Source of the DNA: a bacterium
Lineage (GTDB): Bacteria; Patescibacteriota; Microgenomatia; UBA1400; UBA12108
DNA length: 64,000 nucleotides
NCBI GenBank assembly: GCA_021788365.1
Contig: JAJYKS010000002.1
Location: forward strand, 32,521-96,520
Direction of reading: 5' to 3'
Position 1 is the first letter of the stretch; the number at the start of each line of letters is the position of its first letter. The translations under genes and the position numbers were made by a program. This document shows positions 1 to 64,000 of the stretch, one piece after another. The notes under the pieces were generated by a model. That model was not told the origin of the DNA, ran no database searches, and was given only the letters and a program-made list of their open reading frames with translations.

Positions 1-701
1 GCGACGCAACCACCGCGCCAGTCCCGGTTCCCGACTACCTAGGAGACCTACAGAATGACATCCATAACCTCAAAATAGGGTTACCAAAAGAATACTTCAT
101 GACCGACTCGCAACCTGGCGTAAACGAAATGGTAAAAAAAGCAGCGGCAGTGTACGAGAATCTTGGCGCACAACTTGTCGAGGTTTCGCTTCTGGATCCA
201 AAATACTCGATCGCAGACTATACGATTGTTCAGCGTTCCGAGGTCTCCTCTAATCTTGCTCGCTACACCGGTGTGCGGTATGGGAACGATCGCTGCTACT
301 TCGGCGACGAAGCCAAGCGTCGGATTATGCTCGGTACCTATGCCTTGTCCTCTGGCTACTACGATGCCTATTACAAAAAGGCCCAAGCAGTCCGCATGCT
401 CATGAAGCGCGATTTTGACCGAGTATTTGAGCAAGTAGATCTCATCCTTTCCCCCACAACCCCCTCGACCGCGCTACCCCTGGGTGCGACGCACGGCCAG
501 GCCATGTTCGGCGAGCTAGCGGACGTCTTAGCTGAAGCCAGTTCGTTGACCGGCCACCCGGCCATCAACATGCCGGTCGGTTTGCTGCAGGGATTGCCCG
601 TTGGCATGCAACTCATCGGTAACCATTTTGCCGAACAAAAAATCCTAAATGCGGCATACGCATACGAGCAGGCAACAAACTGGAGGGAAAACACACTATG
701 A
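1..701 (+). CDS. gatA: Glu-tRNA(Gln)/Asp-tRNA(Asn) amidotransferase subunit A, C-terminal part (5' end lies outside the window)
   Basis: The frame is open from the window edge; the translation has amidase-type motifs (LKIGLPKEYF, GHPAINMPVG) typical of the GatA C-terminus. The stop overlaps the gatB start as ATGA. Confidence 0.85.
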   Translation, partial: DATTAPVPVPDYLGDLQNDIHNLKIGLPKEYFMTDSQPGVNEMVKKAAAVYENLGAQLVEVSLLDPKYSIADYTIVQRSEVSSNLARYTGVRYGNDRCYFGDEAKRRIMLGTYALSSGYYDAYYKKAQAVRMLMKRDFDRVFEQVDLILSPTTPSTALPLGATHGQAMFGELADVLAEASSLTGHPAINMPVGLLQGLPVGMQLIGNHFAEQKILNAAYAYEQATNWRENTL

Positions 702-1993
702 CCTACTCCCTCGTCTGTGGCGCCGAGATTCACGTAGAGCTAAATACCAAGAGCAAGATGTTCTGCGGCTGCAAAAACGATCCCTTCGGCGCCGCAAAAC
801 CAAATATATATACTTGTCCCGTTTGTCTCGGCCTTCCCGGTGCGCTTCCCGTGCCCAACAAGAAGGCGATAGAGGACTGTATAAAGATAGGCCTGGCCCT
901 GCACTGCGAAATCGCCGAGGTGTCCAAATTCGACCGTAAACACTATTTCTACCCCGACCTCCCCAAAGGCTATCAAATCTCCCAATATGACGAACCCTTT
1001 TGCGTCAAAGGATATGTAGACACGAGCTTTGGTCGTGTCGGTATTACCCGCGTGCACATGGAAGAGGATACCGCCAAGATGCATCACGAGGTGGTGGATG
1101 GCGTAAAGTCGTCTTTGATCGACTTCAACCGTTCTGGCGTTCCCTTGGTTGAGATCGTATCGGAACCGGATATTAAGAGCCCCGAGCAAGCCAAAGAATT
1201 CCTGAAAAAAGTACGTGACATTGTCCGCGCCATCGGCGTCTCTTCCTGCGACATGGAAAAGGGGAGCATGCGACTCGAGGCCAACGTCTCGCTCACCAGC
1301 GACGGTTCGCTCCCTGCATACAAAGTCGAGGTAAAGAACATTAACTCCTTCCGCTTCTTTGCAAATGCCCTGGAATACGAAACAAAGCGTCAGGCAGAAC
1401 TACTAGATAAGGGAGAGACACCTACCCAAGAGACGCGAGGATGGCGCGAGGGGTACGGTACGGTATCGCAGCGTGGCAAAGAAGACGCCGCGGATTACCG
1501 CTACATGCCGGAGCCCGACATCCCCCCATTCGAGATTTCCCGTGATATGGTCGAACACTTGCGGAAAGAGCTACCCATTTTACCCGAGGAAATTATTACA
1601 TCGCTCGTTGCCGATGGTTTGTCCGAATCAGCCGCAAAAATCGTGGTAAATCAAACAGATATGCTGGAGTTTATAGAACAAGTGAAAAAACTGAATAGTA
1701 AATATGTACAAAAAGCCGGGAACGACCTGGTGAACAAAAAAATAGATCTCAAGAAAACATCGCCGGAAGACTACCTAAAAACACTGGAAAATGCCAAAAT
1801 GGACAAGATAACAGATGAAGCAACACTGCGCCCACTTGTCGAGAAAGCCATAGCAGAAAATCCTGCCGTCGTAGCGGATTACAAAGCTGGAAAGCAAAAT
1901 GCTCTTGGTTTCTTCGTCGGCGTTGTCATGAAAGCCTCCGGCGGCAAAGCCGATCCACGCGCCACAACCGATTTACTAAAAAAACTACTATGA
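698..1993 (+). CDS. gatB: Glu-tRNA(Gln)/Asp-tRNA(Asn) amidotransferase subunit B
   Basis: The N-terminus MTYSLVCGAEIHVELNTKSKMFCGCKN...CPVCLGLPGALP is canonical GatB; it follows gatA. Confidence 0.9.
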   Translation: MTYSLVCGAEIHVELNTKSKMFCGCKNDPFGAAKPNIYTCPVCLGLPGALPVPNKKAIEDCIKIGLALHCEIAEVSKFDRKHYFYPDLPKGYQISQYDEPFCVKGYVDTSFGRVGITRVHMEEDTAKMHHEVVDGVKSSLIDFNRSGVPLVEIVSEPDIKSPEQAKEFLKKVRDIVRAIGVSSCDMEKGSMRLEANVSLTSDGSLPAYKVEVKNINSFRFFANALEYETKRQAELLDKGETPTQETRGWREGYGTVSQRGKEDAADYRYMPEPDIPPFEISRDMVEHLRKELPILPEEIITSLVADGLSESAAKIVVNQTDMLEFIEQVKKLNSKYVQKAGNDLVNKKIDLKKTSPEDYLKTLENAKMDKITDEATLRPLVEKAIAENPAVVADYKAGKQNALGFFVGVVMKASGGKADPRATTDLLKKLL

Positions 1994-2757
1994 AAAAACT
2001 CGTCATTACCGCTGATGATTTTGGTTTTACAAAATCGGTCAACGATGGGATCGCAGAATCTGTCAAGAATGGGATTATCACCGATATTGCCATGATGGTT
2101 CTAACCGACAAAGAGGATCAGGACCACGCACTTCACCTGATAGAAAAATACAATCTTCAGCACATCGGCCTTCACACTTCGCTCTTCCCCTGGGGTAAAC
2201 ATAATCGCCCACAGCGACACGATTTTGTGAGCTTTTTTCAAGATGCAACTGACGCAGAGATACGTGAGAAAGCCGTGAGCGAGATACAAGCCTTTGAAGC
2301 CCTACTTGGAACTAAACCAGAATTTATCTCACCCCAATTCAACATGCATGGCAATTTACGTCTGCTAAAAGTATTGGCGGAATATTCCGTCGAGAACAAT
2401 ATCCCTATGCGTATTCCGAGAGCTGTCCTCACCCACGATGAAATAGAAGACAGTAACTACGCGGCAGAAGTCTATTTAAAACGACTTGGGGTAAAAATGT
2501 CGGATCATCTTTTTGCCCACATTCTTGGGAGCAGTGCGAACAGCATTATAAACGAGTTTATGCAAGAGCTATCCGCCGTGAAGGATAATGAAACCACCGA
2601 AATACTTTTTCACCCTGGCTATTTCGACCCCGACATCCTTGAAGGTTCATCGCTGAACTATGAGCGCGCACGCGATTTGGCGATAGCAACAAATCGAGAG
2701 TTTAAAAAGAAGATAGAAGATCTCGGCTTTCAACTCTCGCACATGGAAGATCTATGA
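1990..2757 (+). CDS. YdjC/ChbG-family carbohydrate deacetylase-like protein
   Basis: N-terminal 'ITADDFGFTKSVNDGI' matches the YdjC (PF04794) signature; ATGA overlap with gatB. Confidence 0.55.
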   Translation: MKKLVITADDFGFTKSVNDGIAESVKNGIITDIAMMVLTDKEDQDHALHLIEKYNLQHIGLHTSLFPWGKHNRPQRHDFVSFFQDATDAEIREKAVSEIQAFEALLGTKPEFISPQFNMHGNLRLLKVLAEYSVENNIPMRIPRAVLTHDEIEDSNYAAEVYLKRLGVKMSDHLFAHILGSSANSIINEFMQELSAVKDNETTEILFHPGYFDPDILEGSSLNYERARDLAIATNREFKKKIEDLGFQLSHMEDL

Positions 2758-3566
2758 AAAAAAACTTGATTATCACGGGGCACGACTTAGGCTTGGCAGC
2801 GGCCGTTAATGATGGCTACCGCTATGCCTTGACCAAATTGCCCAGACTATTTTCCGAGTTATCGATAATCCCAAATGCTCCTCACAGCGAGGAGGCTGTC
2901 AAAATTGCCAAGGAGAGTGGCATTTCAACAAATCTATGCTTCTCATTTACAAGCTCGATGTTGCGTTCACTCTCTGATGCAAAATCACTTATTGATAAAA
3001 ACGGTGTCATGAAGCGAGCTGCCACGCAAACGTGGGATTTTTCCGTCATCGATAGCTTTGCCGAATCTGATGTTGAAAAGGAGGTAGACGCTCAATATCA
3101 ATGGTATCTTAATCACTTTGGCCACAAACCAAGCGCCTTGGTTACACAGAAGGGGGAGCACGGTGATCCAAAAATTCTGGCGCCGCTTATTGCGCTGGCC
3201 AAACGAGAGAAGCTCCCAATGCGTTCGCCATTTTGGCAATGGAAAGCCAATTATGGTGCGCAATCACTCGCTCAATCAGAGGGAATTAAAACGACTGGAG
3301 CCGTATTTATCGCCATTAAAGACTGGCAGGGAAAATTTGGAGTCGACCTGGAGACGGAACTTGAGACGTTAATCACTGACGCACAAAAAGCTCCCGGAGT
3401 TGTTGAGCTGCTTATTTTCACTGGCTTCTGCGACAAAGATCTCATGGCCGCAACCAGTGTGTCCTGGCAGCGCGGGCAGATTCTCAACATCCTTAAGCGC
3501 AAATACTATCTCATCGAGCGGCTCTACGAAGAATTTAACGTGATTACGTATCACGACCTCGCATAA
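2754..3566 (+). CDS. YdjC-family paralog (second tandem copy, more divergent)
   Basis: N-terminus 'IITGHDLGLAAAVNDG' parallels the upstream copy; ATGA overlap. Confidence 0.45.
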   Translation: MKKNLIITGHDLGLAAAVNDGYRYALTKLPRLFSELSIIPNAPHSEEAVKIAKESGISTNLCFSFTSSMLRSLSDAKSLIDKNGVMKRAATQTWDFSVIDSFAESDVEKEVDAQYQWYLNHFGHKPSALVTQKGEHGDPKILAPLIALAKREKLPMRSPFWQWKANYGAQSLAQSEGIKTTGAVFIAIKDWQGKFGVDLETELETLITDAQKAPGVVELLIFTGFCDKDLMAATSVSWQRGQILNILKRKYYLIERLYEEFNVITYHDLA

Positions 3567-3665
3567 TCCCTATCCATCCGTAGCCACGGGCATAGTCGGG
3601 TGCTACACTAAACGTACTGCCCCCACCGCGATACTGGAATACTGCAAAACTGGAATACATACTAT

Positions 3666-6600
3666 ATGGCCCTCGATTTTACTCACTTACACGTCCACAC
3701 CCAGTACAGTCTCTTAGACGGTCTCTCCAAAGACGAAGATATCCTGGAGGCCTGTAAAAGCTACGGGATGGACGCGGTTGCCATAACCGATCACGGCTCC
3801 ATGTACGGCGTCATTCACTTCTACAACGTGCTACGCGCTGGTGGGGTGAAGCCGATTGTCGGGGTCGAAGCCTACTACACAGCCGGCTCTCGCACCGATC
3901 GCTCTCGTGAATTTAAGACACATCATATACTTCTCCTCGCAAAGAATTTGACCGGCTATCACAATCTTCTCAAGCTTGTCTCGATAGCTCACCTAGAGGG
4001 GTTTTACTATAAACCCCGAATAGACTGGGAAACCCTAGAGAAATATCACGAAGGGCTTATCGCTACCTCTGGCTGTCCGCAAGGCGAAGTTCCGTGGCTC
4101 CTGCAAAAAGGCGAGGTAGCCAAAGCCGAGGAACGATTGAAAGCCTATCTAGAGCTTTTTGGCGACGATTACTACATCGAGCTGCAGCGCCACGACGGTC
4201 TTGAAGACCTCCTGAAACCACTAAACGAGCAACTCCTGGCGCTCTCCCGCAAATATGGAGTACCGATTATCGCAACCAATGACGTGCACTATGTCCACGC
4301 CGACGACGCCCGCGCCCAGGACGCGCTCCTTGCAATCGGCACGCGGAGCACGCTCGAAGACAAGAATCGCTTCACCATGATAGGCTCACCCACCTACTAC
4401 CTAAAGTCTAAAGAAGAGATGGCGGATCTTTTTGCAGACCTTCCCGAAGCACTCACCAACACCCGCAAGATCGTGGACAAGGTAGACCTCACCATCCCCA
4501 CCGGCAAGATGATTTATCCCAAGTTTCCCGTTCCAACTGGAGAGACTCCCGAATCATTTCTGCGAAAAATGGTTGCCGAGAAACTACCGTCCCGCTACTC
4601 CGACGCAGACAAAGCCATCCATGATCGTATCAACTACGAGCTGGATGTCATCTGTACCAAAGGGTACGCTAGTTATTTTTTGATCGTGCAAGATTTTATA
4701 AACTGGGCCAAAACGCACGGGGTGCGCATCGGTCCCGGCCGTGGTAGTGCAGCTGGCAGTATCGTCGGCTACATCTTGCGCATTACCTCCATTAACCCGC
4801 TGCAGCACGGGCTGCAGTTCGAGCGATTCTTAAACCCCCAGCGTCCCAGTCCACCGGATATCGACGTCGACATCGCCGATGTCGGCCGCGACCGCGTCAT
4901 CGAATACGTGACAGAAAAATATGGGGTAGACCGAGTCGCTCAGGTCATCACCTTTGGTACCATGGAAGCCAAGGCCGCCGTACGCGACATTGGCCGGGTG
5001 CTCGGCATGCCCTACAGCGAGCCGGATCACTTAAGCAAATTGATCCCGTTTGGCTCTGACCTCTCCGGCGCACTTTCCTCGGTTCCCGAGCTTGCGGAGC
5101 TCTACAAAAATCCGAAATACAAAGAGCTCATCGACCTCGCAAAAAAGGTAGAGGGAGTTGCGCGCCACAGTAGTACGCATGCCGCAGCCGTGATTATCGC
5201 CGACGCACCACTAACAAACTACACGCCAGTACAAAGGGATGCCAAGGAAGGCAAGATCACGACCCAATACGACATGTATGCGCTCGACCTTAATGTAAAG
5301 CCAGACGCCGTTGGCCTCCTTAAAATGGATTTCCTGGGCCTCCGCAACCTGACCATCCTGCAAAACGCGGTAAACCTCGTGCAAAAAGAGCGCGGCGTTC
5401 GCGTCGACCTCTCCGGATTGGCCCTGGACGACAAGTTGGTTTTCGACATGATTAGTCGTGGCGAGACAACCGGTGTCTTCCAAATGGAGTCGGCGGGTAT
5501 GCGCCGTCTCGCCAAACAGATGCGACCAAACCTTTTCTCCGATATCGTCGCTTTAATAGCGCTGTATCGACCCGGCCCCATGGCCCTCATCCCCGACTTT
5601 GTCAAAGGCAAACTGCAGCCAGACTCCGTAAAGTACTTACATCCAGACCTACAGCCCATACTAGGTGAGACCTACGGCATCATTGTGTACCAGGAGCAGG
5701 TCTTGAAGATCGCCAACGTCATGGCAGGATACTCTCTGGGTGACGCCGACATCCTCCGCCGCGCCATGGGCAAGAAGTCGGTGGAGACCATGAACAAGGA
5801 ACACAAGAAATTTATCTCCCAGGCAGTTAAATTAAACTACTCTGAGGCCATCGCAGAAAAAGTCTGGTCATTCGTCGAGAAATTTGCCGGCTACGGCTTC
5901 AACAAAGCCCACGCCACCAGCTATGCCATGATCGCCTATCAGACCGCGTATATGAAGGCCCATTACCCCGTGGAATACATGACGGCTCTGATGAGTGCCG
6001 AGTCAGGCAACGACGACAAAATGGCACTATCCCTCGAGGAGTGCCGCACCATGGGAGTGGTAGTACTACCACCAGATATTAACTGTAGTCAGGCAAACTT
6101 TGACGTCGAAAAAAACGAGAAATCGCTCGACAAGCGCGCGATCCGCTACAGCCTAACCGCCATCAAAAACGTCGGCACCGCCGCCATAGACAATGTTTTG
6201 CTCGAGCGGACCGGTGGGGGTCAATTTAAGTCGTTTACCGATTTTGTCGCTCGAGTGGACAACCAAAAGGTCAACAAAAAAGTCCTAGAGTCCCTGATCA
6301 AGGTGGGTGCCTTTGATGCTTTTGGCAAACGCGCCGTTATGCTCGACGAAATCGAGCGAATCCGTGCCAAGGTAGGCAAGACCGCAGCCCAAAAAAATAG
6401 CAACCAAGGTGGTCTATTCGACACGCTCGCTGCCGAAGAGGTGAGCATGATCGACGACTGGCAATCCAAAAAGGAAGAATTTACCAACCGCGAGCTCATG
6501 GAAATGGAGCGTGAGCTCCTCGGCATCTACCTCCGCGAACACCCCGCCATGAAATCGTTAAAGTCTATCCGCAACGAGTGGACAACCATGCTTGCTGACA

Positions 6601-7133
6601 TTGACGACAAAAAGGGGCAAAAGGCAACGGTAGCCGCAGTCATAAAAACCATCCGGGTGGTGGTGACCAAAACAAAGCAAGAAGAAATGGCATTCCTTCT
6701 TCTCGCTGACGAAAGCGGAGATATCGAGGCTGTTGTCTTCCCGAAGACCTATCGGGAAGCAAAGGAGTTTCTCATAGGAAATACCGTCGTCATGGCTAAA
6801 GGCAAGGTAGAGGAACGTGAGGATAGGTTGTCGTTTATTATAGACAGCATCTCGCCCGTAGTGGACAGCTCTAACACACCCGGTGTGAAGGGCGCCCACA
6901 CACCGGCTATGTCTGGCGCCAACGTCATTCGCGTTCCTGCAGGAACCAGTAAGGCTGTGCTTCTCGAGCTAAACAAACTCCTACAGGAAAATAAAGGAAG
7001 TGACGAAGTGACACTCGTCTTCGAGAATAGTCACGGCTCACGCGAGCTCAAGTTGCCGTTTGGTATCAAATTTTCCGACAAGCTCAAGGCCGAGATTGTC
7101 ACGCTCCTCAAAGTCGAAAAAATCAAAGAGTAA
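3666..7133 (+). CDS. dnaE: DNA polymerase III alpha subunit
   Basis: PHP-domain N-terminus (HLHVHTQYSLLDGL...ITDHGSMYG), polymerase core and a C-terminal OB region; 1155 aa. Confidence 0.92.
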   Translation: MALDFTHLHVHTQYSLLDGLSKDEDILEACKSYGMDAVAITDHGSMYGVIHFYNVLRAGGVKPIVGVEAYYTAGSRTDRSREFKTHHILLLAKNLTGYHNLLKLVSIAHLEGFYYKPRIDWETLEKYHEGLIATSGCPQGEVPWLLQKGEVAKAEERLKAYLELFGDDYYIELQRHDGLEDLLKPLNEQLLALSRKYGVPIIATNDVHYVHADDARAQDALLAIGTRSTLEDKNRFTMIGSPTYYLKSKEEMADLFADLPEALTNTRKIVDKVDLTIPTGKMIYPKFPVPTGETPESFLRKMVAEKLPSRYSDADKAIHDRINYELDVICTKGYASYFLIVQDFINWAKTHGVRIGPGRGSAAGSIVGYILRITSINPLQHGLQFERFLNPQRPSPPDIDVDIADVGRDRVIEYVTEKYGVDRVAQVITFGTMEAKAAVRDIGRVLGMPYSEPDHLSKLIPFGSDLSGALSSVPELAELYKNPKYKELIDLAKKVEGVARHSSTHAAAVIIADAPLTNYTPVQRDAKEGKITTQYDMYALDLNVKPDAVGLLKMDFLGLRNLTILQNAVNLVQKERGVRVDLSGLALDDKLVFDMISRGETTGVFQMESAGMRRLAKQMRPNLFSDIVALIALYRPGPMALIPDFVKGKLQPDSVKYLHPDLQPILGETYGIIVYQEQVLKIANVMAGYSLGDADILRRAMGKKSVETMNKEHKKFISQAVKLNYSEAIAEKVWSFVEKFAGYGFNKAHATSYAMIAYQTAYMKAHYPVEYMTALMSAESGNDDKMALSLEECRTMGVVVLPPDINCSQANFDVEKNEKSLDKRAIRYSLTAIKNVGTAAIDNVLLERTGGGQFKSFTDFVARVDNQKVNKKVLESLIKVGAFDAFGKRAVMLDEIERIRAKVGKTAAQKNSNQGGLFDTLAAEEVSMIDDWQSKKEEFTNRELMEMERELLGIYLREHPAMKSLKSIRNEWTTMLADIDDKKGQKATVAAVIKTIRVVVTKTKQEEMAFLLLADESGDIEAVVFPKTYREAKEFLIGNTVVMAKGKVEEREDRLSFIIDSISPVVDSSNTPGVKGAHTPAMSGANVIRVPAGTSKAVLLELNKLLQENKGSDEVTLVFENSHGSRELKLPFGIKFSDKLKAEIVTLLKVEKIKE

Positions 7134-7403
7134 TTACGGCTCGTCAAGAGAGGAAGAATTCAAGATTGGAGGGTAAATTTTTTCATGCAAGCTATAATAA
7201 ACATGATCGAGAATTATGCCGGCAAACAGGTCAAAGAATTGTGCCTCAAGGGTTTTATCGGTAAGTAGTTTTGGGAGCAAAAACGCAAAGGGTGAATAAA
7301 GTACAATATCATCGAAACCCAATCTGGTCAGATAGTAATCTACTTGTCTGCAAAATTCAGAATACATAACCCATAGTATAATTTATCTTCAAGAAAATGG
7401 CAA

Positions 7404-7440
7404 TTGACATTCGGGCTATATTCGGGTTATATAGAAATAT
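7404..7440 (+). promoter_or_regulatory. Putative promoter/operator: TTGACA, 18-nt spacer with tandem ATTCGGG half-repeats, TATATA, short leader
   Basis: TTGACATTCGGGCTATATTCGGGTTATATAG lies directly upstream of the ATG at 7441. A near-identical motif sits upstream of lexA at 38600-38640. Confidence 0.4.
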
Positions 7441-7701
7441 ATGATCCAAAGAATATCCGAACCTGTTTCAGTTAGCGTCACCTTTAATCACCGCTCTCAC
7501 GAGACCAAACCCGTTTCTATCCACTGGGCTGGTCGGGTTTATCCCGTGGAGCGCATCGGCCTCCGCCACTCGTATCGAGATGGGATCTCTCGCCACCACG
7601 TCTTTTCGGTCGTAGGCGGCAGTCTCTTCTTTCGTCTAAACTTGAACGCCGAGAATCTCTCATGGACACTAGAGGAGGTTTCTGATGGCTTGCCGGACTA
7701 A
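7441..7701 (+). CDS. Small hypothetical protein (86 aa) upstream of and co-oriented with the Y-family polymerase
   Basis: ORF sits directly behind the shared promoter motif; no recognisable domain. Confidence 0.4.
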   Translation: MIQRISEPVSVSVTFNHRSHETKPVSIHWAGRVYPVERIGLRHSYRDGISRHHVFSVVGGSLFFRLNLNAENLSWTLEEVSDGLPD

Positions 7702-7716
7702 TGGCATCCCAGATTA

Positions 7717-7753
7717 CATACCTGGTATGAATAGCTCCCACATACCGGGTATG
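7717..7753 (+). promoter_or_regulatory. Two tandem 13-15-bp palindromes (ACATACC-N-GGTATG[T/A]) about 24 bp apart, just upstream of the Y-family polymerase start
   Basis: CATACCTGGTATG (7717-7729) and the perfect 15-mer ACATACCGGGTATGT (7740-7754) are seen in sequence. If translated from the 7685 ATG they would encode the repeat IPGM...IPGM, so they are more likely non-coding operator sites. Confidence 0.35.
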
Positions 7754-7783
7754 TCTCTCTTCAATCCCGCTCCACCCCGCGTC

Positions 7784-8956
7784 ATGCACATCGATCTCAA
7801 CAGTTGCTTTGCCTCGGTCGAAGCACAGGCCAACCCACTTCTACGCGGCAAGCCGCTTGCCGTCGCAGCCTACGCGAAACCTTATGGTTGCATCTTGGCT
7901 GCAAGCTACGAGGCCAAGCTCTACGGGGTAAAGACAGGAATGACAGTAAGAGAAGGGCGGGAGCTTTGTCCCTATCTCGTGGTTCGGGAGCCAGATCCCG
8001 ACAAATACCGGCAGGTACACAAGGAAATTGGTCAGCTCTTGTCGGAATATGCGCCGCACCCAGTGAGTAAATCCATCGACGAATATTGCTTGCCCCTCCG
8101 TAGCCTTTATAGCGAAGGGGGGTCTAACGTCAGATCTATCGCTCAGGAGATCAAAGACAGGATTAAATCCGAGATCGGCGACCATCTCCGTGTCTCGGTG
8201 GGCATCTCCACAAATCAAATCCTAGCCAAGCTCGCCTCCGGTCTCCACAAGCCTGACGGACTCGATGTTTTAGACAAAACCAACTATCTCGCTATATACA
8301 AAAAGATAGAGCTGCAAGATTTTTGTGGGATAAACATAAGAAACGAAGCACGCCTCAATCGTGTAGGAGTTTTCACTGCTCTAGAGTTTTCACAGGCGTC
8401 AGTCCAAACACTTCAGTCTGCCTTCCAGTCCGTTCTCGGCCGCTACTGGTACACACGACTCCGGGGATATGAAGTAGACGACGTAGAGTTTGCCCGTCGC
8501 AGTTTCGGCCAATCATATGTCCTCCCACACCCGATGAAACAAGAGGAATGGCGTCCCATCCTCGCCAAACTAGTTGGAAAGGCCGCGAGGAGGCTACGTA
8601 GAGGTGGATACAGTGCCTCCGGAGTACATCTCGCACTCAGGTACGGAGATGGCTCGCATTGGCATACGGGCAAAGCGTTAAAGGTAGCTATTTCTGACGA
8701 CAAGGATATCGTGAGCGCAGCCCTTTCTCTCTGCAAGCTCACAGATAGGCCAGTCAAAAAAATTGCCGTCACCTGTTTTGGATTGGTAAAAGAGGAGAGT
8801 AGACAAACCTCTCTGTTTGAAGACGTTGCCAGGAAACGCTCGCTCGTCCTAGCCATGGACCAGGTGAATGATAAATGGGGCGAATACTCGCTCTCGTATG
8901 GCTCGCTGATGGGCGCCGCTGGCCACGTCCGCGACGCGATCGCCTTTGGGAAATAG
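7784..8956 (+). CDS. dinB: Y-family DNA polymerase (Pol IV/DinB-like)
   Basis: MHIDLNSCFASVEAQANP...LAV is the classic Y-family N-terminus. An alternative upstream ATG at 7685 overlaps the small ORF. Confidence 0.85.
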   Translation: MHIDLNSCFASVEAQANPLLRGKPLAVAAYAKPYGCILAASYEAKLYGVKTGMTVREGRELCPYLVVREPDPDKYRQVHKEIGQLLSEYAPHPVSKSIDEYCLPLRSLYSEGGSNVRSIAQEIKDRIKSEIGDHLRVSVGISTNQILAKLASGLHKPDGLDVLDKTNYLAIYKKIELQDFCGINIRNEARLNRVGVFTALEFSQASVQTLQSAFQSVLGRYWYTRLRGYEVDDVEFARRSFGQSYVLPHPMKQEEWRPILAKLVGKAARRLRRGGYSASGVHLALRYGDGSHWHTGKALKVAISDDKDIVSAALSLCKLTDRPVKKIAVTCFGLVKEESRQTSLFEDVARKRSLVLAMDQVNDKWGEYSLSYGSLMGAAGHVRDAIAFGK

Positions 8957-8981
8957 CCTGCGTACGATATGCTATAAACCT

Positions 8982-9500
8982 ATGCAAAAATATACCCTCA
9001 TCCGCTCCTCGCGCCGCCGCCGAAGCGCTTCACTCAATCTGACAAAGGACGGCGAAGTAGTGGTACGTGCGCCCATAGGCATGCCACTCGCGTTTATAGA
9101 ACAATTTGTTGGCGGCCACACCCGGTGGATAGAGAAACGTCGCCGGGAACTTCTGCACCGCCACCGCCCACAGCCAGTACGAGCCATGACAGACAGAGAA
9201 CTTGAAGGTCTCGTCAGTACCCACATTGGGTACTATGCCGTGCGTATGGGTGTGAGCCCCAAAGCCATACGGTACAAACAAGTTACAACCTACTGGGGTT
9301 CCTGCTCGCCAACAGGTGTTCTCAGTTTCAATACCAGGCTTGTCTATACCAGTAAAGACACGGTGGAGTACGTCGTCGTCCACGAGCTCGCACACCTTAG
9401 GTGGCGAGGTCACGGCAAACGGTTCTGGGCCTTGGTAAAACAGATCTATCCACGCACCGAAGAAGTTCGTGCCTATTTACGGCATATCCCACGCGAATAA
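8982..9500 (+). CDS. DUF45/YgjP-like zinc metallohydrolase (HExxH)
   Basis: VVHELAHL motif and overall YgjP-like layout. Confidence 0.6.
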   Translation: MQKYTLIRSSRRRRSASLNLTKDGEVVVRAPIGMPLAFIEQFVGGHTRWIEKRRRELLHRHRPQPVRAMTDRELEGLVSTHIGYYAVRMGVSPKAIRYKQVTTYWGSCSPTGVLSFNTRLVYTSKDTVEYVVVHELAHLRWRGHGKRFWALVKQIYPRTEEVRAYLRHIPRE

Positions 9501-9504
9501 TCTG

Positions 9505-10752
9505 CTACTTTACAAACACGACGGCCGTAGGGAGCAATCTTCCTGGTCCTACCTTGTATCCGCCACCATACCAGAGGGCGCTACTACCCCCTCCGTCGAG
9601 GTTAAGTGCCTGCTCAAGACCGAGAGTTTTCAAGACGTGTGCCTCGTCGACGACGCTTGCACCCAAAACATGGCCGATAACGGTGAGACTACCCTTAACA
9701 CCGATAAAGCCTTTTGGTCCCTTTACCATCTGGTGTGCCTCAACACTTCCTGGGTCAAAAGCGATGTTGCCGCCAACAAGGAGGAGTGGATGGTTTGCCA
9801 GTGCGCCGGTTGCCGCAGAATCGACCCCCCAGTCAAGTGTACGTCCATAAAAATGGAGTGACGAGCCATACGCCGAAAAAAGCGGTACCACGCTGTAGAC
9901 GTTGTTTGCGGTATTCAGGGCATGGTGGGTGCGACCGTTATAGGCAAGGGTATCGAAACTATTTGTCTTACCCTGGCAGCTGCTGTAGTCTGGGGGACAA
10001 AAATAGGCACCATTTATACCGGCAAATCCGCCGTTCCGGGTAACATAGTCGGCTAGGGATAGTACCGGGCAGTTGTCACCACAATCCGAGTCAGAGGCGG
10101 TATCAACAATCACCTTCGGACTATCGGCAACCACCATCACCACCGTATAGGTACCCGTATCGGTCACGACTGATTGGCGGTAGAAACCAGGGCCATGGAG
10201 CGTGTTGTCTGTCGGCGCGTTGGCGGTAGCTGTAACACTCGCCGCCTGCTTCGCGATGAGGCCCGCAGCCGTACTCTGTACCTTAGCGGCTGCACTTGCC
10301 GCGCTCTCGTACTGCTCTTTGCCGAGGTCAGCCAGGTACTGAGCGAGGAGGCTGTCGAGGCCTGCGGTAGGGATGCCTTGCTTGTTGAGGTCTGCCACTT
10401 GGTTAAACATATCGGCGCCATCTGCATAGGTCTTCTGCATAACAGCGAGGCGGGCGGAGAGGCTCGCATTCTTTACAACCTGATCCTCCTGCTGCAGCGC
10501 TGCAAGCTCTGCTGCTTTGCCGGAGAGGTCATGCGCCGTAGTCTGCGCCGCAGAGACCTCGGCGACCATTACCCGTTGCTCCCCGTACATACCCCAAAGG
10601 GTAGTCCCGAGGCCTCCAATAATCGCGAGAAGATAGGCAGTGATAAGCGCGCGAAACGCAAAACTGCCGTAAAAGCGGAAAAACAGCACACGCACCGAGC
10701 CAAAGAGATGTTTCATTAGGATAATACTATATACTATCCCTATGCCGGACAA
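9505..10752 (-). CDS. Membrane-anchored protein with coiled-coil and C-terminal phosphodiester glycosidase (NAGPA/DUF2233-like) domain
   Basis: N-terminal TM segment, Ala/Gln-rich coiled-coil, and C-terminal 'LNLDGGGSSALWYGG' motif. Confidence 0.5.
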   Translation of the reverse strand: MSGIGIVYSIILMKHLFGSVRVLFFRFYGSFAFRALITAYLLAIIGGLGTTLWGMYGEQRVMVAEVSAAQTTAHDLSGKAAELAALQQEDQVVKNASLSARLAVMQKTYADGADMFNQVADLNKQGIPTAGLDSLLAQYLADLGKEQYESAASAAAKVQSTAAGLIAKQAASVTATANAPTDNTLHGPGFYRQSVVTDTGTYTVVMVVADSPKVIVDTASDSDCGDNCPVLSLADYVTRNGGFAGINGAYFCPPDYSSCQGKTNSFDTLAYNGRTHHALNTANNVYSVVPLFSAYGSSLHFYGRTLDWGVDSAATGALANHPLLLVGGNIAFDPGSVEAHQMVKGPKGFIGVKGSLTVIGHVLGASVVDEAHVLKTLGLEQALNLDGGGSSALWYGGGYKVGPGRLLPTAVVFVK

Positions 10753-11614
10753 ATTCTCAGCCGTGTGGGTCTCTCACTCCTCGATCAGCGACTTCAAGCG
10801 TTGCCCGCGCCGCTACTACCTGGCAAATGTCTATCGTGACCCCCGCAGCAATCATAAAATATCACTTGCTTCTCCCTCACTTTCCTTGGGGTCTGCCGTC
10901 CACGAGGTGCTGGAATCGCTATCCATGCTACCAACAAACGAACGATTCAAGGTATCGCTCATAGAACGCTTCCAAACAGCGTGGTCAAAAATATCCGGCG
11001 AGCGAGGCGGATTTGAGGGGAAAGAAGACGAAACACGCTACAAAACACGTGGAGAAGACATGCTCCGCCGCGTCGTCGCCCATCCCGGTCCCCTAGAACG
11101 CCTCGCTGTGAAGATAAAACAAGATCTACCACACTATTGGCTATCAGAAGACGACAATATCGTGCTCTGCGGCCGCATCGACTGGCTCGAGTACAATCCC
11201 GGTGACGATTCTGTTTCGATCCTCGACTTCAAGACTGGTAAAAACGACGAAGCGCCAGACTCGCTCCAACTCCCCATCTACCATTTGCTAGCGCACAACT
11301 GCCAGACACGCGAAGTAAAGAAGGCAAGCTACTGGTATCTAGATCGGGACGACGTACCAGTGGAGCAGACGCTGCCAGATCTCGATCGTTCCCGCGAGAC
11401 GATACTCAAGGTGGCCAAAGAAATAAAGCTCGCACGGGCACTTGAACGATTTAAGTGCCCCGAGGGGGATAGCGGTTGTAAATACTGCCGCCCCTACGAA
11501 AAAATACTAAAAGGCGAGGCACAGTTTGTTGGAGTAGACGAAACCAGCCGCGACGTCTACTCGCTCCACTCAACGAACACTATCGCTCAGTTCCCAGAGA
11601 GTGAGATTCTATAG
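10742..11614 (+). CDS. PD-(D/E)XK nuclease superfamily protein (Cas4/RecB-like) with C-terminal Cys cluster
   Basis: N-terminal 'SISDFKRCPRRYYL', 'ILDFKTGK' (D...K core), and C-terminal CPEGDSGCKYCRPY. Confidence 0.55.
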   Translation: MPDKFSAVWVSHSSISDFKRCPRRYYLANVYRDPRSNHKISLASPSLSLGSAVHEVLESLSMLPTNERFKVSLIERFQTAWSKISGERGGFEGKEDETRYKTRGEDMLRRVVAHPGPLERLAVKIKQDLPHYWLSEDDNIVLCGRIDWLEYNPGDDSVSILDFKTGKNDEAPDSLQLPIYHLLAHNCQTREVKKASYWYLDRDDVPVEQTLPDLDRSRETILKVAKEIKLARALERFKCPEGDSGCKYCRPYEKILKGEAQFVGVDETSRDVYSLHSTNTIAQFPESEIL

Positions 11615-11868
11615 CAGCCCTGCGCGCATCGCTTTCTCGTATTAGAATCTCCGTGAGCCGCCACAACCAACGAATCTTCCCATCTGTCTCCATAATACTA
11701 ATGGCATCTGGTGAGTTCATAAGTGTCTCAGCACACGACAAAAACAACTCGTATATATCAACCGCAACGCATATCTTCTGTTGAGTACCAATATCTACCA
11801 TAAAGATAGAATAGTTACGTAATTATACAAATCTTGCCAAAACCATACAAATACGCATAAAATAGACT

Positions 11869-13521
11869 GTGCCGCAAAAAACAGTCGATACCAAGTACGT
11901 TTTTGTTTCAGGTGGAGTTCTCTCCTCCCTCGGAAAAGGCATTACCACAGCCAGCATTGCGATGCTCCTGTCTGCAAAGGGCTATCACGTTACCGTCGTC
12001 AAATGCGAAAACTATCTCAATATAGATGCCGGGCTTATCAATCCCATCGAACACGGCGATCCTTTCCTCTGCGAAGATGGCACCGAGACCGACATGGACA
12101 TAGGCAACTACGAGCGTTTCCTGGGCCGCAATCTTGGCTCCCACAACTTCGTCACCATGGGTCAAATTTACCAGGCAGTTATCAACCGAGAGCGGTCCTA
12201 CGGCTACGAAGGCGAAGACATCGAGGCCATACCGCACGTCACGGATGAGATTATCCATAGGATAAAGAGCGCGGCAGCAGCAGACAAAGCCGAAATTTGT
12301 GTTGTGGAACTTGGCGGCACGGCAGGGGAGTACCAGAATGTACTGTATTACGAAGCTTCCCGTATCATGAAGTTATCTGGCGAGGCCGTACTCCACGTAC
12401 ACGTCACCTATTTGCCGACACCGCTCCACATTGGCGAGCCCAAAACCAAGCCAGCTCAGCTTTCCGTCAAAGAACTAAACGCCATGAGTATCCAGCCCGA
12501 TTTCCTCGTTGCCCGCTCAGAGCGGCCCCTAGATGAGCGCCGTCTTGAGCGGCTTGCCTTATTCTGCAATCTCCACAGCGAAGATATCATTGTAAATGAA
12601 GACAAAAAGAGCATTTACCAGGTCCCCCTTGGCTTCCACGAACAAAATTTCGACAAGAAAATCCTGGCAAAACTAGGCCTCAAAGACAAATCGTCTAACC
12701 TAAAAGCCTGGCAAGAGCTCGTACAACAGGCCATCACGCCAAGAGCAAAGTCGGTGACCATTTCAGTTGTGGGCAAGTATTTTAAGACAGGCGATTACAA
12801 TCTCAAAGACAGCTATCACGCCCTGTTCGAGGCGCTCGATCACGCAGCCATAAAGAGTCGTGTTGCACTCGATATCCGCTACATAAACTCTGAGCGAGTC
12901 GAAAAAGAAGGGGTGAGTATCCTCGATGGTTCAGACGGCATCATTGTACCCATAGGCTGGGGTAGTCGCGGTACCGAAGGAAAGATTGCAGCCGTGGAAT
13001 ACGCGCGTACCAAGAGGATTCCCTATCTAGGTCTCTGCTACGGCCTACAACTTGCGGTTGTCGAATACGCGCGCAACATGGTAGGGCTATCCGGCGCAAA
13101 CTCCTCTGAGATAAACCCGTCCACAAAATATCCAGTCGTGCACGATATACCCTTCGACGAACGCTACCAGCGCATTAAGGGAAACGGTGTCAGCATGCGC
13201 CTCGGCGCCTACGATTGCCACCTGACGCCAGGCAGCCTCGCCGCAGACATATATGGCAACGCCAAGGTTATCTCTGAGCGTCACCGACACCGCTACGAAG
13301 TAAACAATAGCTATCGCGACGCGCTCGAAGCGGCCGGTCTTGTCATATCCGGCACAAGTCCCGACAACTTCTTTGTGGAGATGATCGAGCTACCGCGCGA
13401 GAGTCACCCTTTCTTTGTGGCTACCCAAGCACATCCCGAGTACAAGTCTCGGCCACTGTCACCACACCCAATCTTCCTCCGCTTTTTGGACGCCGCCGTT
13501 GCTCAACATTCACAACTCTGA
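11869..13521 (+). CDS. pyrG: CTP synthase
   Basis: [23 protein letters not shown]-terminus and a glutamine amidotransferase C-domain. Confidence 0.93.
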
Positions 13522-13534
13522 TAAAATACCCGCT

Positions 13535-13864
13535 ATGGCAAACTCAGCGACACATAAAGAAGTGACATTCAAGGTAGGCGACACTGTCCGTGTTCACCAG
13601 AGCATCAAGGAAGGGGAGAAATCCCGTATCCAGGTGTTTGAGGGTGTCGTCATCGCCATCTCCAAAAATGGCGAGCCCAGCTTCACCGTCCGCAAGATTG
13701 CAACGGGAGGTATCGGTGTTGAGAAGATTTTCCCCCTAAAGGCTCCCGTCGTTGACAAAGTCGAGGTCAAGAAAACTGGCTTTGTCCGTCGTGCAAAGCT
13801 CTACTACCTCCGCGATCGCATCGGCAAGAACGCCACCAAAGTCCACGAAGCCAAAACGGCTTAA
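13535..13864 (+). CDS. rplS: 50S ribosomal protein L19
   Basis: [29 protein letters not shown]...[10 protein letters not shown] matches bL19; start taken at the in-frame ATG at 13535. Confidence 0.85.
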
Positions 13865-13881
13865 TCGGTAAAATACGAGCC

Positions 13882-14187
13882 GTGACTACTGAGTTTTACA
13901 ACGAACACAAGGGAATTGCAGAATTAGTAGAGGTTGCCCTCCAAGATCTTGCTGCGGAAGCCTTTATATCGCTCGTCGATACGGCTGGAGGTCCAGACGT
14001 AGCTAACATAGTAGCTGATACATTTGTGCGAGAATCGACACAGCCGCTAGATGAGTTGTCTGTTACTGATTGGGGGTTGAAGCTCGACAATGAGCTTGAA
14101 AAATATTCGAGAGTAGACGCGCAGACGATTGAAGCAGTAAATGTCGCCTTGACGGCCTGGGACGAGACACACTTCGGACGCGACTAG
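13882..14187 (+). CDS. Hypothetical acidic protein (101 aa)
   Basis: ORF only. Confidence 0.35.
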   Translation: MTTEFYNEHKGIAELVEVALQDLAAEAFISLVDTAGGPDVANIVADTFVRESTQPLDELSVTDWGLKLDNELEKYSRVDAQTIEAVNVALTAWDETHFGRD

Positions 14188-14243
14188 GAATAAAGAATAA
14201 GCTCCTCTATTGCCATATTTCATGCTAAAATAACCAACTAGTG

Positions 14244-14324
14244 GGGCCTATAGCTCAGCTTTGGCCAAAGGCCAATCAGCCTATGGCTGAGGTTAGAGCG
14301 TCCCGACAAGTCGGGAGTGTCCTG
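14244..14324 (+). pseudogene. Degenerate partial copy of the 5' ~50 nt of tRNA-Lys, with a hairpin insertion in the D-loop and a non-functional anticodon arm
   Basis: GGGCCTATAGCTCAGCT (17/17 identical to tRNA-Lys 5'), then the insert TTGGCCAAAGGCCAA..., then GGTTAGAGC, a 4-nt-loop hairpin and GTGTCCTG. There is no T-arm or 3' acceptor. Confidence 0.5.
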
Positions 14325-14328
14325 TCAA

Positions 14329-14586
14329 ATGAAATATTGTCTGTACATCCTTCACGATTCCTCAAAAGATCGATATTACATTGGGCAAACAGCAAATCTA
14401 GCCGACAGATTAAAACGACACCACTCTCACCGTAGTAAGTACACAAAAAGTGGGAGCTGGTCACTCGTATACAAAGAGCTGTATAATACACGATCAGAAG
14501 CATTTAGGAGAGAACTCTATCTTAAATCGCTAAAGAATAAACAAAAGATTCGAGAGTTAGTGGGGGCCTATAGCTCAGCTGGTTAG
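14329..14586 (+). CDS. Small GIY-YIG nuclease family protein (COG2827/YhbQ-like)
   Basis: 'YCLYILHDSSKDRYYIGQTANLADRLKRHHS...SLVYKELYNTRSEAFRRELYLKSLKNKQK' matches the GIY-YIG/URI consensus. Its 3' end overlaps the tRNA-Lys 5' end. Confidence 0.7.
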   Translation: MKYCLYILHDSSKDRYYIGQTANLADRLKRHHSHRSKYTKSGSWSLVYKELYNTRSEAFRRELYLKSLKNKQKIRELVGAYSSAG

Positions 14587-14637
14587 AGCACCTGCCTTTT
14601 AAGCAGGGTGTCCTGGGTCCGAATCCCAGTGGGCCCA
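14564..14637 (+). tRNA. tRNA-Lys (anticodon TTT), no encoded CCA
   Basis: Manual cloverleaf fold: acceptor GGGCCTA/TGGGCCC, anticodon loop CTTTTAA, T-loop TCCGAAT. Confidence 0.85.
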
Positions 14638-14650
14638 CGGTAATAAAATT

Positions 14651-14723
14651 GGGCCTAACTCTCAATGGGTTAGAGCATCCCGCTCACGCGGGAGTAACCT
14701 GGGTCCGAATCCCAGTGGGCCCA
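14651..14723 (+). tRNA. tRNA-Val (anticodon CAC), no encoded CCA
   Basis: Manual fold; anticodon loop CTCACGC; acceptor and T-arm identical to tRNA-Lys. Confidence 0.75.
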
Positions 14724-14739
14724 CCGTGTGTATCCTACT

Positions 14740-14814
14740 GGCCTCATCGTCTAGCCTGGTCTAGGACAGCGGGTTTTCATCCCGCTAACTTGGGTTCGAA
14801 TCCCAATGAGGTCA
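14740..14814 (+). tRNA. tRNA-Glu (anticodon TTC)
   Basis: Manual fold; anticodon loop TTTTCAT; D-arm GTCTAG...AGGAC is typical of tRNA-Glu. Confidence 0.85.
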
Positions 14815-15234
14815 CATAATCGGAATTTTCGTCCTCTAATGCTTCAATTAGCTCGAAAGAACGGGATAAATCGGCAAATAAACTCGCGGGGATGCTATTG
14901 CAGCGCGCATCCGTGATTGAGGAAAATAGTCTCCAAAAGGACCACGATCGCAATAGTCGAGAGGATAAAATACGCCCAGATCCCGCGCTCGAGGATACTT
15001 TCCCATGCCTTTGCCACCTCAGCCGCGGAATTATCTGATACTTTTTTTACCTGAGTTGTACTGTTCACAACGCATAATACTACGACAAATAAGATAGTTC
15101 TATGTCCAAAAATAGTCTGAGTTATCCGTACTTGCGTGAAAGAGAACTTTGTGTGCATAATAAAAACAGATAGGCCAGGAAACTGTCCAAAATTATTGAC
15201 GGAAACTGACTTGCCTGGTACTATAAAGACCCGT

Positions 15235-15996
15235 ATGTCATCTTTACACATAAGTATCTCAGCCGAACCGCTGGCGCATGTCGCTGGGGTCACTATTACC
15301 AACTCCATGTTGACCTCCTGGTTTGTCACCGCTCTCCTTATAATTCTTGTCCTCATGTTTTATCGCACCATTACCTACAAAGGCCGGCCAGGTCGCATGC
15401 AATCCTTTATAGAGTTTGTCATAGAAGGCCTCTACGGCGTAGTGGAGAGCATGACCGGAGCACTCAAAGCAAAGACATTTTTCCCCCTGATCGCTACATT
15501 CTTCATCTATATTATCTTCTCTAATTGGTCCGGCCTCATCCCTGGAGCAGGTACCATAGGTATGACAGAGCTCGTGGATGGCACAAAAGAGTTTATCCCG
15601 TTCTTCCGCGCACCAACAGCTGACATAAATACCACACTCGCACTTGGCCTCGTTAGCATGGTTATGGTGCAGGTCTATGGTGTCAAATTCCTCGGTGTCC
15701 GCTATTTCAAGAAATTTTTTGACTTCTCCTCACCCATCAACTTCTTTGTCGGCATACTCGAAATTATCTCCGATGTCGCCAAGGTTATTTCCTTCGCCTT
15801 CCGTCTCTTTGGCAACATCATTGCAGGCGAGATTTTGCTGCTTGTCATGGGATTCTTGGTGCCCGTATTCGGTCCCACACCGTTTATTGGTCTAGAAATC
15901 TTTGTCGGCTTTATCCAGGCGCTCGTATTTATGATGCTGTCAACGGTATTTATCAACATGGCTACAATTGGCCACGGAGATGAGCACCACGAATAA
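15235..15996 (+). CDS. atpB: F0F1 ATP synthase subunit a
   Basis: Multi-TM protein with the conserved LFGNIIAGE region; first gene of the atp operon. Confidence 0.85.
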   Translation: MSSLHISISAEPLAHVAGVTITNSMLTSWFVTALLIILVLMFYRTITYKGRPGRMQSFIEFVIEGLYGVVESMTGALKAKTFFPLIATFFIYIIFSNWSGLIPGAGTIGMTELVDGTKEFIPFFRAPTADINTTLALGLVSMVMVQVYGVKFLGVRYFKKFFDFSSPINFFVGILEIISDVAKVISFAFRLFGNIIAGEILLLVMGFLVPVFGPTPFIGLEIFVGFIQALVFMMLSTVFINMATIGHGDEHHE

Positions 15997-16036
15997 TTAT
16001 TACTAGAATCTAGAGCCCGAGAGGGCCTAGATCTAA

Positions 16037-16276
<240 letters not shown>

Positions 16277-16289
16277 AGGAGAGCGTCTT

Positions 16290-16766
16290 ATGCAAATAGA
16301 GCTCACACAAATACTCTTGCAGGTACTAAACTTTGGCATCCTATTTTTTGTGCTGGCAAAGTTTCTTTTCAAGCCAATCTTGAAGATCTTGGATGCTCGC
16401 GCCGATCGCGTTGCCGAGGCGGCCTCCGCAGCCGAGAAAAGTCTGAAGATGCAAGCAGAAATAGAGGAAAAGAAAGCAGCCAAGCTCGCCGAGGCTACGA
16501 AAAAAGCCGCAGCGGTTATGGCGGAAGCCCGAGAAGACGCCAAGAAGATGGCCGCAGAAATAGTCGCCGAAGCCAAGGCTGCCTCCGCCAAAGAGGTAGA
16601 AAAACAGCAGGCAGCGTTTATGGACGCGCTTCATGAAGAAGAACTTGCCATGAAACGCCGTGTTGTGACAATGGTTGTTGCAACCACAAAGACCGTGTTG
16701 GCCGAGTCGCTTCCCGCAACAGAGGTCAAGGCTATTACGAAAAAAGAACTTGCGAGGCTAAAGTAA
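16290..16766 (+). CDS. atpF: F0F1 ATP synthase subunit b
   Basis: N-terminal TM then a long Ala/Glu/Lys-rich helix; position in operon. Confidence 0.75.
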   Translation: MQIELTQILLQVLNFGILFFVLAKFLFKPILKILDARADRVAEAASAAEKSLKMQAEIEEKKAAKLAEATKKAAAVMAEAREDAKKMAAEIVAEAKAASAKEVEKQQAAFMDALHEEELAMKRRVVTMVVATTKTVLAESLPATEVKAITKKELARLK

Positions 16767-16767
16767 T

Positions 16768-17106
16768 ATGACCAGCGCCAAACGCCTCGCGGAGACGATC
16801 GTCAGCTATCTTCGTGCACGGGGAGAACTTTCTCTTTTGCCAGAAGTAGTCAAGTCCTTGGAAGGTGCAGCCCGCGCCGCACGGGCGGGTACTCGGGTTA
16901 CCGTCACCTCGGCCTACAAGCTGAGTGCGCCGGAGCTGAAAGACCTCGAGACCTACGTTATGCGAACTATGGGTGGTACATATCCCATCGAAAACGTCGT
17001 CGATCCTTCGCTCGTCGCCGGCTTTACTCTACAAATGGGCGACACGTTTATAGATGCCTCAACACGCGGCCGTCTGGAAGCACTGTCGAGCGAATTAGCA
17101 AAATAA
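16768..17106 (+). CDS. atpH: F0F1 ATP synthase subunit delta (short form, 112 aa)
   Basis: Operon position and C-terminal delta-like sequence ([25 protein letters not shown]); the N-terminal domain is missing. Confidence 0.6.
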
Positions 17107-17122
17107 TGGTAAAGGATACAGT

Positions 17123-18667
17123 ATGAAAACAGTGAAACCCATTGTAGCAAAAGACATCGAAACCGAACTCCTAAAACGCCTAGAGGGTCTCACCGTTGGC
17201 TCGACTAAAAAGAACGTTGGCACCATCCTATCACTAGGCGACGGCGTCGCGACAGTCTCCGGATTGGGAGACGTTATGATGAACGAAATTGTCGAATTCA
17301 AGGGAGGCGTCTATGGCCTCGCACTCTCCCTGAATGCCGACACAGTCGGCGTCGTCATGCTTGGCGACTATACCAAGCTAAACGAGGGTGACTCGGTCGC
17401 ATGCACGGGCCGCATCCTCTCCGTCCCCGTCGGCCCCGCATTCGAGGGTCGTGTAGTCAACGCTATCGGTATACCAGTAGACGGCAAAGCCGCTCCCAAA
17501 GCCGCCGATGTGTACCCGGTAGAGCGCGTTGCCTCAGGCGTCATCACCCGCCAAAGAGTCTCTCAGCCGGTCCAGACAGGCATTGTCGCAATAGACGCCA
17601 TGATCCCAGTTGGTCGGGGCCAGCGAGAGCTCATAATCGGCGATCGCGGTATTGGCAAAAGCTCAGTGGCAATAACCACCATCATCAATCAAAAAAAAGA
17701 ACACATGCACTGTATCTACGTCACGATCGGCCAAAAGCGGGCGTTCGTCGCGCAGCTACAAAGCACACTTGAGCGTTTTGGCGCCATGGAGTACACAACC
17801 ATCGTGGCCGCTACCGCCTCTGACCCCGCCTCCATGCAATTCTTGGCTCCCTACACGGGCGCAGCGTTGGGCGAGTACTATGCCCATCACGGCGAAGACG
17901 CCCTCATTATCTACGATGACCTTAGTAAGCATGCCTGGGCCTACCGCGAGATTTCGCTACTTCTCCGGCGCCCATCTGGTCGCGAGGCGTATCCCGGCGA
18001 CGTCTTCTATCTCCATTCTCGTCTCCTGGAACGCGCCTGTCGCCTCAACAAAGACTACGGCGGCGGCTCTTTGACAGCGCTTCCCATAATCGAAACGCAG
18101 GCTGGCGACGTCTCTGCCTACATTCCCACCAACGTTATCAGTATCACCGATGGCCAGATTTATCTCGAGAGTGACCTCTTCAACTCCGGTTTCAAGCCCG
18201 CTGTCAACGTCGGCCTCTCGGTCTCACGTGTCGGTGGTGACGCCCAGATCAAAGCCATGAAAAAGGTCGCCGGTCGCCTGCGACTTGACCTTGCTCAATA
18301 TCGGGAACTCGCAGCCTTTGCCCAGTTTGCTTCCGACTTGGACGCAAAAACCAAAGCGCAACTCGACAAAGGCGCTCGCGTCTCCGAAATCCTAAAACAG
18401 GGTTGGGACGAACCCATGGACGTTGCCAAACAAGTTTTCCTCATCTGGGCGACAACTGAAGGCTATGCTGCCGAAGTCGATCTCAAGAATATGGCAGAAT
18501 GGAAAAAAGCTGTTCTCTCGCATCTCGACTCCAAGGAGGGGAAGGCGGTCGTTGAAGCAATTCACAAGGAAGGAACGCTTTCCGACGAGCTTTTGACCAA
18601 GATGAAAAAGGTTGCCGACACGGTCAGTAAACAAACCACTCACTTACACATAAGTAGTGAAGAGTAA
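17123..18667 (+). CDS. atpA: F0F1 ATP synthase subunit alpha
   Basis: GDRGIGKS P-loop and [40 protein letters not shown]. Confidence 0.95.
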
Positions 18668-18673
18668 GTTCGT

Positions 18674-19531
18674 ATGAGTAATCTTATTGGCATTAGGCGC
18701 CGCATAAAGTCCGCCAAGAACATCTCGCAGATCACCAAAGCCATGGAGATGGTTTCGGCCAGCAAAATGCGCAAAGCTCAAGATATGGCGCTTGCCACTC
18801 GCCCCTTTACCGCCAAGCTGTACGACATCATGGCTCGTGTCTCCTCCGAAGAACACGCCGGCCGGCACGCACTAACACAAGTGGTACCCGAACATCACAT
18901 CCTCCTCCTTATGGTAAGTACCAACAAAGGGCTCTGCGGCGCCCTAAACGTCAACATTCACCGCGGCCTTTCGGTCTTCGCCGACGAGCACCGGGGTGTA
19001 AAGATCTCGGTAGCGACAATTGGTAAGAAGGCAAAATACGTTGTTCCAGGAAAAGACATAGAGCTCGCAGCCCGCTTTGACACGCTTGGCGAGACCATTA
19101 CGTTTGAGGAAACACGCAGCATTTCCCGGTACGCCATGGACAGCTTTATGGCTGGCACGTATGACGCTATTTACCTTGTATACCCCAAGTTTATTTCCAC
19201 CTTGCAAAACCAGGTGACAGTAACCAAACTCCTCCCGGTGACTCGTCCCAAAGACGAGGCGGCTATCCCCTCCGAGTACAAGGTGGAGCCAGACGCAAAA
19301 ACATTGATTGACACACTCCTCCCATACCAAGTAGAAATGACGGTATATCAAACGCTTCTCGAGGCCCGCGCCTCCGAGCATTCCGCGCGCATGATCGCAA
19401 TGAAAAACGCCTCGGACAACGCGCGTGACCTCATCTCAGACTTGACACTCGATTACAACCAGGCTCGACAAAGCGCCGTCACCACGGAGCTATTGGACGT
19501 GACCACCGCCCGCATGGCGCTAAACGAATAA
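18674..19531 (+). CDS. atpG: F0F1 ATP synthase subunit gamma
   Basis: IRRRIKSAKNISQITKAMEMVSASKMRKAQ N-terminus and conserved C-terminus. Confidence 0.9.
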   Translation: MSNLIGIRRRIKSAKNISQITKAMEMVSASKMRKAQDMALATRPFTAKLYDIMARVSSEEHAGRHALTQVVPEHHILLLMVSTNKGLCGALNVNIHRGLSVFADEHRGVKISVATIGKKAKYVVPGKDIELAARFDTLGETITFEETRSISRYAMDSFMAGTYDAIYLVYPKFISTLQNQVTVTKLLPVTRPKDEAAIPSEYKVEPDAKTLIDTLLPYQVEMTVYQTLLEARASEHSARMIAMKNASDNARDLISDLTLDYNQARQSAVTTELLDVTTARMALNE

Positions 19532-20962
<1,431 letters not shown>

Positions 20963-20964
20963 GT

Positions 20965-21402
20965 ATGGCGTATAAATTACTAAAACTCGACATAGTGACC
21001 CAGGAAAAGCGGCTCATAACCGCCGAGGTACGGCAGGTGACCGTCGAGACCGTCACCGGCGAAATTACGGTACTACCCAACCACATCCCGCTCCTGACCC
21101 GTCTTTCGGAGGGGCTCCTGCACTTTATAGATCGCGACGGCAAGACCGAAGTGGTTGCGATTTTTGGTGGGTTTCTAGAGGTAGGCGCAGAGGGTGGTGT
21201 CTCCGTTTTAGCCGACGCCGCAGTACGTGCTGCCGACATAGATCTAGCCAAGGTACAGCAGGCTAAAAAAGAAGCCGAGGAAACGCTCCGTGATAAAAAG
21301 CGCGAAACCGAGTTTGCGCTCGCCGAGGCCAGTTTGCGCCGCGCCTATCTCGAAATCAAGGCCGCCCAAAAGGGTAACAAGCCCCGCCACGCCCAAGGTT
21401 AA
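20965..21402 (+). CDS. atpC: F0F1 ATP synthase subunit epsilon
   Basis: Operon position and epsilon-like N-terminal beta-sandwich sequence. Confidence 0.85.
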   Translation: MAYKLLKLDIVTQEKRLITAEVRQVTVETVTGEITVLPNHIPLLTRLSEGLLHFIDRDGKTEVVAIFGGFLEVGAEGGVSVLADAAVRAADIDLAKVQQAKKEAEETLRDKKRETEFALAEASLRRAYLEIKAAQKGNKPRHAQG

Positions 21403-21461
21403 CTTATGGTGAGCTTGTCGAACCATTTGCCTTTTCTTCGGTAACTTCGTATAGTGGATGC

Positions 21462-21938
21462 ATGACTCGCATACTCGGTATAGACCCCGGCACGCACCGT
21501 GTAGGATGGGGCATCATTGAGGGCCCCCGACGCGATCCCGTCGTCGTCGCCTATGGCTGCCTAGAGTCGCCACCTCACACAGAAAAAGCTATGTACCTCC
21601 AAAAAATACGTCGCGAGCTTGGGAGTATCCTCGACACGTACCAACCGACAGCGGCCAGTTTAGAAACATTGCTATTCAAGAAAAACGCCAAAACAGCCAT
21701 TTCCGTCGCCGAAGCACGGGGAGTGATCATAGAGGTACTTGCCGCTCGTGGCCTAACACTAGAGGAATATGCCCCAAACACCATCAAAGCAACCGTTGCC
21801 GGGACGGGGAGAGCAGGTAAAAGTGAAGTCGAGCGCATGGTGAGTCTGCTACTTCGCCTAAATACGACTCACATCATAGACGACACAACCGATGCACTCG
21901 CCATAGCCTTGACTGCTCACGCGCGGCAGTCGGTATAA
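21462..21938 (+). CDS. ruvC: Holliday junction resolvase
   Basis: MTRILGIDPGTHRVGWGII and a C-terminal DDTTDALAIAL motif. Confidence 0.85.
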   Translation: MTRILGIDPGTHRVGWGIIEGPRRDPVVVAYGCLESPPHTEKAMYLQKIRRELGSILDTYQPTAASLETLLFKKNAKTAISVAEARGVIIEVLAARGLTLEEYAPNTIKATVAGTGRAGKSEVERMVSLLLRLNTTHIIDDTTDALAIALTAHARQSV

Positions 21939-21949
21939 TAGAGGCACGT

Positions 21950-22504
21950 ATGCTAGCGTATCTAAAAGGTCACATTCTCACTCACACCAAAGACGGTGCC
22001 ATTGTCGCAACCGGCGCCACGGGACACGAGGTAATCGGTGCGTGGCTCGGCCGCAAAAGCGTGGGAGACGAAGTAGTGGTGTGGACCTATGAGTACCTTG
22101 AGAATCAGAGCATACCTCGCTTGGTAGGCTGCCAATCTGCCGAGGGGCGTGCGCTACTTATCGAGCTCTTGGGTGTAAATGGTGTCGGCCCAAAAATGGC
22201 TGGTCGTATATTGGATGCCGGATCGGCCGCACAAATAAAACAAGCGATAACCTCTGGAGATCTCGCCTTTCTGGGGAGTGTCAAAGGTCTCGGTAAAAAA
22301 ACTGCACAAAAAATTGTGCTTGAACTAGGAAAAATACTAGTAGACGCGACAACCACCGCCAATGCGTTCCTGTACGACGCACTTGGCGAGCTCAAGTTTA
22401 CCCGAGCCGAAATCGATAGAGTGCTGGCAACGATAAATATAACCGACTTATCCGAAAGTGAAGCGCTCGCAAAAGTCCTGCAGGCCTTGGGAAGGCGCAC
22501 ATGA
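21950..22504 (+). CDS. ruvA: Holliday junction branch migration protein RuvA
   Basis: Position between ruvC and ruvB; HhH region (LIELLGVNGVGPKMAGRIL). Confidence 0.8.
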   Translation: MLAYLKGHILTHTKDGAIVATGATGHEVIGAWLGRKSVGDEVVVWTYEYLENQSIPRLVGCQSAEGRALLIELLGVNGVGPKMAGRILDAGSAAQIKQAITSGDLAFLGSVKGLGKKTAQKIVLELGKILVDATTTANAFLYDALGELKFTRAEIDRVLATINITDLSESEALAKVLQALGRRT

Positions 22505-23499
22505 CCCCCACCGTAGTCCTCGCACCACACGTTACTCCGGAAGAGATAAAAGCCGAGGAAACGCTTCGCCCACACTCGCTTGCAGACTTTATCGGACAAC
22601 CACGGCTCAAGAAATCGCTAACGCTCGCCCTAGGGGCTGCCGGTAAGCGGCGCGAACCCGTTGACCACATTTTGCTCTACGGCCCCCCTGGCCTTGGCAA
22701 AACAACACTCGCACACATAGTTGCAACCGAGCAGGGAGGAGCTATCCACGTAACAACCGGTCCTGCAGTCTCTCGTGCTGGTGATCTCGCCGCGCTTCTC
22801 ACCAACCTTGAAGAGGGGGACGTACTTTTTGTCGACGAGATACATCGACTACCAAAAACGGTGGAAGAGACGTTGTACTCGGGCATGGAAGATGGTCGTC
22901 TCGACCTTATTTTGGGAAAAGGCCCGGCCGCTCGCACGGTGAGTGTGGAGCTTAAACCATTTACGCTGATAGGCGCGACGACGAGATACGGCGCGCTATC
23001 CGGCCCCTTGCGAAGCCGTTTCGGCATCATCGGAAAACTCGAGTACTATGCGCCAGACGACCTAGAGCGCGTCATCGCACGCTCTGCCGCTATCCTTGGC
23101 ATTCAAGTAGAAGCCGCTGGTGTGCGCGAGCTCGCCGTTCGCTCACGTGGAACACCACGTATAGCCAACCGACTTCTACGCCGCGCACGCGATACCGCCG
23201 AACTGCACCACCAAGGTCTGCTCACCAGCGCGGCCGTTCGTGAAACAGTCGAATTACTGGAAATTGACAGCTTAGGTCTCGATGCCGCGGACCGCGACCT
23301 GCTGCGACTCATTATTAAGAACCACCGGGGCGGCCCCGTTGGAGTGAGCACATTGGCAAGCGCACTATCCGAAGACACCGGCACTATAGAAGAGGTATAC
23401 GAGCCATTCCTCATGCAACTCGGCCTCCTCGCCCGTACACCGCAAGGACGTATTGTCACCGACAAAGCGTACGACCACCTGGGATTAAAAAAAGAATGA
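22501..23499 (+). CDS. ruvB: Holliday junction helicase RuvB
   Basis: LLYGPPGLGKTTLA Walker A, DEIHRL Walker B, sensor motifs. Confidence 0.93.
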   Translation: MTPTVVLAPHVTPEEIKAEETLRPHSLADFIGQPRLKKSLTLALGAAGKRREPVDHILLYGPPGLGKTTLAHIVATEQGGAIHVTTGPAVSRAGDLAALLTNLEEGDVLFVDEIHRLPKTVEETLYSGMEDGRLDLILGKGPAARTVSVELKPFTLIGATTRYGALSGPLRSRFGIIGKLEYYAPDDLERVIARSAAILGIQVEAAGVRELAVRSRGTPRIANRLLRRARDTAELHHQGLLTSAAVRETVELLEIDSLGLDAADRDLLRLIIKNHRGGPVGVSTLASALSEDTGTIEEVYEPFLMQLGLLARTPQGRIVTDKAYDHLGLKKE

Positions 23500-24968
23500 A
23501 ACTTCTCGCCATACTCCTAGCATCGAGCATCTATTTTTTTACCGCGTCCTCCGCCCTTGCTTTTTACGACCCTCGAAGCGTGCCAAATAATAAGGTAGGG
23601 GTCCATATCCTCGCCCCCTCAGAAGTTGAGAAAGCCGCGAGCCTCGTAAACACGAACAGTGGGGACTGGGGCTATGTCACCATACCCATCCAGCCATCCG
23701 ACCGCGACAAAGTAAAATGGCAAAAGTTTATGGACGATTGCCGTAGGCTGCACCTCATACCCATTGTACGTATTACTACCATTCCACAGGGTGGCACCTG
23801 GGCACAAGGAGAAGATACTGACCTAGTCGACTTTGCCAATTTTCTAAGTAGTCTCTCCTGGCCGGTAGAAAACCGCTACATTGTCCTATTTAACGAGGTA
23901 AATAGCGCAGCGGAATGGGGCGGCACGGTCGACCCAAGTACCTATACAGCGATCGTCGAAAATGCCGCAAAGATTTTCAAGGAGCGAAACAAAGATTTTT
24001 TTCTCCTCGGTCCCGCGCTCGATGATGCCTTGCCCAATTCTACCTCATCCATGTCTGCAGCCCGCTATTTGCAGGAAATGTCGGTTGCTGATCCCTATGT
24101 ATGGACGTATTTCGACGGTTGGGCCTCGCACGCGTATCCCAATCCAGGCTTTGCCGCACCCCCACGCATTGGTGCGTACCCCGGAGTTACCTCATACAAA
24201 ACCGAAATGGCAAGACTAAACCTGGCCGACAAACCCATTTTTATCACAGAAACCGGGTGGGACCAAACCGCCGTCACCGGTACGCGACTCGCCTCGTATT
24301 GGGCAAGCGCATGGAAAATCTGGAACAACGACAAAAACGTTGTCGCCGTAACGCCGTTTGTGTTATCTGGCGGTGACCAATTCTCCAAGTTGTCACTCGT
24401 TAAAACAGACGGCTCGTGGAGCGAGTCAGGGAACGACATCCTCGGTCTCGCAAAGTCAGCAGGCTCGCCGCATATAAATACGGCCCCCGCTCCAACGCCA
24501 CTAACCGCCAACACCGAAGTACAAAATAGCTGGATAACACCGTTCTTTAAGGCCTCACGTGCACTCCTGAAAGTAGAAAACATTTTTCGCTTCCTCTTTG
24601 GATTGCCCGAAGTCCAAACGATATCGCTTGCAGGTAACACCATATCTGTTGAAGTCGCCACAACGCCGAGCCAGTGGGAGCAAGGGCTCTCAGATCGCAC
24701 CTCCCTTGCGGCAGACGCCGGCATGCTCTTTCGTTTCCCCTACGAGCACATACCACTTTTCTGGATGAAAAACATGCACTTCCCACTCGATATGGTCTGG
24801 ATAGACAACGACGTTGTCGTCGATATTACCCCAAACGTACCAGTCTCGACAAACGCGGATCTCCCCACGTACTCGCCGCATACTCCGGTAAACACCGTAC
24901 TTGAAGTAAACGCCGGCTACGCCGCCGCCCACAAGATTACAATTGGCACGAAACTTATCGCCAACTAG
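23496..24968 (+). CDS. Secreted protein: N-terminal glycoside-hydrolase-like region fused to C-terminal DUF192-like domain
   Basis: Signal peptide; C-terminal 'FPLDMVWIDNDVVVDI' resembles DUF192; N-terminal assignment is weak. Confidence 0.4.
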   Translation: MKLLAILLASSIYFFTASSALAFYDPRSVPNNKVGVHILAPSEVEKAASLVNTNSGDWGYVTIPIQPSDRDKVKWQKFMDDCRRLHLIPIVRITTIPQGGTWAQGEDTDLVDFANFLSSLSWPVENRYIVLFNEVNSAAEWGGTVDPSTYTAIVENAAKIFKERNKDFFLLGPALDDALPNSTSSMSAARYLQEMSVADPYVWTYFDGWASHAYPNPGFAAPPRIGAYPGVTSYKTEMARLNLADKPIFITETGWDQTAVTGTRLASYWASAWKIWNNDKNVVAVTPFVLSGGDQFSKLSLVKTDGSWSESGNDILGLAKSAGSPHINTAPAPTPLTANTEVQNSWITPFFKASRALLKVENIFRFLFGLPEVQTISLAGNTISVEVATTPSQWEQGLSDRTSLAADAGMLFRFPYEHIPLFWMKNMHFPLDMVWIDNDVVVDITPNVPVSTNADLPTYSPHTPVNTVLEVNAGYAAAHKITIGTKLIAN

Positions 24969-24981
24969 AGATGCAAGCTAT

Positions 24982-25665
24982 ATGACTATATACCTCTTCC
25001 ATGGCGACAACACCAGAGACTCCCGCAACGCGTTCACCGACGCGCTTTCCAAAGAGCGAGAGCGCGGCGTCGAAGTACGACACCTCGCAGGCGATAAGTT
25101 GGCCGCCAAAGACCTGGAAAGTACTCTTGCAACCGAGAATCTTTTCTCGTCGGAAAGTGTGGCAATCGAAGGACTGCTATCACGTATAAAGTCAAAGGAA
25201 AAAGATCGTTGCCTAGGTATACTAAATGGTTACACCGGAGCAAAGAATATCTTTTTGTGGGAGGGGAAACTCATACCCAAAACCGGAGTGCCGCATGAAG
25301 CCAAGGTTTCTCTATCCAAAGCTCCGTCCCTGCTTTTTACCTTCCTCGATACGCTCATTCCAGCTAATACCAATCGCGCTCTGACGCTCCTCCACGAGCT
25401 GGAACCGATCACCAATGACCTTCTCGTCTTTACCCTTGCAGCTCGAACGGTAGCTAACCTCCTGCTCGCCAAATCGGGGAAGTCGGTCAAACTTGCTCCC
25501 TGGCAACTTGCAAAATTAAGAGGACAGGCAGGGAAATGGGACGAAGCAAAATTGCTTGATTTTCACGACAAACTACTTGCCATCGACTTCGCCGTAAAAA
25601 CAGGTACAACCAAGCTATCCTACTATGACCACCTTGACATCTTGTTACTCGATGTACTAGGCTAA
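24982..25665 (+). CDS. Possible DNA polymerase III delta subunit (HolA-like, short)
   Basis: 'IYLFHGDNTRDSRNAFTDALS...ENLFSSESV' resembles the HolA N-terminus; only 227 aa. Confidence 0.4.
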   Translation: MTIYLFHGDNTRDSRNAFTDALSKERERGVEVRHLAGDKLAAKDLESTLATENLFSSESVAIEGLLSRIKSKEKDRCLGILNGYTGAKNIFLWEGKLIPKTGVPHEAKVSLSKAPSLLFTFLDTLIPANTNRALTLLHELEPITNDLLVFTLAARTVANLLLAKSGKSVKLAPWQLAKLRGQAGKWDEAKLLDFHDKLLAIDFAVKTGTTKLSYYDHLDILLLDVLG

Positions 25666-25671
25666 ATCCCT

Positions 25672-27891
25672 ATGCGCTTTACAAAGCCAGTTCCAAAAAA
25701 TGATTTAGAACGAGCGTTGCTCAGCTCTGTCGAAAATGACACTCCCGAACAAATCAAACGCTCGCCACTCATCGACCTAAACAATAGCGAAGCATTCACC
25801 TTCACCCTGAAGCAAGAGCATCTAGAAAAATTCGATTTGAGTAAGGACGCACTCGGAATAGATGATTGGTTTATCAATTACGAAAAGGAAGCAAAAGTTA
25901 GTACCGCGGGAATACGAGGATTACAAAATCCACTGTATCCATGGGATACACGCTATCCACTGAATCTTGTTGGCGTCATGCTAGCGACCATGGGGAAAAT
26001 CCTCGTCGCAAAGGATATTCCAGGTGATAAAGCAAAAATTTCGGCCAGCGAAGTTCGCTACAACTCCGCACAATATGTTGAACTCATTGCACGCCTGCAG
26101 GCAGCGTATGGGATCAAGACATATGTCACCAAAGACTACATGCCCATTCCCATATTTCTCATATCGTTTCTCATCTTTATGTACGACCTCTATGGTGGTG
26201 AATACGTGACGAGTAGTCACGCCATCAGCAAAAAAATTGCGACAAAAGACCTCAACACCCAAGGCAGTCAATACATTCCCGACGAATCGATGCTTTTTGT
26301 TGAAAAAGTCCGTCAAATACTTAAAGAAGTGCGAGAAAAAGGTGAGTATACTATCAACTTTGCTTCCACCACAGATGCAAATATAGATACAACGTTTCTT
26401 AACTCGATAAAAAATGGCACCGACCTCTATGTAAAGTACCTTCGTGACGGTGTCGCGACAGAGACCAATCTAAACAATATTCTCGAGGCAAAACGAAAGA
26501 TATTGGTTGAATGCATGGGTGGGAGCATGTACCAAACTCTCCAACCAGTGCTGAGAGGTCTCGGAATTGGCGATCACTTCGATTTTCTACACAGAGAGAC
26601 AGACCCATTCTTTCACGCTATAGGGAAAGTAATTGACCAAAACAACAAATTTTTCGACTGGAGCTGCGACACAACCATCATGAAGGCAGACACAAAAACA
26701 AAGACTATACGGGTTCCCGTGGTGGATACCGCACATTACGCCGAGCTATTAAAAGACTACCCACTTGGCACCGTGCTGCTCATGACCGACCCGGATGCGG
26801 ATAGGCTGGTAACGGCATACATCGACAGTACCGCAAACAAAGAAAAGCTTGAAAAGCTGGGACTTGTTTTTGGCGAGCTCGATCCTGGTCGCATACTTGT
26901 CATATTTACACCAAATCAGTCATTTCTCCTAACAATAGATTTCCAATATCGAGCATTAAAAGAGGCAGGCCTCTGGGAGAAATACGACTGGCTACTTATG
27001 AAAACGACAGCCTCTCAGCGTAGTTGGGACGAATGGGCAGCAGCACACAAGATACCGGTAAACAACACACCAGTTGGGTTCAAGGAGCTCGCAGATTCCA
27101 TGCAACAGGTGGAGCGCAAGATGCACGACAATCCTGACCAAGATGTCTACCTAAAAGATGTGTTCGGTGAAAACCACAATCTTGGGAGGAATCCCCGGCT
27201 ACTCTTTGCGGGAGAAGAAAGTGGCGGCGAGATATTTGGACCTGCAGAACTTATTTCCAGTCTTGGTGGCCGCACGGCCATCTCGATGCGAGAAAAAAGC
27301 GCAGGTGAGGCGGTGGTTATAACCGCTGCCATGTCCGCTTGGCTCGAATCGCAGAATCTGACCATGACAGATTACTTAGTAAAAGTATTCGACGAAAACA
27401 ACATTACCTCCCGCTACGAGATTCGTATAGACCAAAAATACTACAACGAAAGTGAACCCGATATTGCGACACTACTAAAAGCCAAGAAAAAAGGCATGGA
27501 GGTAAAAAGTAAGAATAACTCCTACTTTCTCTCTCTCGCCATAGGATATCGTGACAACCTGATTACGCTCAAGCAAGTAAAAGAAATCCTCACAGAGTGT
27601 TTTCCCGAGCTTAGCTTCGATGACCTGCGGGATACAAAATTTGTCGGTGACGGAACTTATTTCCTCTTTGCGGACAAATGTTTGGAAGTGCGACCGTCAG
27701 GAACGGACGCCGTCAACAAAGCCTACAGCTATGGCCGAGACCAATGGGAATGTATTACATACGCCCAGGCATTCTCAGCCTACGAAGGAGATCGTACACC
27801 GCTCCACAAACAATATATCCACGACGACTTCTACAAAGACATCGAAAATTACGCATTCCGTCTCTACACCGAATACAAGCAAAACCAGTAA
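25672..27891 (+). CDS. Large alpha-D-phosphohexomutase superfamily protein (739 aa)
   Basis: 'STAGIRG' (substrate-loop-like), 'DPDADR' (metal loop) and 'GEESGGEIFG' (sugar loop) are seen. The usual TASHNP active-site loop is replaced by 'VTSSHAISKK'. Confidence 0.55.
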   Translation: MRFTKPVPKNDLERALLSSVENDTPEQIKRSPLIDLNNSEAFTFTLKQEHLEKFDLSKDALGIDDWFINYEKEAKVSTAGIRGLQNPLYPWDTRYPLNLVGVMLATMGKILVAKDIPGDKAKISASEVRYNSAQYVELIARLQAAYGIKTYVTKDYMPIPIFLISFLIFMYDLYGGEYVTSSHAISKKIATKDLNTQGSQYIPDESMLFVEKVRQILKEVREKGEYTINFASTTDANIDTTFLNSIKNGTDLYVKYLRDGVATETNLNNILEAKRKILVECMGGSMYQTLQPVLRGLGIGDHFDFLHRETDPFFHAIGKVIDQNNKFFDWSCDTTIMKADTKTKTIRVPVVDTAHYAELLKDYPLGTVLLMTDPDADRLVTAYIDSTANKEKLEKLGLVFGELDPGRILVIFTPNQSFLLTIDFQYRALKEAGLWEKYDWLLMKTTASQRSWDEWAAAHKIPVNNTPVGFKELADSMQQVERKMHDNPDQDVYLKDVFGENHNLGRNPRLLFAGEESGGEIFGPAELISSLGGRTAISMREKSAGEAVVITAAMSAWLESQNLTMTDYLVKVFDENNITSRYEIRIDQKYYNESEPDIATLLKAKKKGMEVKSKNNSYFLSLAIGYRDNLITLKQVKEILTECFPELSFDDLRDTKFVGDGTYFLFADKCLEVRPSGTDAVNKAYSYGRDQWECITYAQAFSAYEGDRTPLHKQYIHDDFYKDIENYAFRLYTEYKQNQ

Positions 27892-27908
27892 AGGATAGAA
27901 AGGGATAC

Positions 27909-29264
27909 ATGTCGGATAGTCAGCTTTTTGGGTCTAGTGGCATTAGAGGCGATGCCGCATCTTTTTTTACGAATCAACTCTGTTTTGATCTAGGGAGATC
28001 TTTCGCGCTGTTTCTAAAAAAACACAATCTCCATGGGGCAGTCGCAGTTGGTATGGACCCACGTGAGTCCAGCCCACGTATTAAATCAGCATTTATCCAA
28101 GGCGTGCTTGCTGAGAAATTTTCCGTACTAGATGAAGGCATCATTCCAATCCCAGCCGTAAATTGGGTTTTAAGAGCAGATAAAGATATAGTCGGAAGCA
28201 TTATGGTAACAGGGAGCCACATTAAGGCGCATTTGAATGGGCTTAAATTCTTCGCTTTTGATGATGAAATTCTTAAAGAGCATGAACGAGAAATCCAAAC
28301 GATATACAACCAGCAAAAAAATTTATTTTCATATAAAGAAGCCCCTAGCAACAAAGCTAATCTCATCGCAGCTGGTAATCACAGCAAGGATTACATATCT
28401 TATATATTGGCTAAAGCGGAACCAACAAACCGTCAACTCAAAATAGTGGTTGATGCCGGGAACGGCGCACAGTCGATAATTGCGCCAGAGATTCTTCGAA
28501 AACTTGGTCACAATGTAATAACAATGTATACAAACACCAATGATACTCTGCTATCCAGAGATACTGAGGTAAGTGGTGACTTTATTGAATTGCAAAAGCG
28601 AGTTAAGGCGGAAAAGGCAGATCTTGGAATCGGGTTTGATTCAGACGGAGATCGCATTATATTTATAGACGAAAATGCAGAATTTATTCCAGGCGACTAC
28701 TCTGGTGCACTTATTGCGAAACACTATGACACAGACTCGATAGTAACTCCCATAAATACATCACAGGTTGTGGACCACCTCGGTAAACCTGTATATCGTA
28801 CAAAAGTAGGCTCACCATACGTCGTTGGAAAAATGAAAGAAGTTAAAGCAAGATTTGGCTTTGAAGCAAACGGAGGGGGGATTTTCTCAGATATGTACAG
28901 TCGAGACGGTGGGAGGTCCATGATCGAATTTTTAGACCTCCTACAACTAAAAAACAAAACAGCTTCAGAATTGATGCATGAGCTGCCCAGATTTTATATT
29001 GAACGTGACAAAATTGATTACGATCCAGAAAAAAAAGCAGAGATCATCAAAAAGGCCAAGGAACAATTTTCTGGTAGTAAGTTTGAAGAATTAGATGGGT
29101 TAAAAATATGGGTAAACTCTACAACATGGATTCTCTTCCGTTCGTCTGCAAACGCTCCTGAGTTCCGAATTTTTACCGAAAGCGACAAGGAGGACGTGGC
29201 GAAGGAACTGCTCAAACGTGGCATGGAACTCATCACAAAATATAAAATAGCAGAGACGGTGTAA
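27909..29264 (+). CDS. Phosphomannomutase/phosphoglucomutase family protein (archaeal-type PMM/PGM-like)
   Basis: FGSSGIRG, GFDSDGDR and FEANGGG motifs; the active-site loop is 'VTGSHIKAHLNGLKF'. Start taken at 27909; the 27678 ATG overlaps the upstream gene. Confidence 0.75.
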   Translation: MSDSQLFGSSGIRGDAASFFTNQLCFDLGRSFALFLKKHNLHGAVAVGMDPRESSPRIKSAFIQGVLAEKFSVLDEGIIPIPAVNWVLRADKDIVGSIMVTGSHIKAHLNGLKFFAFDDEILKEHEREIQTIYNQQKNLFSYKEAPSNKANLIAAGNHSKDYISYILAKAEPTNRQLKIVVDAGNGAQSIIAPEILRKLGHNVITMYTNTNDTLLSRDTEVSGDFIELQKRVKAEKADLGIGFDSDGDRIIFIDENAEFIPGDYSGALIAKHYDTDSIVTPINTSQVVDHLGKPVYRTKVGSPYVVGKMKEVKARFGFEANGGGIFSDMYSRDGGRSMIEFLDLLQLKNKTASELMHELPRFYIERDKIDYDPEKKAEIIKKAKEQFSGSKFEELDGLKIWVNSTTWILFRSSANAPEFRIFTESDKEDVAKELLKRGMELITKYKIAETV

Positions 29265-29295
29265 ATTTTTACTAAAATGAATGGTAATATAAGGT

Positions 29296-30366
29296 ATGAC
29301 TTCCATCCTCGACTCACGTGAAGAAATAAAAAAGCTCGATACGAGTAACGTCCTGGGCAGCGTCGAGTCGCTCCCAGACCAGATCGCGGACGCGTGGACC
29401 AAAGCCTCCGAACTTACCTTCCCCGACACCTACCCACTTGCCAAAAATGTGGTTGTCGCTGGCATGGGTGGTTCAGCACTCGGCTCCTGGGTCATTAAAC
29501 GTCTATTCAAGGACGAGCTCACGCTGCCGTTCGAGGTCTACTCCCACTATGCGCTTCCCGGCTACGTCGACAAAGATTCGCTTGTACTCCTGTCAAGCTA
29601 CTCCGGGTCTACCGAAGAGACATTGGCAGCAGGGGAGCAGGCAGCACGTGTTGGGGCCAAAGTCGCCGTCATCGCGTCCGGGGGCGAACTAGAGCAGATG
29701 GCACTCAAACATGGGTGGCCCGCGTACATCATAGATCCGGTGCATAACCCATCCGGCCAGCCGCGCATGGCTATTGGCTACGCGATAGCCGGACAGCTCG
29801 CCATGTTTACCAAGATGGGCCTCATAAACGTTGCGCAAGATGATATCGACACCCTCGTCGATCGCCTCCGAGCGATGGTAAAACATTTGACGCCGGAAGC
29901 TGTGGAAAACAACACCGCTAAATACCTCGCATATCAGGCCTATGACAAACAAATTACTCTGACTGCAGCGGAGCATTTGGTCGGCGCAGCCCACGTGACC
30001 AACAACCAGCTCAACGAAAACGCCAAGGTACTGACAGCCGAGTGGCACCTCCCCGAGTTCAATCATCACTATCTAGAAGCACTCAAAAACCCGAGTAAGC
30101 TCAAAGAAGATATTATCTTTTTCCTCTACAATTCGTACCTCTACAACCCGCGAGTAACGCGCCGAGTAGAGCTCACAAAAACAGCCATTGAGAAGTCTGG
30201 GTTCCAAGCAGAAGTAATCCAGGCAACAGCATCTACCCCACTCGAACAAGTCTTTGAGATAATCACGCTTGGAGCGTTCTTCAACTTCTACCTGGCCATG
30301 CTCTACAAGCTAGACCCTGCCCCCATCCCGACAGTCGACTGGTTCAAGTCTGAGATGGCAAAATGA
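29296..30366 (+). CDS. Bifunctional phosphoglucose/phosphomannose isomerase (SIS-domain, archaeal type)
   Basis: VVVAGMGGSALG and LVLLSSYSGSTEETL SIS motifs. Confidence 0.7.
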   Translation: MTSILDSREEIKKLDTSNVLGSVESLPDQIADAWTKASELTFPDTYPLAKNVVVAGMGGSALGSWVIKRLFKDELTLPFEVYSHYALPGYVDKDSLVLLSSYSGSTEETLAAGEQAARVGAKVAVIASGGELEQMALKHGWPAYIIDPVHNPSGQPRMAIGYAIAGQLAMFTKMGLINVAQDDIDTLVDRLRAMVKHLTPEAVENNTAKYLAYQAYDKQITLTAAEHLVGAAHVTNNQLNENAKVLTAEWHLPEFNHHYLEALKNPSKLKEDIIFFLYNSYLYNPRVTRRVELTKTAIEKSGFQAEVIQATASTPLEQVFEIITLGAFFNFYLAMLYKLDPAPIPTVDWFKSEMAK

Positions 30367-31196
30367 AAGATTTACTTCTTTCGCTCGCGCACGACTGCTT
30401 TACCTACATGAATCCAGCACTCGCTAACCAGGCAGAATTCCAACAATCACTGGAGACCGTTATTAAAGTAAAAGCCGGTGATAATGTGCAATTTAGCTTC
30501 GATGTAAAACTCGACAAGCTGATAAAGGACAAATTATCTTCACATTCTATGCGTATTTTCTCCGAAGAATCCGGCTGGTTCTCAACAGTCGAAACCTATG
30601 ACTACATTTGTGTCTACGATCCCTTCTGCAATAGCTCGCTCGCTAGCCGCACGTTCCGCGAAGCTGCCATGGGCATTTCGGTATTTAAGGCTGATTATTC
30701 CTGGGTCGCTTCTCTCGTCCTCGATTACCAAACCGGCCTCGTTGGCCTTGCCGACGAGCAAGGATTCTCTACATATCTGGCTCAAAATGGTGCGTCAATT
30801 GCGCCAAAAAGCAAAACGGCAGCCTCAATCAATGACGCCTGGGTTGTCATGACCCTGGAAAACAGACAAGAGCGAATCGGTATGGCTACATATTTCCCGC
30901 TCTTGCAAAAAATCGGCAGACTCGTGGTAAGCAGTGGGCACATTTATTGGCTGAAACTTGCAACCGGCCAGATCGACGCCTACCTCGATCCCGTAGGGGG
31001 AGAAAAGCTCTACGAGATGTTTGCTGCCACACTGGTGCAAAAGGCGGGAGGGGTCGTAACCGACACAAAGGGAACTCCATTTGATGCGGGTGCGATGCTT
31101 AAACAGTTTATAGCTGATGGGGAGTATATCTATCATCCGGTGGCTGCCAGAACGAAATCTCTTCATCACGAGTTGTTGCAAGTTACCGCTCATTGA
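30363..31196 (+). CDS. Inositol monophosphatase/FBPase family protein
   Basis: 'IFSEESG' and a C-terminal 'AATLVQKAGGVVTD' (WDxAAG-like); the DPxDGT metal motif is atypical (DPFCNS). Confidence 0.5.
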   Translation: MKDLLLSLAHDCFTYMNPALANQAEFQQSLETVIKVKAGDNVQFSFDVKLDKLIKDKLSSHSMRIFSEESGWFSTVETYDYICVYDPFCNSSLASRTFREAAMGISVFKADYSWVASLVLDYQTGLVGLADEQGFSTYLAQNGASIAPKSKTAASINDAWVVMTLENRQERIGMATYFPLLQKIGRLVVSSGHIYWLKLATGQIDAYLDPVGGEKLYEMFAATLVQKAGGVVTDTKGTPFDAGAMLKQFIADGEYIYHPVAARTKSLHHELLQVTAH

Positions 31197-31232
31197 CTTT
31201 ACACATCCCCCCCAACCAGCTACTATGGATAT

Positions 31233-33527
31233 ATGCCTGCCCGCCCAAAATACATTCTCTGGTTTCATGAAATCGATAAAGAAGATGTAGCTATAGTCGG
31301 GGGCAAGGGCGCGAACCTTGGCGAAATGACCCAGGCCGGTTTTCCCGTCCCCCCCGGATTTGTCGTCAACGCCGAGGCCTACCGTCACCACATCGAAGTA
31401 AACCACCTTGAAGACAAGATCCGCAAAATTCTCGAAGGCTTGGACGTCGAAAACGCCGACGCCCTAAATCGCGCTGCTCACGACGTGCAGGCTGTCATCA
31501 CCAAAGCACCATTCCCGAAAGACATAGAGAGTGAGGTGTTTGAGGCCTACGACAAGCTGGGGCGAGATCCTTGGGTTGCGGTCCGAAGCAGCGCCACAGC
31601 CGAAGATTTGCCCTCTGCGAGTTTTGCGGGCCAGCAGGAAACCTACTTAAACGTAAAGGGTGACGCATCGCTTATTGTTCACATTCGCATGGCCTGGGCT
31701 AGCTTGTTCGAGCCGCGTGCCATCTATTATCGGCAGACACAGGGTTTCGATCATTTCAAGGTTGCGCTCGCCTGTCCCGTCCAGAAAATGGTTCAGTCAG
31801 AGGTGTCGGGTATCATGTTCTCGATAAACCCCGTAACAAACGACAAAAAACACATCATCGTCGAGGCTATCTGGGGCCTCGGAGAGAACATCGTGCAAGG
31901 CGCAGTAACACCAGATCGTTATGTAGTAGACAAAGAGACGCTCAAACTCGAAGACTTCAAGGTGGTCCCTCAAACAATCGAGCTTGTGAGGACAGGTGAA
32001 GGAGTAAATAAAAATCGTAAAGTGCCAAAATCCCGAGTCGACAAGCGCAAACTCTCGACAAAAGAAGTCGAGTATTTGGCAGGCCTCAGCAAAAAGCTCC
32101 AAGCACACTACTTCTTCCCACAAGATTCTGAGTGGGCGATAGAAAACAACGAGATCTTCCTCGTACAGACACGTCCAATAACAACGATTAAAGCCACAGA
32201 AGAAAAGCACAAAGAAGAAGTACACGCTGCGGCGCACCCCATCTCGGGGAAGCTAGTTTTAGAAGGCGAGCCCGCGTCACCAGGTATTACCACCGGCGTA
32301 GTCAATATCCTAAAATCCGCCCGTGAAATCGGGAAGATAAAGCCCGGTGACGTGCTGGTAACTGACATGACTACTCCAGATTTTGTCCCTGCCATGAAGC
32401 GCGCTGTTGCAATAGTCACCAACAAAGGCGGGCAAACAAGTCACGCCGCAATCGTCTCACGTGAGCTGGGTGTACCGTGCGTCGTGGGCACCAAAACCGC
32501 AACACGTACACTAAAGCAAGGGCAGGTAGTCACCATAGATGGCGCGGCAGGGAAAGTGTTTCTTACCAACCTCAAACCATCCTCGGTCCACTTTGCCCCC
32601 AAGGATACCACGTATCACGAGTCGGAAACAGAGCACCTGAAAACAGCGACCAAAGTCTATGTAAACTTGGGCGAACCAGATCTAGCCGCAACAGTCGCCA
32701 GAAAAAACGTCGACGGCGTGGGACTACTTCGTGCCGAATTTATGATCGCCGGCATCGGCACACATCCCAGAAAGTTGATCGCCGACAAGAAGAGTAATAT
32801 TTTTGTAGACAAGCTTGCAGAGGGTATGAGTAAAATCTGCAGTGCCTTCGGCGACCGTCCCGTCGTCTATCGTGCCACCGACTTTAAGACCAACGAATAC
32901 AAACATCTCAAGGGTGGAGATGCGTACGAGCCAGAAGAGCCAAATCCCTTGATGGGTTACCGTGGTGCGTTCCGCTACGTGCACGACCCTGATGTATTCG
33001 AGCTAGAGCTCAAAGCCATCAAAAAGGTTCGTAACGAAATGGGTCTGAAGAATCTTCACCTCATGATCCCGTTTGTCCGCAACGTTCGCGAGATGGCAGC
33101 AGTAAAGAAGCTCGTGGTAGCCGCAGGTCTCACCAGAAGCACCACCTTCAAGCTTTGGATGATGGTAGAGATACCGGTCAACGTCATTCTTCTCGACTCA
33201 TTTATCGACGTCGGGATAGATGGTGTCTCAGTAGGCACCAACGACCTCACCATGCTCATGATGGGCACAGATCGCGACAACGAGACGGTCGCAGAAGATT
33301 ACGACGAACGGAGTCCGGCCATGCTCTGGGCATTGCAACACATCATCCGAACCTGCCACAAGCGCGGTATCACCGTCTCGGTGTGCGGCCAAGCGCCAAG
33401 TAGCCATGCAGATTTTGCCGAGTTCTTGGTCAAAGAGGGCGTGACCAGTGTATCGGTCACACCGGACGTCATAGACAAGACTCGACAAGTTATTTACGAC
33501 ACCGAAAAACGCATAGCCTCAAAGTAA
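31233..33527 (+). CDS. ppsA: Phosphoenolpyruvate synthase (PEP-utilising enzyme)
   Basis: ATP-grasp N-domain (VAIVGGKGANLGEM), phosphohistidine domain (GGQTSHAAIVSRELGVPCVVG) and PEP-binding C-domain; 764 aa. Confidence 0.85.
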   Translation: MPARPKYILWFHEIDKEDVAIVGGKGANLGEMTQAGFPVPPGFVVNAEAYRHHIEVNHLEDKIRKILEGLDVENADALNRAAHDVQAVITKAPFPKDIESEVFEAYDKLGRDPWVAVRSSATAEDLPSASFAGQQETYLNVKGDASLIVHIRMAWASLFEPRAIYYRQTQGFDHFKVALACPVQKMVQSEVSGIMFSINPVTNDKKHIIVEAIWGLGENIVQGAVTPDRYVVDKETLKLEDFKVVPQTIELVRTGEGVNKNRKVPKSRVDKRKLSTKEVEYLAGLSKKLQAHYFFPQDSEWAIENNEIFLVQTRPITTIKATEEKHKEEVHAAAHPISGKLVLEGEPASPGITTGVVNILKSAREIGKIKPGDVLVTDMTTPDFVPAMKRAVAIVTNKGGQTSHAAIVSRELGVPCVVGTKTATRTLKQGQVVTIDGAAGKVFLTNLKPSSVHFAPKDTTYHESETEHLKTATKVYVNLGEPDLAATVARKNVDGVGLLRAEFMIAGIGTHPRKLIADKKSNIFVDKLAEGMSKICSAFGDRPVVYRATDFKTNEYKHLKGGDAYEPEEPNPLMGYRGAFRYVHDPDVFELELKAIKKVRNEMGLKNLHLMIPFVRNVREMAAVKKLVVAAGLTRSTTFKLWMMVEIPVNVILLDSFIDVGIDGVSVGTNDLTMLMMGTDRDNETVAEDYDERSPAMLWALQHIIRTCHKRGITVSVCGQAPSSHADFAEFLVKEGVTSVSVTPDVIDKTRQVIYDTEKRIASK

Positions 33528-33530
33528 CCT

Positions 33531-34793
33531 ATGCCAAAAATCAGTCGCATCGTAGCCAGAGAAATCTTAGATTCACGTGCCACACCCACGGTAGAAGCAT
33601 CGGTGATGCTGGATTCTGGCCACTTTGGCACCGCATCGGTTCCCTCGGGAGCGTCGACAGGCAAAACCGAAGCGGTGGAGTTGCGGGACAACGATCCTGC
33701 CAGATACCACGGTAAAGGGGTGCAAAAAGCCGTATCTAATATCGTAAACCACATAGCTCCAGGGTTAATTGGCATGGACGCTAGCAATCAAGAAGCCCTC
33801 GATAAAAAAATGGGCGACCTAGATGGCACGGGCAACAAAGCAAAATTGGGCGCCAACGCCATGCTTGCCGTTTCCGTCGCCTGCCTCAAAGCCGCCGCTT
33901 CTGCTGCCCGCATGCCGCTGTTCGCCTACATCGCCGCTCGCTATCGTCCGGGTGCAGCGCTCGCCATACCAGGCGTCGAATTCAACCTCATAAACGGTGG
34001 CAAACACGGCGCAGGCAACCTCGATTTTCAAGAGTTTCACGTCATTCCTTCCACTCGCTTCAGTTTCAGTCAGACATTGCAGGCGGGTACCGAAATATTC
34101 GAGGATCTTAAGCAAGAGCTCATCCACAGAAACGCCGTCCACTCCGTCGGGGACGAAGGTGGCTTTGCGCCAAATCTCTTCACCAACTCCGATGCCTTGG
34201 AACTTTTGGCGCTTGTCATCAAAAACTCGCCCTACCGTCTGGGGAGCGATGTTTTCCTCGCTCTCGACGTCGCCGCGGATGTGTTCTACAAAGATGGTAA
34301 ATATCAAATCAAAGACTCTCCCCGGCCGCTTGATGTAGATGGCATGATTGCACTCTACCAAGGGCTGGTCAAAGATTATGGCCTGCTCGCCATAGAAGAC
34401 GGCTTGGATCAAGAAGATTTCCGCGGCTGGAGCAAGATGCGCCAAGCACTTCCCGCGACTGTGACGCTCGTCGCCGATGATCTTGTGACTACCAATATAA
34501 AACGGCTGGAGCGCGCTATAGAAGAAAAATCATGCACTGGCGTCATTGTAAAACCAAACCAGATAGGCACCGTATCCGAAACCGTGCAATTTATGATGAC
34601 GGCAGCTGCCGATCACGTCTCAACTATTTGTTCGCACCGCTCCGGTGAAACAAACGACCCCTTTATTGCCGACTTTGCGGTCGGCATGGGTGCGAACTAC
34701 GTCAAGTTCGGCGCTCCGGACCGTGGCGAACGTGTCGCCAAATACAACCGACTCCTGGAAATCGAGACGTACCTTGCCGCGAAGGCCGGTTAG
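33531..34793 (+). CDS. eno: Enolase
   Basis: REILDSRATPTVEASV...SGASTG and IKPNQIGT motifs. Confidence 0.95.
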   Translation: MPKISRIVAREILDSRATPTVEASVMLDSGHFGTASVPSGASTGKTEAVELRDNDPARYHGKGVQKAVSNIVNHIAPGLIGMDASNQEALDKKMGDLDGTGNKAKLGANAMLAVSVACLKAAASAARMPLFAYIAARYRPGAALAIPGVEFNLINGGKHGAGNLDFQEFHVIPSTRFSFSQTLQAGTEIFEDLKQELIHRNAVHSVGDEGGFAPNLFTNSDALELLALVIKNSPYRLGSDVFLALDVAADVFYKDGKYQIKDSPRPLDVDGMIALYQGLVKDYGLLAIEDGLDQEDFRGWSKMRQALPATVTLVADDLVTTNIKRLERAIEEKSCTGVIVKPNQIGTVSETVQFMMTAAADHVSTICSHRSGETNDPFIADFAVGMGANYVKFGAPDRGERVAKYNRLLEIETYLAAKAG

Positions 34794-34825
34794 CTCAATT
34801 CGCTAAATTCAGCTAAGATAAACAT

Positions 34826-36436
34826 ATGCAAAAGTCTCGTGTTGCCCTAATTATTCTCGACGGTTGGGGCATAGGTCCCGAATATCCAGGCAACGCCGAG
34901 CGCCTCGCCAAAACACCGACGCTAAATATACTCTGGAATACCTTTCCCCACACAGAGCTCTTGGCTTCTGGCGAAGCCGTTGGCCTCCCCAAAGGTGAAG
35001 TGGGTAATACCGAGACAGGACATCTCAATATAGGCGCCGGCCGCATCGTATACCAGGACCTCCCGAGAATAAACATGGCGATTGCGTCAGGGACATTTTT
35101 CCAAAACAAGGCCTTTCTAAAAGCAGCAGATCACGTCAAGACACGGGGTTCGTCGCTTCACATCCTCGGACTCATAGGTCAAGGCGGGGTGCACTCGGTG
35201 AACGAACATCTGTATGCCCTCTTACGCTTTGCCAAAAATAGCGGAGTACCAACCGTGTATCTACATCTCATCACAGACGGCCGTGACTCTGCCCCGACAT
35301 CCTCTCCCATGTACCTTGAACAAGTGCAAAAAGAAATTGAGGAAATCGGCATCGGTAAAATTGCAAGCGTGCTAGGCCGCTACTACGCGATGGATCGTGA
35401 TCATCGATGGGAACGCACCAAGGTTGCCTACGATGCCCTGGTAAATGGGGTAGGGGAGACATCCGCAGACATTGTAGGGACCATCAACGCGAGGTACAGC
35501 AAAGGAGAAACCGATGAATTCCTAAAACCGATAATCGTACCAGGCACTGCACGCATCCACGACAACGACGCCGTCATCTTCTATAACTACCGCATCGATC
35601 GTCCTAGACAGCTCACCCGGGCACTAACACTCCCCGAAAACGGCGTCGCCAATTTGCCCGAATCCTTCGATCCCTACGCGGTGAAATATCACAAAACCCA
35701 CCTGCTAGAAACGCCGCAATCCACCATGTTTGCTCGCGATCATCTTCCCAAAAACCTTTGCTTTGTCACCATGACGCAATACGAAAAAGATTTCCCGGTC
35801 GAAGTTGCCTTCCCCCCCGAATTCGTCGAGATGCCGCTTTCGCGCATCATAGCCCTCAACGGACTGCGGCAACTTAAGCTTGCGGAAAGCGAAAAAGAAC
35901 GTTTTGTTACATACTACTTCAATGGCCAGCGAGAGCTAGCATTCCCCGGAGAAGACGTCGATATTACTGCTTCACCCAAGGTAGCCACGTATGACCTCCA
36001 ACCTGAGATGTCGGGAGTCGAACAAACAAAAAAACTCCTAGCCGCATTGAATGGTTCCAAATATGATCTTGTCGTCATCAACTACGCCAATCCCGATATG
36101 GTCGCCCACACCGGCAACCTGCAGGCAACTATCAAAGCCTGCGAGCTTGTAGACGGGTGGCTCCGAGAGGTGTACGGCCGCGTCATGCAAACAGAAGGGA
36201 TGGTTGCCATGATTACCGCCGATCACGGGCACGCAGAACAGCTAACCAACCCAACAACGGGGGGAGTTGCGACAGAACATACGGCAAGTCCGGTGCCGTT
36301 CATCATGTTCGGACAACAATTTCTAAACCAAGGAAGCACGCTTACTCGTGGCATTCTCGCCGACATAGCCCCAACCATCCTGAAAATCTTAGGACTGGAA
36401 AAACCACAGGGCATGACCGGACGTTCACTAATCTAG
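34826..36436 (+). CDS. gpmI: 2,3-bisphosphoglycerate-independent phosphoglycerate mutase
   Basis: ILDGWGIG N-terminus, TDGRDS, and C-terminal ADHGHAE. Confidence 0.9.
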   Translation: MQKSRVALIILDGWGIGPEYPGNAERLAKTPTLNILWNTFPHTELLASGEAVGLPKGEVGNTETGHLNIGAGRIVYQDLPRINMAIASGTFFQNKAFLKAADHVKTRGSSLHILGLIGQGGVHSVNEHLYALLRFAKNSGVPTVYLHLITDGRDSAPTSSPMYLEQVQKEIEEIGIGKIASVLGRYYAMDRDHRWERTKVAYDALVNGVGETSADIVGTINARYSKGETDEFLKPIIVPGTARIHDNDAVIFYNYRIDRPRQLTRALTLPENGVANLPESFDPYAVKYHKTHLLETPQSTMFARDHLPKNLCFVTMTQYEKDFPVEVAFPPEFVEMPLSRIIALNGLRQLKLAESEKERFVTYYFNGQRELAFPGEDVDITASPKVATYDLQPEMSGVEQTKKLLAALNGSKYDLVVINYANPDMVAHTGNLQATIKACELVDGWLREVYGRVMQTEGMVAMITADHGHAEQLTNPTTGGVATEHTASPVPFIMFGQQFLNQGSTLTRGILADIAPTILKILGLEKPQGMTGRSLI

Positions 36437-37141
36437 CGATTCTTTTGCAAGAACAAGCACTATCTCACCTTTTACGCCCGCTGTAGCATAGTGCTGCAAA
36501 AGCTGGCTTGTTGTTCCCTCGACCCGCTCCTCATGCATCTTGGTAAGCTCTCGGCATAGAGTGCAGCGCACCTCACCCATGACCCGAGAAATTGCCTCCA
36601 AATCTTTTAGCAATCTATGTGGAGAGACGCAGAGCGCGATACGTGCAGATGGCACGTCCTCCCAAATTCGCAGAGCAGTCGCAAGAAGTCGGTCAGCTTT
36701 CCCACTCGTCTTTGGCAAAAAACCAAGATACGTAAACACTTCCCCACCCAGAGCGCTCCACACAAGGGCAGTCGTGAGCGCCGTCACTCCGGGGACAATC
36801 TGCACGGGGAGCCGCGCGTCGAGGACACCTCGGATCGCCCGATACCCTGGATCGGAGAGTGCGGGCATGCCCGCATCAGTGACAAGCCCCACAACGTGAC
36901 CCTCGGAGACTAGTCGTACCACTTCCGGTGCCATGCGCGATTCGTTAAATTCGTTGTATGCCAGGTAGCGTGGAGTCGTATGGAGCAGGCCCTTTTCTCG
37001 GTACAGGTTCACGAGGCGTGAGGCGACACGGCTATCCTCACACACCAGCACCTCAACTTTATCGAGCGTCTCGAGCGCGCGCAGGGTAATGTCTCCGAGG
37101 TTGCCAATTGGCGTGCCGATAACATACAGAATTCCAGACAT
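36428..37141 (-). CDS. rsmI: 16S rRNA (cytidine1402-2'-O)-methyltransferase
   Basis: LYVIGTPIGNLGDITLRALETL and VLVCEDSRVASRL motifs; the 3' end overlaps gpmI convergently. Confidence 0.85.
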   Translation of the reverse strand: MSGILYVIGTPIGNLGDITLRALETLDKVEVLVCEDSRVASRLVNLYREKGLLHTTPRYLAYNEFNESRMAPEVVRLVSEGHVVGLVTDAGMPALSDPGYRAIRGVLDARLPVQIVPGVTALTTALVWSALGGEVFTYLGFLPKTSGKADRLLATALRIWEDVPSARIALCVSPHRLLKDLEAISRVMGEVRCTLCRELTKMHEERVEGTTSQLLQHYATAGVKGEIVLVLAKESLD

Positions 37142-37308
37142 GCGCTAAGTATACCGCAATAGCTACACATATTAACGAGCACACGAGCAGAGCAATTTTC
37201 AGCGCGGAGCGTCGAACTGGTTGTTCCAGTAAGCTGTGAGCACTGCAAAATTGTGGCGCGAGTGCTCGTCTCTATACGATTCTCCATTCACCCGATATAC
37301 TATTTCCT

Positions 37309-37977
37309 ATGCTAAATACACTGCTTGCTCCGCTCGCCCACTTCGTAACCTATCTTATCGCTACCCTCGGCTACCCCGGCGTCGCCCTCGCCATGGCGAT
37401 CGAGTCTGCCTGTATCCCACTTCCCTCAGAAATTATTATGCCGTTCTCTGGCTTTCTCGTTTCGGCTGGTACGTTCACGCTTCTTGGTATCACAATTGCC
37501 GGTACTATTGGTGGCCTCATAGGCTCACTTGCCGCCTACGCCTTGGGTTACTGGGGTGGCGAAACCGTTGTACGTGACGTCATCCGCAAATACGGGAAAT
37601 ATGTATTTATCAAAGAAAAAGAATTCGATCACTCCATTGTTTGGTTCGACAAATACGGGTCGACCATTACCTTTACCTCGCGTCTCCTGCCGGTTATCCG
37701 CACTTTTATTTCACTGCCTGCAGGTATTGCTCGCATGCCGATTCTGCCATTTGTTGTGTACACCACCTTAGGTTCGGCAATCTGGACACTGCTCCTAGGA
37801 TACCTTGGCCTGCAGCTCGGCAGCAATTGGGACACCCTCGGTGTCTACTTTCATCAATTCGATATAGCAGTCGTGCTGGTCGGCACCCTAACCGTTGGTT
37901 TCTATTTCTACAAAAAACATCAAGAGGCAACGCACAGTTTGCTCTACCGTCTCCTCCACACGCTCCACATCCGTTAA
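37309..37977 (+). CDS. DedA-family membrane protein
   Basis: 'GYPGVALAMAIESACIPLPSEIIMPFSGFL' DedA signature; multi-TM. Confidence 0.8.
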   Translation: MLNTLLAPLAHFVTYLIATLGYPGVALAMAIESACIPLPSEIIMPFSGFLVSAGTFTLLGITIAGTIGGLIGSLAAYALGYWGGETVVRDVIRKYGKYVFIKEKEFDHSIVWFDKYGSTITFTSRLLPVIRTFISLPAGIARMPILPFVVYTTLGSAIWTLLLGYLGLQLGSNWDTLGVYFHQFDIAVVLVGTLTVGFYFYKKHQEATHSLLYRLLHTLHIR

Positions 37978-37978
37978 T

Positions 37979-38599
37979 TTATTGGCCAAATCGGCGCACA
38001 AGCCCCACCACTTTTCCCTGGACCTTAACATTCTTCGCGTAAATAGGTTTCATGGTACTGTTGGCCGGCTCCAGACGTATCCGCGTAGCCTCCTTAAAAA
38101 ATTTTTTGAGTGTTGCGAGACCGTTGTCGAGAAGGGCGACTACAATATCACCATCGTGTGCCTCGGGATGCTCCTCTACGACAACAAAATCACCGTCGAG
38201 TATCCCTTCGTCAATCATGCTATCACCCCTAACCTGCAGGACAAACGATCGCTTCTTGCCCGTGAGCATCGCCGAAGAGACGCGAAGCGTTGCATTTGGG
38301 TCGGTCATTGGCTGGATTGGCGTCCCCGCCGCAATAAAGCCAAGTATTGGCAACTCCACTCCGTCCACGCTGGTGGCGAGTTTTTCATCAAGCAACTCTA
38401 TCCCACGCACAGCGCCCTCAAATCGTTTGATAACACCCTTCTTCGCAAGTGTCTGCAAGTGCTCGTGAACAGTCGCAAGCGAGGACACTCCCAGTGCATC
38501 AGCGATCTCCTGCAGAGTAGGGGACGTGTTAAATTTTTGGATATACTGAGAAATAAAGTCGACGATCTGTCGCTGTCGCTTATAAAGTGTTATCGGCAT
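37979..38599 (-). CDS. lexA: LexA repressor (S24 peptidase)
   Basis: N-terminal wHTH (LTKRQ...IADALGVSS.ATVHEHL), Ala-Gly cleavage site, Ser (GDSM) and Lys (KKF) catalytic residues. Start placed at MPITLYK; the mRNA is near-leaderless. Confidence 0.88.
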   Translation of the reverse strand: MPITLYKRQRQIVDFISQYIQKFNTSPTLQEIADALGVSSLATVHEHLQTLAKKGVIKRFEGAVRGIELLDEKLATSVDGVELPILGFIAAGTPIQPMTDPNATLRVSSAMLTGKKRSFVLQVRGDSMIDEGILDGDFVVVEEHPEAHDGDIVVALLDNGLATLKKFFKEATRIRLEPANSTMKPIYAKNVKVQGKVVGLVRRFGQ

Positions 38600-38640
38600 A
38601 GCTTTACTGTAACCCAAATAAATCCCGTATGTCAAGCATG
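38600..38640 (-). promoter_or_regulatory. lexA promoter/putative operator: TTGACATACGGGATTTATTTGGGTTACAGTA
   Basis: 26/31 identical to the motif at 7404-7434; TTGACA, 18 nt, TACAGT, then 6 nt to the ATG. Confidence 0.4.
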
Positions 38641-38674
38641 CGCTTGAAAAGCAAGTGCATGATATTATGTCTCC

Positions 38675-40309
38675 ATGCGATTTTTACGTATCCTTGCCGC
38701 ACTTCTATCGTCGAGTATCTACCTTCTAGCATCTATCCCCGTCTACGCAACCGGTGAATTTACTACCGCTTTCACCTCGACGTACGTCGTCGGTAACAAC
38801 ACGACAACGCACGTCTCTCACGCCATTTCCATTACGAATAACCTCGCACACATCTACACCACGTCGTACACACTCTCCGTAGGCTCCGACAAAGTGACAA
38901 ATATTAAGGCAAGCGACGAAAAGGGGACACTGTCTGCCGCCGTGGATAAAAACGGCGCCGCAACAACCATCACGATCAACATACCCAATCCGGCCATGGG
39001 GCAAGGTAAAACAAAAAATCTCCAAGTATCCTATGACACGCCTGACATTGCAGAGGTTATAGGAAACACGGCAACCGTAAATATCCCACGTCTTTACCGC
39101 GGCAATGAAGTTGCAGCGTACTCCCGTGTCATCGTTGTACCTCGTACCTTTCCGCCACTGACAATTGTCTCGCCGCAACCGTCTACCTCCTCAAAACTAC
39201 AAGACGGCACGACGAGCTACACCTTCGTCGGCCATCCCGAAGAGAGCATTAGCTTACTCTTTGGCTCATCCGTCACCTACCAGCTCTCACTCGCCTACGA
39301 CATCCAAAATCCCACCTATAACGCTGGTGACACCGAAATCGCCCTCCCGCCCGACACGCGCTATCAACATAGTATGATAAAGAGCCTCACGCCTGCTCCC
39401 AAAACTATCCGGGTAGACGCAGATGGTAACTGGCTCGCCGTTTATCCCCTCGGCAGTCGCGCGAGCGAAACCATTCACGCAGTACTATTTGCAACAGTCT
39501 ACCCAAATCCCGAAGGAGTCGATCCTTCAAGCCTAGGCACGTCGCTCACTGCTGCACAAAAATACTGGGAAACAGGAGACAGCAGCGTACAATCGCTCGC
39601 CCGATCGCTTACTTCTCCTGAAAATATCTATAACTACCTCGTCGACAACTTTCGGTACAACTACCATCGTGTGGCCGTGGGTGCCACCAGACTTGGCGCC
39701 GTAGCCGCACTCGCCTCCCCAACCGATGCCATCTGCACCGAATTTACCGATACGTTTGTAGCGCTTTCCCGCGCCTCGGGTGTGCCGGCACGCGAAATAG
39801 ACGGCTATGCCTACTCAACAGATAACACCCTCCACCCGCTTTCCGTAGAGACCGATGTACTCCACGCCTGGCCAGAATACTACGACGCGGGTAACGCCGT
39901 GTGGCAAGAGGTAGACCCCACTTGGGGCAATACAACCGGCGGGATAGATTACTTTCACAAATTAGATTTCAGTCACATCGCGTTTGTACGCCATGGCGTA
40001 GAGTCCACCTATCCCTATCCGGCCGGTGCCTACAAAACAAGCGCGGATGAAAAGCAAGTACAAGTTACCGTCGTCGCCACTACACCAAAGGAAGATGACT
40101 CATATCAAATACTCCCAGGTGGTGTCATACGAAATACCGGAAACGTAGCTATGGTAAACCGGCCAGTAAAAGTAGGGGACAATACGGTTACCGTCTCCTA
40201 CCTGCCGCCATACGGAGAATTCACAACTCCGCTCGCAAAAAGCACCGGCTGGTCTCTGGCTTATGTTGTACAGGCTATTCGCGATTTTCTCAAAAAACTG
40301 TTACCATAG
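38675..40309 (+). CDS. Secreted transglutaminase-like (cysteine protease fold) protein
   Basis: Signal peptide and a Cys-His-Asp core (AICTEFTDTFV...LHAWPEYYD...WQEVDPTWG). Confidence 0.7.
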   Translation: MRFLRILAALLSSSIYLLASIPVYATGEFTTAFTSTYVVGNNTTTHVSHAISITNNLAHIYTTSYTLSVGSDKVTNIKASDEKGTLSAAVDKNGAATTITINIPNPAMGQGKTKNLQVSYDTPDIAEVIGNTATVNIPRLYRGNEVAAYSRVIVVPRTFPPLTIVSPQPSTSSKLQDGTTSYTFVGHPEESISLLFGSSVTYQLSLAYDIQNPTYNAGDTEIALPPDTRYQHSMIKSLTPAPKTIRVDADGNWLAVYPLGSRASETIHAVLFATVYPNPEGVDPSSLGTSLTAAQKYWETGDSSVQSLARSLTSPENIYNYLVDNFRYNYHRVAVGATRLGAVAALASPTDAICTEFTDTFVALSRASGVPAREIDGYAYSTDNTLHPLSVETDVLHAWPEYYDAGNAVWQEVDPTWGNTTGGIDYFHKLDFSHIAFVRHGVESTYPYPAGAYKTSADEKQVQVTVVATTPKEDDSYQILPGGVIRNTGNVAMVNRPVKVGDNTVTVSYLPPYGEFTTPLAKSTGWSLAYVVQAIRDFLKKLLP

Positions 40310-40313
40310 CGCT

Positions 40314-40721
40314 ATGCGTGCATTTATCGTACGAGTACTTGCTTCAGCCATAGGGTTTTATCTAGTTGCATCAGTCGTAAGTGGTTTTCACATTGACCCC
40401 ACATGGTCCAGCTACGCGACGGCTGGCGTTGTCTTTACCTTGTTTAACTTGCTGGTACTACCGGTCGTAAAACTACTGCTCCTTCCGGTCAACTTACTCA
40501 CCCTCGGTCTTCTGCGCTGGCTCGCAAATGTCATTGTTCTGTACCTCTTTACCCTAACCTATTCTGGAGTACACATTACCGCCTACCAGTTTCAAGGCTA
40601 CAGCTCATCCATAGTAGCGCTCCCCGCCGCCCACCTTTCGCTATTTTGGGTACTCGTGATTGTCTCCTTGCTCATGAGCATAACGACTGGTATAGTGATG
40701 GCGCTATTCAAGACAGAATAA
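40314..40721 (+). CDS. DUF360/phage-holin-4-like small membrane protein
   Basis: 4 TM; 'LLLPVNLLTLGLLRWLANVIVLYLF' is family-typical. Confidence 0.45.
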   Translation: MRAFIVRVLASAIGFYLVASVVSGFHIDPTWSSYATAGVVFTLFNLLVLPVVKLLLLPVNLLTLGLLRWLANVIVLYLFTLTYSGVHITAYQFQGYSSSIVALPAAHLSLFWVLVIVSLLMSITTGIVMALFKTE

Positions 40722-40722
40722 T

Positions 40723-40926
40723 ATGATCACACTGATAATACAAATACTCGTTTCTATCGTTTTAGTCGCGGTCATCGTGCTGCAATCAAAGGGAACGGGC
40801 TTAGGAGCCGCGTTCGGTGGCACTACTTCGTACCACACCAAGCGCGGGATGGAAAAGTCGCTATTTGCGACGACCATCATTCTCTCGATAGCGTTTGTTG
40901 TTCTTGCCATGATAAACGCCTTGTAA
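40723..40926 (+). CDS. secG: Preprotein translocase subunit SecG
   Basis: 67 aa, 2 TM; 'VLQSKGTGLGAAFGG' SecG motif. Confidence 0.75.
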   Translation: MITLIIQILVSIVLVAVIVLQSKGTGLGAAFGGTTSYHTKRGMEKSLFATTIILSIAFVVLAMINAL

Positions 40927-40936
40927 TGGGAGCTGC

Positions 40937-42265
40937 ATGTTTAAGACCCTTCGTCGGTATTACTGGGTTACGGACATGTTTATCCGCCGCCACGGCGGCA
41001 TCATTGTTCGCACCACACTCGTAGTCCTAGCGGCAGTGGGAGCTCTGTACTTCTTCAATCGCTACGTACCTGCGCCTCTTCAGACCATTCGTATTGGGAG
41101 GGTAGGGAAGTACTCATTGGAAACCCTCCCTCCAGACATCGAATCAAAAATTTCCGTCGGTCTCGTAAAGGACAATATAGATGGTTCGGTAACTCCTGGC
41201 CTGGCAAAGTCTTGGACCGTTTCCCCTGACGGCAAAACCTACACTTTCACCCTAAACCACGATCTTACATGGAGTGATGGCTCGCAAGTAATTCCTCAGG
41301 ACATTACCTACAATTTCCAGGATGTACAGACGACGAGAGGCAACGGTACGGTCACCTTTCAGCTCTCGGAGCCATTTTCACCCTTCTACAGCGCAGTAAG
41401 CGAACCTCTACTTAAAAACGGCCGCTGGGGTGTTGGCACCTACCGCGTCGAAGGGCAGCAAAGCTACAACGGCATTCTTCAATCGGTCACGCTTGTCGGT
41501 CCGGACAAGCTCATCTACAAGTTTTATCCCACCGAGTCCTCGGCCTTGACCGCATACCAACTTGGCGAAGTAGACAAAGTAGAAGCCTTATCGTTCGTGC
41601 CATCCGATCTCACCAAAGACTCGGCAAGCCACGTAGCAACTGATAGCGGCGATCGCAAAATTACCGTACTTTTCTTCAACAACAACGACTCGCTCTTATC
41701 GGCAAAATCAACCAGGCAGGCACTAGCCTATGCAATTCGGGACAAGACGTTTGGAGCGGAACGCGCCATTTCCCCCATAGACAGTCGGTCGTGGGCATAC
41801 AACCCGTTGGTAAAAACCTATGACTACGACGCAGCCCACGCCAAGACGCTCCTAGCCGAAAACATCAAAGACCCGAGCACCGTCTCGCTCGAGCTTAAAA
41901 CGACACTTCCTTATCTAGACGAGGCAGAAAGCATCGCCTCGGACTGGCAAACCGCACTTGGGATACAGGTAAATGTAAAGGTTGTAACGACAGTTTCAAG
42001 TGACTACCAGACGCTTCTGGCAGACTTCACCCCGCCAACCGATCCCGATCAATACACCATGTGGCACAGTACCCAACCCACGAATTTTACCCACGTCACC
42101 GATCTCAAGGTAGACAAATTATTGGAAGATGGTCGCCGCACCCTCGACCCCAAGCTCCGCAAGGACATTTACCTAGACTTTCAACGTTTTCTCCTCGAAG
42201 ACTGCCCCGCTGTGTTCTTGTTCAATAGCAGCAGCTACACCATCTCCCGCAAGCCGTTGTTTTAG
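40937..42265 (+). CDS. Membrane-anchored solute-binding protein family 5 (peptide/nickel ABC SBP-like)
   Basis: 'PGLAKSWTVSPDGKTYTFTLNHDLTWSDGSQVIPQDITYNF' matches the SBP_bac_5 signature region; no cognate permease in the window. Confidence 0.55.
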   Translation: MFKTLRRYYWVTDMFIRRHGGIIVRTTLVVLAAVGALYFFNRYVPAPLQTIRIGRVGKYSLETLPPDIESKISVGLVKDNIDGSVTPGLAKSWTVSPDGKTYTFTLNHDLTWSDGSQVIPQDITYNFQDVQTTRGNGTVTFQLSEPFSPFYSAVSEPLLKNGRWGVGTYRVEGQQSYNGILQSVTLVGPDKLIYKFYPTESSALTAYQLGEVDKVEALSFVPSDLTKDSASHVATDSGDRKITVLFFNNNDSLLSAKSTRQALAYAIRDKTFGAERAISPIDSRSWAYNPLVKTYDYDAAHAKTLLAENIKDPSTVSLELKTTLPYLDEAESIASDWQTALGIQVNVKVVTTVSSDYQTLLADFTPPTDPDQYTMWHSTQPTNFTHVTDLKVDKLLEDGRRTLDPKLRKDIYLDFQRFLLEDCPAVFLFNSSSYTISRKPLF

Positions 42266-42267
42266 CT

Positions 42268-43077
42268 ATGACCATCCGCATTCTTACATGGAATATCTTG
42301 AGCGGCGGATTCACCAAGTACGGGAGTGATGAAACACGTCCGCCGAGACTACCTGCACTCGCCGACGTAATCCGTCGATTGGAGCCGGACGTCGCATGCC
42401 TCATCGACACGTACCGTTGGGCCGATATGTTCTCGCCAAACGACTTACAGCAACTATTTAATTTTCCGTTTGCGTATACGGCAAAGCTAGACGACGAAAG
42501 ATTGAAAATACTCGGCCATGACAACGGAATAACAGTTCTCTCACATATACCTAGCACGTCAGCACATACAATTCGTATAGCCACACGCAACGCACTCGCA
42601 GTTCGCACACCCGGCCTAGACATTTTCCCCACCTACCTCGATGACACGAGCGAAGACACACGAAAAGCACAACTGACCGTGCTCCTAAGAGAAGTCCACA
42701 AAAACATTCCCACAGTTATCACGGGAGATTTCAATACGTTTGATAAGAGTGATTTAGCTAAAACATCTGAAGCACTTGAAAAGATGCGACAGGCGTATCC
42801 AACGGCACAAGCAAAGATGGAACACTCACTAAACGAAATGAAACGAGGAGAGGTGACGCGTATGCTGACCAACGCCGGGTTCATAGACCAAGGAAAAGGA
42901 AGGGGCAATACTATGCCTGCTGGCCTTTTCCCGCTGAAGCTTGCGACTCCAATTGCCAGGATTGACTATACATTCGGCAATAAATCGGTAAAGTTAAAAA
43001 ACTTTCAAGTCCTGACAGGGGAGCCGTACGCAAACCTGTCTGACCACTATCCCATCCTCACAACAATAGCTGTTTAG
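42268..43077 (+). CDS. Endonuclease/exonuclease/phosphatase (EEP) family protein
   Basis: ILTWNIL N-terminus, ITGDFNTF, and C-terminal SDHYPILTTIAV. Confidence 0.75.
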   Translation: MTIRILTWNILSGGFTKYGSDETRPPRLPALADVIRRLEPDVACLIDTYRWADMFSPNDLQQLFNFPFAYTAKLDDERLKILGHDNGITVLSHIPSTSAHTIRIATRNALAVRTPGLDIFPTYLDDTSEDTRKAQLTVLLREVHKNIPTVITGDFNTFDKSDLAKTSEALEKMRQAYPTAQAKMEHSLNEMKRGEVTRMLTNAGFIDQGKGRGNTMPAGLFPLKLATPIARIDYTFGNKSVKLKNFQVLTGEPYANLSDHYPILTTIAV

Positions 43078-43080
43078 ATG

Positions 43081-43154
43081 TGCGCCCAGGTGGAATCGAA
43101 CCACCGACCGTCCCGTTAGAAGCGGGATGCTCTATCCAACTGAGCTATGGGCGC
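43081..43154 (-). tRNA. tRNA-Arg (anticodon TCT)
   Basis: Manual fold of the reverse complement: acceptor GCGCCCA/TGGGCGC, anticodon loop CTTCTAA, T-loop TTCGATT. Confidence 0.85.
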
Positions 43155-43222
43155 CAGTTATTTCATTATATCAGGCAGACACGGTATAATCAGGCTGCTG
43201 ACAGCCCTGAGCTTGTCGAAGG

Positions 43223-43305
43223 GCCGAGGTGGCGGAATGGTATACGCTCAAGTCTTAAAAACTTGTGGAGGTAACTCCATGCGGGTTCGATCCCCGCCCT
43301 CGGCA
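43223..43305 (+). tRNA. tRNA-Leu (anticodon TAA), type II long variable arm
   Basis: Acceptor GCCGAGG/CCTCGGC, anticodon loop CTTAAAA, variable arm TGGAGGTAACTCCAT. Confidence 0.8.
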
Positions 43306-43390
43306 CCTAGTACACCTCGATACTAGGTTGTAAAATGCAGTAACCTCTTAAAGTTCTCTTCGGGCTTGCCCGCCGAAACTTTAGTGAAGG

Positions 43391-43463
43391 CGGGGTGTGG
43401 CTCAGATGGTAGAGCGCCTCGTTTGGGACGAGGAGGTCCCCAGTTCGAGTCTGGGCACCCCGA
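43391..43463 (+). tRNA. tRNA-Pro (anticodon TGG)
   Basis: Acceptor CGGGGTG/CACCCCG, anticodon loop TTTGGGA. Confidence 0.85.
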
Positions 43464-43491
43464 CATAGGCCATGTTACAATAACTACCGTT

Positions 43492-43564
43492 GCGGGCATA
43501 GCTCAGTTGGTAGAGCGTCTCCTTGCCAAGGAGAAGGTCGCGAGTTCGAGTCTCGTTGCCCGCT
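43492..43564 (+). tRNA. tRNA-Gly (anticodon GCC)
   Basis: Acceptor GCGGGCA/TGCCCGC, anticodon loop TTGCCAA. Confidence 0.85.
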
Positions 43565-43568
43565 CAAG

Positions 43569-44234
43569 ATGAAATATGTAGTGCCTATAGTTGTCATCGT
43601 TGGTGTCGTAGTCGGCGTGCTGGCATTTACGTTTCATCCATCGTCTGGGGAAGCGCCATCCCCGACACCTCAAATATCAGCTATACCGGAAGCCTCCGCA
43701 AGCGAGGCCTCCACAGGAGTTACCCCTATGCAGTTTACAAACGCAGAACAAGTCATAAAAGCCGGCAAAACCTATACCGCCACTCTAAAAACAGACGACG
43801 GCGACATCGTAATTGCTCTAGACGCGAAGGACACTCCCAAAACGGTCAACAACTTTGTCTTTTTGGCCGAGAAGCACTTCTACGACAACACCATCTTTCA
43901 CCGAGTTATTAAAGGCTTTATGATCCAGGGAGGAGATCCCACGGGTACCGGCACCGGCGGGCCCGGGTACCGTTTTGCCGATGAGCCTTTTACCGGCACG
44001 TACACGCGAGGCACCGTTGCGATGGCAAATGCCGGTCCCAACACCAACGGCAGCCAATTCTTCATCATGCACGCCGACGTAAACCTCCCCCACTCCTATG
44101 TGATCTTTGGTCACGTCACAAGTGGCATGGACACCGTAGACAAGATAGCCGACGCACCCATGAAACAAGGTGGGGAGGGAAGTAGTCCCGTAGTCCCCGT
44201 TCACATCTTGTCTGCTACCATCGTCGAAAAATAA
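43569..44234 (+). CDS. Peptidyl-prolyl cis-trans isomerase (cyclophilin type) with N-terminal membrane anchor
   Basis: HRVIKGFMIQGGDPTGTGTGGPGY...GTVAMANAGPNTNGSQFFI. Confidence 0.88.
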   Translation: MKYVVPIVVIVGVVVGVLAFTFHPSSGEAPSPTPQISAIPEASASEASTGVTPMQFTNAEQVIKAGKTYTATLKTDDGDIVIALDAKDTPKTVNNFVFLAEKHFYDNTIFHRVIKGFMIQGGDPTGTGTGGPGYRFADEPFTGTYTRGTVAMANAGPNTNGSQFFIMHADVNLPHSYVIFGHVTSGMDTVDKIADAPMKQGGEGSSPVVPVHILSATIVEK

Positions 44235-44814
44235 TCGATTGGGGTGTCAACATATCCCCACCGTGCAAAGGTTGCATAGCACCCAAAGAGTCGATACCAT
44301 CAAGCGTTTTTTTGACCACTGCTTCTCGAACGGGATGTATCATTCGCGCAATATTGTCTTCAACGCCAAAAGCAATGACTCCGGTGAGCAAGCAATTAAA
44401 AACCAGGCCAGACAAAGTACCAGCAGTCAATGTGTCAAGTGCTGGTTCCACGCTGTGTTCGACAAGCGCAGCAGTTATTCCGACAACGTTTGCCGGGTTG
44501 GTCATCATGTTAACAAGCGAGGCCAACACAACAGACCCACCAGTGTTTATTCCCCAACCAGACAAAGTACTCGCGAGCATATTGCCCGAGAGCTTAAATT
44601 TAGAGAGCGTCCATAAGTCAAGCATAAAATTGGCACCGAGTGCAAACGACATTAGTGCCTCCGAAGTCTGCGGATTAAGGTGAAAATGAGGCAACTCAAC
44701 GGTACCCAAAAAGGCTTGAAGCGACACGTTTAAAAAGCTCACGATAGGAAGAAGCACGGCAATCGCAGCCATACGGTCAACACGTTCAGGTGCGCCAACA
44801 TGATTATCCTCCAC
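44215..44814 (-). CDS. Hypothetical integral membrane protein
   Basis: Hydrophobic, multi-TM; preferred over the hydrophilic low-complexity +-strand ORF at 44239..44616. Confidence 0.35.
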   Translation of the reverse strand: MEDNHVGAPERVDRMAAIAVLLPIVSFLNVSLQAFLGTVELPHFHLNPQTSEALMSFALGANFMLDLWTLSKFKLSGNMLASTLSGWGINTGGSVVLASLVNMMTNPANVVGITAALVEHSVEPALDTLTAGTLSGLVFNCLLTGVIAFGVEDNIARMIHPVREAVVKKTLDGIDSLGAMQPLHGGDMLTPQSIIFRRW

Positions 44815-44865
44815 CCCGATATATAACCAATTTCCCCAGAGAATGTAAAGAGGTATACTAAAAAG

Positions 44866-46155
44866 ATGCCCGCCGACACGTCGCGACCTTTTGTTATTCT
44901 AACAACTGCTGTCGCAGGCCTTGGCCACCTTCGCGTGACTCGCGCGCTCCGTGACGCACTACCGGCAAAAGTCTCCAGTATAGAGATTCCCGCTAAAGAT
45001 ACGTGGCTCACGATGTTTCACAATGTGATGAGCAACAATAGTCTCTTACGGAAGATATTCGAGTATACGCAAGACACACCACAACTTGAGGATGCCTTTA
45101 CCTGGATCACCCGTCAGGGTTTGCATCTTACCTCAAGTCGGGTTCGACGTCTCATTGTTGATACCGTCCGAGAATCTAAAAAAAATCCGACGTCGGTTGT
45201 CATAGCGTGCAGCCACTTTATGCTGGCAGAGTCCGTAGGCGTAGAAAAACAAGCAATAGAGGCCGAGCTCGGTATCCCCGTACGTTTGGTTGTACAGATA
45301 ACCGACGACACCACCCAGCACATTTGGTACGTGACCGGCGCAGATCTACTCGTCGCCCCCAGCGTCCACGTTGCGTCGTCGCTCCACGCCTACGGTGTCG
45401 CCCATCACATGGCAGATACCCCCATCTCGGTTCTGCCATACCCCATAAATCCACTCTTTAGCAAACCGCTAAATCCCGGTCCGCACGAACGGCTTGCAGA
45501 ATACGAAGGGAAAGCGCCGCTCAAACTCGTGATCCCTGTTTCTGGTGCAGCGGCTGGCCTCAGCTACCTTACCGATCTCGCCATACATATAAGTAACAGC
45601 CACGACGCCATCCACACTACGATAGTCGGACAAGCAACCCCGCGTCTCAAAAGCACTCGCCGCCAGCTGCTACGCGCAAAGAACATAAAATGTATATGTG
45701 CAAAGTCAGAAGACGATGTTATTACAGCGTACGAGAACTACTACAAAGAGAATGTGGTAGGGGCAGAAGTGACAAAACCCAGCGAACAAGCCTTCAAGGT
45801 ACTTGCGAGACATGATCAGGTAGGGGGCAGTATCCTGTTCCTAACCCATCCCGTCGGACGCCAGGAATACGAAAACCTAGAATTCCTCTTTCGTAATCGT
45901 TTTATCCCAACTCCCTCAGAACGGCGAGAGCTTTTTGCGCTTGCGCGCTATCACCAAACTCCATCCACCGCGATTCGCCGCCAAGCTCGCTACTGGCGTG
46001 GTCTGCAGTTGCCGCCAATACCGAAAGAGGCTGCCTCATTCATCCACTGGTGTCTCGAGACGAAACTATTAGCCGACATGGGGTTGGTCACACGCAAGGC
46101 CCCCTCACTCCAACCCGACGGGGCAAAAGAGTTCTGGGACATAGCCCTCAACTAA
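44866..46155 (+). CDS. Putative glycosyltransferase (MGDG-synthase/UgtP-like N-domain plus GT28-like C-domain)
   Basis: 'VILTTAVAGLGHLRVTRAL' resembles the MGDG_synth N-terminus; weak. Confidence 0.35.
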   Translation: MPADTSRPFVILTTAVAGLGHLRVTRALRDALPAKVSSIEIPAKDTWLTMFHNVMSNNSLLRKIFEYTQDTPQLEDAFTWITRQGLHLTSSRVRRLIVDTVRESKKNPTSVVIACSHFMLAESVGVEKQAIEAELGIPVRLVVQITDDTTQHIWYVTGADLLVAPSVHVASSLHAYGVAHHMADTPISVLPYPINPLFSKPLNPGPHERLAEYEGKAPLKLVIPVSGAAAGLSYLTDLAIHISNSHDAIHTTIVGQATPRLKSTRRQLLRAKNIKCICAKSEDDVITAYENYYKENVVGAEVTKPSEQAFKVLARHDQVGGSILFLTHPVGRQEYENLEFLFRNRFIPTPSERRELFALARYHQTPSTAIRRQARYWRGLQLPPIPKEAASFIHWCLETKLLADMGLVTRKAPSLQPDGAKEFWDIALN

Positions 46156-46164
46156 TTCTCGAAG

Positions 46165-46203
46165 CGTAGATTGTAATATCTAGGACCTCAGTCGTGGTGA
46201 GTG
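46165..46203 (+). repeat. Direct repeat of the tRNA-His leader plus its first 7 nt (second copy at 46315-46353)
   Basis: GGACCTCAGTCGTGGTGAGTG is identical in both copies, preceded by similar TAATATC. Confidence 0.6.
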
Positions 46204-46314
46204 GAGAAGCACATCGAGTTGGTCACAACTCGAGAAATGCCTCCAGATACGAAGTAATCTGGGAGGCGCAGCTGGTTAGACCTGCCGGCAGGCAGGGCGC
46301 GTCAATTCTCCAAG
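46204..46314 (+). other. Hairpin-rich insert between the duplicated tRNA-His leaders, including a D-arm-like fragment (GCGCAGCTGGTTAGACC); possible decayed tRNA-His 5' remnant or small structured RNA
   Basis: Three inverted repeats: CGAGTTG-GTCA-CAACTCG; GCCTCCAGAT...ATCTGGGAGGC; CCTGCCGGCAGG. Confidence 0.35.
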
Positions 46315-46345
46315 CTTAGGTTATAATATCCTGGACCTCAGTCGT

Positions 46346-46420
46346 GGTGAGTGTAGCTCAGCTGGTTAGAGCGCGTCCCTGTGGAGGATGAGGTCGCCGG
46401 TTCGATCCCGGTCACTCACC
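46346..46420 (+). tRNA. tRNA-His (anticodon GTG) with encoded G-1 and C73
   Basis: Acceptor GTGAGTG/CACTCAC, G-1, anticodon loop CTGTGGA. Confidence 0.85.
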
Positions 46421-48016
46421 CATTACAGGATTATTCGACAAATAATCCTTAAAATGCACCATGTTATCGGTCTTTTCGAGAGGTTCGAACCTCCTAGCGA
46501 TTGCGCGGACGTCACAAGCCACAGATTTGAGCATAAATAGGGGTTTTTTGAGCTGTATATCGAGGACTCCATCGGTTAGCACTAGGTTCGAACCAAGATA
46601 GCTCACGATCTCCCGCCGCGTGCGCTCGTCACCATGGGCGAACCGCTCGGCTGCCGTTGCGGCGAATGACAGGTCCTGATCTAGCTCTTGGAGTCGCTCG
46701 TCCACTCTAGTATCGATACTATCGAGGAGCCGTTTCCGCGTCTCCTTGTCGTGCTCTAGCTCGGCCAGGCGGCGCTGGTAGTAGTCTTCGGGCACCTTGT
46801 CGTCGAGATATTTCCCGACCAGCGTGTCCATCTGCTTGAGGACCTCATTATAGCCAGTTTGTGCCTGCTGGAGGCTCGTCTGCCGATCACCTACGGACTT
46901 CTCCTGATCCTTTTTGATCTCACCGATTGCCCAGTCGTGGAATCCTTCGGGTATCTGGACCGCATCGAGAAGCTCACCGAACTGACGCTCCAGTTCTGTC
47001 GAAAGGAGGTAATGTTGGCGGCACGGCCCTTTTTTCTTCGTGCAGCGGTAATAGGTATAGCTATGGGTATTGCCGTTTTCCTGATGTTTTGTCTTTTTCT
47101 CTGCAGTGATCGAGCACCCGCACTCGCCGCACGACATGAGACCAGTATAAGGGAAGTAATGGGTCTTGGGACGAGGCTTATTCTTGAGTCCCAGTACGTA
47201 CTGGATCTCCTCAAACTCTTCGGGTTCGATCGCTTTTTTCGCCTTCGAGTCGTAAAAGGTCCCCGAGCTTGCAGGATACTCAAATCTCCCCGCGTACATC
47301 GGGTTTACCAGGAGATCGTACCAGGTTGTAGAGGGGAGCGTATCAACACGCTTACCGTGGAGACCCAAGGACTCCATATACACGCGTGCCTCGGCGGGTA
47401 TCATCTGGTGGCTGGCGACTAGCTTGAGCCCCTTGGAGACGAGGTCAAACACGTCGTTCGGTAGTATCTCGTCTTCTCCGAGCCGCTTGTACTGGGCATG
47501 ACGGTAGCCGAGCGGCAGACTCGCACCAGGGTACCAACCCCGTTCCGCCTTCTTGAGAAGCCCACGGTGAGTATCGGCACTGAGGTCTCGGCTAAACTGG
47601 TTCGTGAGACCGAACTCGACATACATCATCATGACGTTGTCTTCTGGGTACCAGTTACGGTCGACCGTGCGGATATGTTTGATCTCCCCACGCTGAAGCA
47701 TCCCCATGATCCGCCCTGCGTCGTCGGGGTTACGGGAGAGGCGGGAGAGCTTCCAGACGACAATCCCGTCCGCCTCGCCATTCTCAATCCGCTCAACCAT
47801 CCTGTTGAAAACTGGGCGGCCCACCTTGAACCCAGAGCACGACTCGCTCATAGTATCGACTACTTTGAGCTGATTATCGTGCGCCACATCCCCCATGACC
47901 TCGATCTGGGACTCGATCGAGGCTACCTGGCGGTCCTCGTTCGTCGAGCTTTTACGTGCGTAGACAAAGTAGCGGAGAGGTAGCTTTGGCTTGGTACTAG
48001 AGGTAGGAGCGTACAT
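46412..48016 (-). CDS. Large serine recombinase (resolvase domain + recombinase domain + zinc ribbon)
   Basis: 'YVYARKSSTNEDRQVASIESQ' (catalytic Ser) and 'GIVVWKLSRLSRN'; 534 aa; C-terminal Cys pairs. Confidence 0.85.
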   Translation of the reverse strand: MYAPTSSTKPKLPLRYFVYARKSSTNEDRQVASIESQIEVMGDVAHDNQLKVVDTMSESCSGFKVGRPVFNRMVERIENGEADGIVVWKLSRLSRNPDDAGRIMGMLQRGEIKHIRTVDRNWYPEDNVMMMYVEFGLTNQFSRDLSADTHRGLLKKAERGWYPGASLPLGYRHAQYKRLGEDEILPNDVFDLVSKGLKLVASHQMIPAEARVYMESLGLHGKRVDTLPSTTWYDLLVNPMYAGRFEYPASSGTFYDSKAKKAIEPEEFEEIQYVLGLKNKPRPKTHYFPYTGLMSCGECGCSITAEKKTKHQENGNTHSYTYYRCTKKKGPCRQHYLLSTELERQFGELLDAVQIPEGFHDWAIGEIKKDQEKSVGDRQTSLQQAQTGYNEVLKQMDTLVGKYLDDKVPEDYYQRRLAELEHDKETRKRLLDSIDTRVDERLQELDQDLSFAATAAERFAHGDERTRREIVSYLGSNLVLTDGVLDIQLKKPLFMLKSVACDVRAIARRFEPLEKTDNMVHFKDYLSNNPVMGE

Positions 48017-48032
48017 ATACGACCAGCTTACA

Positions 48033-49175
48033 CTATTTGCTCGTAGTTTGTAGTCGTACCATCTCTGCTGCTATCTGGCGAGCCAGATCATTCGTGCCTC
48101 CAGATGTAGCATTACCGGAAAAGTCTATAGATCGGACGATCTCGTTCACTCTCCCAGGGTCGATCGCGCCGTATGCTTGGTAGGTCGTCGCAATATGCTC
48201 GTGGCCTAGGTTTTGTGAGAGAGCCTTCATCTGCTCGGGGGTAGTAATGTGTTTCTCCGTCTCGGCCGTCACGAAATGGCGGAATGTATGGGGGTAGAAA
48301 TAGGGGAGTCTCATTTGCTTACACCGATCGCGGAAAATCGTACGCATCGAACCAGCATCGGCCCAAAATGCCTTACTCACCCCTTTGGCCTCGTACGCAT
48401 AGTTATCTGGTCCTATCTGGCCGATCTCGGTACTCGGGAAAAGTGGGTCATCCAGCCCGTAGTGTTTCTCTCGGGTGAGGTACTCGTACCACTCGGTGAA
48501 GTAACCCGTGAGCGTGCTATCGAGGGGTAGGAGTGTGGTGTAGATGTCCTTGTTAAACTTCGTCTTTACCCCTAGTGACGGAAGTTGTTTTACGAGTCGT
48601 GCCGCTGGATCATAACACCGTATCGAGAGTGACACGACCGCCCTATCCCGCATCCCCGTGAGCGACGTGAAGGCAATGAGAGCACGGTCCCGCCGATCTG
48701 TCTCCGAGAATGTGGGGAAGCTACAAAGTTGCCTGATCTGCTCCAGGGTAGGATAGCTCGGGAGCCTGGCAGAGAGCGCCTCTCGTTGCTCGCCGCGGGA
48801 TAACTTGAGGTAACTGGCGTACTCTGGACGGACCCGCGACTTGTATCCTGGCTGGCTCGATAGCCACGCAAAGAAGTTGCGGACGTGGCGGAGTGTGTAG
48901 TACCTACTCTTGAGGCCCAGAGGTCGTCCAGAACGTTCATTTGCATGGGTCCCCAGGTACCGCTTAAACTGCTCTGCCCGCTTGTCCGTAAACCGTACGA
49001 AGTCCTCGTAATCGCTAAACTCCTCATACTTGCCGATGGCCTTCTCTACCAATCGGATAGAAGCATCACTCATCTGCTCAGGTCCCTTTAGCCAGGACCA
49101 GTAACGCCGTTTCACCAGCTCGTTTTTCTGCCGAATCTCCCCACTCGTAGACATATTATTCCTTCCCACTCCCAA
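48033..49175 (-). CDS. Tyrosine recombinase/phage-type integrase
   Basis: C-terminal 'HTFRHFVTA...LGHEHIATTYQAY' (R-H-R-Y catalytic box). Confidence 0.8.
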   Translation of the reverse strand: MGVGRNNMSTSGEIRQKNELVKRRYWSWLKGPEQMSDASIRLVEKAIGKYEEFSDYEDFVRFTDKRAEQFKRYLGTHANERSGRPLGLKSRYYTLRHVRNFFAWLSSQPGYKSRVRPEYASYLKLSRGEQREALSARLPSYPTLEQIRQLCSFPTFSETDRRDRALIAFTSLTGMRDRAVVSLSIRCYDPAARLVKQLPSLGVKTKFNKDIYTTLLPLDSTLTGYFTEWYEYLTREKHYGLDDPLFPSTEIGQIGPDNYAYEAKGVSKAFWADAGSMRTIFRDRCKQMRLPYFYPHTFRHFVTAETEKHITTPEQMKALSQNLGHEHIATTYQAYGAIDPGRVNEIVRSIDFSGNATSGGTNDLARQIAAEMVRLQTTSK

Positions 49176-49620
49176 GTGAGTGATACAAAGAGGGCTGGTG
49201 GTCTACATTAGTACCTTCTCCCTCCGCTAATATATGTACTGGTTTGGTGAAATACTTACGTACATCATGACCGCACACCGCGCACTTTCCCTGATACTGT
49301 ATCTCCTCCATTCCCGTCCCGATCCGTTTATGGCAATCTACTACTTTAACGTCGAGACCCTTGACCGCCGTGTGGCACGAGAAGCAAAAAAACTCATCGG
49401 TGCCGAGTGGCACCCGTCGCGCTGCCTGTCGGCTGCGGCAATAGCGCCGCACCTCGTCGCCTAGATAGAGCGAGAAGTGACTGTCGGGGTCGATTGGCCG
49501 CAACCCCCCAGCTCGCCACGTGCGAATAGTCTGCGGGTGGACGCCAAGGCATTCGGCCAGCTCGGTAGTGCTATAGCTCCGTATCCCGATCAGCCTGCGG
49601 GTGCTAATGCGCTTCTTCAT
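49156..49620 (-). CDS. Excisionase/MerR-like HTH DNA-binding protein with C-terminal Cys4 zinc ribbon
   Basis: 'STTELAECLGVHPQTIRTWRAGG' HTH; CFSCH...CAVCGH. Confidence 0.5.
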   Translation of the reverse strand: MKKRISTRRLIGIRSYSTTELAECLGVHPQTIRTWRAGGLRPIDPDSHFSLYLGDEVRRYCRSRQAARRVPLGTDEFFCFSCHTAVKGLDVKVVDCHKRIGTGMEEIQYQGKCAVCGHDVRKYFTKPVHILAEGEGTNVDHQPSLYHSLGSGKE

Positions 49621-49818
49621 ACGTCCTCATGGCTGGTTTACGACTTGGCAGATATACGGCACGGTACAGGTTCACCAAATTGGTCCCAAGCTTTTCCGCA
49701 TCCTCATCCGACAGCTCCACCCCATACTCTTGGAGATATAACTTCTGAAAGGCAATAAGTGAATCTCTTGCTAACATACCTCCAAAATATATGGAGGCAC
49801 TTGATCAACCGAGATCAA

Positions 49819-51048
49819 CTATTGATCAACAACCGCGACGGAGCTATCCAAACTCTCCCGACCGCCTAGATAATCATGGTTAAAGCTAGCACTGTGCATG
49901 TTGTAGGTAAGAAATCTGACCACACCCAAGTCTCCGGCAATACGACTGACCAGAGCTCGTGCGGCGTCGTAGGGTACTCTCCCTGGATTTTTTACTTTCC
50001 CGACATCGACTACGTCCACCATCGAGCCTTTAATATCCTCAAATACAACATTTCCCTCGGGGTCGTCGTCAAGCGCCGCTAACAATATGCCCGCATTGTC
50101 TAGGTCGCGTTTAAACCGATAATCCTTGCCGTTGATCCTCAGGTAAACAAAGTTCTCATCTTTTTTCAAAGACCAGTGAACCCCGATAATTAGGTCGATA
50201 CCACCGGTAGGAGTAACCGGCGTTATACTCGAATGCGTATCTGGTTCTAGCTCTAGGTATTCGAGCGTAAATTGGTGTACCTTAGCTATGTAGTAACGAT
50301 AATCCACAGACTTAAACTCATGCGCCTGCTCTGACGGACCAAATTGCTCTCCCTTAATGATCTTCCTCATCTCTGCCTGCATCGACGACCAGCCCATCAG
50401 CTCAAAAAACTTATTTTTCTTGGCGAAATCGTCGTGGATCTTCCACTTGACGTCGTCGATCGCCCAAAACGCGGTTACGATCTTATCCCAGCTAAACCAT
50501 AGCCTGGTGATCTCGATAATCTTTAGACCAGTCATAATCTGGTCATACTTGGTATAGCTTGGAGAAAACGTCCAGGACGTGATCCGCCGCTCATTACTTA
50601 CTTCTCCATACCTTTGAACAAACTTGAGCTCCGCTTCATTGCCGTCCTCCACCATGGTCATGAGTGCGTAGGATAATTTGTCGTAAAGATCCTCGACATA
50701 GCCCCGAGAGGAGGTCATCCTTCCCTCTACGACATCGCGGAACTCGGCGAGATTTTTAGTCACAACCTTGTCCGTTATCCCAGAATACTTCACATGCGAG
50801 GCCACCTGTTTATAGATTTTCTGTATCTCGTCCACAGCTTTTTGCCACAGTTCATTGACTTCCTTGTACTCGGCGAGCTTTTGCTCCTGGATTGCCTTAA
50901 ACATGCCACCCAAATTTTCCTCTTGGTCAAAGACCCGGACATAATCGTATAGCCAGAGGAAAAAATGCTGCTCGCTATCCGCCGCCATTGCCAAGTCGTA
51001 GATGCGCACAAGCCGCTTGCGTAGTACCTCAACATTTGCCGTTGGCAT
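49819..51048 (-). CDS. Hypothetical protein (409 aa), island cargo
   Basis: Long ORF in a co-directional cluster; no recognisable domain. Confidence 0.4.
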   Translation of the reverse strand: MPTANVEVLRKRLVRIYDLAMAADSEQHFFLWLYDYVRVFDQEENLGGMFKAIQEQKLAEYKEVNELWQKAVDEIQKIYKQVASHVKYSGITDKVVTKNLAEFRDVVEGRMTSSRGYVEDLYDKLSYALMTMVEDGNEAELKFVQRYGEVSNERRITSWTFSPSYTKYDQIMTGLKIIEITRLWFSWDKIVTAFWAIDDVKWKIHDDFAKKNKFFELMGWSSMQAEMRKIIKGEQFGPSEQAHEFKSVDYRYYIAKVHQFTLEYLELEPDTHSSITPVTPTGGIDLIIGVHWSLKKDENFVYLRINGKDYRFKRDLDNAGILLAALDDDPEGNVVFEDIKGSMVDVVDVGKVKNPGRVPYDAARALVSRIAGDLGVVRFLTYNMHSASFNHDYLGGRESLDSSVAVVDQ

Positions 51049-51070
51049 ATACCCTATTTTACGCCGCGGC

Positions 51071-51424
51071 CTACATCGCCAAAGGGACTAGCTCTGTGGC
51101 TCCCGGGACGTCGGGGCTGGCGAAAATGTGATATGTGGTCGCATGGTTCGGATCGGTTCCAGGTTCCAAGACGAGAGCCTCGGCAGGGAAGCCATATTCA
51201 TTGAGGATTGCCAAAATATCGGTATCCGTAGCCTCCGGCGAAACGGAAACTTCTGTCATGGCTGTATCGACAATGTATCCCTCGCTTGTGGGGTGAAATA
51301 CCGGCTGCACATTGCGATGTGCCTGAAGAAGGTCAGGTTTCACGGGTCCAGGGAGAGCCGGAAATCCCTCTACCCACGGATCGGAGACATAGAGGTGTGA
51401 GGATAATTTGCAAGAATAGCTCAT
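51071..51424 (-). CDS. Hypothetical protein (117 aa)
   Basis: ORF; 4-nt overlap with the upstream gene. Confidence 0.3.
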   Translation of the reverse strand: MSYSCKLSSHLYVSDPWVEGFPALPGPVKPDLLQAHRNVQPVFHPTSEGYIVDTAMTEVSVSPEATDTDILAILNEYGFPAEALVLEPGTDPNHATTYHIFASPDVPGATELVPLAM

Positions 51425-53100
51425 ACTGACCCAGGACCTAACTGGGGTGTCTCAAGTCTTTTCTTGGCTGTTTCTTCGTCGGCGACATCCTTGGCCAGTT
51501 GTCTCTGTAGAAGCTCCGCTTGTTGCTGTGCTTGATGATCTTGAAAAATTGCTTGACCGGCCTGAATTGTTGCCCGACCGGCTTTTTTTGCAGCAGTGTA
51601 AAGATTATTGAGGGCATCCAGGGTTCTTTGCTTTGATGCAACGGCAGTGGTAAGGGCGATCATGTTTTCGGCATGTTTACCCATGCGCTCTTTTTCATCC
51701 AGGACTATTTTGGGCCGGATAAACATCTTGGCCAGTCCTGTTTCCTGCTTCTGCACAGTTTGCTGGCTTTCAGCAACGATTTTATTAGTTCTGCGAATAG
51801 TGTCAGCTAGATTGCCGAGCAGTGACATCGTGTCACGCGGATTGTTAACCATGATTTCGCCAATAATTTGGTTGCGTTCGAGTGAGTAAAAAATGATCTT
51901 ACCGCCAACGTTAAAGCCGGTAAGCCATTTGTAGAGAGAATTTTGCAGGAGCGCTCCGCCTTTTTTTCTGATCGTGTCAACTGCCGAAGGTGTACCGATC
52001 GACATAAGATAACCACCAGGAACAGCAGATTTGTTGGTGGTGAGGAGGGATAGTGGTAAAGGAAGGTCGTCCTGTTTTTTAGTGATGTCACGGATTACCA
52101 GGCTTGTATTGGTTAATCCCCAAACTCGATTACGATGAAGTTCCTCCTCATGGTCGGTGAGGACGATTTTGTTGGTGACCAGGTCGGTTACAAACATGGT
52201 CTCCGGTTCGGTTTGGAGGGCCAATTCATCGAGGGCAGTACCCATCGTCTTAAATTGTTCGAAAAGAGCATTAGCCTGAGATTGCTCGGCGATGTCACCG
52301 GCGGCGGCCAATACAGCCAAGTCCAGTTCTTTCATAAGTGTATCTTGAGGTTTACCCATTTTTTCCAACTGGAGTAGGTGTGCGGCCAAGGCCTTCTCCT
52401 CTGGAGTAAGCGGGTAGGCATGGTCGAGATGACCTTGCTTTACCGCCTTAGCCAGTTCTTCAGCTTTGGTGACGATGTCCTTCTCTAAATCAGTTAGCCG
52501 AGCTTGCCCTCGATTACTAAAAACAAAAGCTGGATTAATGTCCAAATATCTCTGCTTAATTTTACTGATGGCGGCGGCGATGGCTGGTGTGGAAGGAACT
52601 TCAAGATCGATATGAGTACCAAAATTCTTATTGATCAAATTTTCGCCTAGATCAAGCGCAGTCTTTTCTATCGTGCTGGCCGGGGGGATGAATAGCAGTC
52701 CATGCTGGAGGATTCCGGCTTTAGCTAGGCGCCAAGCCGCGTCGCCCACGGTCAAGGTTTCTTCTTCTCCGGCCTTGGTAGCGGCAGGTTTGGTGCTGGC
52801 CCAGGGGTGCCCGTCGCTAAGGTGTTTCCAGGCGTCATCGCTAGCCCTAACAATAGCGAGGGGATTGATACTTTGAGGATATTCAGCTGGAGGGGGCGTC
52901 GCTGCTGGTTTAGCAGGTGTTTGCTGACCAATAGCCCTCCATGCGTCTTCAGCAGAGATGCCATTGGCCCACGCTGCTGTGTTTATCGTAGGTGTTGGCG
53001 AAGCCGCACCTTGTTTTCCCAGTGCGCCCCACAGCGCCTCACCGGATTGTTGTGAGAGCCATAGTGCAGCGGGACTGGTGGTTTCTTGTACGGAGGCCAT
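51421..53100 (-). CDS. Hypothetical protein (559 aa) with N-terminal repeated (D/E)AW(K/R)xL motifs and a C-terminal coiled-coil
   Basis: 'EALWGAL', 'EDAWRAIG', 'DDAWKHL' and 'DAAWRLAK' repeats; Gln/Ala-rich C-terminus. Confidence 0.45.
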   Translation of the reverse strand: MASVQETTSPAALWLSQQSGEALWGALGKQGAASPTPTINTAAWANGISAEDAWRAIGQQTPAKPAATPPPAEYPQSINPLAIVRASDDAWKHLSDGHPWASTKPAATKAGEEETLTVGDAAWRLAKAGILQHGLLFIPPASTIEKTALDLGENLINKNFGTHIDLEVPSTPAIAAAISKIKQRYLDINPAFVFSNRGQARLTDLEKDIVTKAEELAKAVKQGHLDHAYPLTPEEKALAAHLLQLEKMGKPQDTLMKELDLAVLAAAGDIAEQSQANALFEQFKTMGTALDELALQTEPETMFVTDLVTNKIVLTDHEEELHRNRVWGLTNTSLVIRDITKKQDDLPLPLSLLTTNKSAVPGGYLMSIGTPSAVDTIRKKGGALLQNSLYKWLTGFNVGGKIIFYSLERNQIIGEIMVNNPRDTMSLLGNLADTIRRTNKIVAESQQTVQKQETGLAKMFIRPKIVLDEKERMGKHAENMIALTTAVASKQRTLDALNNLYTAAKKAGRATIQAGQAIFQDHQAQQQAELLQRQLAKDVADEETAKKRLETPQLGPGSV

Positions 53101-53105
53101 AATAT

Positions 53106-53522
53106 TTATTGAGTATTTTCCTTTACTTCGGTAACATCAGCGTCGATAACCTCGTCGTCTCCATCACCCTCATAAACCACTACATCCCCTCGCTTGTTTA
53201 CAGTTTTTTTTGCACGAGCCTTCTCGATAAATTTTTGGAAAATTCCCGGTTTAGCTGGCTGTTTGGGCTGGTCGGCGAGTTTCTTCCACTCCTCTTCACC
53301 GGTTCGAAGGGCAGCAGCGACGGCCTGCACGACGCCTACCCCTGCAGCATGAGCGAGGTTTTCTGGCAACTTCAACTCTTTGGTTACTTGTTGTGTTACC
53401 CCATCCAAAAACCCCGCTTGTTTAGGTGGAGGGGTGAGAGCCTGCCACGCAGATTCGCTGGCAGAGTCACTGTTACCTTGCTGCCCAGATAATGATTTCC
53501 AGGCTTCATCAGATGTAGTCAT
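53106..53522 (-). CDS. Hypothetical protein (138 aa) with the same AW-type repeats
   Basis: 'DEAWKSL', 'ESAWQAL' and 'EEEWKKL'. Confidence 0.4.
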   Translation of the reverse strand: MTTSDEAWKSLSGQQGNSDSASESAWQALTPPPKQAGFLDGVTQQVTKELKLPENLAHAAGVGVVQAVAAALRTGEEEWKKLADQPKQPAKPGIFQKFIEKARAKKTVNKRGDVVVYEGDGDDEVIDADVTEVKENTQ

Positions 53523-53593
53523 TTGTGCTCCTTTTTATGTATGTATTCTATCCTATGGGTCCACTCCTTGGGAAGAGTTCGGAGTTGTTCACG

Positions 53594-53639
53594 CGCCGCA
53601 CTTGGTGACCATTCTCATGGTCAAGAGCCAAGTGCGGCG
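53594..53639. promoter_or_regulatory. Nested palindrome (CGCCGCACTTGG [TGACCAT TCTC ATGGTCA] AGAG CCAAGTGCGGCG) between two island genes
   Basis: 10-bp outer stem and 7-bp inner stem seen in sequence; no U-tract. Confidence 0.35.
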
Positions 53640-53736
53640 GATTGTCGTGAACGATGTATTTGATTGTAATTTTACCGTGGTCGCCGGATAGGCGAGGGCG
53701 CGCGAGGCGGCCACGGTGCTGGCTAAATGGCCAGGT

Positions 53737-54393
53737 TTACGGGCAGGCACCAACCGTGACGGCAGCAAGATGGATCCAGGATCCAACAGGAAAGGATCCC
53801 GACGCCTCAGCAAGCTGGCCGCGCTGGCACACATTGTTGACACAGGTACTGTCAACGATAGATCCGATTTTAATCGTAGTGCCAGCGGGAATGTTTCCGA
53901 GCCCGTTTGGTCCTCCAGCTGTGGAGTTGGGTTCAGGGCGAACTGTGGCTCCATCAGACATGGTAACGCAGTATGGCTGCCCGCCAGTCGTGGACAGTAA
54001 TGACTGCTGCGAACCGGGGGTGGGAGAGACAAGACTCTGATGAACTGCTGTAGGCGGAACCTGGGAATTCGCGGCTGAGGGAATAGGGCTGGGTGTGCCA
54101 AGGATCACTCCTTCAGTGTTGACGACACCGGTGCTTATGCCCCAGATGAAAAACTTCCCTAGCCAAGGACCAACGAAGATGATGAAGAGCACCACCAGGA
54201 TCAAAGTAATGATCCCAATGACGAACAGGAATGCCTGATGCTTCTTCTTCGCGTATATCACTGGTCCCTCGGCGGATTCTTTCCCGGCCGTAGCCCAACG
54301 CCAGATGATCAAACCGGCAACAATGGCAAAAACCAATGCGCCGAACCAGTGCTGGCCAAGCCATGCGAGTAGTTGAACAATTGTGGTTGGCAT
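53737..54393 (-). CDS. Hypothetical membrane protein (2 TM plus Pro/Ser/Thr-rich and Cys-containing extracytoplasmic region)
   Basis: Two hydrophobic helices in the N-terminal half; C-terminal PST-rich segment with 4 Cys. Confidence 0.45.
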   Translation of the reverse strand: MPTTIVQLLAWLGQHWFGALVFAIVAGLIIWRWATAGKESAEGPVIYAKKKHQAFLFVIGIITLILVVLFIIFVGPWLGKFFIWGISTGVVNTEGVILGTPSPIPSAANSQVPPTAVHQSLVSPTPGSQQSLLSTTGGQPYCVTMSDGATVRPEPNSTAGGPNGLGNIPAGTTIKIGSIVDSTCVNNVCQRGQLAEASGSFPVGSWIHLAAVTVGACP

Positions 54394-54516
54394 GATATTT
54401 CTCCTTTTTGATTTGGAACTGAATTTTTTTGGATACGACTTGAATCTTGCGTTCTATTACTTTGTTACTTTGGACTATCAACCACCTCCTTTCGGGATGG
54501 GGTTTGTACACATTCG

Positions 54517-56262
54517 CTATGGTGCGGATGTGGGGGTGGGTGAATTTGCCGTTTGCTGGATTAGCTGTTGCCAGAGTGTCCAGACAAACTTTGCCTGACC
54601 TTCGTGCTGATTCCAGCACGATCCCTTGAGGGGATGGTAGGCAAAACGGTCAACGAACACGGCCTCGGAGGTTGCGCTAGGCAAACCCTGGTCGCTGATC
54701 TTCCTGCATGCAGCATCAGCTGCCGCGGGGATATTTGTGCGATCGGGCTGGTCTGGACCTACAGGCCAATAGTCATTCCACGTACCCGGCATGAACTGCC
54801 AGACACCTGCGGCTCCCACGGGGGAAACGGCGGTGTTGTTGTAAACGGAGCTTTCAGAGAAAGCCACCGCGACAACGAGGCGTGGATCACAGGTACCGTT
54901 CTTTTGGTACGCTGTGACAGCGGCATCCCAAACGTCTTGGGGTGCATAAAAACGCACCTCACTGCCATTCCAATAAGTAATCTGGAATTCCGGCAGAGCG
55001 CTGGGGACGCGGGCAACTGGAGCAGAGGCAACTGCGGGGGGTGGAGAATAGAGGCTGGGGATAAAGTACATCCCGGCCAAGACACCCGCGACCAAGAGAG
55101 TGACAACCACAAACGTCTGTCCATGGCGTTTTTTCTTGGTTTCGGCAGTTGGCTCGTAAGCTCCGCGGGCTTGGCGCAGGCGACCCAGGAGGGTCAAGCC
55201 AAGCCAAAAGGCCAGCATACCGTACACGAGGGCGTTAGGGACGCTCGACTCGCCGTTTAACCAGTCTCGGAAGAGTCTGGTGCGGTAAGCCAAAACATCC
55301 GGCCATTGCCACTGGGCGTAAAAGTATGCGCCAATAGTCATGACCACGCCGACGATGACGGCTACTTCAATGGCTCCTCGCCAGAGACTTTTCTTTCTGG
55401 CGACTTCGCCTTGGGTTCGAGGCTTGCCAATCCGCAAAATTACTTTTGGACCGGCAAATATGAGCCACAAGACGGCGAGGACCACCAACCCCCAAACGGC
55501 TGCTGTTTGAAAAGACTGATAGATCGCAGCAGCGTGCACCTCCTTTGGTGCGGGGTTTGTTTTTACGGTGGGGACAACTATGGTTCCAGGGATATTTGTT
55601 GGAACAATCCCAGGAACTTGCGGAAGCGGGTTTGTGGTGGGTCCACTTGTGACCGTGAGGGTGAGACTATCACCATCCACAGTCCAGTGGAGCACTACTG
55701 GTCCGTAGTCGTTGACGACGCGGACGTCCGCTCCGTTTTTTGTGCTGGGGTCAGCCGAGTTGCGGGATGTTGCTACCGCAATTGAGTATCGGCTATCGAC
55801 CCCGGGGATGGGTGTCGGGTGTGGTGAGTAACTATCGACAGTGAGACCGGCAGATGCCAGTGTCTCCGAGACCATCGATATTATGTCACACGCGCCGCCA
55901 CCTTCAGTAATCCCCCCTACTTCGGAGTAGCCCATACCGTACTCGACGGTATAGGGTCCGAAGACGCCGTTCAGCCAGGTGGTCCCTGACGGGATGGTCA
56001 CCTGACCCTCAAAGCTATCGGGGACGCTAAGATACGCGTCCTTAAACTTTGAACCTGGCGAAACACCCCAGAGTGTCATCAACATATTGAGACGGTAGTT
56101 AGTGTAGCTACCATAGTTAAGTCTCATGTTGAAGACCTTTGAGGTTGGGTTGAAGCTTATCGGCCGTATGGCCTGCACTGTCCCGGTGGGGGACAGAAGA
56201 GCGATTAGCGCAAGGAGAAGAACTCCCAGCGCCAAGGTTTGCTTGGTTTTCATGGAATTCAA
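54517..56262 (-). CDS. Secreted/membrane fusion protein: VanW-like N-terminal domain, TM helices, C-terminal lytic transglycosylase (SLT-like) domain
   Basis: Signal peptide; 'GGGACDIISMVSETLASAGL' (VanW-like GGG-C motif); 3-4 TM helices; C-terminal 'FSESSVYNN...GAAGVWQFMPGTWNDY' (SLT motif). Confidence 0.55.
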   Translation of the reverse strand: MNSMKTKQTLALGVLLLALIALLSPTGTVQAIRPISFNPTSKVFNMRLNYGSYTNYRLNMLMTLWGVSPGSKFKDAYLSVPDSFEGQVTIPSGTTWLNGVFGPYTVEYGMGYSEVGGITEGGGACDIISMVSETLASAGLTVDSYSPHPTPIPGVDSRYSIAVATSRNSADPSTKNGADVRVVNDYGPVVLHWTVDGDSLTLTVTSGPTTNPLPQVPGIVPTNIPGTIVVPTVKTNPAPKEVHAAAIYQSFQTAAVWGLVVLAVLWLIFAGPKVILRIGKPRTQGEVARKKSLWRGAIEVAVIVGVVMTIGAYFYAQWQWPDVLAYRTRLFRDWLNGESSVPNALVYGMLAFWLGLTLLGRLRQARGAYEPTAETKKKRHGQTFVVVTLLVAGVLAGMYFIPSLYSPPPAVASAPVARVPSALPEFQITYWNGSEVRFYAPQDVWDAAVTAYQKNGTCDPRLVVAVAFSESSVYNNTAVSPVGAAGVWQFMPGTWNDYWPVGPDQPDRTNIPAAADAACRKISDQGLPSATSEAVFVDRFAYHPLKGSCWNQHEGQAKFVWTLWQQLIQQTANSPTPTSAP

Positions 56263-56278
56263 CTCCTTTCTTTTAAAT

Positions 56279-56331
56279 TTGAAACCAGCAAGACAGAGGA
56301 CGAAAATTCATCCGCTATCAGCTGGTTTCAA
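56279..56331 (-). promoter_or_regulatory. 11-bp-stem hairpin (TTGAAACCAGC...GCTGGTTTCAA) in the 5' leader of the VanW-SLT gene, ~6 nt before its AAAGGAG RBS
   Basis: Seen in sequence. Confidence 0.3.
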
Positions 56332-56562
56332 TCGCGATAAAAGCTCTATATAGGCCGCAGTCAATTTTGTCGTATCCGTATAAAAGGAGAATATCTCTTT
56401 TATCAAATACAAACGTTCACTTTTTAAGGTGCGTGATCTCCACGACAACCAACTCGCTTCGAGTAGATGTCGCCAAAATCACGTATTCAGTGGGCAGTAA
56501 CCTAGCTAGGGCGCAACCAATCCCACGCGATGTGGTAGTAGATGCGTGTGTAGCTATTGCGT

Positions 56563-56668
56563 AAGATTATAGCCTATTAGTCAAGTTATAGGTCTGGAAA
56601 AAACTGACTGAACCCATGGTACTTAAAAAAGTGCACTAAGCACCATGGGTTCGACTTACTCAGTCAGT
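56563..56668. repeat. Repeat-family member R-a: TTATAGCC/TTATAGGT motif plus a 66-bp palindrome P1 (ACTGACTGA...GTGCAC...TCAGTCAGT)
   Basis: Shares the ACTGACTGA and TTATAGG cores with four other loci in 56.5-61.8 kb. Confidence 0.6.
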
Positions 56669-56698
56669 CGGCGAAACGAGCCACGTAACTATTTGGGA

Positions 56699-56929
56699 TT
56701 AATTCGCTCGCCGAATTAGGTGGAGATTGGTGGGACAGACCGAGGCTGTTTGACCAAATTGGTCGTCCACATCACGGTAGATGGTAACTTGCGTATTGCC
56801 ATCACGCAGTGATGAAACAACACCAATGGTCCCAGCCACGTGAAGTGGATGAGACTTACCAGAGAGCGTGATTTGCATGGCGACGACGTCGCCTAGTCGG
56901 GGAGCTTCCCCGTTTGGATAATTTTTCAT
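56699..56929 (-). CDS. Small hypothetical protein (76 aa)
   Basis: ORF only. Confidence 0.3.
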   Translation of the reverse strand: MKNYPNGEAPRLGDVVAMQITLSGKSHPLHVAGTIGVVSSLRDGNTQVTIYRDVDDQFGQTASVCPTNLHLIRRAN

Positions 56930-57043
56930 TTTTTATATCCTCTTGGTGAAATGTTGGATCAAATTTTGCGGCTTATTGAAGCCCGCGATAAACTACGAGC
57001 ACTCGTACGACGGGAAACTTACATTGTGTCTGGTGGAATCATT

Positions 57044-57311
57044 ATATTCTCCTTTTCAAAAATGGATTTCACGCTGGGGACTAATTTAATTCCCAAAGTG
57101 AAACCCATTTTGTTGGAACACTGACTGAGTGTTAAAGTGCAAGAAGCGATCGGGCAGACGCAAACGTCCACACATCGCCTATTACTCGACGGAGTTTACA
57201 CAACAAATGCGTATGAGTCAAGGTTATAGGCTAAAACCATAGGAAAAATGAGGACCGCTGGTCTGGTAGGTCGCGAAAATCTCTCGAACACGCTCCCGCA
57301 GGCTACCCAAA
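57044..57311. repeat. Repeat-family member R-b (~270 bp), about 80% similar over ~200 bp to R-d at 61625-61825; 3' ~90 bp also matches R-c
   Basis: Contains the hairpin AAAATGGATTTCAC...GTGAAACCCATTTT, the ACTGACTGAGTGTTAAAGTGCAA core, GAGTTTACACAACA, TTATAGGCTAAAACCATAGG and a GGTAGG...CTACCCAAAG element. Confidence 0.65.
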
Positions 57312-57347
57312 GATATAGTTTGATATATTAAAACAGAATGATTGGTT

Positions 57348-57461
57348 ATGGTAGCAGGTGAACTACAACGTGCTATAGAGGCCGCACAAAAGCTGGTAGA
57401 GAGCGGCGGAATGACCGCCGATGAGTTTGAGGAGCTCAAACGAAATCTCCTGGGGGATTAG
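57348..57461 (+). CDS. Possible 37-aa SHOCT-domain peptide
   Basis: 'MVAGELQRAIEAAQKLVESGGMTADEFEELKRNLLGD' fits the SHOCT consensus (GxIT.EEFE..K..LL); directly downstream of R-b. Confidence 0.3.
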   Translation: MVAGELQRAIEAAQKLVESGGMTADEFEELKRNLLGD

Positions 57462-57655
57462 ATTATACCTACCGAACTTCGCATCGAGGGTCAAGAGGCC
57501 AACGGCATCCCGTCCCACGCCAAACCCGCAGTTACGGAAGAAGAGACAACACCAGAGGAGCGCTGGGCGAAGAAAGGTAAAGAAACACCTGCCAGCGGGG
57601 CAGCCAATACCGCGATGAACCTAGAAATTATAGAGCGGTCACAAAAATAGAAAAA

Positions 57656-58039
57656 GTGATATGGATAATTCGTATGACATCACCTGACTATGTAAGGCTT
57701 GAACGGATGGCCACCTGGGCACGAGATACACTCCATCCTTATCTCCTAGAGCTCATCCCTCAGTATGCCTCCGCCACCTTGGCCATGAACATCCAGATGG
57801 CGGCGGGGGTAGTGTATGGGAGAGATGTGTACGGGGTTAATGCCGTGAGTGATCGTGAGCCGATAGCGGCAGATGATCTAGAGCAGTTTGCGGCCATGTG
57901 TGCAGAAGCAATCGCTCACTTCGACACCGATCACCTCTGGACTCCACGATATTCTGCCAAGAAATACAAAAGTAATGATCAGGTCCTGATCATCTCCCAC
58001 CACTTCCGCGCTAACCAGTACTCTCATGTCTGGAATTAA
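57656..58039 (+). CDS. Hypothetical protein (127 aa)
   Basis: ORF within the repeat-flanked cassette. Confidence 0.35.
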   Translation: MIWIIRMTSPDYVRLERMATWARDTLHPYLLELIPQYASATLAMNIQMAAGVVYGRDVYGVNAVSDREPIAADDLEQFAAMCAEAIAHFDTDHLWTPRYSAKKYKSNDQVLIISHHFRANQYSHVWN

Positions 58040-58074
58040 TCGCTCTAATCATTTATACTACGAACAGTAAAAAC

Positions 58075-58431
58075 ATGTTTGATCAAAAGAAGTACAACCA
58101 TTTAGGGTTCACCGAAAAAATAGCTTACCTTACAAACGCTGTAAGGGATGGCGAAATCGGAGAACCAGAAATTTCGAAAATTGTGAAGGATGATCGATCT
58201 GAGGAAGTTATTTTTAACGTCGTTTATCAAATATCTAATGGCCTGGATAGTGACCTTGAAAGTGGTAGCAGAGCCACGCAGGTAGCAGAACAACTAGCCA
58301 TGGCAAGAATGACAGAACTTAAATCCCATTTTCCTCACGGACCTATAGGCAGAGACGCCAAAGGGAAAATGGAATACGATACAACTGGAGACGCACTAAA
58401 ATCTCTCCAAGATAAAATGAATAGACGTTAG
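58075..58431 (+). CDS. Hypothetical protein (118 aa)
   Basis: ORF within the cassette. Confidence 0.35.
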   Translation: MFDQKKYNHLGFTEKIAYLTNAVRDGEIGEPEISKIVKDDRSEEVIFNVVYQISNGLDSDLESGSRATQVAEQLAMARMTELKSHFPHGPIGRDAKGKMEYDTTGDALKSLQDKMNRR

Positions 58432-58433
58432 CT

Positions 58434-58667
58434 ATGCCTAATCCAAGTGAAACACCACCCAAGGGAATCTCGGGAGAAGCACTTGCCGACTGGTGGCGTG
58501 AACACGGTGCCAACATGCAACACGTCGAGATACTTTCAGATGATGAGCGTATTTGCCCTCGATGTGGTGATGTTCAACCTTGTACTGGAACTGACGAATG
58601 TACGTCTTGTGGAGCATCGTTAAAAGGAGCGAAACGACGTCGGCGAAATCTCTTCCAGTCGCAGTAA
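58434..58667 (+). CDS. Small zinc-ribbon protein (77 aa), basic C-terminus
   Basis: CPRCG...CTSCG; 3-nt gap from the upstream ORF. Confidence 0.4.
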   Translation: MPNPSETPPKGISGEALADWWREHGANMQHVEILSDDERICPRCGDVQPCTGTDECTSCGASLKGAKRRRRNLFQSQ

Positions 58668-58684
58668 GTATTTAGTCTAGAACA

Positions 58685-58785
58685 AGCTATAGGCTGAAAC
58701 GATATGCAAATCGATGGCCTGTGATCTGGTAGGTAGCAAAGATCTCTCGAACGACCTCCCGCAAACTACCCAAAGCAATCAAATG
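58685..58785. repeat. Repeat-family member R-c (matches the 3' ~90 bp of R-b), directly upstream of the 58811 ORF
   Basis: Shares the conserved blocks TCTGGTAGGT, ATCTCTCGAAC, CTCCCGCA and CTACCCAAAG with R-b. Confidence 0.6.
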
Positions 58786-58810
58786 GCTAAATACTCGGGA
58801 GAGATTTTCT

Positions 58811-59185
58811 ATGTTGTCGGATAAAATGTGTAGCACCATTTCCCAAGACATACAAAACTACTGGGATACCCATATTTCAGAGCTCGATGCACAATTACAA
58901 GGGAAGGAGCGGGGCCATAAAATTGCCGACATCATAGACGAAAAAACAACTATGTATCTGAGCTCAAAATATGACAGTGCATACGAACGCAAGAAGTCGC
59001 CGGGAGGAGATCCCATGCCTCGCTCTATGGGCGACATTTGGATCAAAGATCAGGGGGTATATCATCCGGTGAACATTAAAACAGGAATAAAAGGATCAGA
59101 GGGGCAGCCAAATATGGTATCTATGCACAAACTACTAAACGCAATCCTCTCAACTCGATCGATTCCTATTATCTACTCATGGTAA
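58811..59185 (+). CDS. Hypothetical protein (124 aa); may be the N-terminal half of a frameshifted ~240-aa nuclease partnered with the downstream methyltransferase
   Basis: A 7-nt overlap and frame change with 59179..59532 next to an A-run; 'GDIWIKD...VNIKTG' is loosely PD-(D/E)xK-like. Speculative. Confidence 0.3.
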   Translation: MLSDKMCSTISQDIQNYWDTHISELDAQLQGKERGHKIADIIDEKTTMYLSSKYDSAYERKKSPGGDPMPRSMGDIWIKDQGVYHPVNIKTGIKGSEGQPNMVSMHKLLNAILSTRSIPIIYSW

Positions 59186-59532
59186 AGATCAAAGAAAAAT
59201 CAGTGACAGATAAAACAACCGCGAGCATTATATTTGTCGACATGTTAAACATTATTGACTACATTACCTACGACGCCGGCCCAGGTCAAATAATGCTCAA
59301 AGCAAAAGCATTCTTTGACAAAATAGATCGAGAAGGTGCAGCCTTCCAAAATGGGTCGACGATAAAAGAAAAAGTCGAGAAATTGGCAGCACTCATGAGA
59401 GACGGGGAATCGCGGCTAGTAAGCAATCGGAAGAAGCGACTTGAGGTAATTGAAAAAAGTATTACGTCATATTTAGACAATACCCCTTTTGTTGTGAGCG
59501 TAGACAATCAAGCAAGGTTCAATTTAGCATAA
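59179..59532 (+). CDS. Hypothetical protein (117 aa); possible C-terminal half of the same split gene
   Basis: Overlaps the upstream ORF in another frame; its stop overlaps the methyltransferase start. Confidence 0.3.
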   Translation: MVKIKEKSVTDKTTASIIFVDMLNIIDYITYDAGPGQIMLKAKAFFDKIDREGAAFQNGSTIKEKVEKLAALMRDGESRLVSNRKKRLEVIEKSITSYLDNTPFVVSVDNQARFNLA

Positions 59533-61166
59533 TGAGCATCGCGCGCAGAAATAGGGCCGACAAGCGTCAATTGGGTCAATTTTTAACACCAAATAGATTG
59601 TCGCGTAAAATTGTCGATTATGCTCGCCCCAAGATAACCGATTTGATTTTAGAGCCCTCATTCGGATCTGGTTCGTTTATAGAATCAATTCTTGATCATT
59701 TCCACGACAAGAATGTTAGTTACAAAAACGCGGCAAAAATGATTGCGGGGGTCGAGATAGACACGGCGCTCTACCAGCAAGCCCTACACACATTCCACGC
59801 CAAATACGGGCTGTCTGCAAAAGATTTCGCCGAGCTATCATGTGATGATTATTTTCGCTGGGGCTCTGATCAAGCAACACTCCTACATCCGGAGAAATAC
59901 TTTGCAAAAAACCTTGAAAAATATGATTTGGTCATAGGCAATCCACCGTTTGGGGGCACATTTGATAAACAAATAGAAGACCAACTAGACCGAATATATG
60001 GATTCCGACTCGGAGAAAAAATAAAAAAAGAAACGTACGCATTTTTCATTATTAAATCAATCGATCTACTAAAAGATCTCGGGCGTCTCGTCTTTATCTG
60101 CTCGGATACCTTCCTTACGATTAACACCATGAAAGGTCTCAGGAAAGTATTGATGGATACGGGCAGTGTTAGGATCCGTAGCCTCAAAGAATTCTCAGAC
60201 GAGACATCGCACCCCATGGTAATCATCGATTATCAAAAAGGACCAGTCGCAAGCACAGTATACGTCGACAACGACGAAATATCCGTAGCAGACATAAAGC
60301 AAACGCCAAACTACTCGTGGAAAATAAATAGTGAACTACTGAAATATTTCAACGGTAAACTATGCGGGGAGTACGTTGTAGCCACAAGTGGCATGACCGT
60401 CGGTAAAAACGAGTATTTTATAAAAAAGATAGGAAATAATAACACCATCGAAGAACGATACAAATACGAATTATTTCAGGACCCAATTACGCTCACCAAA
60501 GAGCTGCAAAAAGCTCGGCTAGGGAAGCTATCGGAAAAACGAAAGCAAGAGATACAGCTCCTCGAATCCAAAGGAGTGACAACAACCAATGTCAAAGTTT
60601 CGTTAAAAGCAAAACCCACAACCGTTCAGCTACCCAACAAAAATTACAAATACTACAACAAGGGCCAAACAAAAAGGTTATACGCCAACCCCAAATATGT
60701 AATTTACTGGAAGGACGCCGGCAAAGCTGTATACCTATTTAAATACAATGGCCCATGGTATTTGCACGGCGTGGGCGGGAAAAAATACTTTGAGAAAGAG
60801 GGAATAACCTGGCAATTGGTTGCAAACAAACTATATGTACGGTATCTGCCAAGTGGGTACATCCTGGATAGTGGGTCACCCGCCGCCTTCCTACGGCAGG
60901 GTATAAAGAAAGACGAACTATATTTTATCCTCGGTTGGTTGGCGACCGATATTGCAACCGATATATTGAAGAAAGTGATCAACCACACACGCAACATTCA
61001 AGGTAAAGACGTCGAAAGGATGCCGTATCCAACCTGGGTATCAGCCACCGACAAAAAGAGGGCTATCGCTATAGTTAAGAATGCTGTCGCAAACTTGATG
61101 AGTGGACAAAACACGGATACCGATCTCACCGTAGCAAAATTAAATTCATTATTCAGACAATCGTAG
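59532..61166 (+). CDS. N6-adenine DNA methyltransferase, gamma-class (Eco57I/TaqI-like) with C-terminal target-recognition region
   Basis: Motif I 'LEPSFGSGSF' and motif IV 'IGNPPFGG' in gamma order; 544 aa. Confidence 0.8.
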   Translation: MSIARRNRADKRQLGQFLTPNRLSRKIVDYARPKITDLILEPSFGSGSFIESILDHFHDKNVSYKNAAKMIAGVEIDTALYQQALHTFHAKYGLSAKDFAELSCDDYFRWGSDQATLLHPEKYFAKNLEKYDLVIGNPPFGGTFDKQIEDQLDRIYGFRLGEKIKKETYAFFIIKSIDLLKDLGRLVFICSDTFLTINTMKGLRKVLMDTGSVRIRSLKEFSDETSHPMVIIDYQKGPVASTVYVDNDEISVADIKQTPNYSWKINSELLKYFNGKLCGEYVVATSGMTVGKNEYFIKKIGNNNTIEERYKYELFQDPITLTKELQKARLGKLSEKRKQEIQLLESKGVTTTNVKVSLKAKPTTVQLPNKNYKYYNKGQTKRLYANPKYVIYWKDAGKAVYLFKYNGPWYLHGVGGKKYFEKEGITWQLVANKLYVRYLPSGYILDSGSPAAFLRQGIKKDELYFILGWLATDIATDILKKVINHTRNIQGKDVERMPYPTWVSATDKKRAIAIVKNAVANLMSGQNTDTDLTVAKLNSLFRQS

Positions 61167-61245
61167 TGAATGAACTGACTGAATCATGGTGCTTTGAGTG
61201 CACAAAGCACCATGATTCTTGACTCAGTCAGTTTTAGTATTCACC
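61165..61245. repeat. Palindrome P2 (~80 bp; GTGAAT-ACTGACTGA-ATCATGGTGC...GTGCAC...GCACCATGAT-TCAGTCAGT-ATTCAC), related to P1; directly after the methyltransferase stop
   Basis: Seen in sequence; shares the ACTGACTGA, GTGCAC and AGCACCATG blocks with P1. Confidence 0.6.
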
Positions 61246-61624
61246 ACCTTTGGCGAGGAAGAAATCCATGCTAGCTCCACTCGTGTCCGAATTGGTCGCG
61301 GTGTTTATTATGTTCCCCACGGCGCGTGCACCCTCCGGGGCAGCCTTTTCGCGAGCATGCACTGCCGCATCCTTGCCCACCATCAAAAACTTGGATGGAG
61401 GTAAATGAAGTTGGCAGGAAGTCCAGCTGCGCAACAGGCATTAGCAAGCTCTGCCCTTTGAGTGAAGTTACGATCTGAACGGACGCAGTTGTTGGGGTAC
61501 TTGATTGTGGTGCAGTGTTCATTCTTAACTACTCCTCTATTAAAATTTTTCTTGCATTTTGAGATTTGTAAAACATTGGAACTGTGGAACAAAAAACTAT
61601 ACATGGTACGGTGGTTTCATTTCT

Positions 61625-61825
61625 ATTATCTCCTCATAAAATGGATTTCGCGCTGGGGACTAGCAAATAATTCCCAAAGTGAAATCCATTTCGTAGGAGT
61701 ACTGACTGAGTGTTAAGGTGCAAAAAGAGATCGCAAAAGACGCAAACGCCTACCGATCTCCAGTTACGGGGTCGAGTTTACACAACAGATACGCATTAGT
61801 CAACAGTTATAGGTCATAATAGGTA
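61625..61825. repeat. Repeat-family member R-d (direct repeat partner of R-b)
   Basis: Hairpin AAAATGGATTTCGC...GTGAAATCCATTT; ACTGACTGAGTGTTAAGGTGCAA; GAGTTTACACAACA; TTATAGGTCATAATAGG. Confidence 0.65.
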
Positions 61826-61827
61826 GG

Positions 61828-62802
61828 GTGCTACAATTTCCTCATATGAACGAGATCCCGCAACTTGTTGTAACGGGCTCCATATCGCTCGACCGGATCA
61901 TGAATTTTGGCGGGCGATACCAAGATCTCATCCAGCCGGACAAACTGCACACCCTTTCGCTGAGCGTACTTATAAATGAATTGTCAGAGACACACGGTGG
62001 GACAGGAGCCAACATCGCCTACACGAGCGCGCTCCTCGGTGAGCATCCCGTCCTGCTTGGTTCTGTCGGCCCCAATGCCACGGACTACCTAGAGGAATTA
62101 AGAATCCTGGGTGTAGACGTCTCCCACATACACAAGAGTTCGCTCCAGACAGCGACCTTCACCGTCCTCACCGACAGGGTCAATAATCAGGTCGGCGGCT
62201 TCTTCCTCGGAGCCATGGAGGACACCGATTCGATCTCGCTTTCTCCCTGGAAAGATACACATGCCACTGTCGTTGTCTCCCCCAACACACCATCGCTCAT
62301 GAAGCGACTGGTCCGGGAAGCAAAACAGTACCACCTGGCCTTAGTGTATGACCCCGGGCAACAAGTGACAAACTCTCCCGCAGAGGACCTTGCAGCGGGG
62401 GTACAAGCGGCAGACGTCCTCATGACAAACGACTATGAACTCACCATGCTGTCGAGACGGATCGGTATAAAAGAGGATGTCATACGAGCTACCGTTCCCA
62501 TAGTTGTGACCACGCTCGGGGAAAGAGGTTCTCTTATTACGGGCGCAAAGGGAAGAGAATCGATCCATGTTAGCGCAGTATCGGGCGTACATGTCGTAGA
62601 TCCCACAGGCGCGGGAGACGCATTCCGTGGCGGCTTCCTCCACGGCTATCGCCGAGGCCGAGATCTCACAACCTGCGGCCGCATGGGCAGTGTCTCCGCG
62701 GCATACACAGTCGAACAGGTTGGCACGCAAACGCACCACTTCACCCCTGCAGAGTTTACCGCGCGCTACCAAACGGCCTACGACGAGGTAGTCGAGCTGT
62801 AA
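61828..62802 (+). CDS. PfkB-family carbohydrate kinase (ribokinase-like)
   Basis: N-terminal Gly-rich motif (THGGTGANIAY) and C-terminal 'DPTGAGDAFRGGFLHG'. Confidence 0.8.
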   Translation: MLQFPHMNEIPQLVVTGSISLDRIMNFGGRYQDLIQPDKLHTLSLSVLINELSETHGGTGANIAYTSALLGEHPVLLGSVGPNATDYLEELRILGVDVSHIHKSSLQTATFTVLTDRVNNQVGGFFLGAMEDTDSISLSPWKDTHATVVVSPNTPSLMKRLVREAKQYHLALVYDPGQQVTNSPAEDLAAGVQAADVLMTNDYELTMLSRRIGIKEDVIRATVPIVVTTLGERGSLITGAKGRESIHVSAVSGVHVVDPTGAGDAFRGGFLHGYRRGRDLTTCGRMGSVSAAYTVEQVGTQTHHFTPAEFTARYQTAYDEVVEL

Positions 62803-62967
62803 CAAGATTTTCTGCAAGCCGTTTCTCTGGGTCCGTGCTTGCTCGGCGCCCACACCATAGAAGAACGGGCTAGTGTTACCTCCGTCGAACGGTTTTATAC
62901 CCTCATCTCCCACGTACTGAGCATTGTGTGAACAAAACCCGAAAGTCTGTTATACTGATAGGCTGCT

Positions 62968-64000
62968 ATGTTCACGCTAAAAAGTGCCTACCAGCCGACC
63001 GGTGACCAGCCGCAAGCGATTTCGTCGCTCGTGGACGGCGTCAAACGTGGAGTCAAGGACCAGGTATTGCTCGGCGTAACCGGCTCGGGTAAGACCTATA
63101 CCATGGCCAATGTCATTAGAGACACCAATCTTCCCACTCTGATTATCTCGCACAACAAAACACTTGCCGCCCAACTATATCAGGAGATGCGCGACTTCTT
63201 CCCCGACGCCGGGGTCTCATACTTCGTCTCGTATTACGACTTTTACCAGCCAGAGGCATACGTACCTTCAAGTGATACCTACATTGAAAAAGAAGCGGAC
63301 ATCAACGACAAAATTGACAAACTTCGCCTCCAGGCAACCACCAATATTATGACGCGCAAGGACGTTATCGTTGTCGCCTCGGTCTCGTGTATCTACAACA
63401 TTGGCGATCCAAAAGAGTACAACAAATATGAGCTACCCATCTTCAAGGGCCTGGAAAGCTCTTGGAGTCAGATTGCCGAGAAACTGGTCGCCATGCAGTA
63501 CGAGCGGAGCGAATACGAATTTCGTCGTGGCACGTTCCGAGTACGGGGGATGGATCTCGATATTTATCCTGCATACGAAGATATAGGGTATCGCGTCTCC
63601 TTTTTTGGCGATCACGTGACCGGTATATCCGCATTCGATCCAGTAAGTGGTAAAACCACAAATAGCGCACCACAGGCTATCGGCAAAGCCGGAATCGTCA
63701 TATATCCGGCAAAACATTATCTGTTAGATCGAGAGCGATTCTTGGGGGCGGAGGGTGCCATCCGTGCCGACCTCGAGCGTGAATACAAAGCCTTGCAAGG
63801 GAAAGGTAAGGTAGTTGAGGCGCAGCGACTCCTTCAGCGGACCAACTACGACCTTGAAGCCATGAAGGAACTTGGGTACGTAAATGGCATCGAGAACTAC
63901 AGCCGCTACTTCGATGGCCGAGTACCTGGAGAACGCCCCTTTTGTCTCCCCGACTACTTTCGCGAAGCTTACGGCGACAACTGGCTTACCATAATAGACG
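62968..64000 (+). CDS. uvrB: Excinuclease ABC subunit B, N-terminal part (continues beyond the window)
   Basis: The frame is open from the ATG at 62968 to the window end. Translation 'YQPTGDQPQAI...LLGVTGSGKTYTMANVI...HNKTLAAQLY...YFVSYYDFYQPEAYVP' is canonical UvrB. It is absent from the ORF track because no stop occurs in the window. Confidence 0.92.
   Translation, partial: MFTLKSAYQPTGDQPQAISSLVDGVKRGVKDQVLLGVTGSGKTYTMANVIRDTNLPTLIISHNKTLAAQLYQEMRDFFPDAGVSYFVSYYDFYQPEAYVPSSDTYIEKEADINDKIDKLRLQATTNIMTRKDVIVVASVSCIYNIGDPKEYNKYELPIFKGLESSWSQIAEKLVAMQYERSEYEFRRGTFRVRGMDLDIYPAYEDIGYRVSFFGDHVTGISAFDPVSGKTTNSAPQAIGKAGIVIYPAKHYLLDRERFLGAEGAIRADLEREYKALQGKGKVVEAQRLLQRTNYDLEAMKELGYVNGIENYSRYFDGRVPGERPFCLPDYFREAYGDNWLTIID

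What the first reader, a model, noticed from the sequence alone, without database searches (positions are those of the whole stretch)
46412..56262. tRNA-His-associated island carrying two different recombinases and a block of uncharacterised, likely cell-envelope-acting cargo
A large serine recombinase overlaps the tRNA-His 3' end. It is followed by a tyrosine integrase, an Xis-like HTH/Zn-ribbon protein and six co-directional genes with no recognisable replication, conjugation, capsid or terminase functions. The cargo is instead two proteins with repeated (D/E)AW(K/R)xL motifs, a 2-TM protein with a PST-rich Cys-containing ectodomain, and a VanW-like/TM/lytic-transglycosylase fusion. An element this size with dual integrases and only envelope-remodelling cargo does not match a standard prophage, ICE or defence island. 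It may be an undescribed cell-surface or cell-cell interaction module, which would be relevant if the organism is an episymbiont.
Basis: partly seen in the sequence, partly recalled or inferred. Interest (0 to 1): 0.7.

Follow-up and report, generated by a model that had tools for sequence, protein, structure and literature searches.

The report
Integrative mini-plasmid at tRNA-His
A 12.3-kb mobile element sits at the end of the tRNA-His gene of an uncultured Microgenomates (CPR) bacterium; it belongs to a rare family that also occurs as 8.9-kb DNA circles, and the cell-envelope genes it carries are a chromosomal operon picked up as cargo, not part of the element's own machinery.

Summary
A sister strain has tRNA-His joined directly to the downstream restriction-modification genes. 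The insertion is therefore window 46423-58767 (12,345 bp), flanked only by a 5-bp ACCCA core.

The backbone is five conserved genes: a 409-aa protein, a 57-aa protein, an HTH/Zn-ribbon protein, a tyrosine recombinase and a large serine recombinase (LSR).
- A relative of this backbone was assembled as an identical 8,883-bp circle in 13 runs.
- Another relative is also integrated at a tRNA 3' end whose sequence looks like tRNA-His.

The attP crossover lies inside the LSR gene. Integration replaces the last 26 codons with a single codon, and the missing tail is encoded at the far end of the island.

Relatives carry restriction-modification or defence cargo, not envelope genes. The five envelope genes (581, 218, 138, 559 and 117 aa) form an operon. 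In at least three, probably four, other uncultured genomes the whole or partial operon lies next to def and/or fmt, with no recombinase or tRNA.

My reading is an LSR-driven integrative plasmid-like element, a new family in CPR bacteria, that captured an envelope operon. The operon's function is unresolved. No phage, conjugation or recognisable replication genes were found.

The parts
46347..46421 (+). tRNA-His (GUG). This is the B arm of the attachment site and stays intact after integration.
   Evidence: ARAGORN and Rfam at 62.7 bits. It is identical through ACCCA to the sister-strain tRNA.
46418..46422 (.). attL core ACCCA, the left junction. The sequence reads tRNA ...CACTCACCCA|TTACAGG (element).
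   Evidence: Comparison with the empty site in L011 (...CACTCACCCA|AAGCAACT) and with attP of the circular relative L004.
46412..48016 (-). Large serine recombinase, integrated (truncated) form, 534 aa, ending ...NPVMG-E*. It is the proposed integrase.
   Evidence: Resolvase 4.6e-20 and Zn_ribbon_recom 4.1e-8. phrog_95 integrase 6e-52 over residues 10-484. It is 63% and 61% identical to the LSRs of L004 and L010. The C-terminus is translated.
48033..49175 (-). Tyrosine recombinase (380-aa ORF; gene callers give 373 aa). The proposed role is Xer-like multimer resolution or a second recombination function.
   Evidence: Phage_integrase 2.8e-9. Weak XerA/XerC/XerD matches in NCBIfam. It is 62% identical to the TyrRecs of L004 and L010 and absent from the remote relative L105.
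49156..49620 (-). 154-aa protein with an HTH_17 (excisionase-type) N-terminus and a Cys-rich zinc-ribbon C-terminus. It is a candidate directionality factor or regulator.
   Evidence: HTH_17 2.6e-5 and DZR 0.028. phrog_66 excisionase/regulator 7.5e-6. It is 45-54% identical to its counterparts in L004 and L010.
49604..49777 (-). Conserved 57-aa backbone protein of unknown function.
   Evidence: 54% identical to the 59-aa ORF of L010. A 55-66-aa ORF follows the 409-aa homologue in L017, L015, L104 and L105.
49819..51048 (-). 409-aa hallmark protein of the element family. It has a helical N-terminal part and a C-terminal OmpR/PhoB-type winged-helix DNA-binding domain. It is a candidate replication initiator or regulator.
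51071..51424 (-). Cargo operon gene 5 (117 aa, no TM helix).
   Evidence: Weak pairwise match to the 119-aa gene in the same position in L019 (25% over 60 aa, E 8e-5).
51421..53100 (-). Cargo operon gene 4 (559 aa, no TM helix). The N-terminus carries six xAWxxL-type motifs, and the rest is predicted mostly helical by a low-confidence model.
   Evidence: Only 2 homologues among 5.8 billion proteins, both next to fmt. Motifs are listed. The AF2 model is unusable (pLDDT 45). There are no phage or IMG/VR relatives.
53106..53522 (-). Cargo operon gene 3 (138 aa, three xAWxxL motifs).
   Evidence: 28-32% identical to the 149-167-aa genes in the same position in L018, L019, L100 and L101. Motifs are listed.
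53737..54393 (-). Cargo operon gene 2 (218 aa). It has two TM helices and a Pro/Ser/Thr-rich C-terminal domain containing Cys.
   Evidence: Hydropathy scan. It is 50-58% identical to L018, L100 and L101 counterparts.
54517..56253 (-). Cargo operon gene 1 (578 aa from the ATG; 581 aa from the TTG at 56262). Its layout is signal peptide, a conserved N-terminal domain (sub-threshold VanW-like), four TM helices and an SLT lytic transglycosylase domain.
   Evidence: SLT 6e-8 and VanW 0.0056. TM layout. The N-terminal 470 aa are about 52% identical to proteins encoded just after def in L018, L100 and L101. Those carry other C-terminal wall-acting domains or none (M23+SLT in L101).
56610..56652 (.). 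Hairpin (16-nt arms) downstream of the 76-aa gene. It is a paralogue of the host hairpin at 61181-61218.
   Evidence: Repeats I14 and I10 and the alignment.
56699..56929 (-). 76-aa ORF of unknown function inside the insertion.
   Evidence: ORF list. No family hit.
57042..57221 (.). About 180-bp non-coding segment with a 24-nt inverted repeat (57060-57110). It is 76-88% identical to the host segment 61621-61803 upstream of pfkB.
   Evidence: Repeats D2, D3, D5 and I2. A similar 24-nt inverted repeat sharing CAAAGTGAnnCCCA is in the circular relative L004.
57224..57309 (-). Internal second copy of the element's P arm. It encodes an LSR tail (G-SLRERVREIFATYQTSGPHFSYGFSL*) followed by ACCCA (57305-57309). 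It is either an alternative right end (giving a 10.9-kb unit) or a relic of tandem accretion.
   Evidence: Repeat D1, 78% identical to 58688-58775. Translation. The pattern TGGGTAGYYTGCGGGA matches only these two sites and attP of the circles.
57656..58667 (+). Three small ORFs (127, 118 and 77 aa) between the two P-arm copies. They lie inside the insertion and their function is unknown.
   Evidence: ORF list. No Pfam or PADLOC hit. Absent from sister strain L011.
58687..58772 (-). attR. The P arm encodes the 26-aa C-terminal tail that excision would restore to the LSR (G-SLREVVREIFATYQITGHRFAYRFSL*). The ACCCA core is at 58768-58772 and host sequence starts at 58773.
   Evidence: Translation. 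The tail is homologous to that of the full-length LSR on the circular relative (…SPIMG-SLRERVRTLFSNYLDMLTVAVA*). The junction was mapped against L011.

Best explanation
This is a small integrative, plasmid-like element of a previously undescribed family found in CPR/Patescibacteria.

Proposed mechanism:
- The large serine recombinase inserts the element at the extreme 3' end of tRNA-His. The crossover lies within a 5-bp ACCCA core, and the tRNA stays intact.
- attP lies inside the recombinase's own coding sequence. The free circle therefore encodes a full-length enzyme (about 559 aa here).
- Integration moves the last 26 codons 12.3 kb away to attR and leaves a 534-aa enzyme ending in one tRNA-derived codon. 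Excision would rebuild the long form.

Inferred roles of the other backbone genes:
- The 409-aa winged-helix protein, the hallmark of the family, probably binds element DNA as a replication initiator or master regulator.
- The HTH_17/zinc-ribbon protein is the likeliest excision or directionality factor.
- The tyrosine recombinase most likely resolves multimers of the circular form.

Cargo: everything upstream of the backbone is exchangeable. Relatives carry restriction-modification or defence genes. This copy carries a five-gene envelope operon taken from a chromosome: a membrane-anchored multi-domain wall hydrolase, a 2-TM protein, and three soluble proteins, two with AW motifs.

Status of each step:
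- Shown: the boundaries, the empty site, the circular relative, the split recombinase gene, the conserved backbone against variable cargo, and the chromosomal location of the cargo operon elsewhere.
- Inferred: which recombinase acts at tRNA-His, autonomous replication, the roles of the 409-aa, HTH and TyrRec proteins, and what the envelope operon does.
For: - Empty site. Sister-strain contig L011 aligns to window 45234-46422 and then directly to 58768-61231. The junction sequences share only ACCCA.
- Circular relative. Thirteen contigs carry P0007. All six that were fetched are exact rotations of one 8,883-bp circle with a 30-nt k-1 overlap. The circle carries the 409-aa homologue, HTH, TyrRec and LSR plus a GmrSD-like gene, an EcoRI-type methylase and a Zn-ribbon protein.
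- Split LSR gene. The circular form ends ...SPIMG-SLRERVRTLF...*. The integrated forms end ...NPVMG-E* in the window and ...SPIMG-G* in L010, which runs into a tRNA 3' end. The window's far end encodes G-SLREVVREIF...* in frame.
- Backbone conservation. SerRec is 61-63% identical, TyrRec 62%, HTH 45-54%, the 57-aa protein 54% and the 409-aa protein 41-46%. The same gene order occurs in L017.
- Variable cargo. A remote Patescibacteria relative (L105) has a 409-like gene, a small ORF, HTH_17, a BglII R-M system and an LSR at the edge of core genes.
- Cargo operon elsewhere. The whole operon lies between def and fmt in L018 and L100. It follows def in L101/L102 (contig ends within the operon) and precedes fmt in L019.
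- Short core. A 5-bp shared core fits a serine recombinase, which needs only a 2-bp crossover (established knowledge), and not a tyrosine integrase.
- Host lineage. Enolase is at best 72% identical to Woesebacteria and Microgenomates MAGs.
Against: - No circular or empty-site molecule was seen for the window's own element. Activity is inferred from intact ORFs and from relatives.
- No recognisable replication protein or origin was found. The circle could be an abundant excision product and not a replicon.
- The model of the 409-aa protein is only moderately confident (pLDDT 61.8). A winged helix alone does not indicate replication.
- Pfam's 'Recombinase' domain (PF07508) was not reported for this LSR.
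- Two P-arm copies (57224-57309 and 58687-58772) leave the functional right end ambiguous, and I have no proven account of how the duplication arose.
- The taxonomy of the genomes that hold the chromosomal operon was not established.
Confidence: 0.72

Rival explanations
1. The island is a dedicated mobile cell-surface or cell-cell interaction module. The envelope genes are its purpose, and the two integrases serve to move them.
For: The envelope operon lies inside the insertion and is tightly packed with the backbone: the gaps from the 138-aa gene to the LSR are at most 41 nt. All ORFs are intact. The 581-aa protein has wall-acting domains placed outside the membrane. The host is a CPR bacterium, a group inferred to be episymbionts (and general knowledge).
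Against: None of the other family members with visible cargo carries these genes. They carry R-M or defence genes. The operon occurs without any recombinase at the def/fmt locus in L018, L019, L100 and L101/L102. It is therefore an ordinary chromosomal operon that was captured once.
Confidence: 0.12
2. The tyrosine recombinase, with the adjacent Xis-like HTH protein, is the tRNA-His integrase. The serine recombinase is then only a resolvase or invertase.
For: tRNA 3' ends are the classic targets of tyrosine integrases (general knowledge). The HTH_17 gene directly precedes the TyrRec gene, as in xis-int pairs.
Against: attL and attR share only 5 bp, fewer than the 6-8-bp identical overlap tyrosine integrases need, and the tRNA end is not duplicated. 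The junction falls inside the LSR reading frame in three independent elements, and the displaced tail is conserved at the protein level. L105 has an LSR at the element edge and no TyrRec. The protein is 534 aa with a zinc-ribbon recombinase domain, so it is an integrase-type serine recombinase and not a small resolvase.
Confidence: 0.08
3. It is a degraded prophage or phage satellite whose structural genes were lost or are unrecognisable. The SLT protein and the 2-TM protein would be a lysis cassette.
For: PHROGs matches for the LSR, TyrRec and HTH (integration/excision) and for the SLT domain (tail lysin/endolysin families at 1e-4 to 1e-6).
Against: There is no capsid, portal, terminase or tail hit. 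Neither the 409-aa family, the LSR nor the 559-aa family has a relative in IMG/VR or in 50,697 phage genomes. The model of the 409-aa protein has no viral structural match. The complete circular relative is 8.9 kb with no structural genes. The SLT protein has four TM helices and sits in a chromosomal operon elsewhere.
Confidence: 0.05
4. It is a fixed composite relic. Two or more successive insertions at tRNA-His have decayed, and the block no longer moves as a unit.
For: There are two P-arm copies 1,463 bp apart. Low-GC DNA (0.42-0.46) runs from 56 to 62 kb. The neighbouring R-M block shares a hairpin and an inverted-repeat segment with the island, and its endonuclease gene is split here.
Against: All backbone and cargo ORFs are intact. 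The LSR tail at attR is in frame with a stop at the same place as in the internal copy. The insertion is precisely absent from a strain that is 82-94% identical.
Confidence: 0.2

Closest known systems
Large-serine-recombinase integrases of temperate phages and integrative elements (phiC31, Bxb1, TP901-1, A118; TndX of Tn4451; Ccr of SCCmec)
   Same: It has an N-terminal resolvase catalytic domain with a Y-x-R-x-S motif (residues 19-23) and a zinc-ribbon recombinase domain, and is over 500 aa. The gene lies at the very edge of the element. The att sites share only a few bases. PHROG integrase family 95 matches at 6e-52.
   Different: Identity to any plasmid-borne LSR is below 25%, and there is no phage context. 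The target is the last bases of a tRNA gene. attP lies inside the recombinase ORF, so the enzyme's C-terminus differs between the free and integrated states. I did not find this described for LSRs in the literature searches I ran, which are not exhaustive.
Integrative plasmids of actinomycetes (pSAM2, SLP1) and other small integrative elements that also exist as circles
   Same: It is a small (9-12 kb) element integrated at a tRNA 3' end, and a circular form of a relative was recovered. This resemblance is recalled from general knowledge.
   Different: Those plasmids use a tyrosine integrase with a long tRNA-derived repeat and carry recognisable Rep and transfer genes. Here there is an LSR, a 5-bp core, and no recognisable Rep or transfer gene.
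SSV1-type archaeal integrases, and the integration-dependent immunity of mycobacteriophages such as BPs, where attP lies inside a gene (recalled from memory, not tested here)
   Same: Integration cuts through an element gene, so its product differs between the free and integrated states.
   Different: Those systems use tyrosine integrases. In SSV1 the int gene is split in the middle, and in BPs the truncated gene is the repressor. Here only the last 26 codons of a serine recombinase are exchanged, and no functional consequence has been shown.
Multi-domain membrane-anchored cell-wall hydrolases (SLT, M23 and other domains), such as those of Gram-positive conjugation systems (PrgK, CwlT), as a comparison for cargo gene 1
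   Same: The protein has a TM anchor and an extracytoplasmic SLT domain. Homologues swap in M23 or polysaccharide-deacetylase domains.
   Different: No VirB4/VirD4-type ATPase or relaxase lies within the operon or the island; L100 has a DUF87/TrwB-like ATPase gene about 1.3 kb beyond fmt. The conserved N-terminal domain and the four partner genes have no named family.

Membership tests
Large serine recombinase (integrase type) | N-terminal resolvase catalytic domain with the serine nucleophile motif | tested here: met
   PF00239 at 4.6e-20 over residues 17-160. The sequence YARKS at residues 19-23 was read.
Large serine recombinase (integrase type) | Large C-terminal region with a recombinase domain and a zinc ribbon; total length over 400 aa | tested here: inconclusive
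   Zn_ribbon_recom at 4.1e-8 and length 534 aa. phrog_95 integrase aligns over residues 10-484. PF07508 'Recombinase' was not reported for this protein.
Large serine recombinase (integrase type) | Catalyses attP x attB integration with a 2-bp crossover and minimal shared sequence | not testable with these tools
   The sequence is consistent: attL and attR share only ACCCA. No biochemistry was possible.
Integrative element (genomic island) at a tRNA gene | Present or absent between close relatives, with precise junctions at the tRNA | tested here: met
   L011 joins the tRNA-His end directly to window position 58768.
Integrative element (genomic island) at a tRNA gene | Direct repeat of the tRNA 3' end at the distal junction | tested here: not met
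   No second copy was found with up to 3 mismatches. Only 5 bp are shared, as expected for a serine and not a tyrosine integrase.
Plasmid (autonomous replicon) | Closed circular molecule | tested here: met
   Met for a relative only: an 8,883-bp circle, with six assemblies that are exact rotations of one another. It was not shown for the window's own element.
Plasmid (autonomous replicon) | Recognisable replication initiator or origin | tested here: not met
   No Rep family in Pfam, NCBIfam or PHROGs. No iterons in L004. The 409-aa protein has no plasmid homologue.
Integrative conjugative or mobilisable element (ICE/IME) | Relaxase, coupling protein or type IV secretion genes | tested here: not met
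   None in the island or in L004 and L010.
Prophage or phage satellite | Capsid, portal, terminase or tail genes, or relatives among viral contigs | tested here: not met
Defence island / R-M-carrying mobile element | Cargo made of restriction-modification or other defence genes | tested here: not met
   Not met for the window's insertion: PADLOC gives nothing for the eight island proteins scanned, and the 218-aa and 581-aa proteins were not scanned. It is met for relatives L004, L009, L010 and L105. The Eco57I-type methylase at 59532-61166 lies outside the insertion.
VanW-domain protein (cargo gene 1, N-terminal domain) | Match to PF04294 above the gathering score | tested here: inconclusive
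   16.6 bits against a cutoff of 27, though it covers model positions 15-128 of 130. Two of 11 homologues match, at best 1e-4.
OmpR/PhoB-type winged-helix DNA-binding domain (409-aa protein, C-terminus) | Fold consisting of a beta-sheet, three helices and a C-terminal hairpin | tested here: met

The most novel reading that the evidence does not exclude
Two linked ideas, neither excluded by my evidence.

(a) Placing attP inside the serine recombinase gene works as a built-in state switch. The episomal form makes a long enzyme with a conserved 26-aa tail, and the integrated form makes a tail-less enzyme. The two forms would differ in stability or directionality. This would be an integration-dependent control not described for serine integrases.

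(b) The element family shuttles not only defence genes but whole envelope operons between CPR lineages. The AW-motif/2-TM/wall-hydrolase module would then be a transferable determinant of the episymbiont's surface or its attachment to a host.
Probability: 0.2. Interest if true: 0.7.

Novelty: new variant of a known kind. Interest (0 to 1): 0.45.

Why it matters
- **Rare documentation in CPR bacteria.** Mobile elements of CPR/Patescibacteria are poorly documented, and these bacteria are very hard to manipulate. This locus supplies the integrated form, an empty target site, a closed circular relative, and base-level attB/attP/attL/attR sequences.
- **Possible genetic tool.** That is the information needed to test a native integration system (LSR plus the tRNA-His attB) as a genetic tool for Microgenomates.
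- **A new marker family.** The locus defines a hallmark protein family (409 aa, about 320 remote relatives, no Pfam family) that marks such elements.
- **Gene capture.** It shows that the elements can capture a multi-gene envelope operon as well as defence genes.
- **A five-gene envelope operon of unknown function.** It is the part most likely to repay experimental work.

Tried and rejected
- **att repeat.** Searching for a repeat of the tRNA-His 3' end found nothing. The boundary came from a sister-strain contig instead.
- **Left flank.** I asked whether the 429-aa gene left of the tRNA belongs to the element, because a 431-aa gene sits in the same place in the circle. The two are not homologous, and the circle carries no tRNA.
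- **Searches with no relatives.** The 409-aa family has no hit in 185,579 species-representative genomes or IMG/VR. The LSR and the 559-aa family have none in IMG/VR. The 559-aa and 409-aa proteins have none in the phage or plasmid collections.
- **Structure of the 559-aa protein.** pLDDT was 45 with only 3 sequences, so I ran no fold search on it.
- **Structure and profile searches for the 409-aa family.** The PDB profile search gave only chance-level hits. Foldseek against viral structures gave nothing. The afdb50 library was unavailable.
- **Relic recombinase genes.** tblastn over 56.3-61.8 kb found only the two tail-coding P arms. The apparent extension past the core is not real similarity.
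- **Other scans.** The promoter and terminator scan was no better than shuffled sequence. No iterons were found in the circle.
- **attR of L010.** It is not on that contig.
- **Literature.** Searches found no description of this element family.

Full report
**What is in the sequence**

ARAGORN and Rfam place tRNA-His(GUG) at 46347-46421. An unbroken string of genes lies on the minus strand:

| Coordinates | Product | Evidence |
|---|---|---|
| 46412-48016 | 534-aa serine recombinase | Resolvase 4.6e-20, Zn_ribbon_recom 4.1e-8; stop codon 10 nt inside the tRNA |
| 48033-49175 | tyrosine recombinase | Phage_integrase 2.8e-9 |
| 49156-49620 | 154-aa HTH_17 + zinc-ribbon protein | HTH_17 2.6e-5 |
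| 49604-49777 | 57-aa ORF | none |
| 49819-51048 | 409-aa protein | no Pfam family |
| 51071-56262 | genes of 117, 559, 138, 218 and 581 aa | see below |

- PHROGs, NCBIfam and PADLOC add only integrase and excisionase labels and an SLT domain. They give no capsid, terminase, relaxase, T4SS or Rep.
- The 559-aa and 138-aa proteins carry six and three xAWxx(L/I) motifs. These recur in their homologues.
- The 218-aa protein has two TM helices.
- The 581-aa protein has a signal peptide, four TM helices and a C-terminal SLT domain.
- Its 'VanW-like' N-terminal domain stays below threshold.

The descriptive part of the finding therefore holds.

**Boundaries**

The tRNA 3' end is not repeated anywhere in the window. 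A look-up of a 90%-identity cluster mate of the neighbouring PfkB returned an 8.8-kb contig from a sister strain (L011, GCA_021839925.1).
- L011 aligns to window 45234-46422 at 82% identity. It then continues without a gap at window 58768-61231 at 93%.
- The empty site reads ...CACTCACCCA|AAGCAACTAAATGG.
- The window's left junction reads ...CACTCACCCA|TTACAGG.
- The window's right junction reads ...CAAACTACCCA|AAGCAATCAAATGG.

The insertion is therefore 46423-58767 (12,345 bp), 2.5 kb longer than the finding. The two junctions share only ACCCA. The Eco57I-type methylase (59532-61166) and its endonuclease are present in the sister strain too, so they lie outside the insertion. The endonuclease is intact in L011 (239 aa) and split into 124 + 117 aa in the window.

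**Relatives and the circular form**

The 409-aa protein has only seven homologues (39-49% identity) among 5.8 billion proteins.
- **Circle.** One homologue lies on an 8,913-bp contig recovered in 13 sequencing runs. The six copies I fetched each have a 30-nt terminal overlap and are exact rotations of a single 8,883-bp circle. The circle encodes the 409-aa homologue, the HTH/Zn-ribbon protein, the tyrosine recombinase and a 554-aa serine recombinase. It also carries a multi-zinc-ribbon protein, a GmrSD-like/HNH nuclease and an EcoRI-type methylase.
- **L010 (13.5 kb).** The same backbone sits next to an MmeI-type enzyme, a helicase and a T5orf172 protein. The contig ends inside a tRNA 3' end whose acceptor-stem sequence looks like tRNA-His.
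- **L009.** The 409-aa homologue lies next to an MmeI-like methylase and an SNF2/PLD protein.
- **L017.** It repeats the order 409-59-157-TyrRec.
- **Identities to the window.** LSR 61-63%, TyrRec 62%, HTH 45-54%, 57-aa protein 54%, 409-aa protein 41-46%.
- **Wider family.** A profile search finds about 320 remote relatives of the 409-aa protein, none with a Pfam family. One lies in a Patescibacteria MAG (L105). There it is followed by a small ORF, an HTH_17 gene, a BglII R-M system and a 499-aa LSR abutting core genes, with no tyrosine recombinase.

The backbone is thus conserved and the cargo is exchangeable. Cargo in relatives is usually defence-related.

**How it integrates**
- In the circle the LSR ends ...SPIMG-SLRERVRTLFSNYLDMLTVAVA*.
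- In the window it ends ...NPVMG-E*. In L010 it ends ...SPIMG-G*, with the last codons supplied by the tRNA.
- The reverse strand of window 58687-58770, at the far end of the insertion, encodes G-SLREVVREIFATYQITGHRFAYRFSL* in frame.

attP therefore lies inside the LSR gene. Integration exchanges its last 26 codons for one codon, and excision would restore them.

Three observations point to the LSR as the tRNA-His integrase, and not the tyrosine recombinase: the 5-bp shared core, the position of the LSR at the element edge, and the LSR-only relative L105. This assignment is inference, and no biochemistry was possible.

A second P-arm copy lies at 57224-57309. It is 78% identical to the distal copy and encodes G-SLRERVREIFATYQTSGPHFSYGFSL* followed by ACCCAAAG. 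It sits 1,463 bp inside the distal one.
- The 16-nt pattern TGGGTAGYYTGCGGGA occurs only at these two sites and at attP of the circles.
- I read this as tandem accretion: a 10.9-kb unit next to a 1.46-kb relic that holds three small ORFs.
- I cannot prove how it arose. No relic recombinase gene is present.

**The other backbone proteins**

The AlphaFold model of the 409-aa protein is moderate overall (pLDDT 61.8), but its C-terminal 110 residues reach about 80.
- The protein is therefore a DNA-binding protein with a novel helical N-terminal part.
- Because a relative persists as a clean circle, I favour a role as replication initiator or regulator. No Rep family, iterons or plasmid homologues support this.

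**The cargo**

The 559-aa protein has just two homologues, and the 581-aa protein has a handful. Their contigs show a five-gene block in the same order as in the window:
- a large hydrolase-like membrane protein;
- a 2-TM protein of about 210 aa;
- a protein of about 150 aa;
- a protein of about 560 aa;
- a protein of about 115 aa.

Where the block lies:
- In L018 and L100 the whole block lies between def and fmt. L100 also has mreB and a Wzy_C/TPR gene upstream.
- L101/L102 show mreB, Wzy_C/TPR and def, then the first genes of the block before the contig ends.
- L019 shows the last three genes next to fmt.
- No recombinase or tRNA is present in any of them.

Further details:
- Identities to the window are about 52%, 50-58%, 28-32% and 42-46% for the first four genes. 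The fifth gives a weak 25% match.
- The first gene keeps its N-terminal domain and TM block but swaps its C-terminal catalytic domain: none recognised in L018, M23+SLT in L101, SLT here.
- The window contains no def, fmt or mreB.
- None of the cargo proteins has a phage, IMG/VR or defence match.

The envelope genes are thus a pre-existing operon that this element copy captured just upstream of, and co-directional with, its backbone. Its function is still unknown. The topology suggests a membrane complex that remodels the wall, with cytoplasmic AW-motif partners. The structure prediction for the 559-aa protein failed (pLDDT 45).

**Host**

The window encodes DnaE, CTP synthase, F-type ATPase subunits, PPDK and enolase. 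The enolase is at most 72% identical to species representatives, and the best matches are Woesebacteria and Microgenomates-group MAGs. The host is therefore an uncultured Microgenomates-group CPR bacterium.

**Verdict**

- The block is mobile, and it is neither a phage nor an ICE.
- It is not a purpose-built envelope island. It is an LSR-driven integrative plasmid-like element of a new CPR family, whose relatives mostly carry R-M or defence genes, and it has picked up a chromosomal envelope operon.
- I rate it a new variant of a known kind, with moderate interest (0.45).
- The most novel points left open are the split LSR gene as a possible state switch, and the unknown five-gene envelope operon.

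Noticed in passing
window 46154-46356: The tRNA-His promoter and the first 11 nt of the tRNA are duplicated 150 bp upstream (46154-46206 against 46304-46356, 87% identical). Between the copies lies a 108-nt segment (46196-46303) with three stable hairpins (z = -3.3). It is more conserved in the sister strain than the flanking gene, and it contains a D-loop-like GCAGCTGGTTAG. It has no Rfam match. It could be an unannotated small RNA or a tRNA-derived relic.
   Followed up: partly
window 56602-57230 and 61181-61813; L011 3593-4328: A hairpin and an inverted-repeat-bearing segment of about 190 bp are conserved. Between them the small minus-strand gene differs completely in each copy: 76 aa in the island, unclear ORFs next to pfkB in the window, and a Cys-rich 75-78-aa peptide with a signal peptide in sister strains L011 and L012. 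It looks like a swappable small-gene cassette.
   Followed up: partly
window 58811-59532 and 59532-61166: This is a type II R-M pair just outside the insertion. The 239-aa putative endonuclease is intact in sister strain L011 and split into 124 + 117 aa here, while the Eco57I/N6_Mtase methylase is intact (95% identical). The block has low GC (0.42-0.45) and shares the hairpin and inverted-repeat segment with the island, so it may be an older relic of a related element.
   Followed up: partly
L004 8672-8725; window 57060-57110 and 61639-61691: 24-nt inverted repeats in the circular relative and in the window share the core CAAAGTGAnnCCCA. This could be a family-specific operator, but the similarity is short and could be chance.
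   Followed up: partly
window 57348-57461: A 37-aa ORF (MVAGELQRAIEAAQKLVESGGMTADEFEELKRNLLGD) lies just right of the internal P-arm copy. By eye it resembles a SHOCT-type short C-terminal domain. It was not tested against a profile.
   Followed up: no
window 14651-14723: Rfam reports a weak tRNA (39.2 bits) between tRNA-Lys and tRNA-Glu that ARAGORN did not call.
   Followed up: no
L105 (GCA_026415975.1, JAOAFZ010000005.1) 8589-16478: A Patescibacteria MAG carries a remote 409-aa-family gene, a 66-aa ORF, HTH_8 and HTH_17 genes, a BglII-type R-M pair and a 499-aa LSR next to core genes. This suggests a much wider class of LSR elements in CPR genomes marked by this protein family. A ParA-like (CbiA) gene and a small biosynthetic-looking cluster lie upstream.
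   Followed up: no
L004 7358-8653 (minus strand): The 8.9-kb circle encodes a 431-aa protein with several zinc-ribbon motifs and no other recognisable domain. It has no counterpart in the window's element. It is another candidate for an element maintenance function.
   Followed up: no
L100 13267-15408: About 1.3 kb beyond fmt at the chromosomal envelope-operon locus lies a 713-aa DUF87/TrwB-like ATPase gene on the opposite strand. Whether it is linked to the operon is unknown.
   Followed up: no

What the first reader, a model, noticed from the sequence alone, without database searches (positions are those of the whole stretch)
56563..61825. Family of related structured repeats (ACTGACTGAGT core, two ~80-bp palindromes, ~200-bp direct repeats) bracketing a small-gene/methyltransferase cassette
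At least five related loci occur within 5.3 kb: R-a/P1 (56563-56668), R-b (57044-57311), R-c (58685-58785), P2 (61165-61245) and R-d (61625-61825). Shared blocks are ACTGACTGA(G/A) (six occurrences including inverted ones), GTGCAC, GAGTTTACACAACA, TTATAGG(C/T) and a 14-bp-stem hairpin AAAATGGATTTCAC...GTGAAAyCCATTT. R-b and R-d are ~200-bp direct repeats flanking 57.3-61.6 kb. The region looks like a MITE-like or integron-like repeat system, or a set of structured non-coding RNAs, organising a gene cassette. Nothing in the sequence matches CRISPR, IS inverted repeats or known attC sites.
Basis: seen in the sequence. Interest (0 to 1): 0.7.

Follow-up and report, generated by a model that had tools for sequence, protein, structure and literature searches.

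The report
Reused promoter-leader and terminator frames
The repeats are two copies of one small expression unit, a promoter with a folded RNA leader and a matching terminator hairpin around a short gene; related strains keep this frame but carry a different gene inside it, and everything sits in foreign DNA piled up next to a tRNA-His gene.

Summary
The repeats are real. ACTGACTGAR occurs 6 times, all within 56.6-61.7 kb, against 0.27 expected. They do not bracket a mobile methyltransferase cassette.

Read on the minus strand they form two paralogous units, about 78% identical:
- a sigma-70 promoter (TTGACT-17-TAAACT);
- a ~135-nt leader of two hairpins and an invariant linker, UUAACACUCAGUCAGU;
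- a 7-codon upstream ORF (uORF), M-[IK]-P-P-x-x-x;
- a small orphan ORF (ORF76 or ORF83);
- a bulged terminator hairpin (P1 or P2) whose 5' arm is the exact complement of the linker motif.

Related strains settle the layout. Window 46423-58767 is a 12.3-kb integrative element inserted at the 3' end of tRNA-His. It carries module A, and R-c lies exactly at its right junction. The restriction-modification (R-M) genes and module B are older residents. In sister strains the module B frame is 93-95% conserved, but the coding sequence between the start codon and P2 is replaced by unrelated Cys-rich ORFs.

The closest analogues are phage morons and the T4-type promoter/stem-loop (PeSL) cassettes. No match was found in Rfam, phage, plasmid, IMG/VR or JGI data. 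The leader-terminator complementarity is unexplained.

The parts
46423..58767 (-). 12.3-kb integrative element inserted at the 3' end of tRNA-His (46347-46421). All its genes from 46412 to 56929 are on the minus strand. They are a large serine recombinase, a tyrosine integrase, an HTH_17 protein, five unknowns, an SLT-domain protein and module A. Four small plus-strand genes follow at 57342-58667.
   Evidence: L092, L095 and L097 join window ...46422 directly to 58768... with shared core ACCCA.
56576..56602 (-). R-a: a truncated copy of the promoter-upstream box plus the -35 hexamer (CCTATAAC-TTGACT-AAT). On the minus strand it lies directly 3' of P1, so P1 + R-a is a terminator-then-promoter composite.
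   Evidence: AGTCAA-N0-3-TTATAGG has 3 matches against 0 expected; sequence read; alignment.
56602..56668 (-). P1: a bulged hairpin with a 9-10 bp outer stem (ACUGACUGAGU / UUCAGUCAGU) and a 15-bp inner stem, followed by U6. It is the intrinsic terminator of module A.
   Evidence: Fold energy -35.8 kcal/mol, z -7.3. The minus strand is more stable than the plus strand (-34.0 vs -28.2) and has G.U pairs.
56699..56929 (-). ORF76, the slot gene of module A. It is an orphan.
   Evidence: Only itself among 5.8 billion protein clusters. No Pfam, PHROG or PADLOC hit. Codon score +0.07, the best of six frames. AlphaFold2 pLDDT 47.6, all-beta.
57019..57042 (-). uORF A: a 7-codon ORF (MIPPDTM) 6 nt after the Shine-Dalgarno sequence AGGAG.
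   Evidence: Five aligned copies keep the ATG, the Shine-Dalgarno sequence (SD), the 7-codon length and Pro-Pro at codons 3-4: MIPPDTM, MKPPYHV, MIPPYHI, MKPPYHI, MIPPSHI.
57055..57190 (-). Leader A (the core of R-b): a 19-bp 5' hairpin, a 27-nt linker holding the invariant UUAACACUCAGUCAGU, then a 22-bp hairpin followed by U5.
   Evidence: Fold energy -49.6 kcal/mol, z -4.9. Consensus structure. Covariance-model score 140 bits.
57193..57221 (-). Promoter A: TTGACT, 17 nt, TAAACT, preceded by the CCTATAAC box at 57222-57235.
   Evidence: Promoter scan. Window-wide regex search found this promoter form only at the two modules. Invariant in five copies.
57225..57312 (+). 88-nt box (the right part of R-b), 78% identical to R-c. 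It ends ...CTACCCAAAG, as R-c does. An extended -10 (TGATATATT, 57321-57329) for the SHOCT gene follows.
   Evidence: sequence read. Weak consensus fold with no compensatory pairs.
58683..58775 (+). R-c: the second copy of the 88-nt box plus a degenerate -35 remnant. Its last bases (ACCCA, 58768-58772) are the right junction (attR core) of the 12.3-kb element.
   Evidence: Junction mapped against L092, L095 and L097.
58811..61166 (+). Type II restriction-modification genes that are not part of the repeat family. The REase is frameshifted here (124 + 117 aa) but intact at 239-240 aa in L092, L095 and L097. The Eco57I/N6_Mtase-type methyltransferase spans 59532-61166.
   Evidence: Pfam, PADLOC, frameshift near 59152, homologues.
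61173..61233 (-). P2: the same bulged hairpin as P1, lying between the convergent MTase gene and ORF83. It can act as a two-way terminator (plus strand ...GUUUUAG; minus strand ...GUUCAUUC).
   Evidence: Fold z -7.9 on the minus strand and -7.1 on the plus strand. Compensatory changes in the inner stem among P1, P2 and the L095 copy.
61271..61522 (-). ORF83, the slot gene of module B in this genome. It is an orphan of uncertain coding status. The swapped segment is 61236-61521.
   Evidence: Only itself among 1.84 billion representatives. Codon score -0.19. L095 and L107 carry unrelated ORFs between the same frames.
61597..61620 (-). uORF B: a 7-codon ORF (MKPPYHV) after the SD sequence GAGGAG.
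61634..61772 (-). Leader B (the core of R-d), with the same architecture as leader A.
   Evidence: Fold energy -49.5 kcal/mol, z -5.5. Covariance-model score 163 bits.
61775..61819 (-). Promoter B (TTGACT-17-TAAACT, 61775-61803) plus the CCTATAAC box. It is divergent from the pfkB promoter (TGCTACAAT, about 61830-61838).
   Evidence: conserved in L095, L096 and L107.

Best explanation
**What it is.** R and P are the two ends of a reusable expression frame, present twice as modules A and B.
- R is a strong sigma-70 promoter followed by a ~135-nt structured leader and a 7-codon Pro-Pro uORF.
- P is a long, bulged intrinsic-terminator hairpin.
- A short slot gene lies between them.

**Where the copies sit.** Module A heads the long minus-strand gene array of a 12.3-kb integrative element newly inserted at tRNA-His. 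Module B is an older copy at the far edge of the same tRNA-His/pfkB island, next to the R-M genes. R-a and R-c are truncated promoter-proximal copies. The 88-nt box lies at the right end of the integrated DNA, and R-c is the attR-side arm.

**How it works.**
- Shown by sequence only: each frame has the signals to transcribe, translate and terminate whatever ORF sits in the slot.
- Shown by strain comparison: the frame persists at about the same divergence as the flanking genes, while the coding segment from the start codon to the outer arm of P is replaced wholesale.
- Inferred: replacement occurs by homologous recombination in the conserved frames, as with moron and PeSL cassettes.
- Inferred, weaker: the single-stranded linker ACUCAGUCAGU pairs with the terminator's 5' arm ACUGACUGAGU. 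That would separate the remaining inner hairpin from the U-tract and allow read-through. Translation of the uORF and an adjacent anti-SD (CUCC/UUCC) could modulate this.
For: **Promoter.** TTGACT-17-TAAACT at both modules, invariant in five copies.

**Strand of function.**
- The 5' hairpin is far more stable on the minus strand in all five copies (-17 to -20.5 against -9.4 to -14.5 kcal/mol), with 2-4 G.U pairs.
- P1 gives -34.0 on the minus strand against -28.2 on the plus strand.
- Plus-strand ORFs crossing R are in different frames in the two copies.

**Structure.**
- Folding z-scores run from -4.9 to -7.9.
- 96.6% of cells are paired, against 41-51% when partners are slid, with 3 compensatory pairs in hairpin 1.
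- The P inner stem shows compensatory U-A to C-G and A-U to C-G changes.

**uORF.** Conserved in five versions.

**Termination signal.** P1 is followed by U6.

**Insertion history.** Three assemblies lack window 46423-58767 and join tRNA-His directly to the REase upstream region.

**Slot swap.**
- Window against L095: 93.0% identity up to 61231 and 94.0% from 61560, with nothing alignable in between.
- L107 aligns at 95.5% from 61522, the ORF83 start codon, onward.
- The sister strains carry a 78-aa signal-peptide/Cys-rich ORF, and L095 also a 47-aa Cys-rich ORF.

**Leader-terminator pairing.** Duplex energy is -22.7 to -25.0 kcal/mol with 11 Watson-Crick pairs. The arm's own 3' partner gives a U.G wobble at position 10 in all three P copies.

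**Real sequence, not artefact.** The same arrangement occurs in three independent assemblies.

**Analogy.** PeSL cassettes are described in PMC2839356 and PMC4122927.
Against: - There are no expression data. Promoter, terminator and uORF are sequence predictions.
- Covariation is not significant with five sequences: 70 of 500 shuffles do as well. Hairpin 2 is nearly invariant and is no more stable on the minus strand in the B-type copies.
- Only two modules were seen, in one species-level clade, so "reusable" rests on one swapped slot plus one paralogue.
- ORF76 and ORF83 are orphans with weak or negative coding scores.
- L092 and L097 lack P2 directly after the MTase gene, so the frame is not always kept.
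- P2 and the L095 copy have poor U-tracts on the minus strand.
- The leader/terminator complementarity may be ancestry alone. The R core looks like a half-P with the inner stem deleted.
- The leader lies ~400 nt from the terminator, which is far for a cis antiterminator.
Confidence: 0.6

Rival explanations
1. R encodes a free ~135-nt small RNA that ends at hairpin 2 plus its U-run. Its single-stranded seed UUAACACUCAGUCAGU acts in trans on the P hairpins of both modules, or on targets elsewhere in the genome. The uORF and slot ORF would then be read-through or separate products.
For: The layout of 5' hairpin, invariant single-stranded linker and long hairpin with U4-5 is that of a terminated small RNA. 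The seed gives 11 perfect pairs with the P 5' arm, duplex energy about -23 to -25 kcal/mol. The seed is the most conserved stretch between the 78%-diverged paralogues.
Against: Hairpin 2 has an A/U-rich base and only 4-5 U, so it is a weak terminator. A conserved SD and uORF follow it immediately, and the 5' UTR stays conserved up to the slot start codon, which argues for a continuous mRNA. No other target site exists in the 64-kb window.
Confidence: 0.15
2. This is a site-specific cassette system of the integron or MITE kind. P would be a folded recombination site like attC or a hairpin transposon end, with conserved outer arms. R would supply the promoter or attI side, and a recombinase would exchange the ORFs.
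For: P has conserved arms, a variable inner stem kept by compensatory changes, and a conserved one-sided bulge. Homology between strains and between modules begins exactly at the outer arm. The ORF is replaced cleanly. Tyrosine and serine recombinases lie 7-10 kb away.
Against: The P arms are ACTGACTGA/TCAGTCAGT, not RYYYAAC/GTTRRRY. No integron-integrase model hit was found; the tyrosine recombinase gives only weak Xer-like scores of up to 35 bits, and it sits inside a different, recently inserted element that sister strains with module B lack. There is no tandem array. Each ORF has its own promoter. The other boundary of the swap is the start codon, with no repeat there. There is no target-site duplication at P. 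There are only two copies, and none in IMG/VR, JGI, phage or plasmid data.
Confidence: 0.08
3. The repeats are passive leftovers. Related integrative elements were stacked one after another at the tRNA-His hotspot, and each left its right-end segment (88-nt box, promoter, leader, terminator) behind. The similarity would then be shared ancestry with no present function beyond ordinary promoters and terminators.
For: tRNA-His and pfkB are ~105 bp apart in a 59%-identical relative (L112), but 2.9-15.4 kb apart in this clade. R-c ends exactly at an insertion junction. R-b with the 88-nt box, R-c and R-d each lie at the right edge of a block of low-GC DNA. R-a and R-c are truncated copies.
Against: Conservation is uneven in a way that neutral decay does not predict. 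The linker and hairpin 2 are almost invariant, hairpin 1 changes by compensation, and the uORF keeps its length, SD and Pro-Pro in five versions. Among strains the frame diverges at about the same rate as the flanking genes, while the slot is replaced.
Confidence: 0.12
4. ACTGACTGAGT and the TATAGG/AGTCAA boxes are DNA-level binding sites for a protein of the element, either arm-type sites of its integrase or excisionase, or operators of a repressor.
For: The motifs recur near element ends, and one promoter box is shared by four loci. The P arm and the P' arm both contain TCGAAC..CCTCC.
Against: Module B, with all its motifs, is present in strains that lack the element and its recombinases. 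The ACTGACTGAGT sites lie about 75 nt inside the transcribed leader and in a terminator, 2-3 kb from the att core. G.U asymmetry favours an RNA role.
Confidence: 0.05

Closest known systems
PeSL (promoter-early stem-loop) regulatory cassettes of T4-type phages (Arbiol et al. 2010, PMC2839356; Comeau et al. 2014, PMC4122927)
   Same: Conserved sigma-70-type promoter and stem-loop terminator motifs frame small ORFan genes in hyperplastic regions. Insertions, deletions and replacements between close relatives are bounded by these motifs. On the minus strand, P1 is followed directly by the truncated promoter copy R-a, which is a terminator-then-promoter composite.
   Different: There are two copies here rather than dozens. 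The host is a bacterial chromosome and integrative element of a Patescibacteria-like genome, not a lytic phage. The promoter side carries a 135-nt structured leader and a conserved uORF, and the terminator arm is complementary to the leader. Mini-circles were not tested.
Phage and prophage morons (an autonomous promoter-ORF-terminator unit added to a mobile element)
   Same: Module A is a self-contained promoter, small ORF and terminator unit inside an integrated element. It has lower G+C than the core genes, and the ORF has no homologues.
   Different: Morons are individually unrelated units. Here the two units share their non-coding frames and differ in their ORFs, and module B lies outside the recognisable element.
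Integron gene cassettes and attC sites
   Same: An ORF is followed by an imperfect palindrome with conserved outer arms, a variable inner stem and unpaired bases on one side. ORF content varies between strains.
   Different: There is no IntI, no attI, no R''/R' consensus and no array. Each ORF has its own promoter and leader, and one boundary of the swap is a start codon.
Long-range 5'-3' mRNA pairing systems (hok mRNA tac/fbi fold-back; icaR 5'UTR-3'UTR pairing in Staphylococcus aureus). Recalled from general knowledge, not tested here.
   Same: A 5' leader segment is complementary to a 3'-terminal element of the same mRNA. As with mok and hok, a short upstream ORF precedes the main ORF.
   Different: No antisense promoter or Sok-like RNA was found. 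ORF76 is not a hydrophobic toxin. The 3' partner here is the outer arm of the terminator.
Proline-codon leader ORFs (mgtL and mgtP of Salmonella mgtA/mgtCBR). Recalled from general knowledge.
   Same: A very short leader ORF has conserved consecutive proline codons, a possible sensor of ribosome pausing.
   Different: The uORF here lies after the terminator-like hairpin rather than before it. No alternative pairing linked to it was demonstrated.

Membership tests
PeSL-type regulatory cassette | A sigma-70-like promoter combined with a stem-loop terminator as a conserved composite motif | tested here: met
   Promoter TTGACT-17-TAAACT. P hairpins fold with z about -7, and P1 is followed by U6. 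P1 is followed within 5 nt by the promoter-box copy R-a. That adjacent copy is truncated, and the full promoter lies at the other end of the ORF.
PeSL-type regulatory cassette | Many copies clustered in hyperplastic regions of the genome | tested here: not met
   Two full copies and two truncated ones in 64 kb. No further copies in flanking DNA or in the other loci scanned with the covariance model. The rest of the genome could not be read.
PeSL-type regulatory cassette | Indels and replacements of small ORFan genes between close relatives are bounded by the motifs | tested here: met
   Window against L095, L096 and L107: the frames are 93-95% identical, and the segment 61236-61521 is replaced by unrelated ORFs.
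PeSL-type regulatory cassette | Formation of mini-circles by recombination between copies | not testable with these tools
   This needs reads or PCR across a module A/B hybrid junction.
Integron cassette / attC | An IntI-type tyrosine recombinase next to attI and the Pc promoter | tested here: not met
   The only tyrosine recombinase (48033-49175) gives weak Xer-like NCBIfam scores of up to 35 bits and no integron-integrase hit. It lies inside an element absent from strains that have module B.
Integron cassette / attC | attC with R'' RYYYAAC and R' GTTRRRY core sites | tested here: not met
   The outer arms are ACTGACTGA(A/G) and (C/T)TCAGTCAGT.
Integron cassette / attC | A tandem array of promoterless ORF-attC cassettes | tested here: not met
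   There is one ORF slot per P. In the window modules and in L095 each slot has its own promoter and leader.
MITE / small palindromic repeat element | Terminal inverted repeats, target-site duplication and multiple dispersed copies | tested here: not met
   Inverted arms are present, but no duplication flanks P1 or P2. There are two copies, both in the island. There are no copies elsewhere.
Rfam RNA families | A match to any curated covariance model | tested here: not met
   No hit in 56.2-61.9 kb at gathering score. At E up to 5 there was only one chance snoRNA hit, at 58538.
Rho-independent terminator | A stable hairpin immediately followed by a U-rich tract | tested here: met
   P1 minus strand: -34 to -36 kcal/mol, then UUUUUU. 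P2 plus strand: UUUUAG. P2 and the L095 copy on the minus strand: UUCAUUC, which is weak.
Integrative element at a tRNA gene (large serine recombinase type) | An occupied site against an empty site in relatives, a recombinase at one end, and a short shared core | tested here: met
   L092, L095 and L097 are empty sites. The core is ACCCA. The serine recombinase gene abuts attL. Which of the two recombinases acts was not determined.
tRNA-derived att repeat (for the 88-nt box) | Significant similarity of the repeat to the target tRNA | tested here: not met
   Local alignment to tRNA-His scores no better than shuffles (609-1429 of 2000 do as well). No tRNA model hit. Only the last ~14 nt resemble the tRNA 3' end.

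The most novel reading that the evidence does not exclude
The frame is an undescribed RNA switch coupled to a plug-in slot for new genes. The invariant leader segment ACUCAGUCAGU, in cis or as a terminated small RNA, captures the 5' outer arm of the P terminator. That leaves the inner hairpin about 9 nt from the U-tract and lets RNA polymerase read through, into the transfer-like genes of the integrative element for module A. The Pro-Pro uORF and the anti-SD next to the motif set how often this happens. The same conserved frame, with stop codons in two or three frames built into the terminator arm, lets unrelated ORFs be dropped in and expressed.
Probability: 0.15. Interest if true: 0.7.

Novelty: new variant of a known kind. 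Interest (0 to 1): 0.45.

Why it matters
Candidate-phyla-radiation bacteria have tiny genomes, and almost nothing is known about how they regulate genes or acquire new ones. This locus shows, from strain-level evidence, a fixed promoter-leader/terminator frame whose coding insert is exchanged at the start codon. It sits beside a tRNA-His integration hotspot and a freshly inserted recombinase-bearing element.

If the frame is a general device, it would explain how ORFan genes become expressed immediately on arrival. It would also give a handle (a covariance model plus the P motif) for finding such slots in other genomes. If the leader-terminator pairing is real, it would be a new cis-regulatory RNA with a very short proline uORF. 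If not, the locus is still a clean natural example of moron/PeSL-like shuffling outside phages.

Tried and rejected
**Searches that found nothing**
- Pattern scans of IMG/VR for the palindrome, the hairpin-plus-motif and the 16-nt linker gave only chance hits with no wider similarity.
- The one JGI metagenome scan (TTAACACTCAGTCAGT-N5-20-AATGG) gave one unrelated hit.
The best relatives are only 38-45% identical (Anaerolineae, Patescibacteria) and the source genome is not in that collection, so it gave no synteny information.
- Covariance model R1 found no further copies. It was run over the window with filters off, over 86 loci with default filters, and over 6 further loci with filters off.
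- Rfam gave no match at gathering score or at E up to 5.
- blastn of both modules against the phage collection, and of module B against the plasmid collection, gave no match.
- Relatives of the element's 559-aa and SLT proteins in IMG/VR: none useful.
- A paper search for the sister-genome accession found nothing.

**Proteins**
- Pfam, PHROGs, NCBIfam and PADLOC searches of the slot ORFs and the element's unknown proteins gave nothing.
- AlphaFold2 on ORF76 gave pLDDT 47.6, too poor for a fold search.

**Ideas rejected**
- The 88-nt box as a tRNA-His pseudogene: alignment is no better than shuffles.
- A search for tRNA-His 3'-end repeats as classical att sites found none longer than the ACCCA core.
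- The 88-nt box as a structured RNA: weak consensus fold and no compensatory pairs on either strand.
- Coding conservation across R on the plus strand: the two copies are in different frames.

Full report
**1.

ACTGACTGAR occurs six times in the 64-kb window, all between 56603 and 61710. The expectation is 0.27, and none of 100 shuffles reaches six.

A self-comparison gives three similarities:
- R-b vs R-d: 78.5% over 205 nt (57032-57230 vs 61610-61813).
- P1 vs P2: 77.6% over 67 nt.
- 57225-57312 vs R-c (58688-58775): 78% over 88 nt.

AGTCAA-N0-3-TTATAGG occurs at 56579, 57216 and 61798, with none expected. Nothing in the region reaches any Rfam family, at gathering score or at E up to 5.

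**2. Anatomy**

Aligning 56540-57330 with 61110-61850 shows that the repeated thing is a ~640-bp module present twice, 4.57 kb apart, and that it reads on the minus strand. In order, each module contains:
- A CCTATAAC box and a sigma-70 promoter, TTGACT-17-TAAACT (57221-57193 and 61803-61775). In a window-wide regex search this TTGACT-17-TAAACT form turned up only at the two modules.
- A ~135-nt leader. It has a 19-bp 5' hairpin, a 27-nt linker containing UUAACACUCAGUCAGU, and a 22-bp hairpin followed by U4-5. Fold energies are -49.6 and -49.5 kcal/mol, z -4.9 and -5.5.
- A good Shine-Dalgarno sequence and a 7-codon ORF (MIPPDTM or MKPPYHV).
- About 100 nt, a second Shine-Dalgarno sequence, and a small ORF (ORF76 at 56929-56699; ORF83 at 61522-61271). 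The two ORFs are not alignable with each other.
- The palindrome. On the minus strand it is a bulged hairpin with outer stem ACUGACUGAGU/UUCAGUCAGU and a 15-16-bp inner stem (z -7.3 and -7.9). P1 is followed by UUUUUU.

Plus-strand ORFs that cross R are in different frames in the two copies, so R is non-coding.

Two results favour RNA function on the minus strand:
- The 5' hairpin is much more stable on the minus strand in every copy (-17 to -20.5 against -9.4 to -14.5 kcal/mol) and uses G.U pairs.
- P1 behaves the same way (-34.0 against -28.2).

Hairpin 2 shows no such bias.

**3. Related strains decide the layout**

ORF76 and ORF83 have no homologues in 5.8 billion clusters or 1.84 billion representatives. 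The methyltransferase and pfkB proteins, however, led to sister assemblies:
- L092 and L108 (ENA ERZ27237541).
- L096 and L097 (ENA ERZ27237587).
- L107 (ENA ERZ27237563).
- L095 (NCBI GCA_021839925.1).

L092, L097 and L095 align to the window up to 46422, the last bases of tRNA-His, and resume at 58768. The four junction sequences are:
- attB: ...GGTCACTCACCCA|AAGCAATC
- attL: ...CACTCACCCA|TTACAGG
- attR: ...GCAAACTACCCA|AAGCAATC
- shared core: ACCCA

So window 46423-58767 is a 12.3-kb insertion. It carries a large serine recombinase that abuts attL, a tyrosine integrase, an HTH_17 protein, five unknown proteins and an SLT-domain protein, all on the minus strand. It also carries module A, four small plus-strand genes, and R-c exactly at its right end.

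The REase and MTase genes lie outside this element and occupy the same position in the strains that lack it. This refutes the idea that R-b and R-d bracket a mobile methyltransferase cassette.

In a more distant relative (L112, pfkB 59% identical), tRNA-His is ~105 bp from pfkB. The whole of 46.4-61.8 kb, which has low G+C from 56 kb onward, is therefore DNA accumulated at a tRNA-His hotspot.

**4. The slot is swapped inside a conserved frame**

L095 has a P2-like palindrome directly after the MTase stop codon (3593-3654) and an R-d-like leader (4126-4328) upstream of pfkB.

- Flanks: 93.0% identical to the window up to 61231, and 94.0% from 61560 onward.
- In between: nothing aligns.
- L107 and L108: aligned at 95.5-95.7% from 61522, the ORF83 start codon, onward.

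In place of ORF83, L095, L096 and L107 encode a 78-aa protein. It has a signal or anchor helix and a Cys/His-rich tail (C-x2-KC-x2-CGW-x-C-x2-DANH...HHCSNP). L095 also has a 47-aa Cys-rich ORF.

The exchanged unit is thus the coding segment from the start codon to the outer arm of P. The promoter, leader, uORF, spacer, Shine-Dalgarno sequence and terminator stay, diverging about as fast as the flanking genes.

L092 and L097 differ again. There the MTase stop is followed at once by a 136-aa minus-strand gene with no P2.

With five leader sequences:
- The uORF keeps its ATG, Shine-Dalgarno sequence, seven-codon length and Pro-Pro in all versions (MIPPDTM, MKPPYHV, MIPPYHI, MKPPYHI, MIPPSHI).
- The 16-nt linker is invariant.

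Structure support is good thermodynamically but weak by covariation:
- 96.6% of cells pair, against 41-51% for slid partners.
- Three compensatory pairs occur, all in hairpin 1, and 70 of 500 shuffles do as well.
- The P inner stem shows compensatory changes among P1, P2 and the L095 copy.

**5. The truncated copies**

R-a (56576-56602) repeats only the promoter-upstream box, the -35 hexamer and GGAAAAA. On the minus strand it lies immediately after P1. As a result:
- P1 + R-a forms a terminator-then-promoter composite.
- The body of module A (56603-57214) is flanked by a ~26-35-nt direct repeat.

This is what integration of a circular module by homologous recombination would leave. That reading is an inference.

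R-c repeats the 88-nt box and a degenerate -35 remnant. Both truncated copies end right after ...GACTAAT.

The 88-nt box is not tRNA-like: alignment to tRNA-His is no better than shuffles. It has no convincing RNA fold. It sits just upstream of -10-like elements for the SHOCT gene and the REase gene (read). I read it as the right-end arm of integrated DNA, possibly also used as an upstream promoter region.

**6. Mechanism**

The following is shown, by sequence and comparison only:
- Two paralogous units each have a promoter, a structured leader, a uORF, a slot ORF and a terminator.
- The frame is conserved while its insert is replaced.
- Module A belongs to a newly inserted element, and module B to older island DNA.

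The following is inferred:
- The frames act as insulated expression units.
- The conserved non-coding ends serve as homology arms for exchange.

These are the properties described for T4-type PeSL cassettes, where promoter plus stem-loop motifs bound indels and replacements of ORFan genes (PMC2839356, PMC4122927). They also fit phage morons.

The shared 11-mer remains unexplained. The leader's ACUCAGUCAGU makes 11 Watson-Crick pairs with the terminator's 5' arm, with a duplex energy of -22.7 to -25.0 kcal/mol. The arm's own 3' partner gives a U.G wobble at position 10 in all three P copies.

If the leader captured that arm, the remaining inner hairpin would end about 9 nt from the U-tract, and termination should weaken. 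For module A, that would let transcription continue into the SLT gene and the rest of the element.

An anti-SD (CUCC or UUCC) lies next to the motif and can pair with the uORF Shine-Dalgarno sequence. I give this pairing model about 0.25.

The alternative is ancestry. The R core looks like a half-P with the inner stem deleted: ACTGACTGA-gtg-TTAAAGTGCAA against ACTGACTGA-acccatggtac-TTAAAAAAGTGCAC.

**7. Comparison and novelty**

This is not a member of any Rfam family, not an integron, and not a MITE:
- Integron: no IntI, no R''/R' core sites, no array.
- MITE: no target-site duplication, and only two clustered copies.

It works most like PeSL or moron cassettes but fails the many-copies criterion. 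It also adds a long structured leader, a conserved Pro-Pro uORF, and leader-terminator complementarity.

No copy was found in any of these searches:
- IMG/VR, by pattern scans.
- JGI metagenomes, by one pattern scan.
- GenBank phages, by blastn of both modules.
- PLSDB plasmids, by blastn of module B.
- The pfkB neighbourhoods of 80 Chloroflexota or Patescibacteria genomes, by the covariance model.

The best named pfkB homologues, at 50-59% identity, are Patescibacteria (Woesebacteria, Saccharimonadales). The host is therefore probably a candidate-phyla-radiation bacterium.

Verdict: a real, lineage-specific set of regulatory repeats. It is a new variant of a known kind and of moderate interest. 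One testable oddity remains, the leader-terminator pairing with its uORF.

Noticed in passing
window 46154-46206 vs 46304-46356: A 53-nt direct repeat (87% identity) duplicates the tRNA-His promoter (TATAAT region) and the first 13 nt of tRNA-His, 150 bp upstream of the real gene. It is also present in L092, L095 and L097. It may be a decayed tRNA start or a remnant of an older rearrangement.
   Followed up: partly
window 58811-59532 (about 59152): The putative restriction endonuclease upstream of the methyltransferase is split into 124-aa and 117-aa ORFs by a 1-nt deletion in the window genome. It is intact (239-240 aa) in L092, L095 and L097, the strains without the 12.3-kb insertion, which lies 40 nt upstream of this gene's start codon.
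   Followed up: partly
window 46412-48016 and 46347-46421: The large serine recombinase ORF ends at 46412, inside the 3' end of tRNA-His. Its last codons and stop codon therefore lie across attL in host-derived sequence.
   Followed up: no
window 43077-43465 vs L097 5992-6289: The tRNA-Arg/Leu/Pro segment is inverted in the 99%-identical strain L097 relative to the window. Part of it is only 82% identical (tRNA orientations).
   Followed up: no
window 56279-56331: An 11-bp inverted repeat, TTGAAACCAGC ... GCTGGTTTCAA, encloses 31 nt in the 5' untranslated region just upstream of the Shine-Dalgarno sequence of the 581-aa SLT-domain gene. It is a possible translational or stability element.
   Followed up: no
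L112 2688-2868; window 46421-61846: In a 59%-identical pfkB relative, tRNA-His lies ~105 bp from pfkB, with a Fic gene on the other side. In the window clade, 2.9 kb (L095) to 15.4 kb (window) of island DNA separates them. This is an integration hotspot.
   Followed up: partly
L094 19110-20792 (about 9 kb right of pfkB, beyond the window end): A second large serine recombinase (560 aa; Resolvase, Recombinase and Zn_ribbon_recom domains) suggests another integrated element nearby.
   Followed up: no
L095 3660-4043; L096 1-225; L107 1-234: The slot ORFs of the sister strains are small secreted or anchored Cys/His-rich proteins (C-x2-KC-x2-CGW-x-C-x2-DANH...HHCSNP). L095 also has a 47-aa paralogue-like peptide. 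None hit Pfam, NCBIfam or PADLOC.
   Followed up: partly
window 56656-56668 (-), 57120-57135 (+), 61701-61716 (+); L095 P: The shared motif carries stop codons in all three frames. ACTGACTGAGTAA/TAG lies on the minus strand at the P1 and L095 arms, and ACTGACTGAGTGTTAA on the plus strand of every R copy. P2 covers two frames. It could act as a frame-independent translational stop at the slot edge, or it may be a by-product of the (CTGA)2 repeat.
   Followed up: no
window 46478-46500 and 58743-58760: Both arms of the reconstructed attP contain TCGAAC..CCTCC in the same orientation (P arm CTCTCGAACGACCTCC; P' arm GAGAGGTTCGAACCTCC). These are possible arm-type recombinase sites.
   Followed up: no

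Follow-up and report, generated by a model that had tools for sequence, protein, structure and literature searches.

Gene content of the interval

The window, by which we mean the whole stretch of DNA analysed (64,000 nucleotides), carries between positions 57348 and 61166 a series of small open reading frames (ORFs), followed by a split gene and an intact methyltransferase gene with a terminator downstream. All of the ORFs that an earlier sequence-only reading had listed here were present where it had placed them.

57348..57461, plus strand: SHOCT-like peptide, 37 aa (Pfam SHOCT E=3e-4, below cutoff; gene called in assembly L009)
57674..58039, plus strand: 121-aa ORF (127 aa from a GTG at 57656), no relatives found
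58075..58431, plus strand: all-helical protein, 118 aa, from a very rare family with the motifs EEVIFN and GKMEYDTT
58434..58667, plus strand: zinc-ribbon protein CxxC...CxxC, 77 aa (weak Zn_Ribbon_1 and DZR matches)
58811..59532, plus strand: probable restriction endonuclease (R) gene with a 1-nt deletion (intact-allele comparison, family alignment, fold matches)
58811-59185, plus strand: ORF124, 5' part of the split R gene
59179-59532, plus strand: ORF117, 3' part of the split R gene
59532..61166, plus strand: gamma-class N6-adenine DNA methyltransferase (M), 544 aa, intact (Pfam Eco57I, N6_Mtase)
61173..61232: hairpin H' with a U-run, terminator of the restriction-modification (R-M) operon (-35.7 kcal/mol, z -7.2)

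The block had been taken for a single repeat-bounded mobile cassette. Comparison with four relatives free of the island placed a boundary at 58767/58768, inside that supposed cassette, with the small ORFs on the island side and the R-M genes on the chromosomal side. The interval probably consists of two independent units that happen to adjoin, namely a resident R-M operon and the cargo-bearing end of a 12.3-kb island.

A one-nucleotide deletion splits the upstream gene of the R-M pair

ORF124 and ORF117 share 7 nt but lie in different frames, as described earlier, and when joined they matched 120 single proteins of ~235 aa over the full length. Comparison with intact sister-strain alleles revealed a deletion (AAA to AA) at 59152-59153, in codon 114, ~30 nt before the stretch around the ORF overlap (59170-59190) that had been proposed for inspection. 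ORF124 and ORF117 are one gene, presumably inactivated. Apart from the missing A, the gene showed no differences from the intact 240-aa allele of strain L083 and a single further difference, synonymous, from the intact allele of L008; this close agreement marks the mutation as very recent.

That an error of sequencing or assembly produced the frameshift, and that the R-M system of this strain is fully functional, is unlikely. The change does affect one base in a short homopolymer, intact alleles have the same sequence elsewhere in the gene, and the three assemblies with the frameshift may share one or related read sets. However, the window sequence is 100% identical in assemblies L009 and L010 over 15.9 kb, frameshift included, so that the same deletion occurs in three separately built contigs (NCBI, 164.9 kb; MEGAHIT-style k141, 130.8 kb; Logan, 27.7 kb). 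Moreover, an AAA to AA miscall is atypical of short reads, and sister-strain assemblies of the same style have AAA at this position.

Fold and active site of the nuclease

No Pfam, NCBIfam or PADLOC model covers the family of the intact endonuclease; a Pfam match was obtained for 0 of the 25 members scanned, plasmid and phage records gave no match, and the family has no characterised member. Profile searches of the PDB returned no solved structure with sequence-level similarity, the one match (YutD) being non-significant. Weak HNH_I-A and PtuB matches fell on the C-terminal helix and in just 2 of the 25 members. An AlphaFold (AF2) model of the intact protein (pLDDT 94.7) was then compared with the PDB by Foldseek, revealing matches to type IIP endonucleases, namely to SwaI (E=1.9e-7) and to ~40 HincII chains (1e-7 to 1e-5), and a weaker one to EcoRV (E about 0.02). 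For SwaI and HincII the probability was 1.00, with E values of 2e-7 to 2e-5 and a TM of about 0.5, whereas Foldseek identities to the group were 12-18%, with sequence similarity undetectable.

SwaI, HincII and EcoRV constitute one structural group of blunt cutters, and in SwaI a long domain-swapped C-terminal helix starting at residue 184 bridges the dimer (PMC5415892). The modelled protein resembles the group in size (about 226-258 aa) and in its mixed alpha/beta core, in which the catalytic Asp opens one strand and x-K lies in the next; its C-terminal helix, spanning residues 184-222, begins at about the same residue as that of SwaI (PMC5415892). Taken with the full-length homologues of 233-240 aa, the modelled fold agrees with the earlier proposal of a frameshifted ~240-aa endonuclease, and the upstream gene very likely encodes an enzyme of the PD-(D/E)XK class with SwaI/HincII/EcoRV architecture. 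By analogy with that group, its cleavage may be blunt. In counts of palindrome avoidance TTCGAA and TTTAAA were low, but not uniquely so.

The family alignment identified E33, D74, N87-x-K89 and D117 as invariant. Compared with the canonical triad D...(D/E)-x-K, D74 and K89 are retained, whereas position 87 is an invariant Asn and not Asp or Glu; the corresponding second metal-binding acid of SwaI is D93. A comparable D...N-x-K site exists in MspI, and the spacing between D74 and N87, 13 residues, is the same as that between D114 and D127 of HincII. The third acid could be provided by the invariant E33 and D117. As an Asn occupies the place of the second catalytic acid, we infer nuclease activity from fold and gene context only.

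On the modelled structure, the lost A would truncate the nuclease past its catalytic strands and remove the rest of the core along with the long C-terminal helix. Residual activity of the split nuclease, through recoding at the frameshift or assembly of the fragments, is scarcely credible: E33, D74, N87 and K89 are kept in ORF124 and ORF117 starts at a native internal Met that overlaps the ORF124 stop codon (ATGGTAA), but no slippery heptamer or long homopolymer occurs at CUCAACUCG, the internal ATG lacks a Shine-Dalgarno-like sequence ahead of it, the break lies within the beta-sheet core and parts the catalytic strands from the long C-terminal helix, and all aligned family members (107/107) are single chains.

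The methyltransferase and its pairing with the nuclease gene

The methyltransferase scored past the cutoffs of both Pfam models (Eco57I, 1.2e-15; N6_Mtase, 1.1e-14) and is 96% identical to the homologue P0121. Its motif I (E41-P-S-F-G45-S-G47-S-F49) precedes motif IV (N137-P-P-F140-G-G), an order shared with the M.TaqI, Eco57I and N6_Mtase type. Motif I and N137-P-P-F140 were invariant across 32 homologues, and all family-invariant residues are kept. Residues 129-240 matched M.TaqI, and residues 360-502 matched the target-recognition region of PglX. Identity with PglX of BREX systems was discarded, the score of 104 bits falling short of the 500 required, with partial coverage. PglX has 1,200 aa, unlike this stand-alone protein of 544 aa with a small separate nuclease, and no other BREX genes were present nearby, where the neighbours are pfkB and the island. 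In contrast to type IIG enzymes, methyltransferase and nuclease are not fused.

The methyltransferase start codon and the stop codon of R overlap (TAATG), and the two are translationally coupled. The methyltransferase gene lies directly 3' of the nuclease gene in 5/5 metagenome contexts, and its orthologues (42-50% identity) do so in ~65 of 70 GTDB genome loci from many phyla. This recurrent order, nuclease gene then methyltransferase, together with the modelled nuclease fold, identifies the pair as a type II R-M system, IIP-like and with predicted activity, in which R was recently inactivated and M is intact. The operon begins 39 nt past tRNA-His in strains L008, L083, L084 and L001, R being its first gene, and hairpin H' is conserved in L084.

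The earlier remark that the methyltransferase has no intact restriction partner holds for the strain of the window, in which the R gene is frameshifted. With R frameshifted and M intact, the cell should methylate but not restrict; DNA methylation would be retained and restriction lost.

An island at the 3' end of tRNA-His

The chromosomal side of the boundary was defined by alignment with the island-free relatives, and the features of the insertion are as follows.

46347..46422, plus strand: tRNA-His gene, with the CCA end encoded, at which the island integrated (ARAGORN, Rfam)
46423..58767: genomic island, 12,345-bp insertion, absent from L001, L008, L083 and L084
46412..49620, minus strand: recombination module of the island, three genes (Pfam)
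46412-48016, minus strand: large serine recombinase (Pfam Resolvase plus Zn_ribbon_recom)
48033-49175, minus strand: tyrosine integrase (Pfam Phage_integrase)
49156-49620, minus strand: HTH_17/MerR-like protein (Pfam HTH_17)

Positions 1-2944 of L008 matched 43479-46422 of the window and positions 2940-5339 matched 58768-61166, and the alignments of L083, L084 and L001 showed the same pattern. A 5-nt integration core, ACCCA, is read at both island junctions. The insertion point is precisely the CCA end of tRNA-His, beside the resident R-M operon. Island ORFs of 409, 117, 559, 138 and 218 aa gave no Pfam, NCBIfam or PHROG match, and a 581-aa membrane protein with an SLT domain was the sole recognisable conjugation- or phage-like feature.

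Small ORFs carried at the island's right end

The four small ORFs of the interval are cargo at the far end of this island. Two of the earlier descriptions stood, the SHOCT-like peptide (below the Pfam gathering score) and the Cys4 zinc ribbon at 58434-58667; for the latter protein no viral relatives were found. The sole match of the 121-aa ORF among 5.8 billion proteins was itself, and in neither its 121- nor its 127-aa form did it match Pfam, NCBIfam, PADLOC, PHROG or IMG/VR. Relatives were found for the 118-aa protein only, five distant ones among 1.84 billion representatives, adjoining FtsK_alpha and FtsK_gamma fragment genes with no methyltransferase; its AF2 model (pLDDT 87) had no fold match in the PDB.

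A hidden anti-phage or toxin-antitoxin module had been suspected in these ORFs. PADLOC, Pfam and NCBIfam gave no match to a defence or toxin-antitoxin family for the SHOCT, 121/127-, 118- and 77-aa ORFs, nor for the 76-aa ORF described below, and PHROG gave none for the small ORFs of the interval. The supposed link between the small ORFs and the methyltransferase likewise failed, as they are missing at the 75 other loci with the R-M pair.

Repeats, hairpins and the origin of the distal segment

Several repeated or structured elements surround the small ORFs.

56597..56665: hairpin H, long and terminator-like (fold -29 kcal/mol, z -4.3)
56699..56929, minus strand: 76-aa ORF between hairpin H and R-b (gene called in L009 and L010), no family matches
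57032..57230: repeat R-b, island copy, 78.5% identical to 61610-61813
57225..57312: repeat R-c, ending in CTACCCAAAG, an attachment-site-like junction inside the island, 78% identical to 58688-58775
58688..58775: repeat R-c', at the island's right end, with the final 8 nt (58768-58775) past the junction
61610..61813: repeat R-b', native copy upstream of pfkB, at the same place in L084 (4126-4328)
61828-62802: pfkB, downstream of R-b'

Hairpin H lies downstream of the minus-strand 76-aa ORF and is ~80% similar to H'. R-b is structured (fold z -3.2 on the plus strand and -4.5 on the minus strand) and has a promoter-like site on the minus strand, TTGACT-17-TAAACT. The chromosomal H/R-b module thus has a diverged counterpart inside the island.

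The flanking direct repeats on which the idea of a cassette had been built do exist, but because R-b' is native chromosome, present in the island-free L084, the repeat pair bounds no mobile unit. It is therefore very improbable that all of 57348-61166 forms one R-b-bounded mobile cassette, with a novel anti-phage or toxin-antitoxin module around the methyltransferase. Such a cassette would agree with the co-directional, tightly spaced genes, with a GC content of 42-48% against ~51% elsewhere in the genome, and with the presence of repeats on both sides. Yet the R-M pair occurs without the small ORFs in the four relatives, with the breakpoint at 58767/58768, the right repeat is resident DNA, matches to defence or toxin-antitoxin families are lacking, and the small ORFs accompany the pair at 0 of 75 other R-M loci.

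Under the preferred reading of two adjoining units, the R-c repeats call for a separate explanation. These 88-nt direct repeats both end in CTACCCAAAG and enclose a 1.46-kb segment at the end of the island. R-c has no similarity to the body of tRNA-His, and the final AAG of R-c' matches the chromosomal sequence 3' of tRNA-His in island-free strains. From the two copies and the 5-nt core, tandem accretion is the most likely explanation, and the bracketed segment may represent an older, related, now decayed element. No related island was found elsewhere.

Islands integrated at tRNA genes with tandem accretion, in which an ICE is accompanied by a cis-mobilisable remnant, are known from the ICESt elements of Streptococcus thermophilus. 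The present island resembles them in the use of a tRNA 3' end as insertion site, in the recombinase genes adjoining the tRNA, and in a distal segment that lacks a recombinase and is bracketed by repeated att-like sequences. It differs in that the identical core is just 5 nt, in that two different recombinase types are present, and in the absence of recognisable conjugation or phage genes save the SLT-domain membrane protein.

A further possibility, which we consider doubtful, is that the R-c-flanked module (57313-58775) forms an accessory cassette in its own right, which the island recombinases could mobilise in cis and which would have its own function, for example in countering restriction or in regulating the neighbouring R-M operon. 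Both 88-nt repeats terminate in the core of the tRNA end, the 118-aa ORF, at the least, represents a genuine and conserved, if rare, protein of variable regions, and after insertion the module genes read into the R-M operon; against this, the module yielded no functional match of any kind, occurs in one genome only, and shows no sign of independent mobility. An equally doubtful second reading is that the paired elements, hairpin H and R-b, mark an undescribed expression slot, which could comprise a promoter and a terminator along with a small RNA or structured leader. If so, different small-peptide genes would be swapped into such a slot between strains and mobile elements.

A frameshift splits a type II restriction endonuclease gene

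The resident part of the region consists of two ORFs and a methyltransferase gene:

58811–59185, ORF124, first part of the endonuclease gene
59179–59532, ORF117, second part of the endonuclease gene
59532–61166, 544-aa methyltransferase

ORF124 and ORF117 overlap by 7 nt (ATGGTAA), and the sequence-only reading had suggested that they could be a single frameshifted nuclease of ~240 aa, a suggestion now supported by full-length homologues, intact alleles in sister strains and a SwaI/HincII-like structural model. When joined conceptually, the two ORFs matched 120 proteins end to end, nearly all of them 230–250 aa long, the closest full-length match showing 89% identity. In the family alignment the frame changes ~10 codons upstream of the overlap, and nucleotide alignment with near-identical strains revealed CTCAAAC in L008 and L001 at the place where the window has CTCAAC. 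One A has therefore been lost from an AAA run at 59152–59153, so that a frameshift near the overlap is indeed present, although not at 59170–59190, where it had been expected. With the A restored, the gene differs from the intact allele of L083 (9279–10001 there) at none of 723 positions and from that of L008 by a single synonymous change, supporting that the frameshift is very recent.

The frameshifted sequence was also found in two other contigs, one from ENA (130.8 kb) and one from Logan (27.7 kb), each 100% identical to the window across 15.9 kb. A one-off assembly error is an unlikely origin of the frameshift, but the read sets behind these assemblies may be related. Programmed recoding would call for a slippery sequence or a long homopolymer at the frameshift, and neither is present. 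We consider it highly probable that the frameshift is real. It falls at codon 114 of the gene: ORF124 keeps the catalytic strands and lacks the remaining sheet and the dimerisation helix, and ORF117 contains none of the catalytic residues. Nuclease activity has presumably been lost in the window strain. The two "hypothetical" ORFs should accordingly share one annotation, that of a frameshifted type II restriction endonuclease gene.

The endonuclease family has a SwaI/HincII-like fold

No model in Pfam, NCBIfam or PADLOC covers this family. Scans of the two halves of the nuclease against these collections and PHROG were empty except for weak HNH_I-A and PtuB matches, which were discarded as spurious because they fall in the C-terminal helical region and appear in only 2 of 25 family members. 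A sequence search of the PDB with family profiles produced only a non-significant match to YutD, and the intact nuclease had no relatives in plasmid and phage record collections. The family is widespread, and its hosts are almost entirely uncultured bacteria.

Residues invariant across 107 members are K32, E33, G35, H36, R70-S-M-G-D74-x-W76, N87-x-K89, G97, N100, D117-x-Y119, G156-x-G-Q159, M161 and R206. Foldseek comparison with the PDB of an AlphaFold2 model generated from the family alignment (pLDDT 94.7, pTM 0.87) retrieved R.SwaI (E=1.9e-7) and R.HincII (~40 chains, 3e-7 to 2.5e-5), with weaker matches to archaeal Holliday-junction resolvases and R.EcoRV. SwaI, HincII and EcoRV are mutually closest structural relatives, all of them homodimeric type IIP PD-(D/E)XK enzymes whose cleavage at the site centre leaves blunt ends (PMC5415892). 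[quoted passage not shown] Our model likewise has a 39-residue helix from residue 184 and, as in this group, D74 opens one strand and N87-x-K89 lies in the next. Fold, size and architecture of the modelled nuclease thus match those of the SwaI/HincII/EcoRV group. The single departure is that the expected second acidic position is occupied in the family by an invariant Asn. A similar D...N-x-K site is found in MspI. E33 and D117, both invariant, are candidates for compensating acids.

The endonuclease is paired with a gamma-class methyltransferase

In the methyltransferase, motif I (E41-P-S-F-G-S-G-S-F49) precedes motif IV (N137-P-P-F140), which is the gamma-class order, and the Pfam families Eco57I and N6_Mtase both match over cutoff. 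The protein keeps all residues invariant in 32 homologues and shares 96% identity with P0121, its counterpart from a strain whose endonuclease gene is intact. Its identification as a BREX or fused type IIG enzyme was rejected, as the protein resembles BREX PglX only in the catalytic core and target-recognition region and scores far under the family cutoff (104 vs 500 bits). At codons 244, 247 and 311, positions variable within the family, the endonuclease-defective strain has Y, N and K vs S, G and E in all three endonuclease-intact strains.

In five metagenomic contexts (34–45% identity) the endonuclease gene is followed directly by one for a 510–574-aa Eco57I/N6_Mtase protein. Moreover, a GTDB scan with one genome per species yielded 70 loci with a nuclease match, in Chloroflexota, Planctomycetota, Elusimicrobiota, Acidobacteriota, Actinomycetota, Armatimonadota, Gemmatimonadota and several candidate-phyla groups. 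About 65 of these 70 have a full-length methyltransferase orthologue (42–50% identical to that of the window) on the same strand, 0–105 nt downstream of the nuclease gene; the remaining loci are contig ends or decayed copies. Decayed pairs, with a truncated methyltransferase or with nuclease remnants and no methyltransferase, were observed in L020, L062, L074 and L077–L079, and such copies in several genomes indicate that erosion of the system is recurrent. The pair is an ordinary kind of restriction-modification system, in which decay of the endonuclease gene is common.

Palindrome counts were also considered for the target site. In 56 kb of the window genome (island 46423–58767 excluded), TTCGAA occurs 2 times vs 10.5 expected and TTTAAA 4 times vs 13.5 expected; pooled over 76 loci bearing the pair (75 in another count), TTCGAA occurs 85 times vs 178 expected, with other palindromes equally depleted. 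In both data sets TTCGAA ranks second in depletion among 6-bp palindromes, not significantly so relative to general palindrome depletion, and gives a weak hint of a possible target site. Since several palindromes are equally depleted, assignment of the site from palindrome avoidance was dropped.

Divergence of the window from L008, L083 and L084 climbs steeply towards the methyltransferase 3' end (60700–61166): of 98 differences from L008, ~80 sit in the last 435 nt of the gene. L008 and L083 are homologous to the window exactly as far as the stop codon; beyond it these strains carry an unrelated minus-strand gene, a complete 136-aa ORF in L008 whose homologue in L083 is cut to 120 aa by the contig end. 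The right side of the operon looks like a recombination breakpoint or a variable hotspot.

An island at tRNA-His brought the small ORFs next to the resident pair

The stretch 57348–61166 had earlier been read as one repeat-flanked mobile cassette. Comparison with four related strains contradicts this. In L008 and L083 (flanks about 99% identical to the window), L084 (NCBI GCA_021839925.1; 82–94% across aligned segments) and L001 (about 82–89%), the intact endonuclease gene begins 39 nt past tRNA-His, which represents the ancestral arrangement. In the window, an island intervenes:

46347–46422, plus strand, tRNA-His
46423–58767, island of 12,345 bp, inserted precisely behind the CCA that the tRNA-His gene encodes
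tRNA-proximal part of the island, large serine recombinase (Resolvase and Zn_ribbon_recom), tyrosine integrase and HTH_17 protein
57348–57461, 37-aa SHOCT-like peptide (Pfam SHOCT E=3e-4, under the gathering score)
57656/57674–58039, 121/127-aa ORF
58075–58431, 118-aa ORF
58434–58667, 77-aa CxxC...CxxC zinc-ribbon ORF

ACCCA is present at both junctions; an empty site would read ACCCA/AAGCAATC and a circular form CTACCCA/TTACAGG (slash, point of joining). The boundary between island and resident sequence falls between the zinc-ribbon ORF and the endonuclease gene, cutting through the proposed cassette, and the restriction-modification pair is resident in all four island-free strains. The endonuclease gene now lies downstream of co-directional small ORFs, which gives the entire stretch the appearance of a single operon. 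The island also encodes an SLT-domain membrane protein, the four small ORFs and one of 76 aa lie at its far end, and several of its ORFs had no family matches in Pfam, NCBIfam and PHROG scans. GC content of the region is 42–48%, under most of the window. The serine recombinase and tyrosine integrase genes lie side by side (46412–49175), with the stop codon of the former falling within the tRNA-His 3' end; a core of only 5 nt would fit a serine recombinase as the inserting enzyme.

Upstream of tRNA-His, a 53-nt duplication (46154–46206 and 46304–46356) takes in a TATAAT-like box together with the initial 10 nt of the tRNA. Past its first copy, a 110-nt stretch (46196–46305) forms three hairpins (z −3.1) and may represent an unannotated small RNA with the same type of promoter as the tRNA. 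An eighth tRNA (Rfam, 39 bits), unreported by ARAGORN, lies at 14651–14723 between tRNA-Lys and tRNA-Glu.

All the small ORFs listed by the sequence-only reading were found. Its proposal that they form a defence or toxin-antitoxin module was not supported, since PADLOC, Pfam, NCBIfam and PHROG scans gave no sign of defence and no matches beyond the weak SHOCT and zinc-ribbon ones in Pfam. The 121-aa ORF had no homologue but itself among 5.8 billion proteins, and neither it nor the 77-aa ORF had relatives in viral or metagenome contigs. The 118-aa ORF belongs to a real, very rare family, with five relatives of 78–119 aa (four of them 111–119 aa) among 1.84 billion representatives, conserved EEVIFN and GKMEYDTT motifs, and a single, already known locus in viral and metagenome contigs. 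It is modelled as an all-helical bundle (pLDDT 87), for which a fold search of the PDB returned nothing at E < 0.1. The 118-aa relatives adjoin genes for FtsK_alpha and FtsK_gamma fragments, near Fic/RhuM genes and away from methyltransferases, and none of the 75 other loci with the restriction-modification pair carries the small ORFs. The supposed link to the methyltransferase is thus not supported, and the small ORFs are identified as lineage-specific island cargo rather than methyltransferase partners. The TAG of the SHOCT ORF is followed in frame by 62 open codons, rich in E, T and P, up to a second TAG (57459–57650), an extension that may be due to chance (about 5%) or a relic of a longer gene.

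Repeats and hairpins around the island end

The following repeats and hairpins surround the small ORFs and the resident pair:

56597–56665, hairpin H (fold z −4.3)
57032–57230, repeat R-b
57225–57312, repeat R-c
58688–58775, repeat R-c'
61173–61232, hairpin H' (fold z −7.2), also conserved in L084
61610–61813, repeat R-b'

R-b and R-b' are direct repeats of ~200 nt, 78.5% identical, which had been taken to bound the mobile unit. R-b' is present in island-free L084 at the matching place, upstream of pfkB, so that it belongs to the resident chromosome and only the left copy to the island. Each copy lies ~370–440 nt from a similar long hairpin, and H', with a U-run after it, is the terminator of the restriction-modification operon. 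A small minus-strand gene between hairpin and repeat is different each time, being a 76-aa ORF in the island and, in L084, a gene for a Cys-rich protein of 78 aa that has a signal peptide; the interval of the right copy in the window is unrelated to both. The flanks of this module (56597–57230; 61173–61813; L084 3590–4328) are 78–80% conserved, R-b folds with z −3.2 to −4.9, and promoter-like TTGACT-17-TAAACT is found on the minus strand of R-b and R-b'. From these sequence features we would read H/R-b as a conserved promoter/leader–gene–terminator module with an exchangeable gene. Rfam over 56300–61900 (E up to 1) gave no match, and R-b scans gave zero in IMG/VR and in JGI metagenomes. Two more novel readings, in which the small ORFs form an autonomous cassette or H/R-b marks a slot for exchangeable small genes, are improbable even when taken together.

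R-c and R-c' (88 nt, 78% identical) both end in CTACCCAAAG, which combines the tRNA-end core with the three initial bases of the chromosomal flank. R-c' forms the island's right end, and R-c lies 1.46 kb further inside. The idea that the restriction-modification pair and its flanks are a circularly permuted element joined at a shared TATAGG was rejected, because R-c' lies inside the island and is absent from sister strains bearing the pair. R-c as a decayed tRNA-His copy was also rejected, as it has no significant similarity to the tRNA past the terminal ACCCA. The simplest reading, based on the two R-c copies, is that the segment from the SHOCT to the zinc-ribbon ORF may be the remnant of an older related element, beside which the island would have been added by tandem accretion at the same tRNA; an IMG/VR scan with R-c gave zero matches and thus no second example of such accretion.

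Discussion

From the fold and synteny found here we infer the activity, site use and end geometry of a type II system for the resident operon: the methyltransferase would modify adenine in a specific site, and a homodimeric SwaI/HincII-like nuclease would cut unmethylated copies of that site, probably leaving blunt ends. In the window strain, the truncated nuclease would leave methylation without restriction, and the methyltransferase would be a very recently orphaned modification enzyme. The island is present only in this endonuclease-defective strain and absent from all four endonuclease-intact ones, which is compatible with relaxed restriction having let it in; as an anecdote from a single strain, coincidence is equally possible. 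No new defence mechanism is indicated by these findings. What is new is modest: an uncharacterised, profile-less nuclease family with a confident SwaI/HincII-like fold and an Asn-variant active site, which is a well-defined candidate for expression and characterisation as a new specificity of the SwaI/HincII type.
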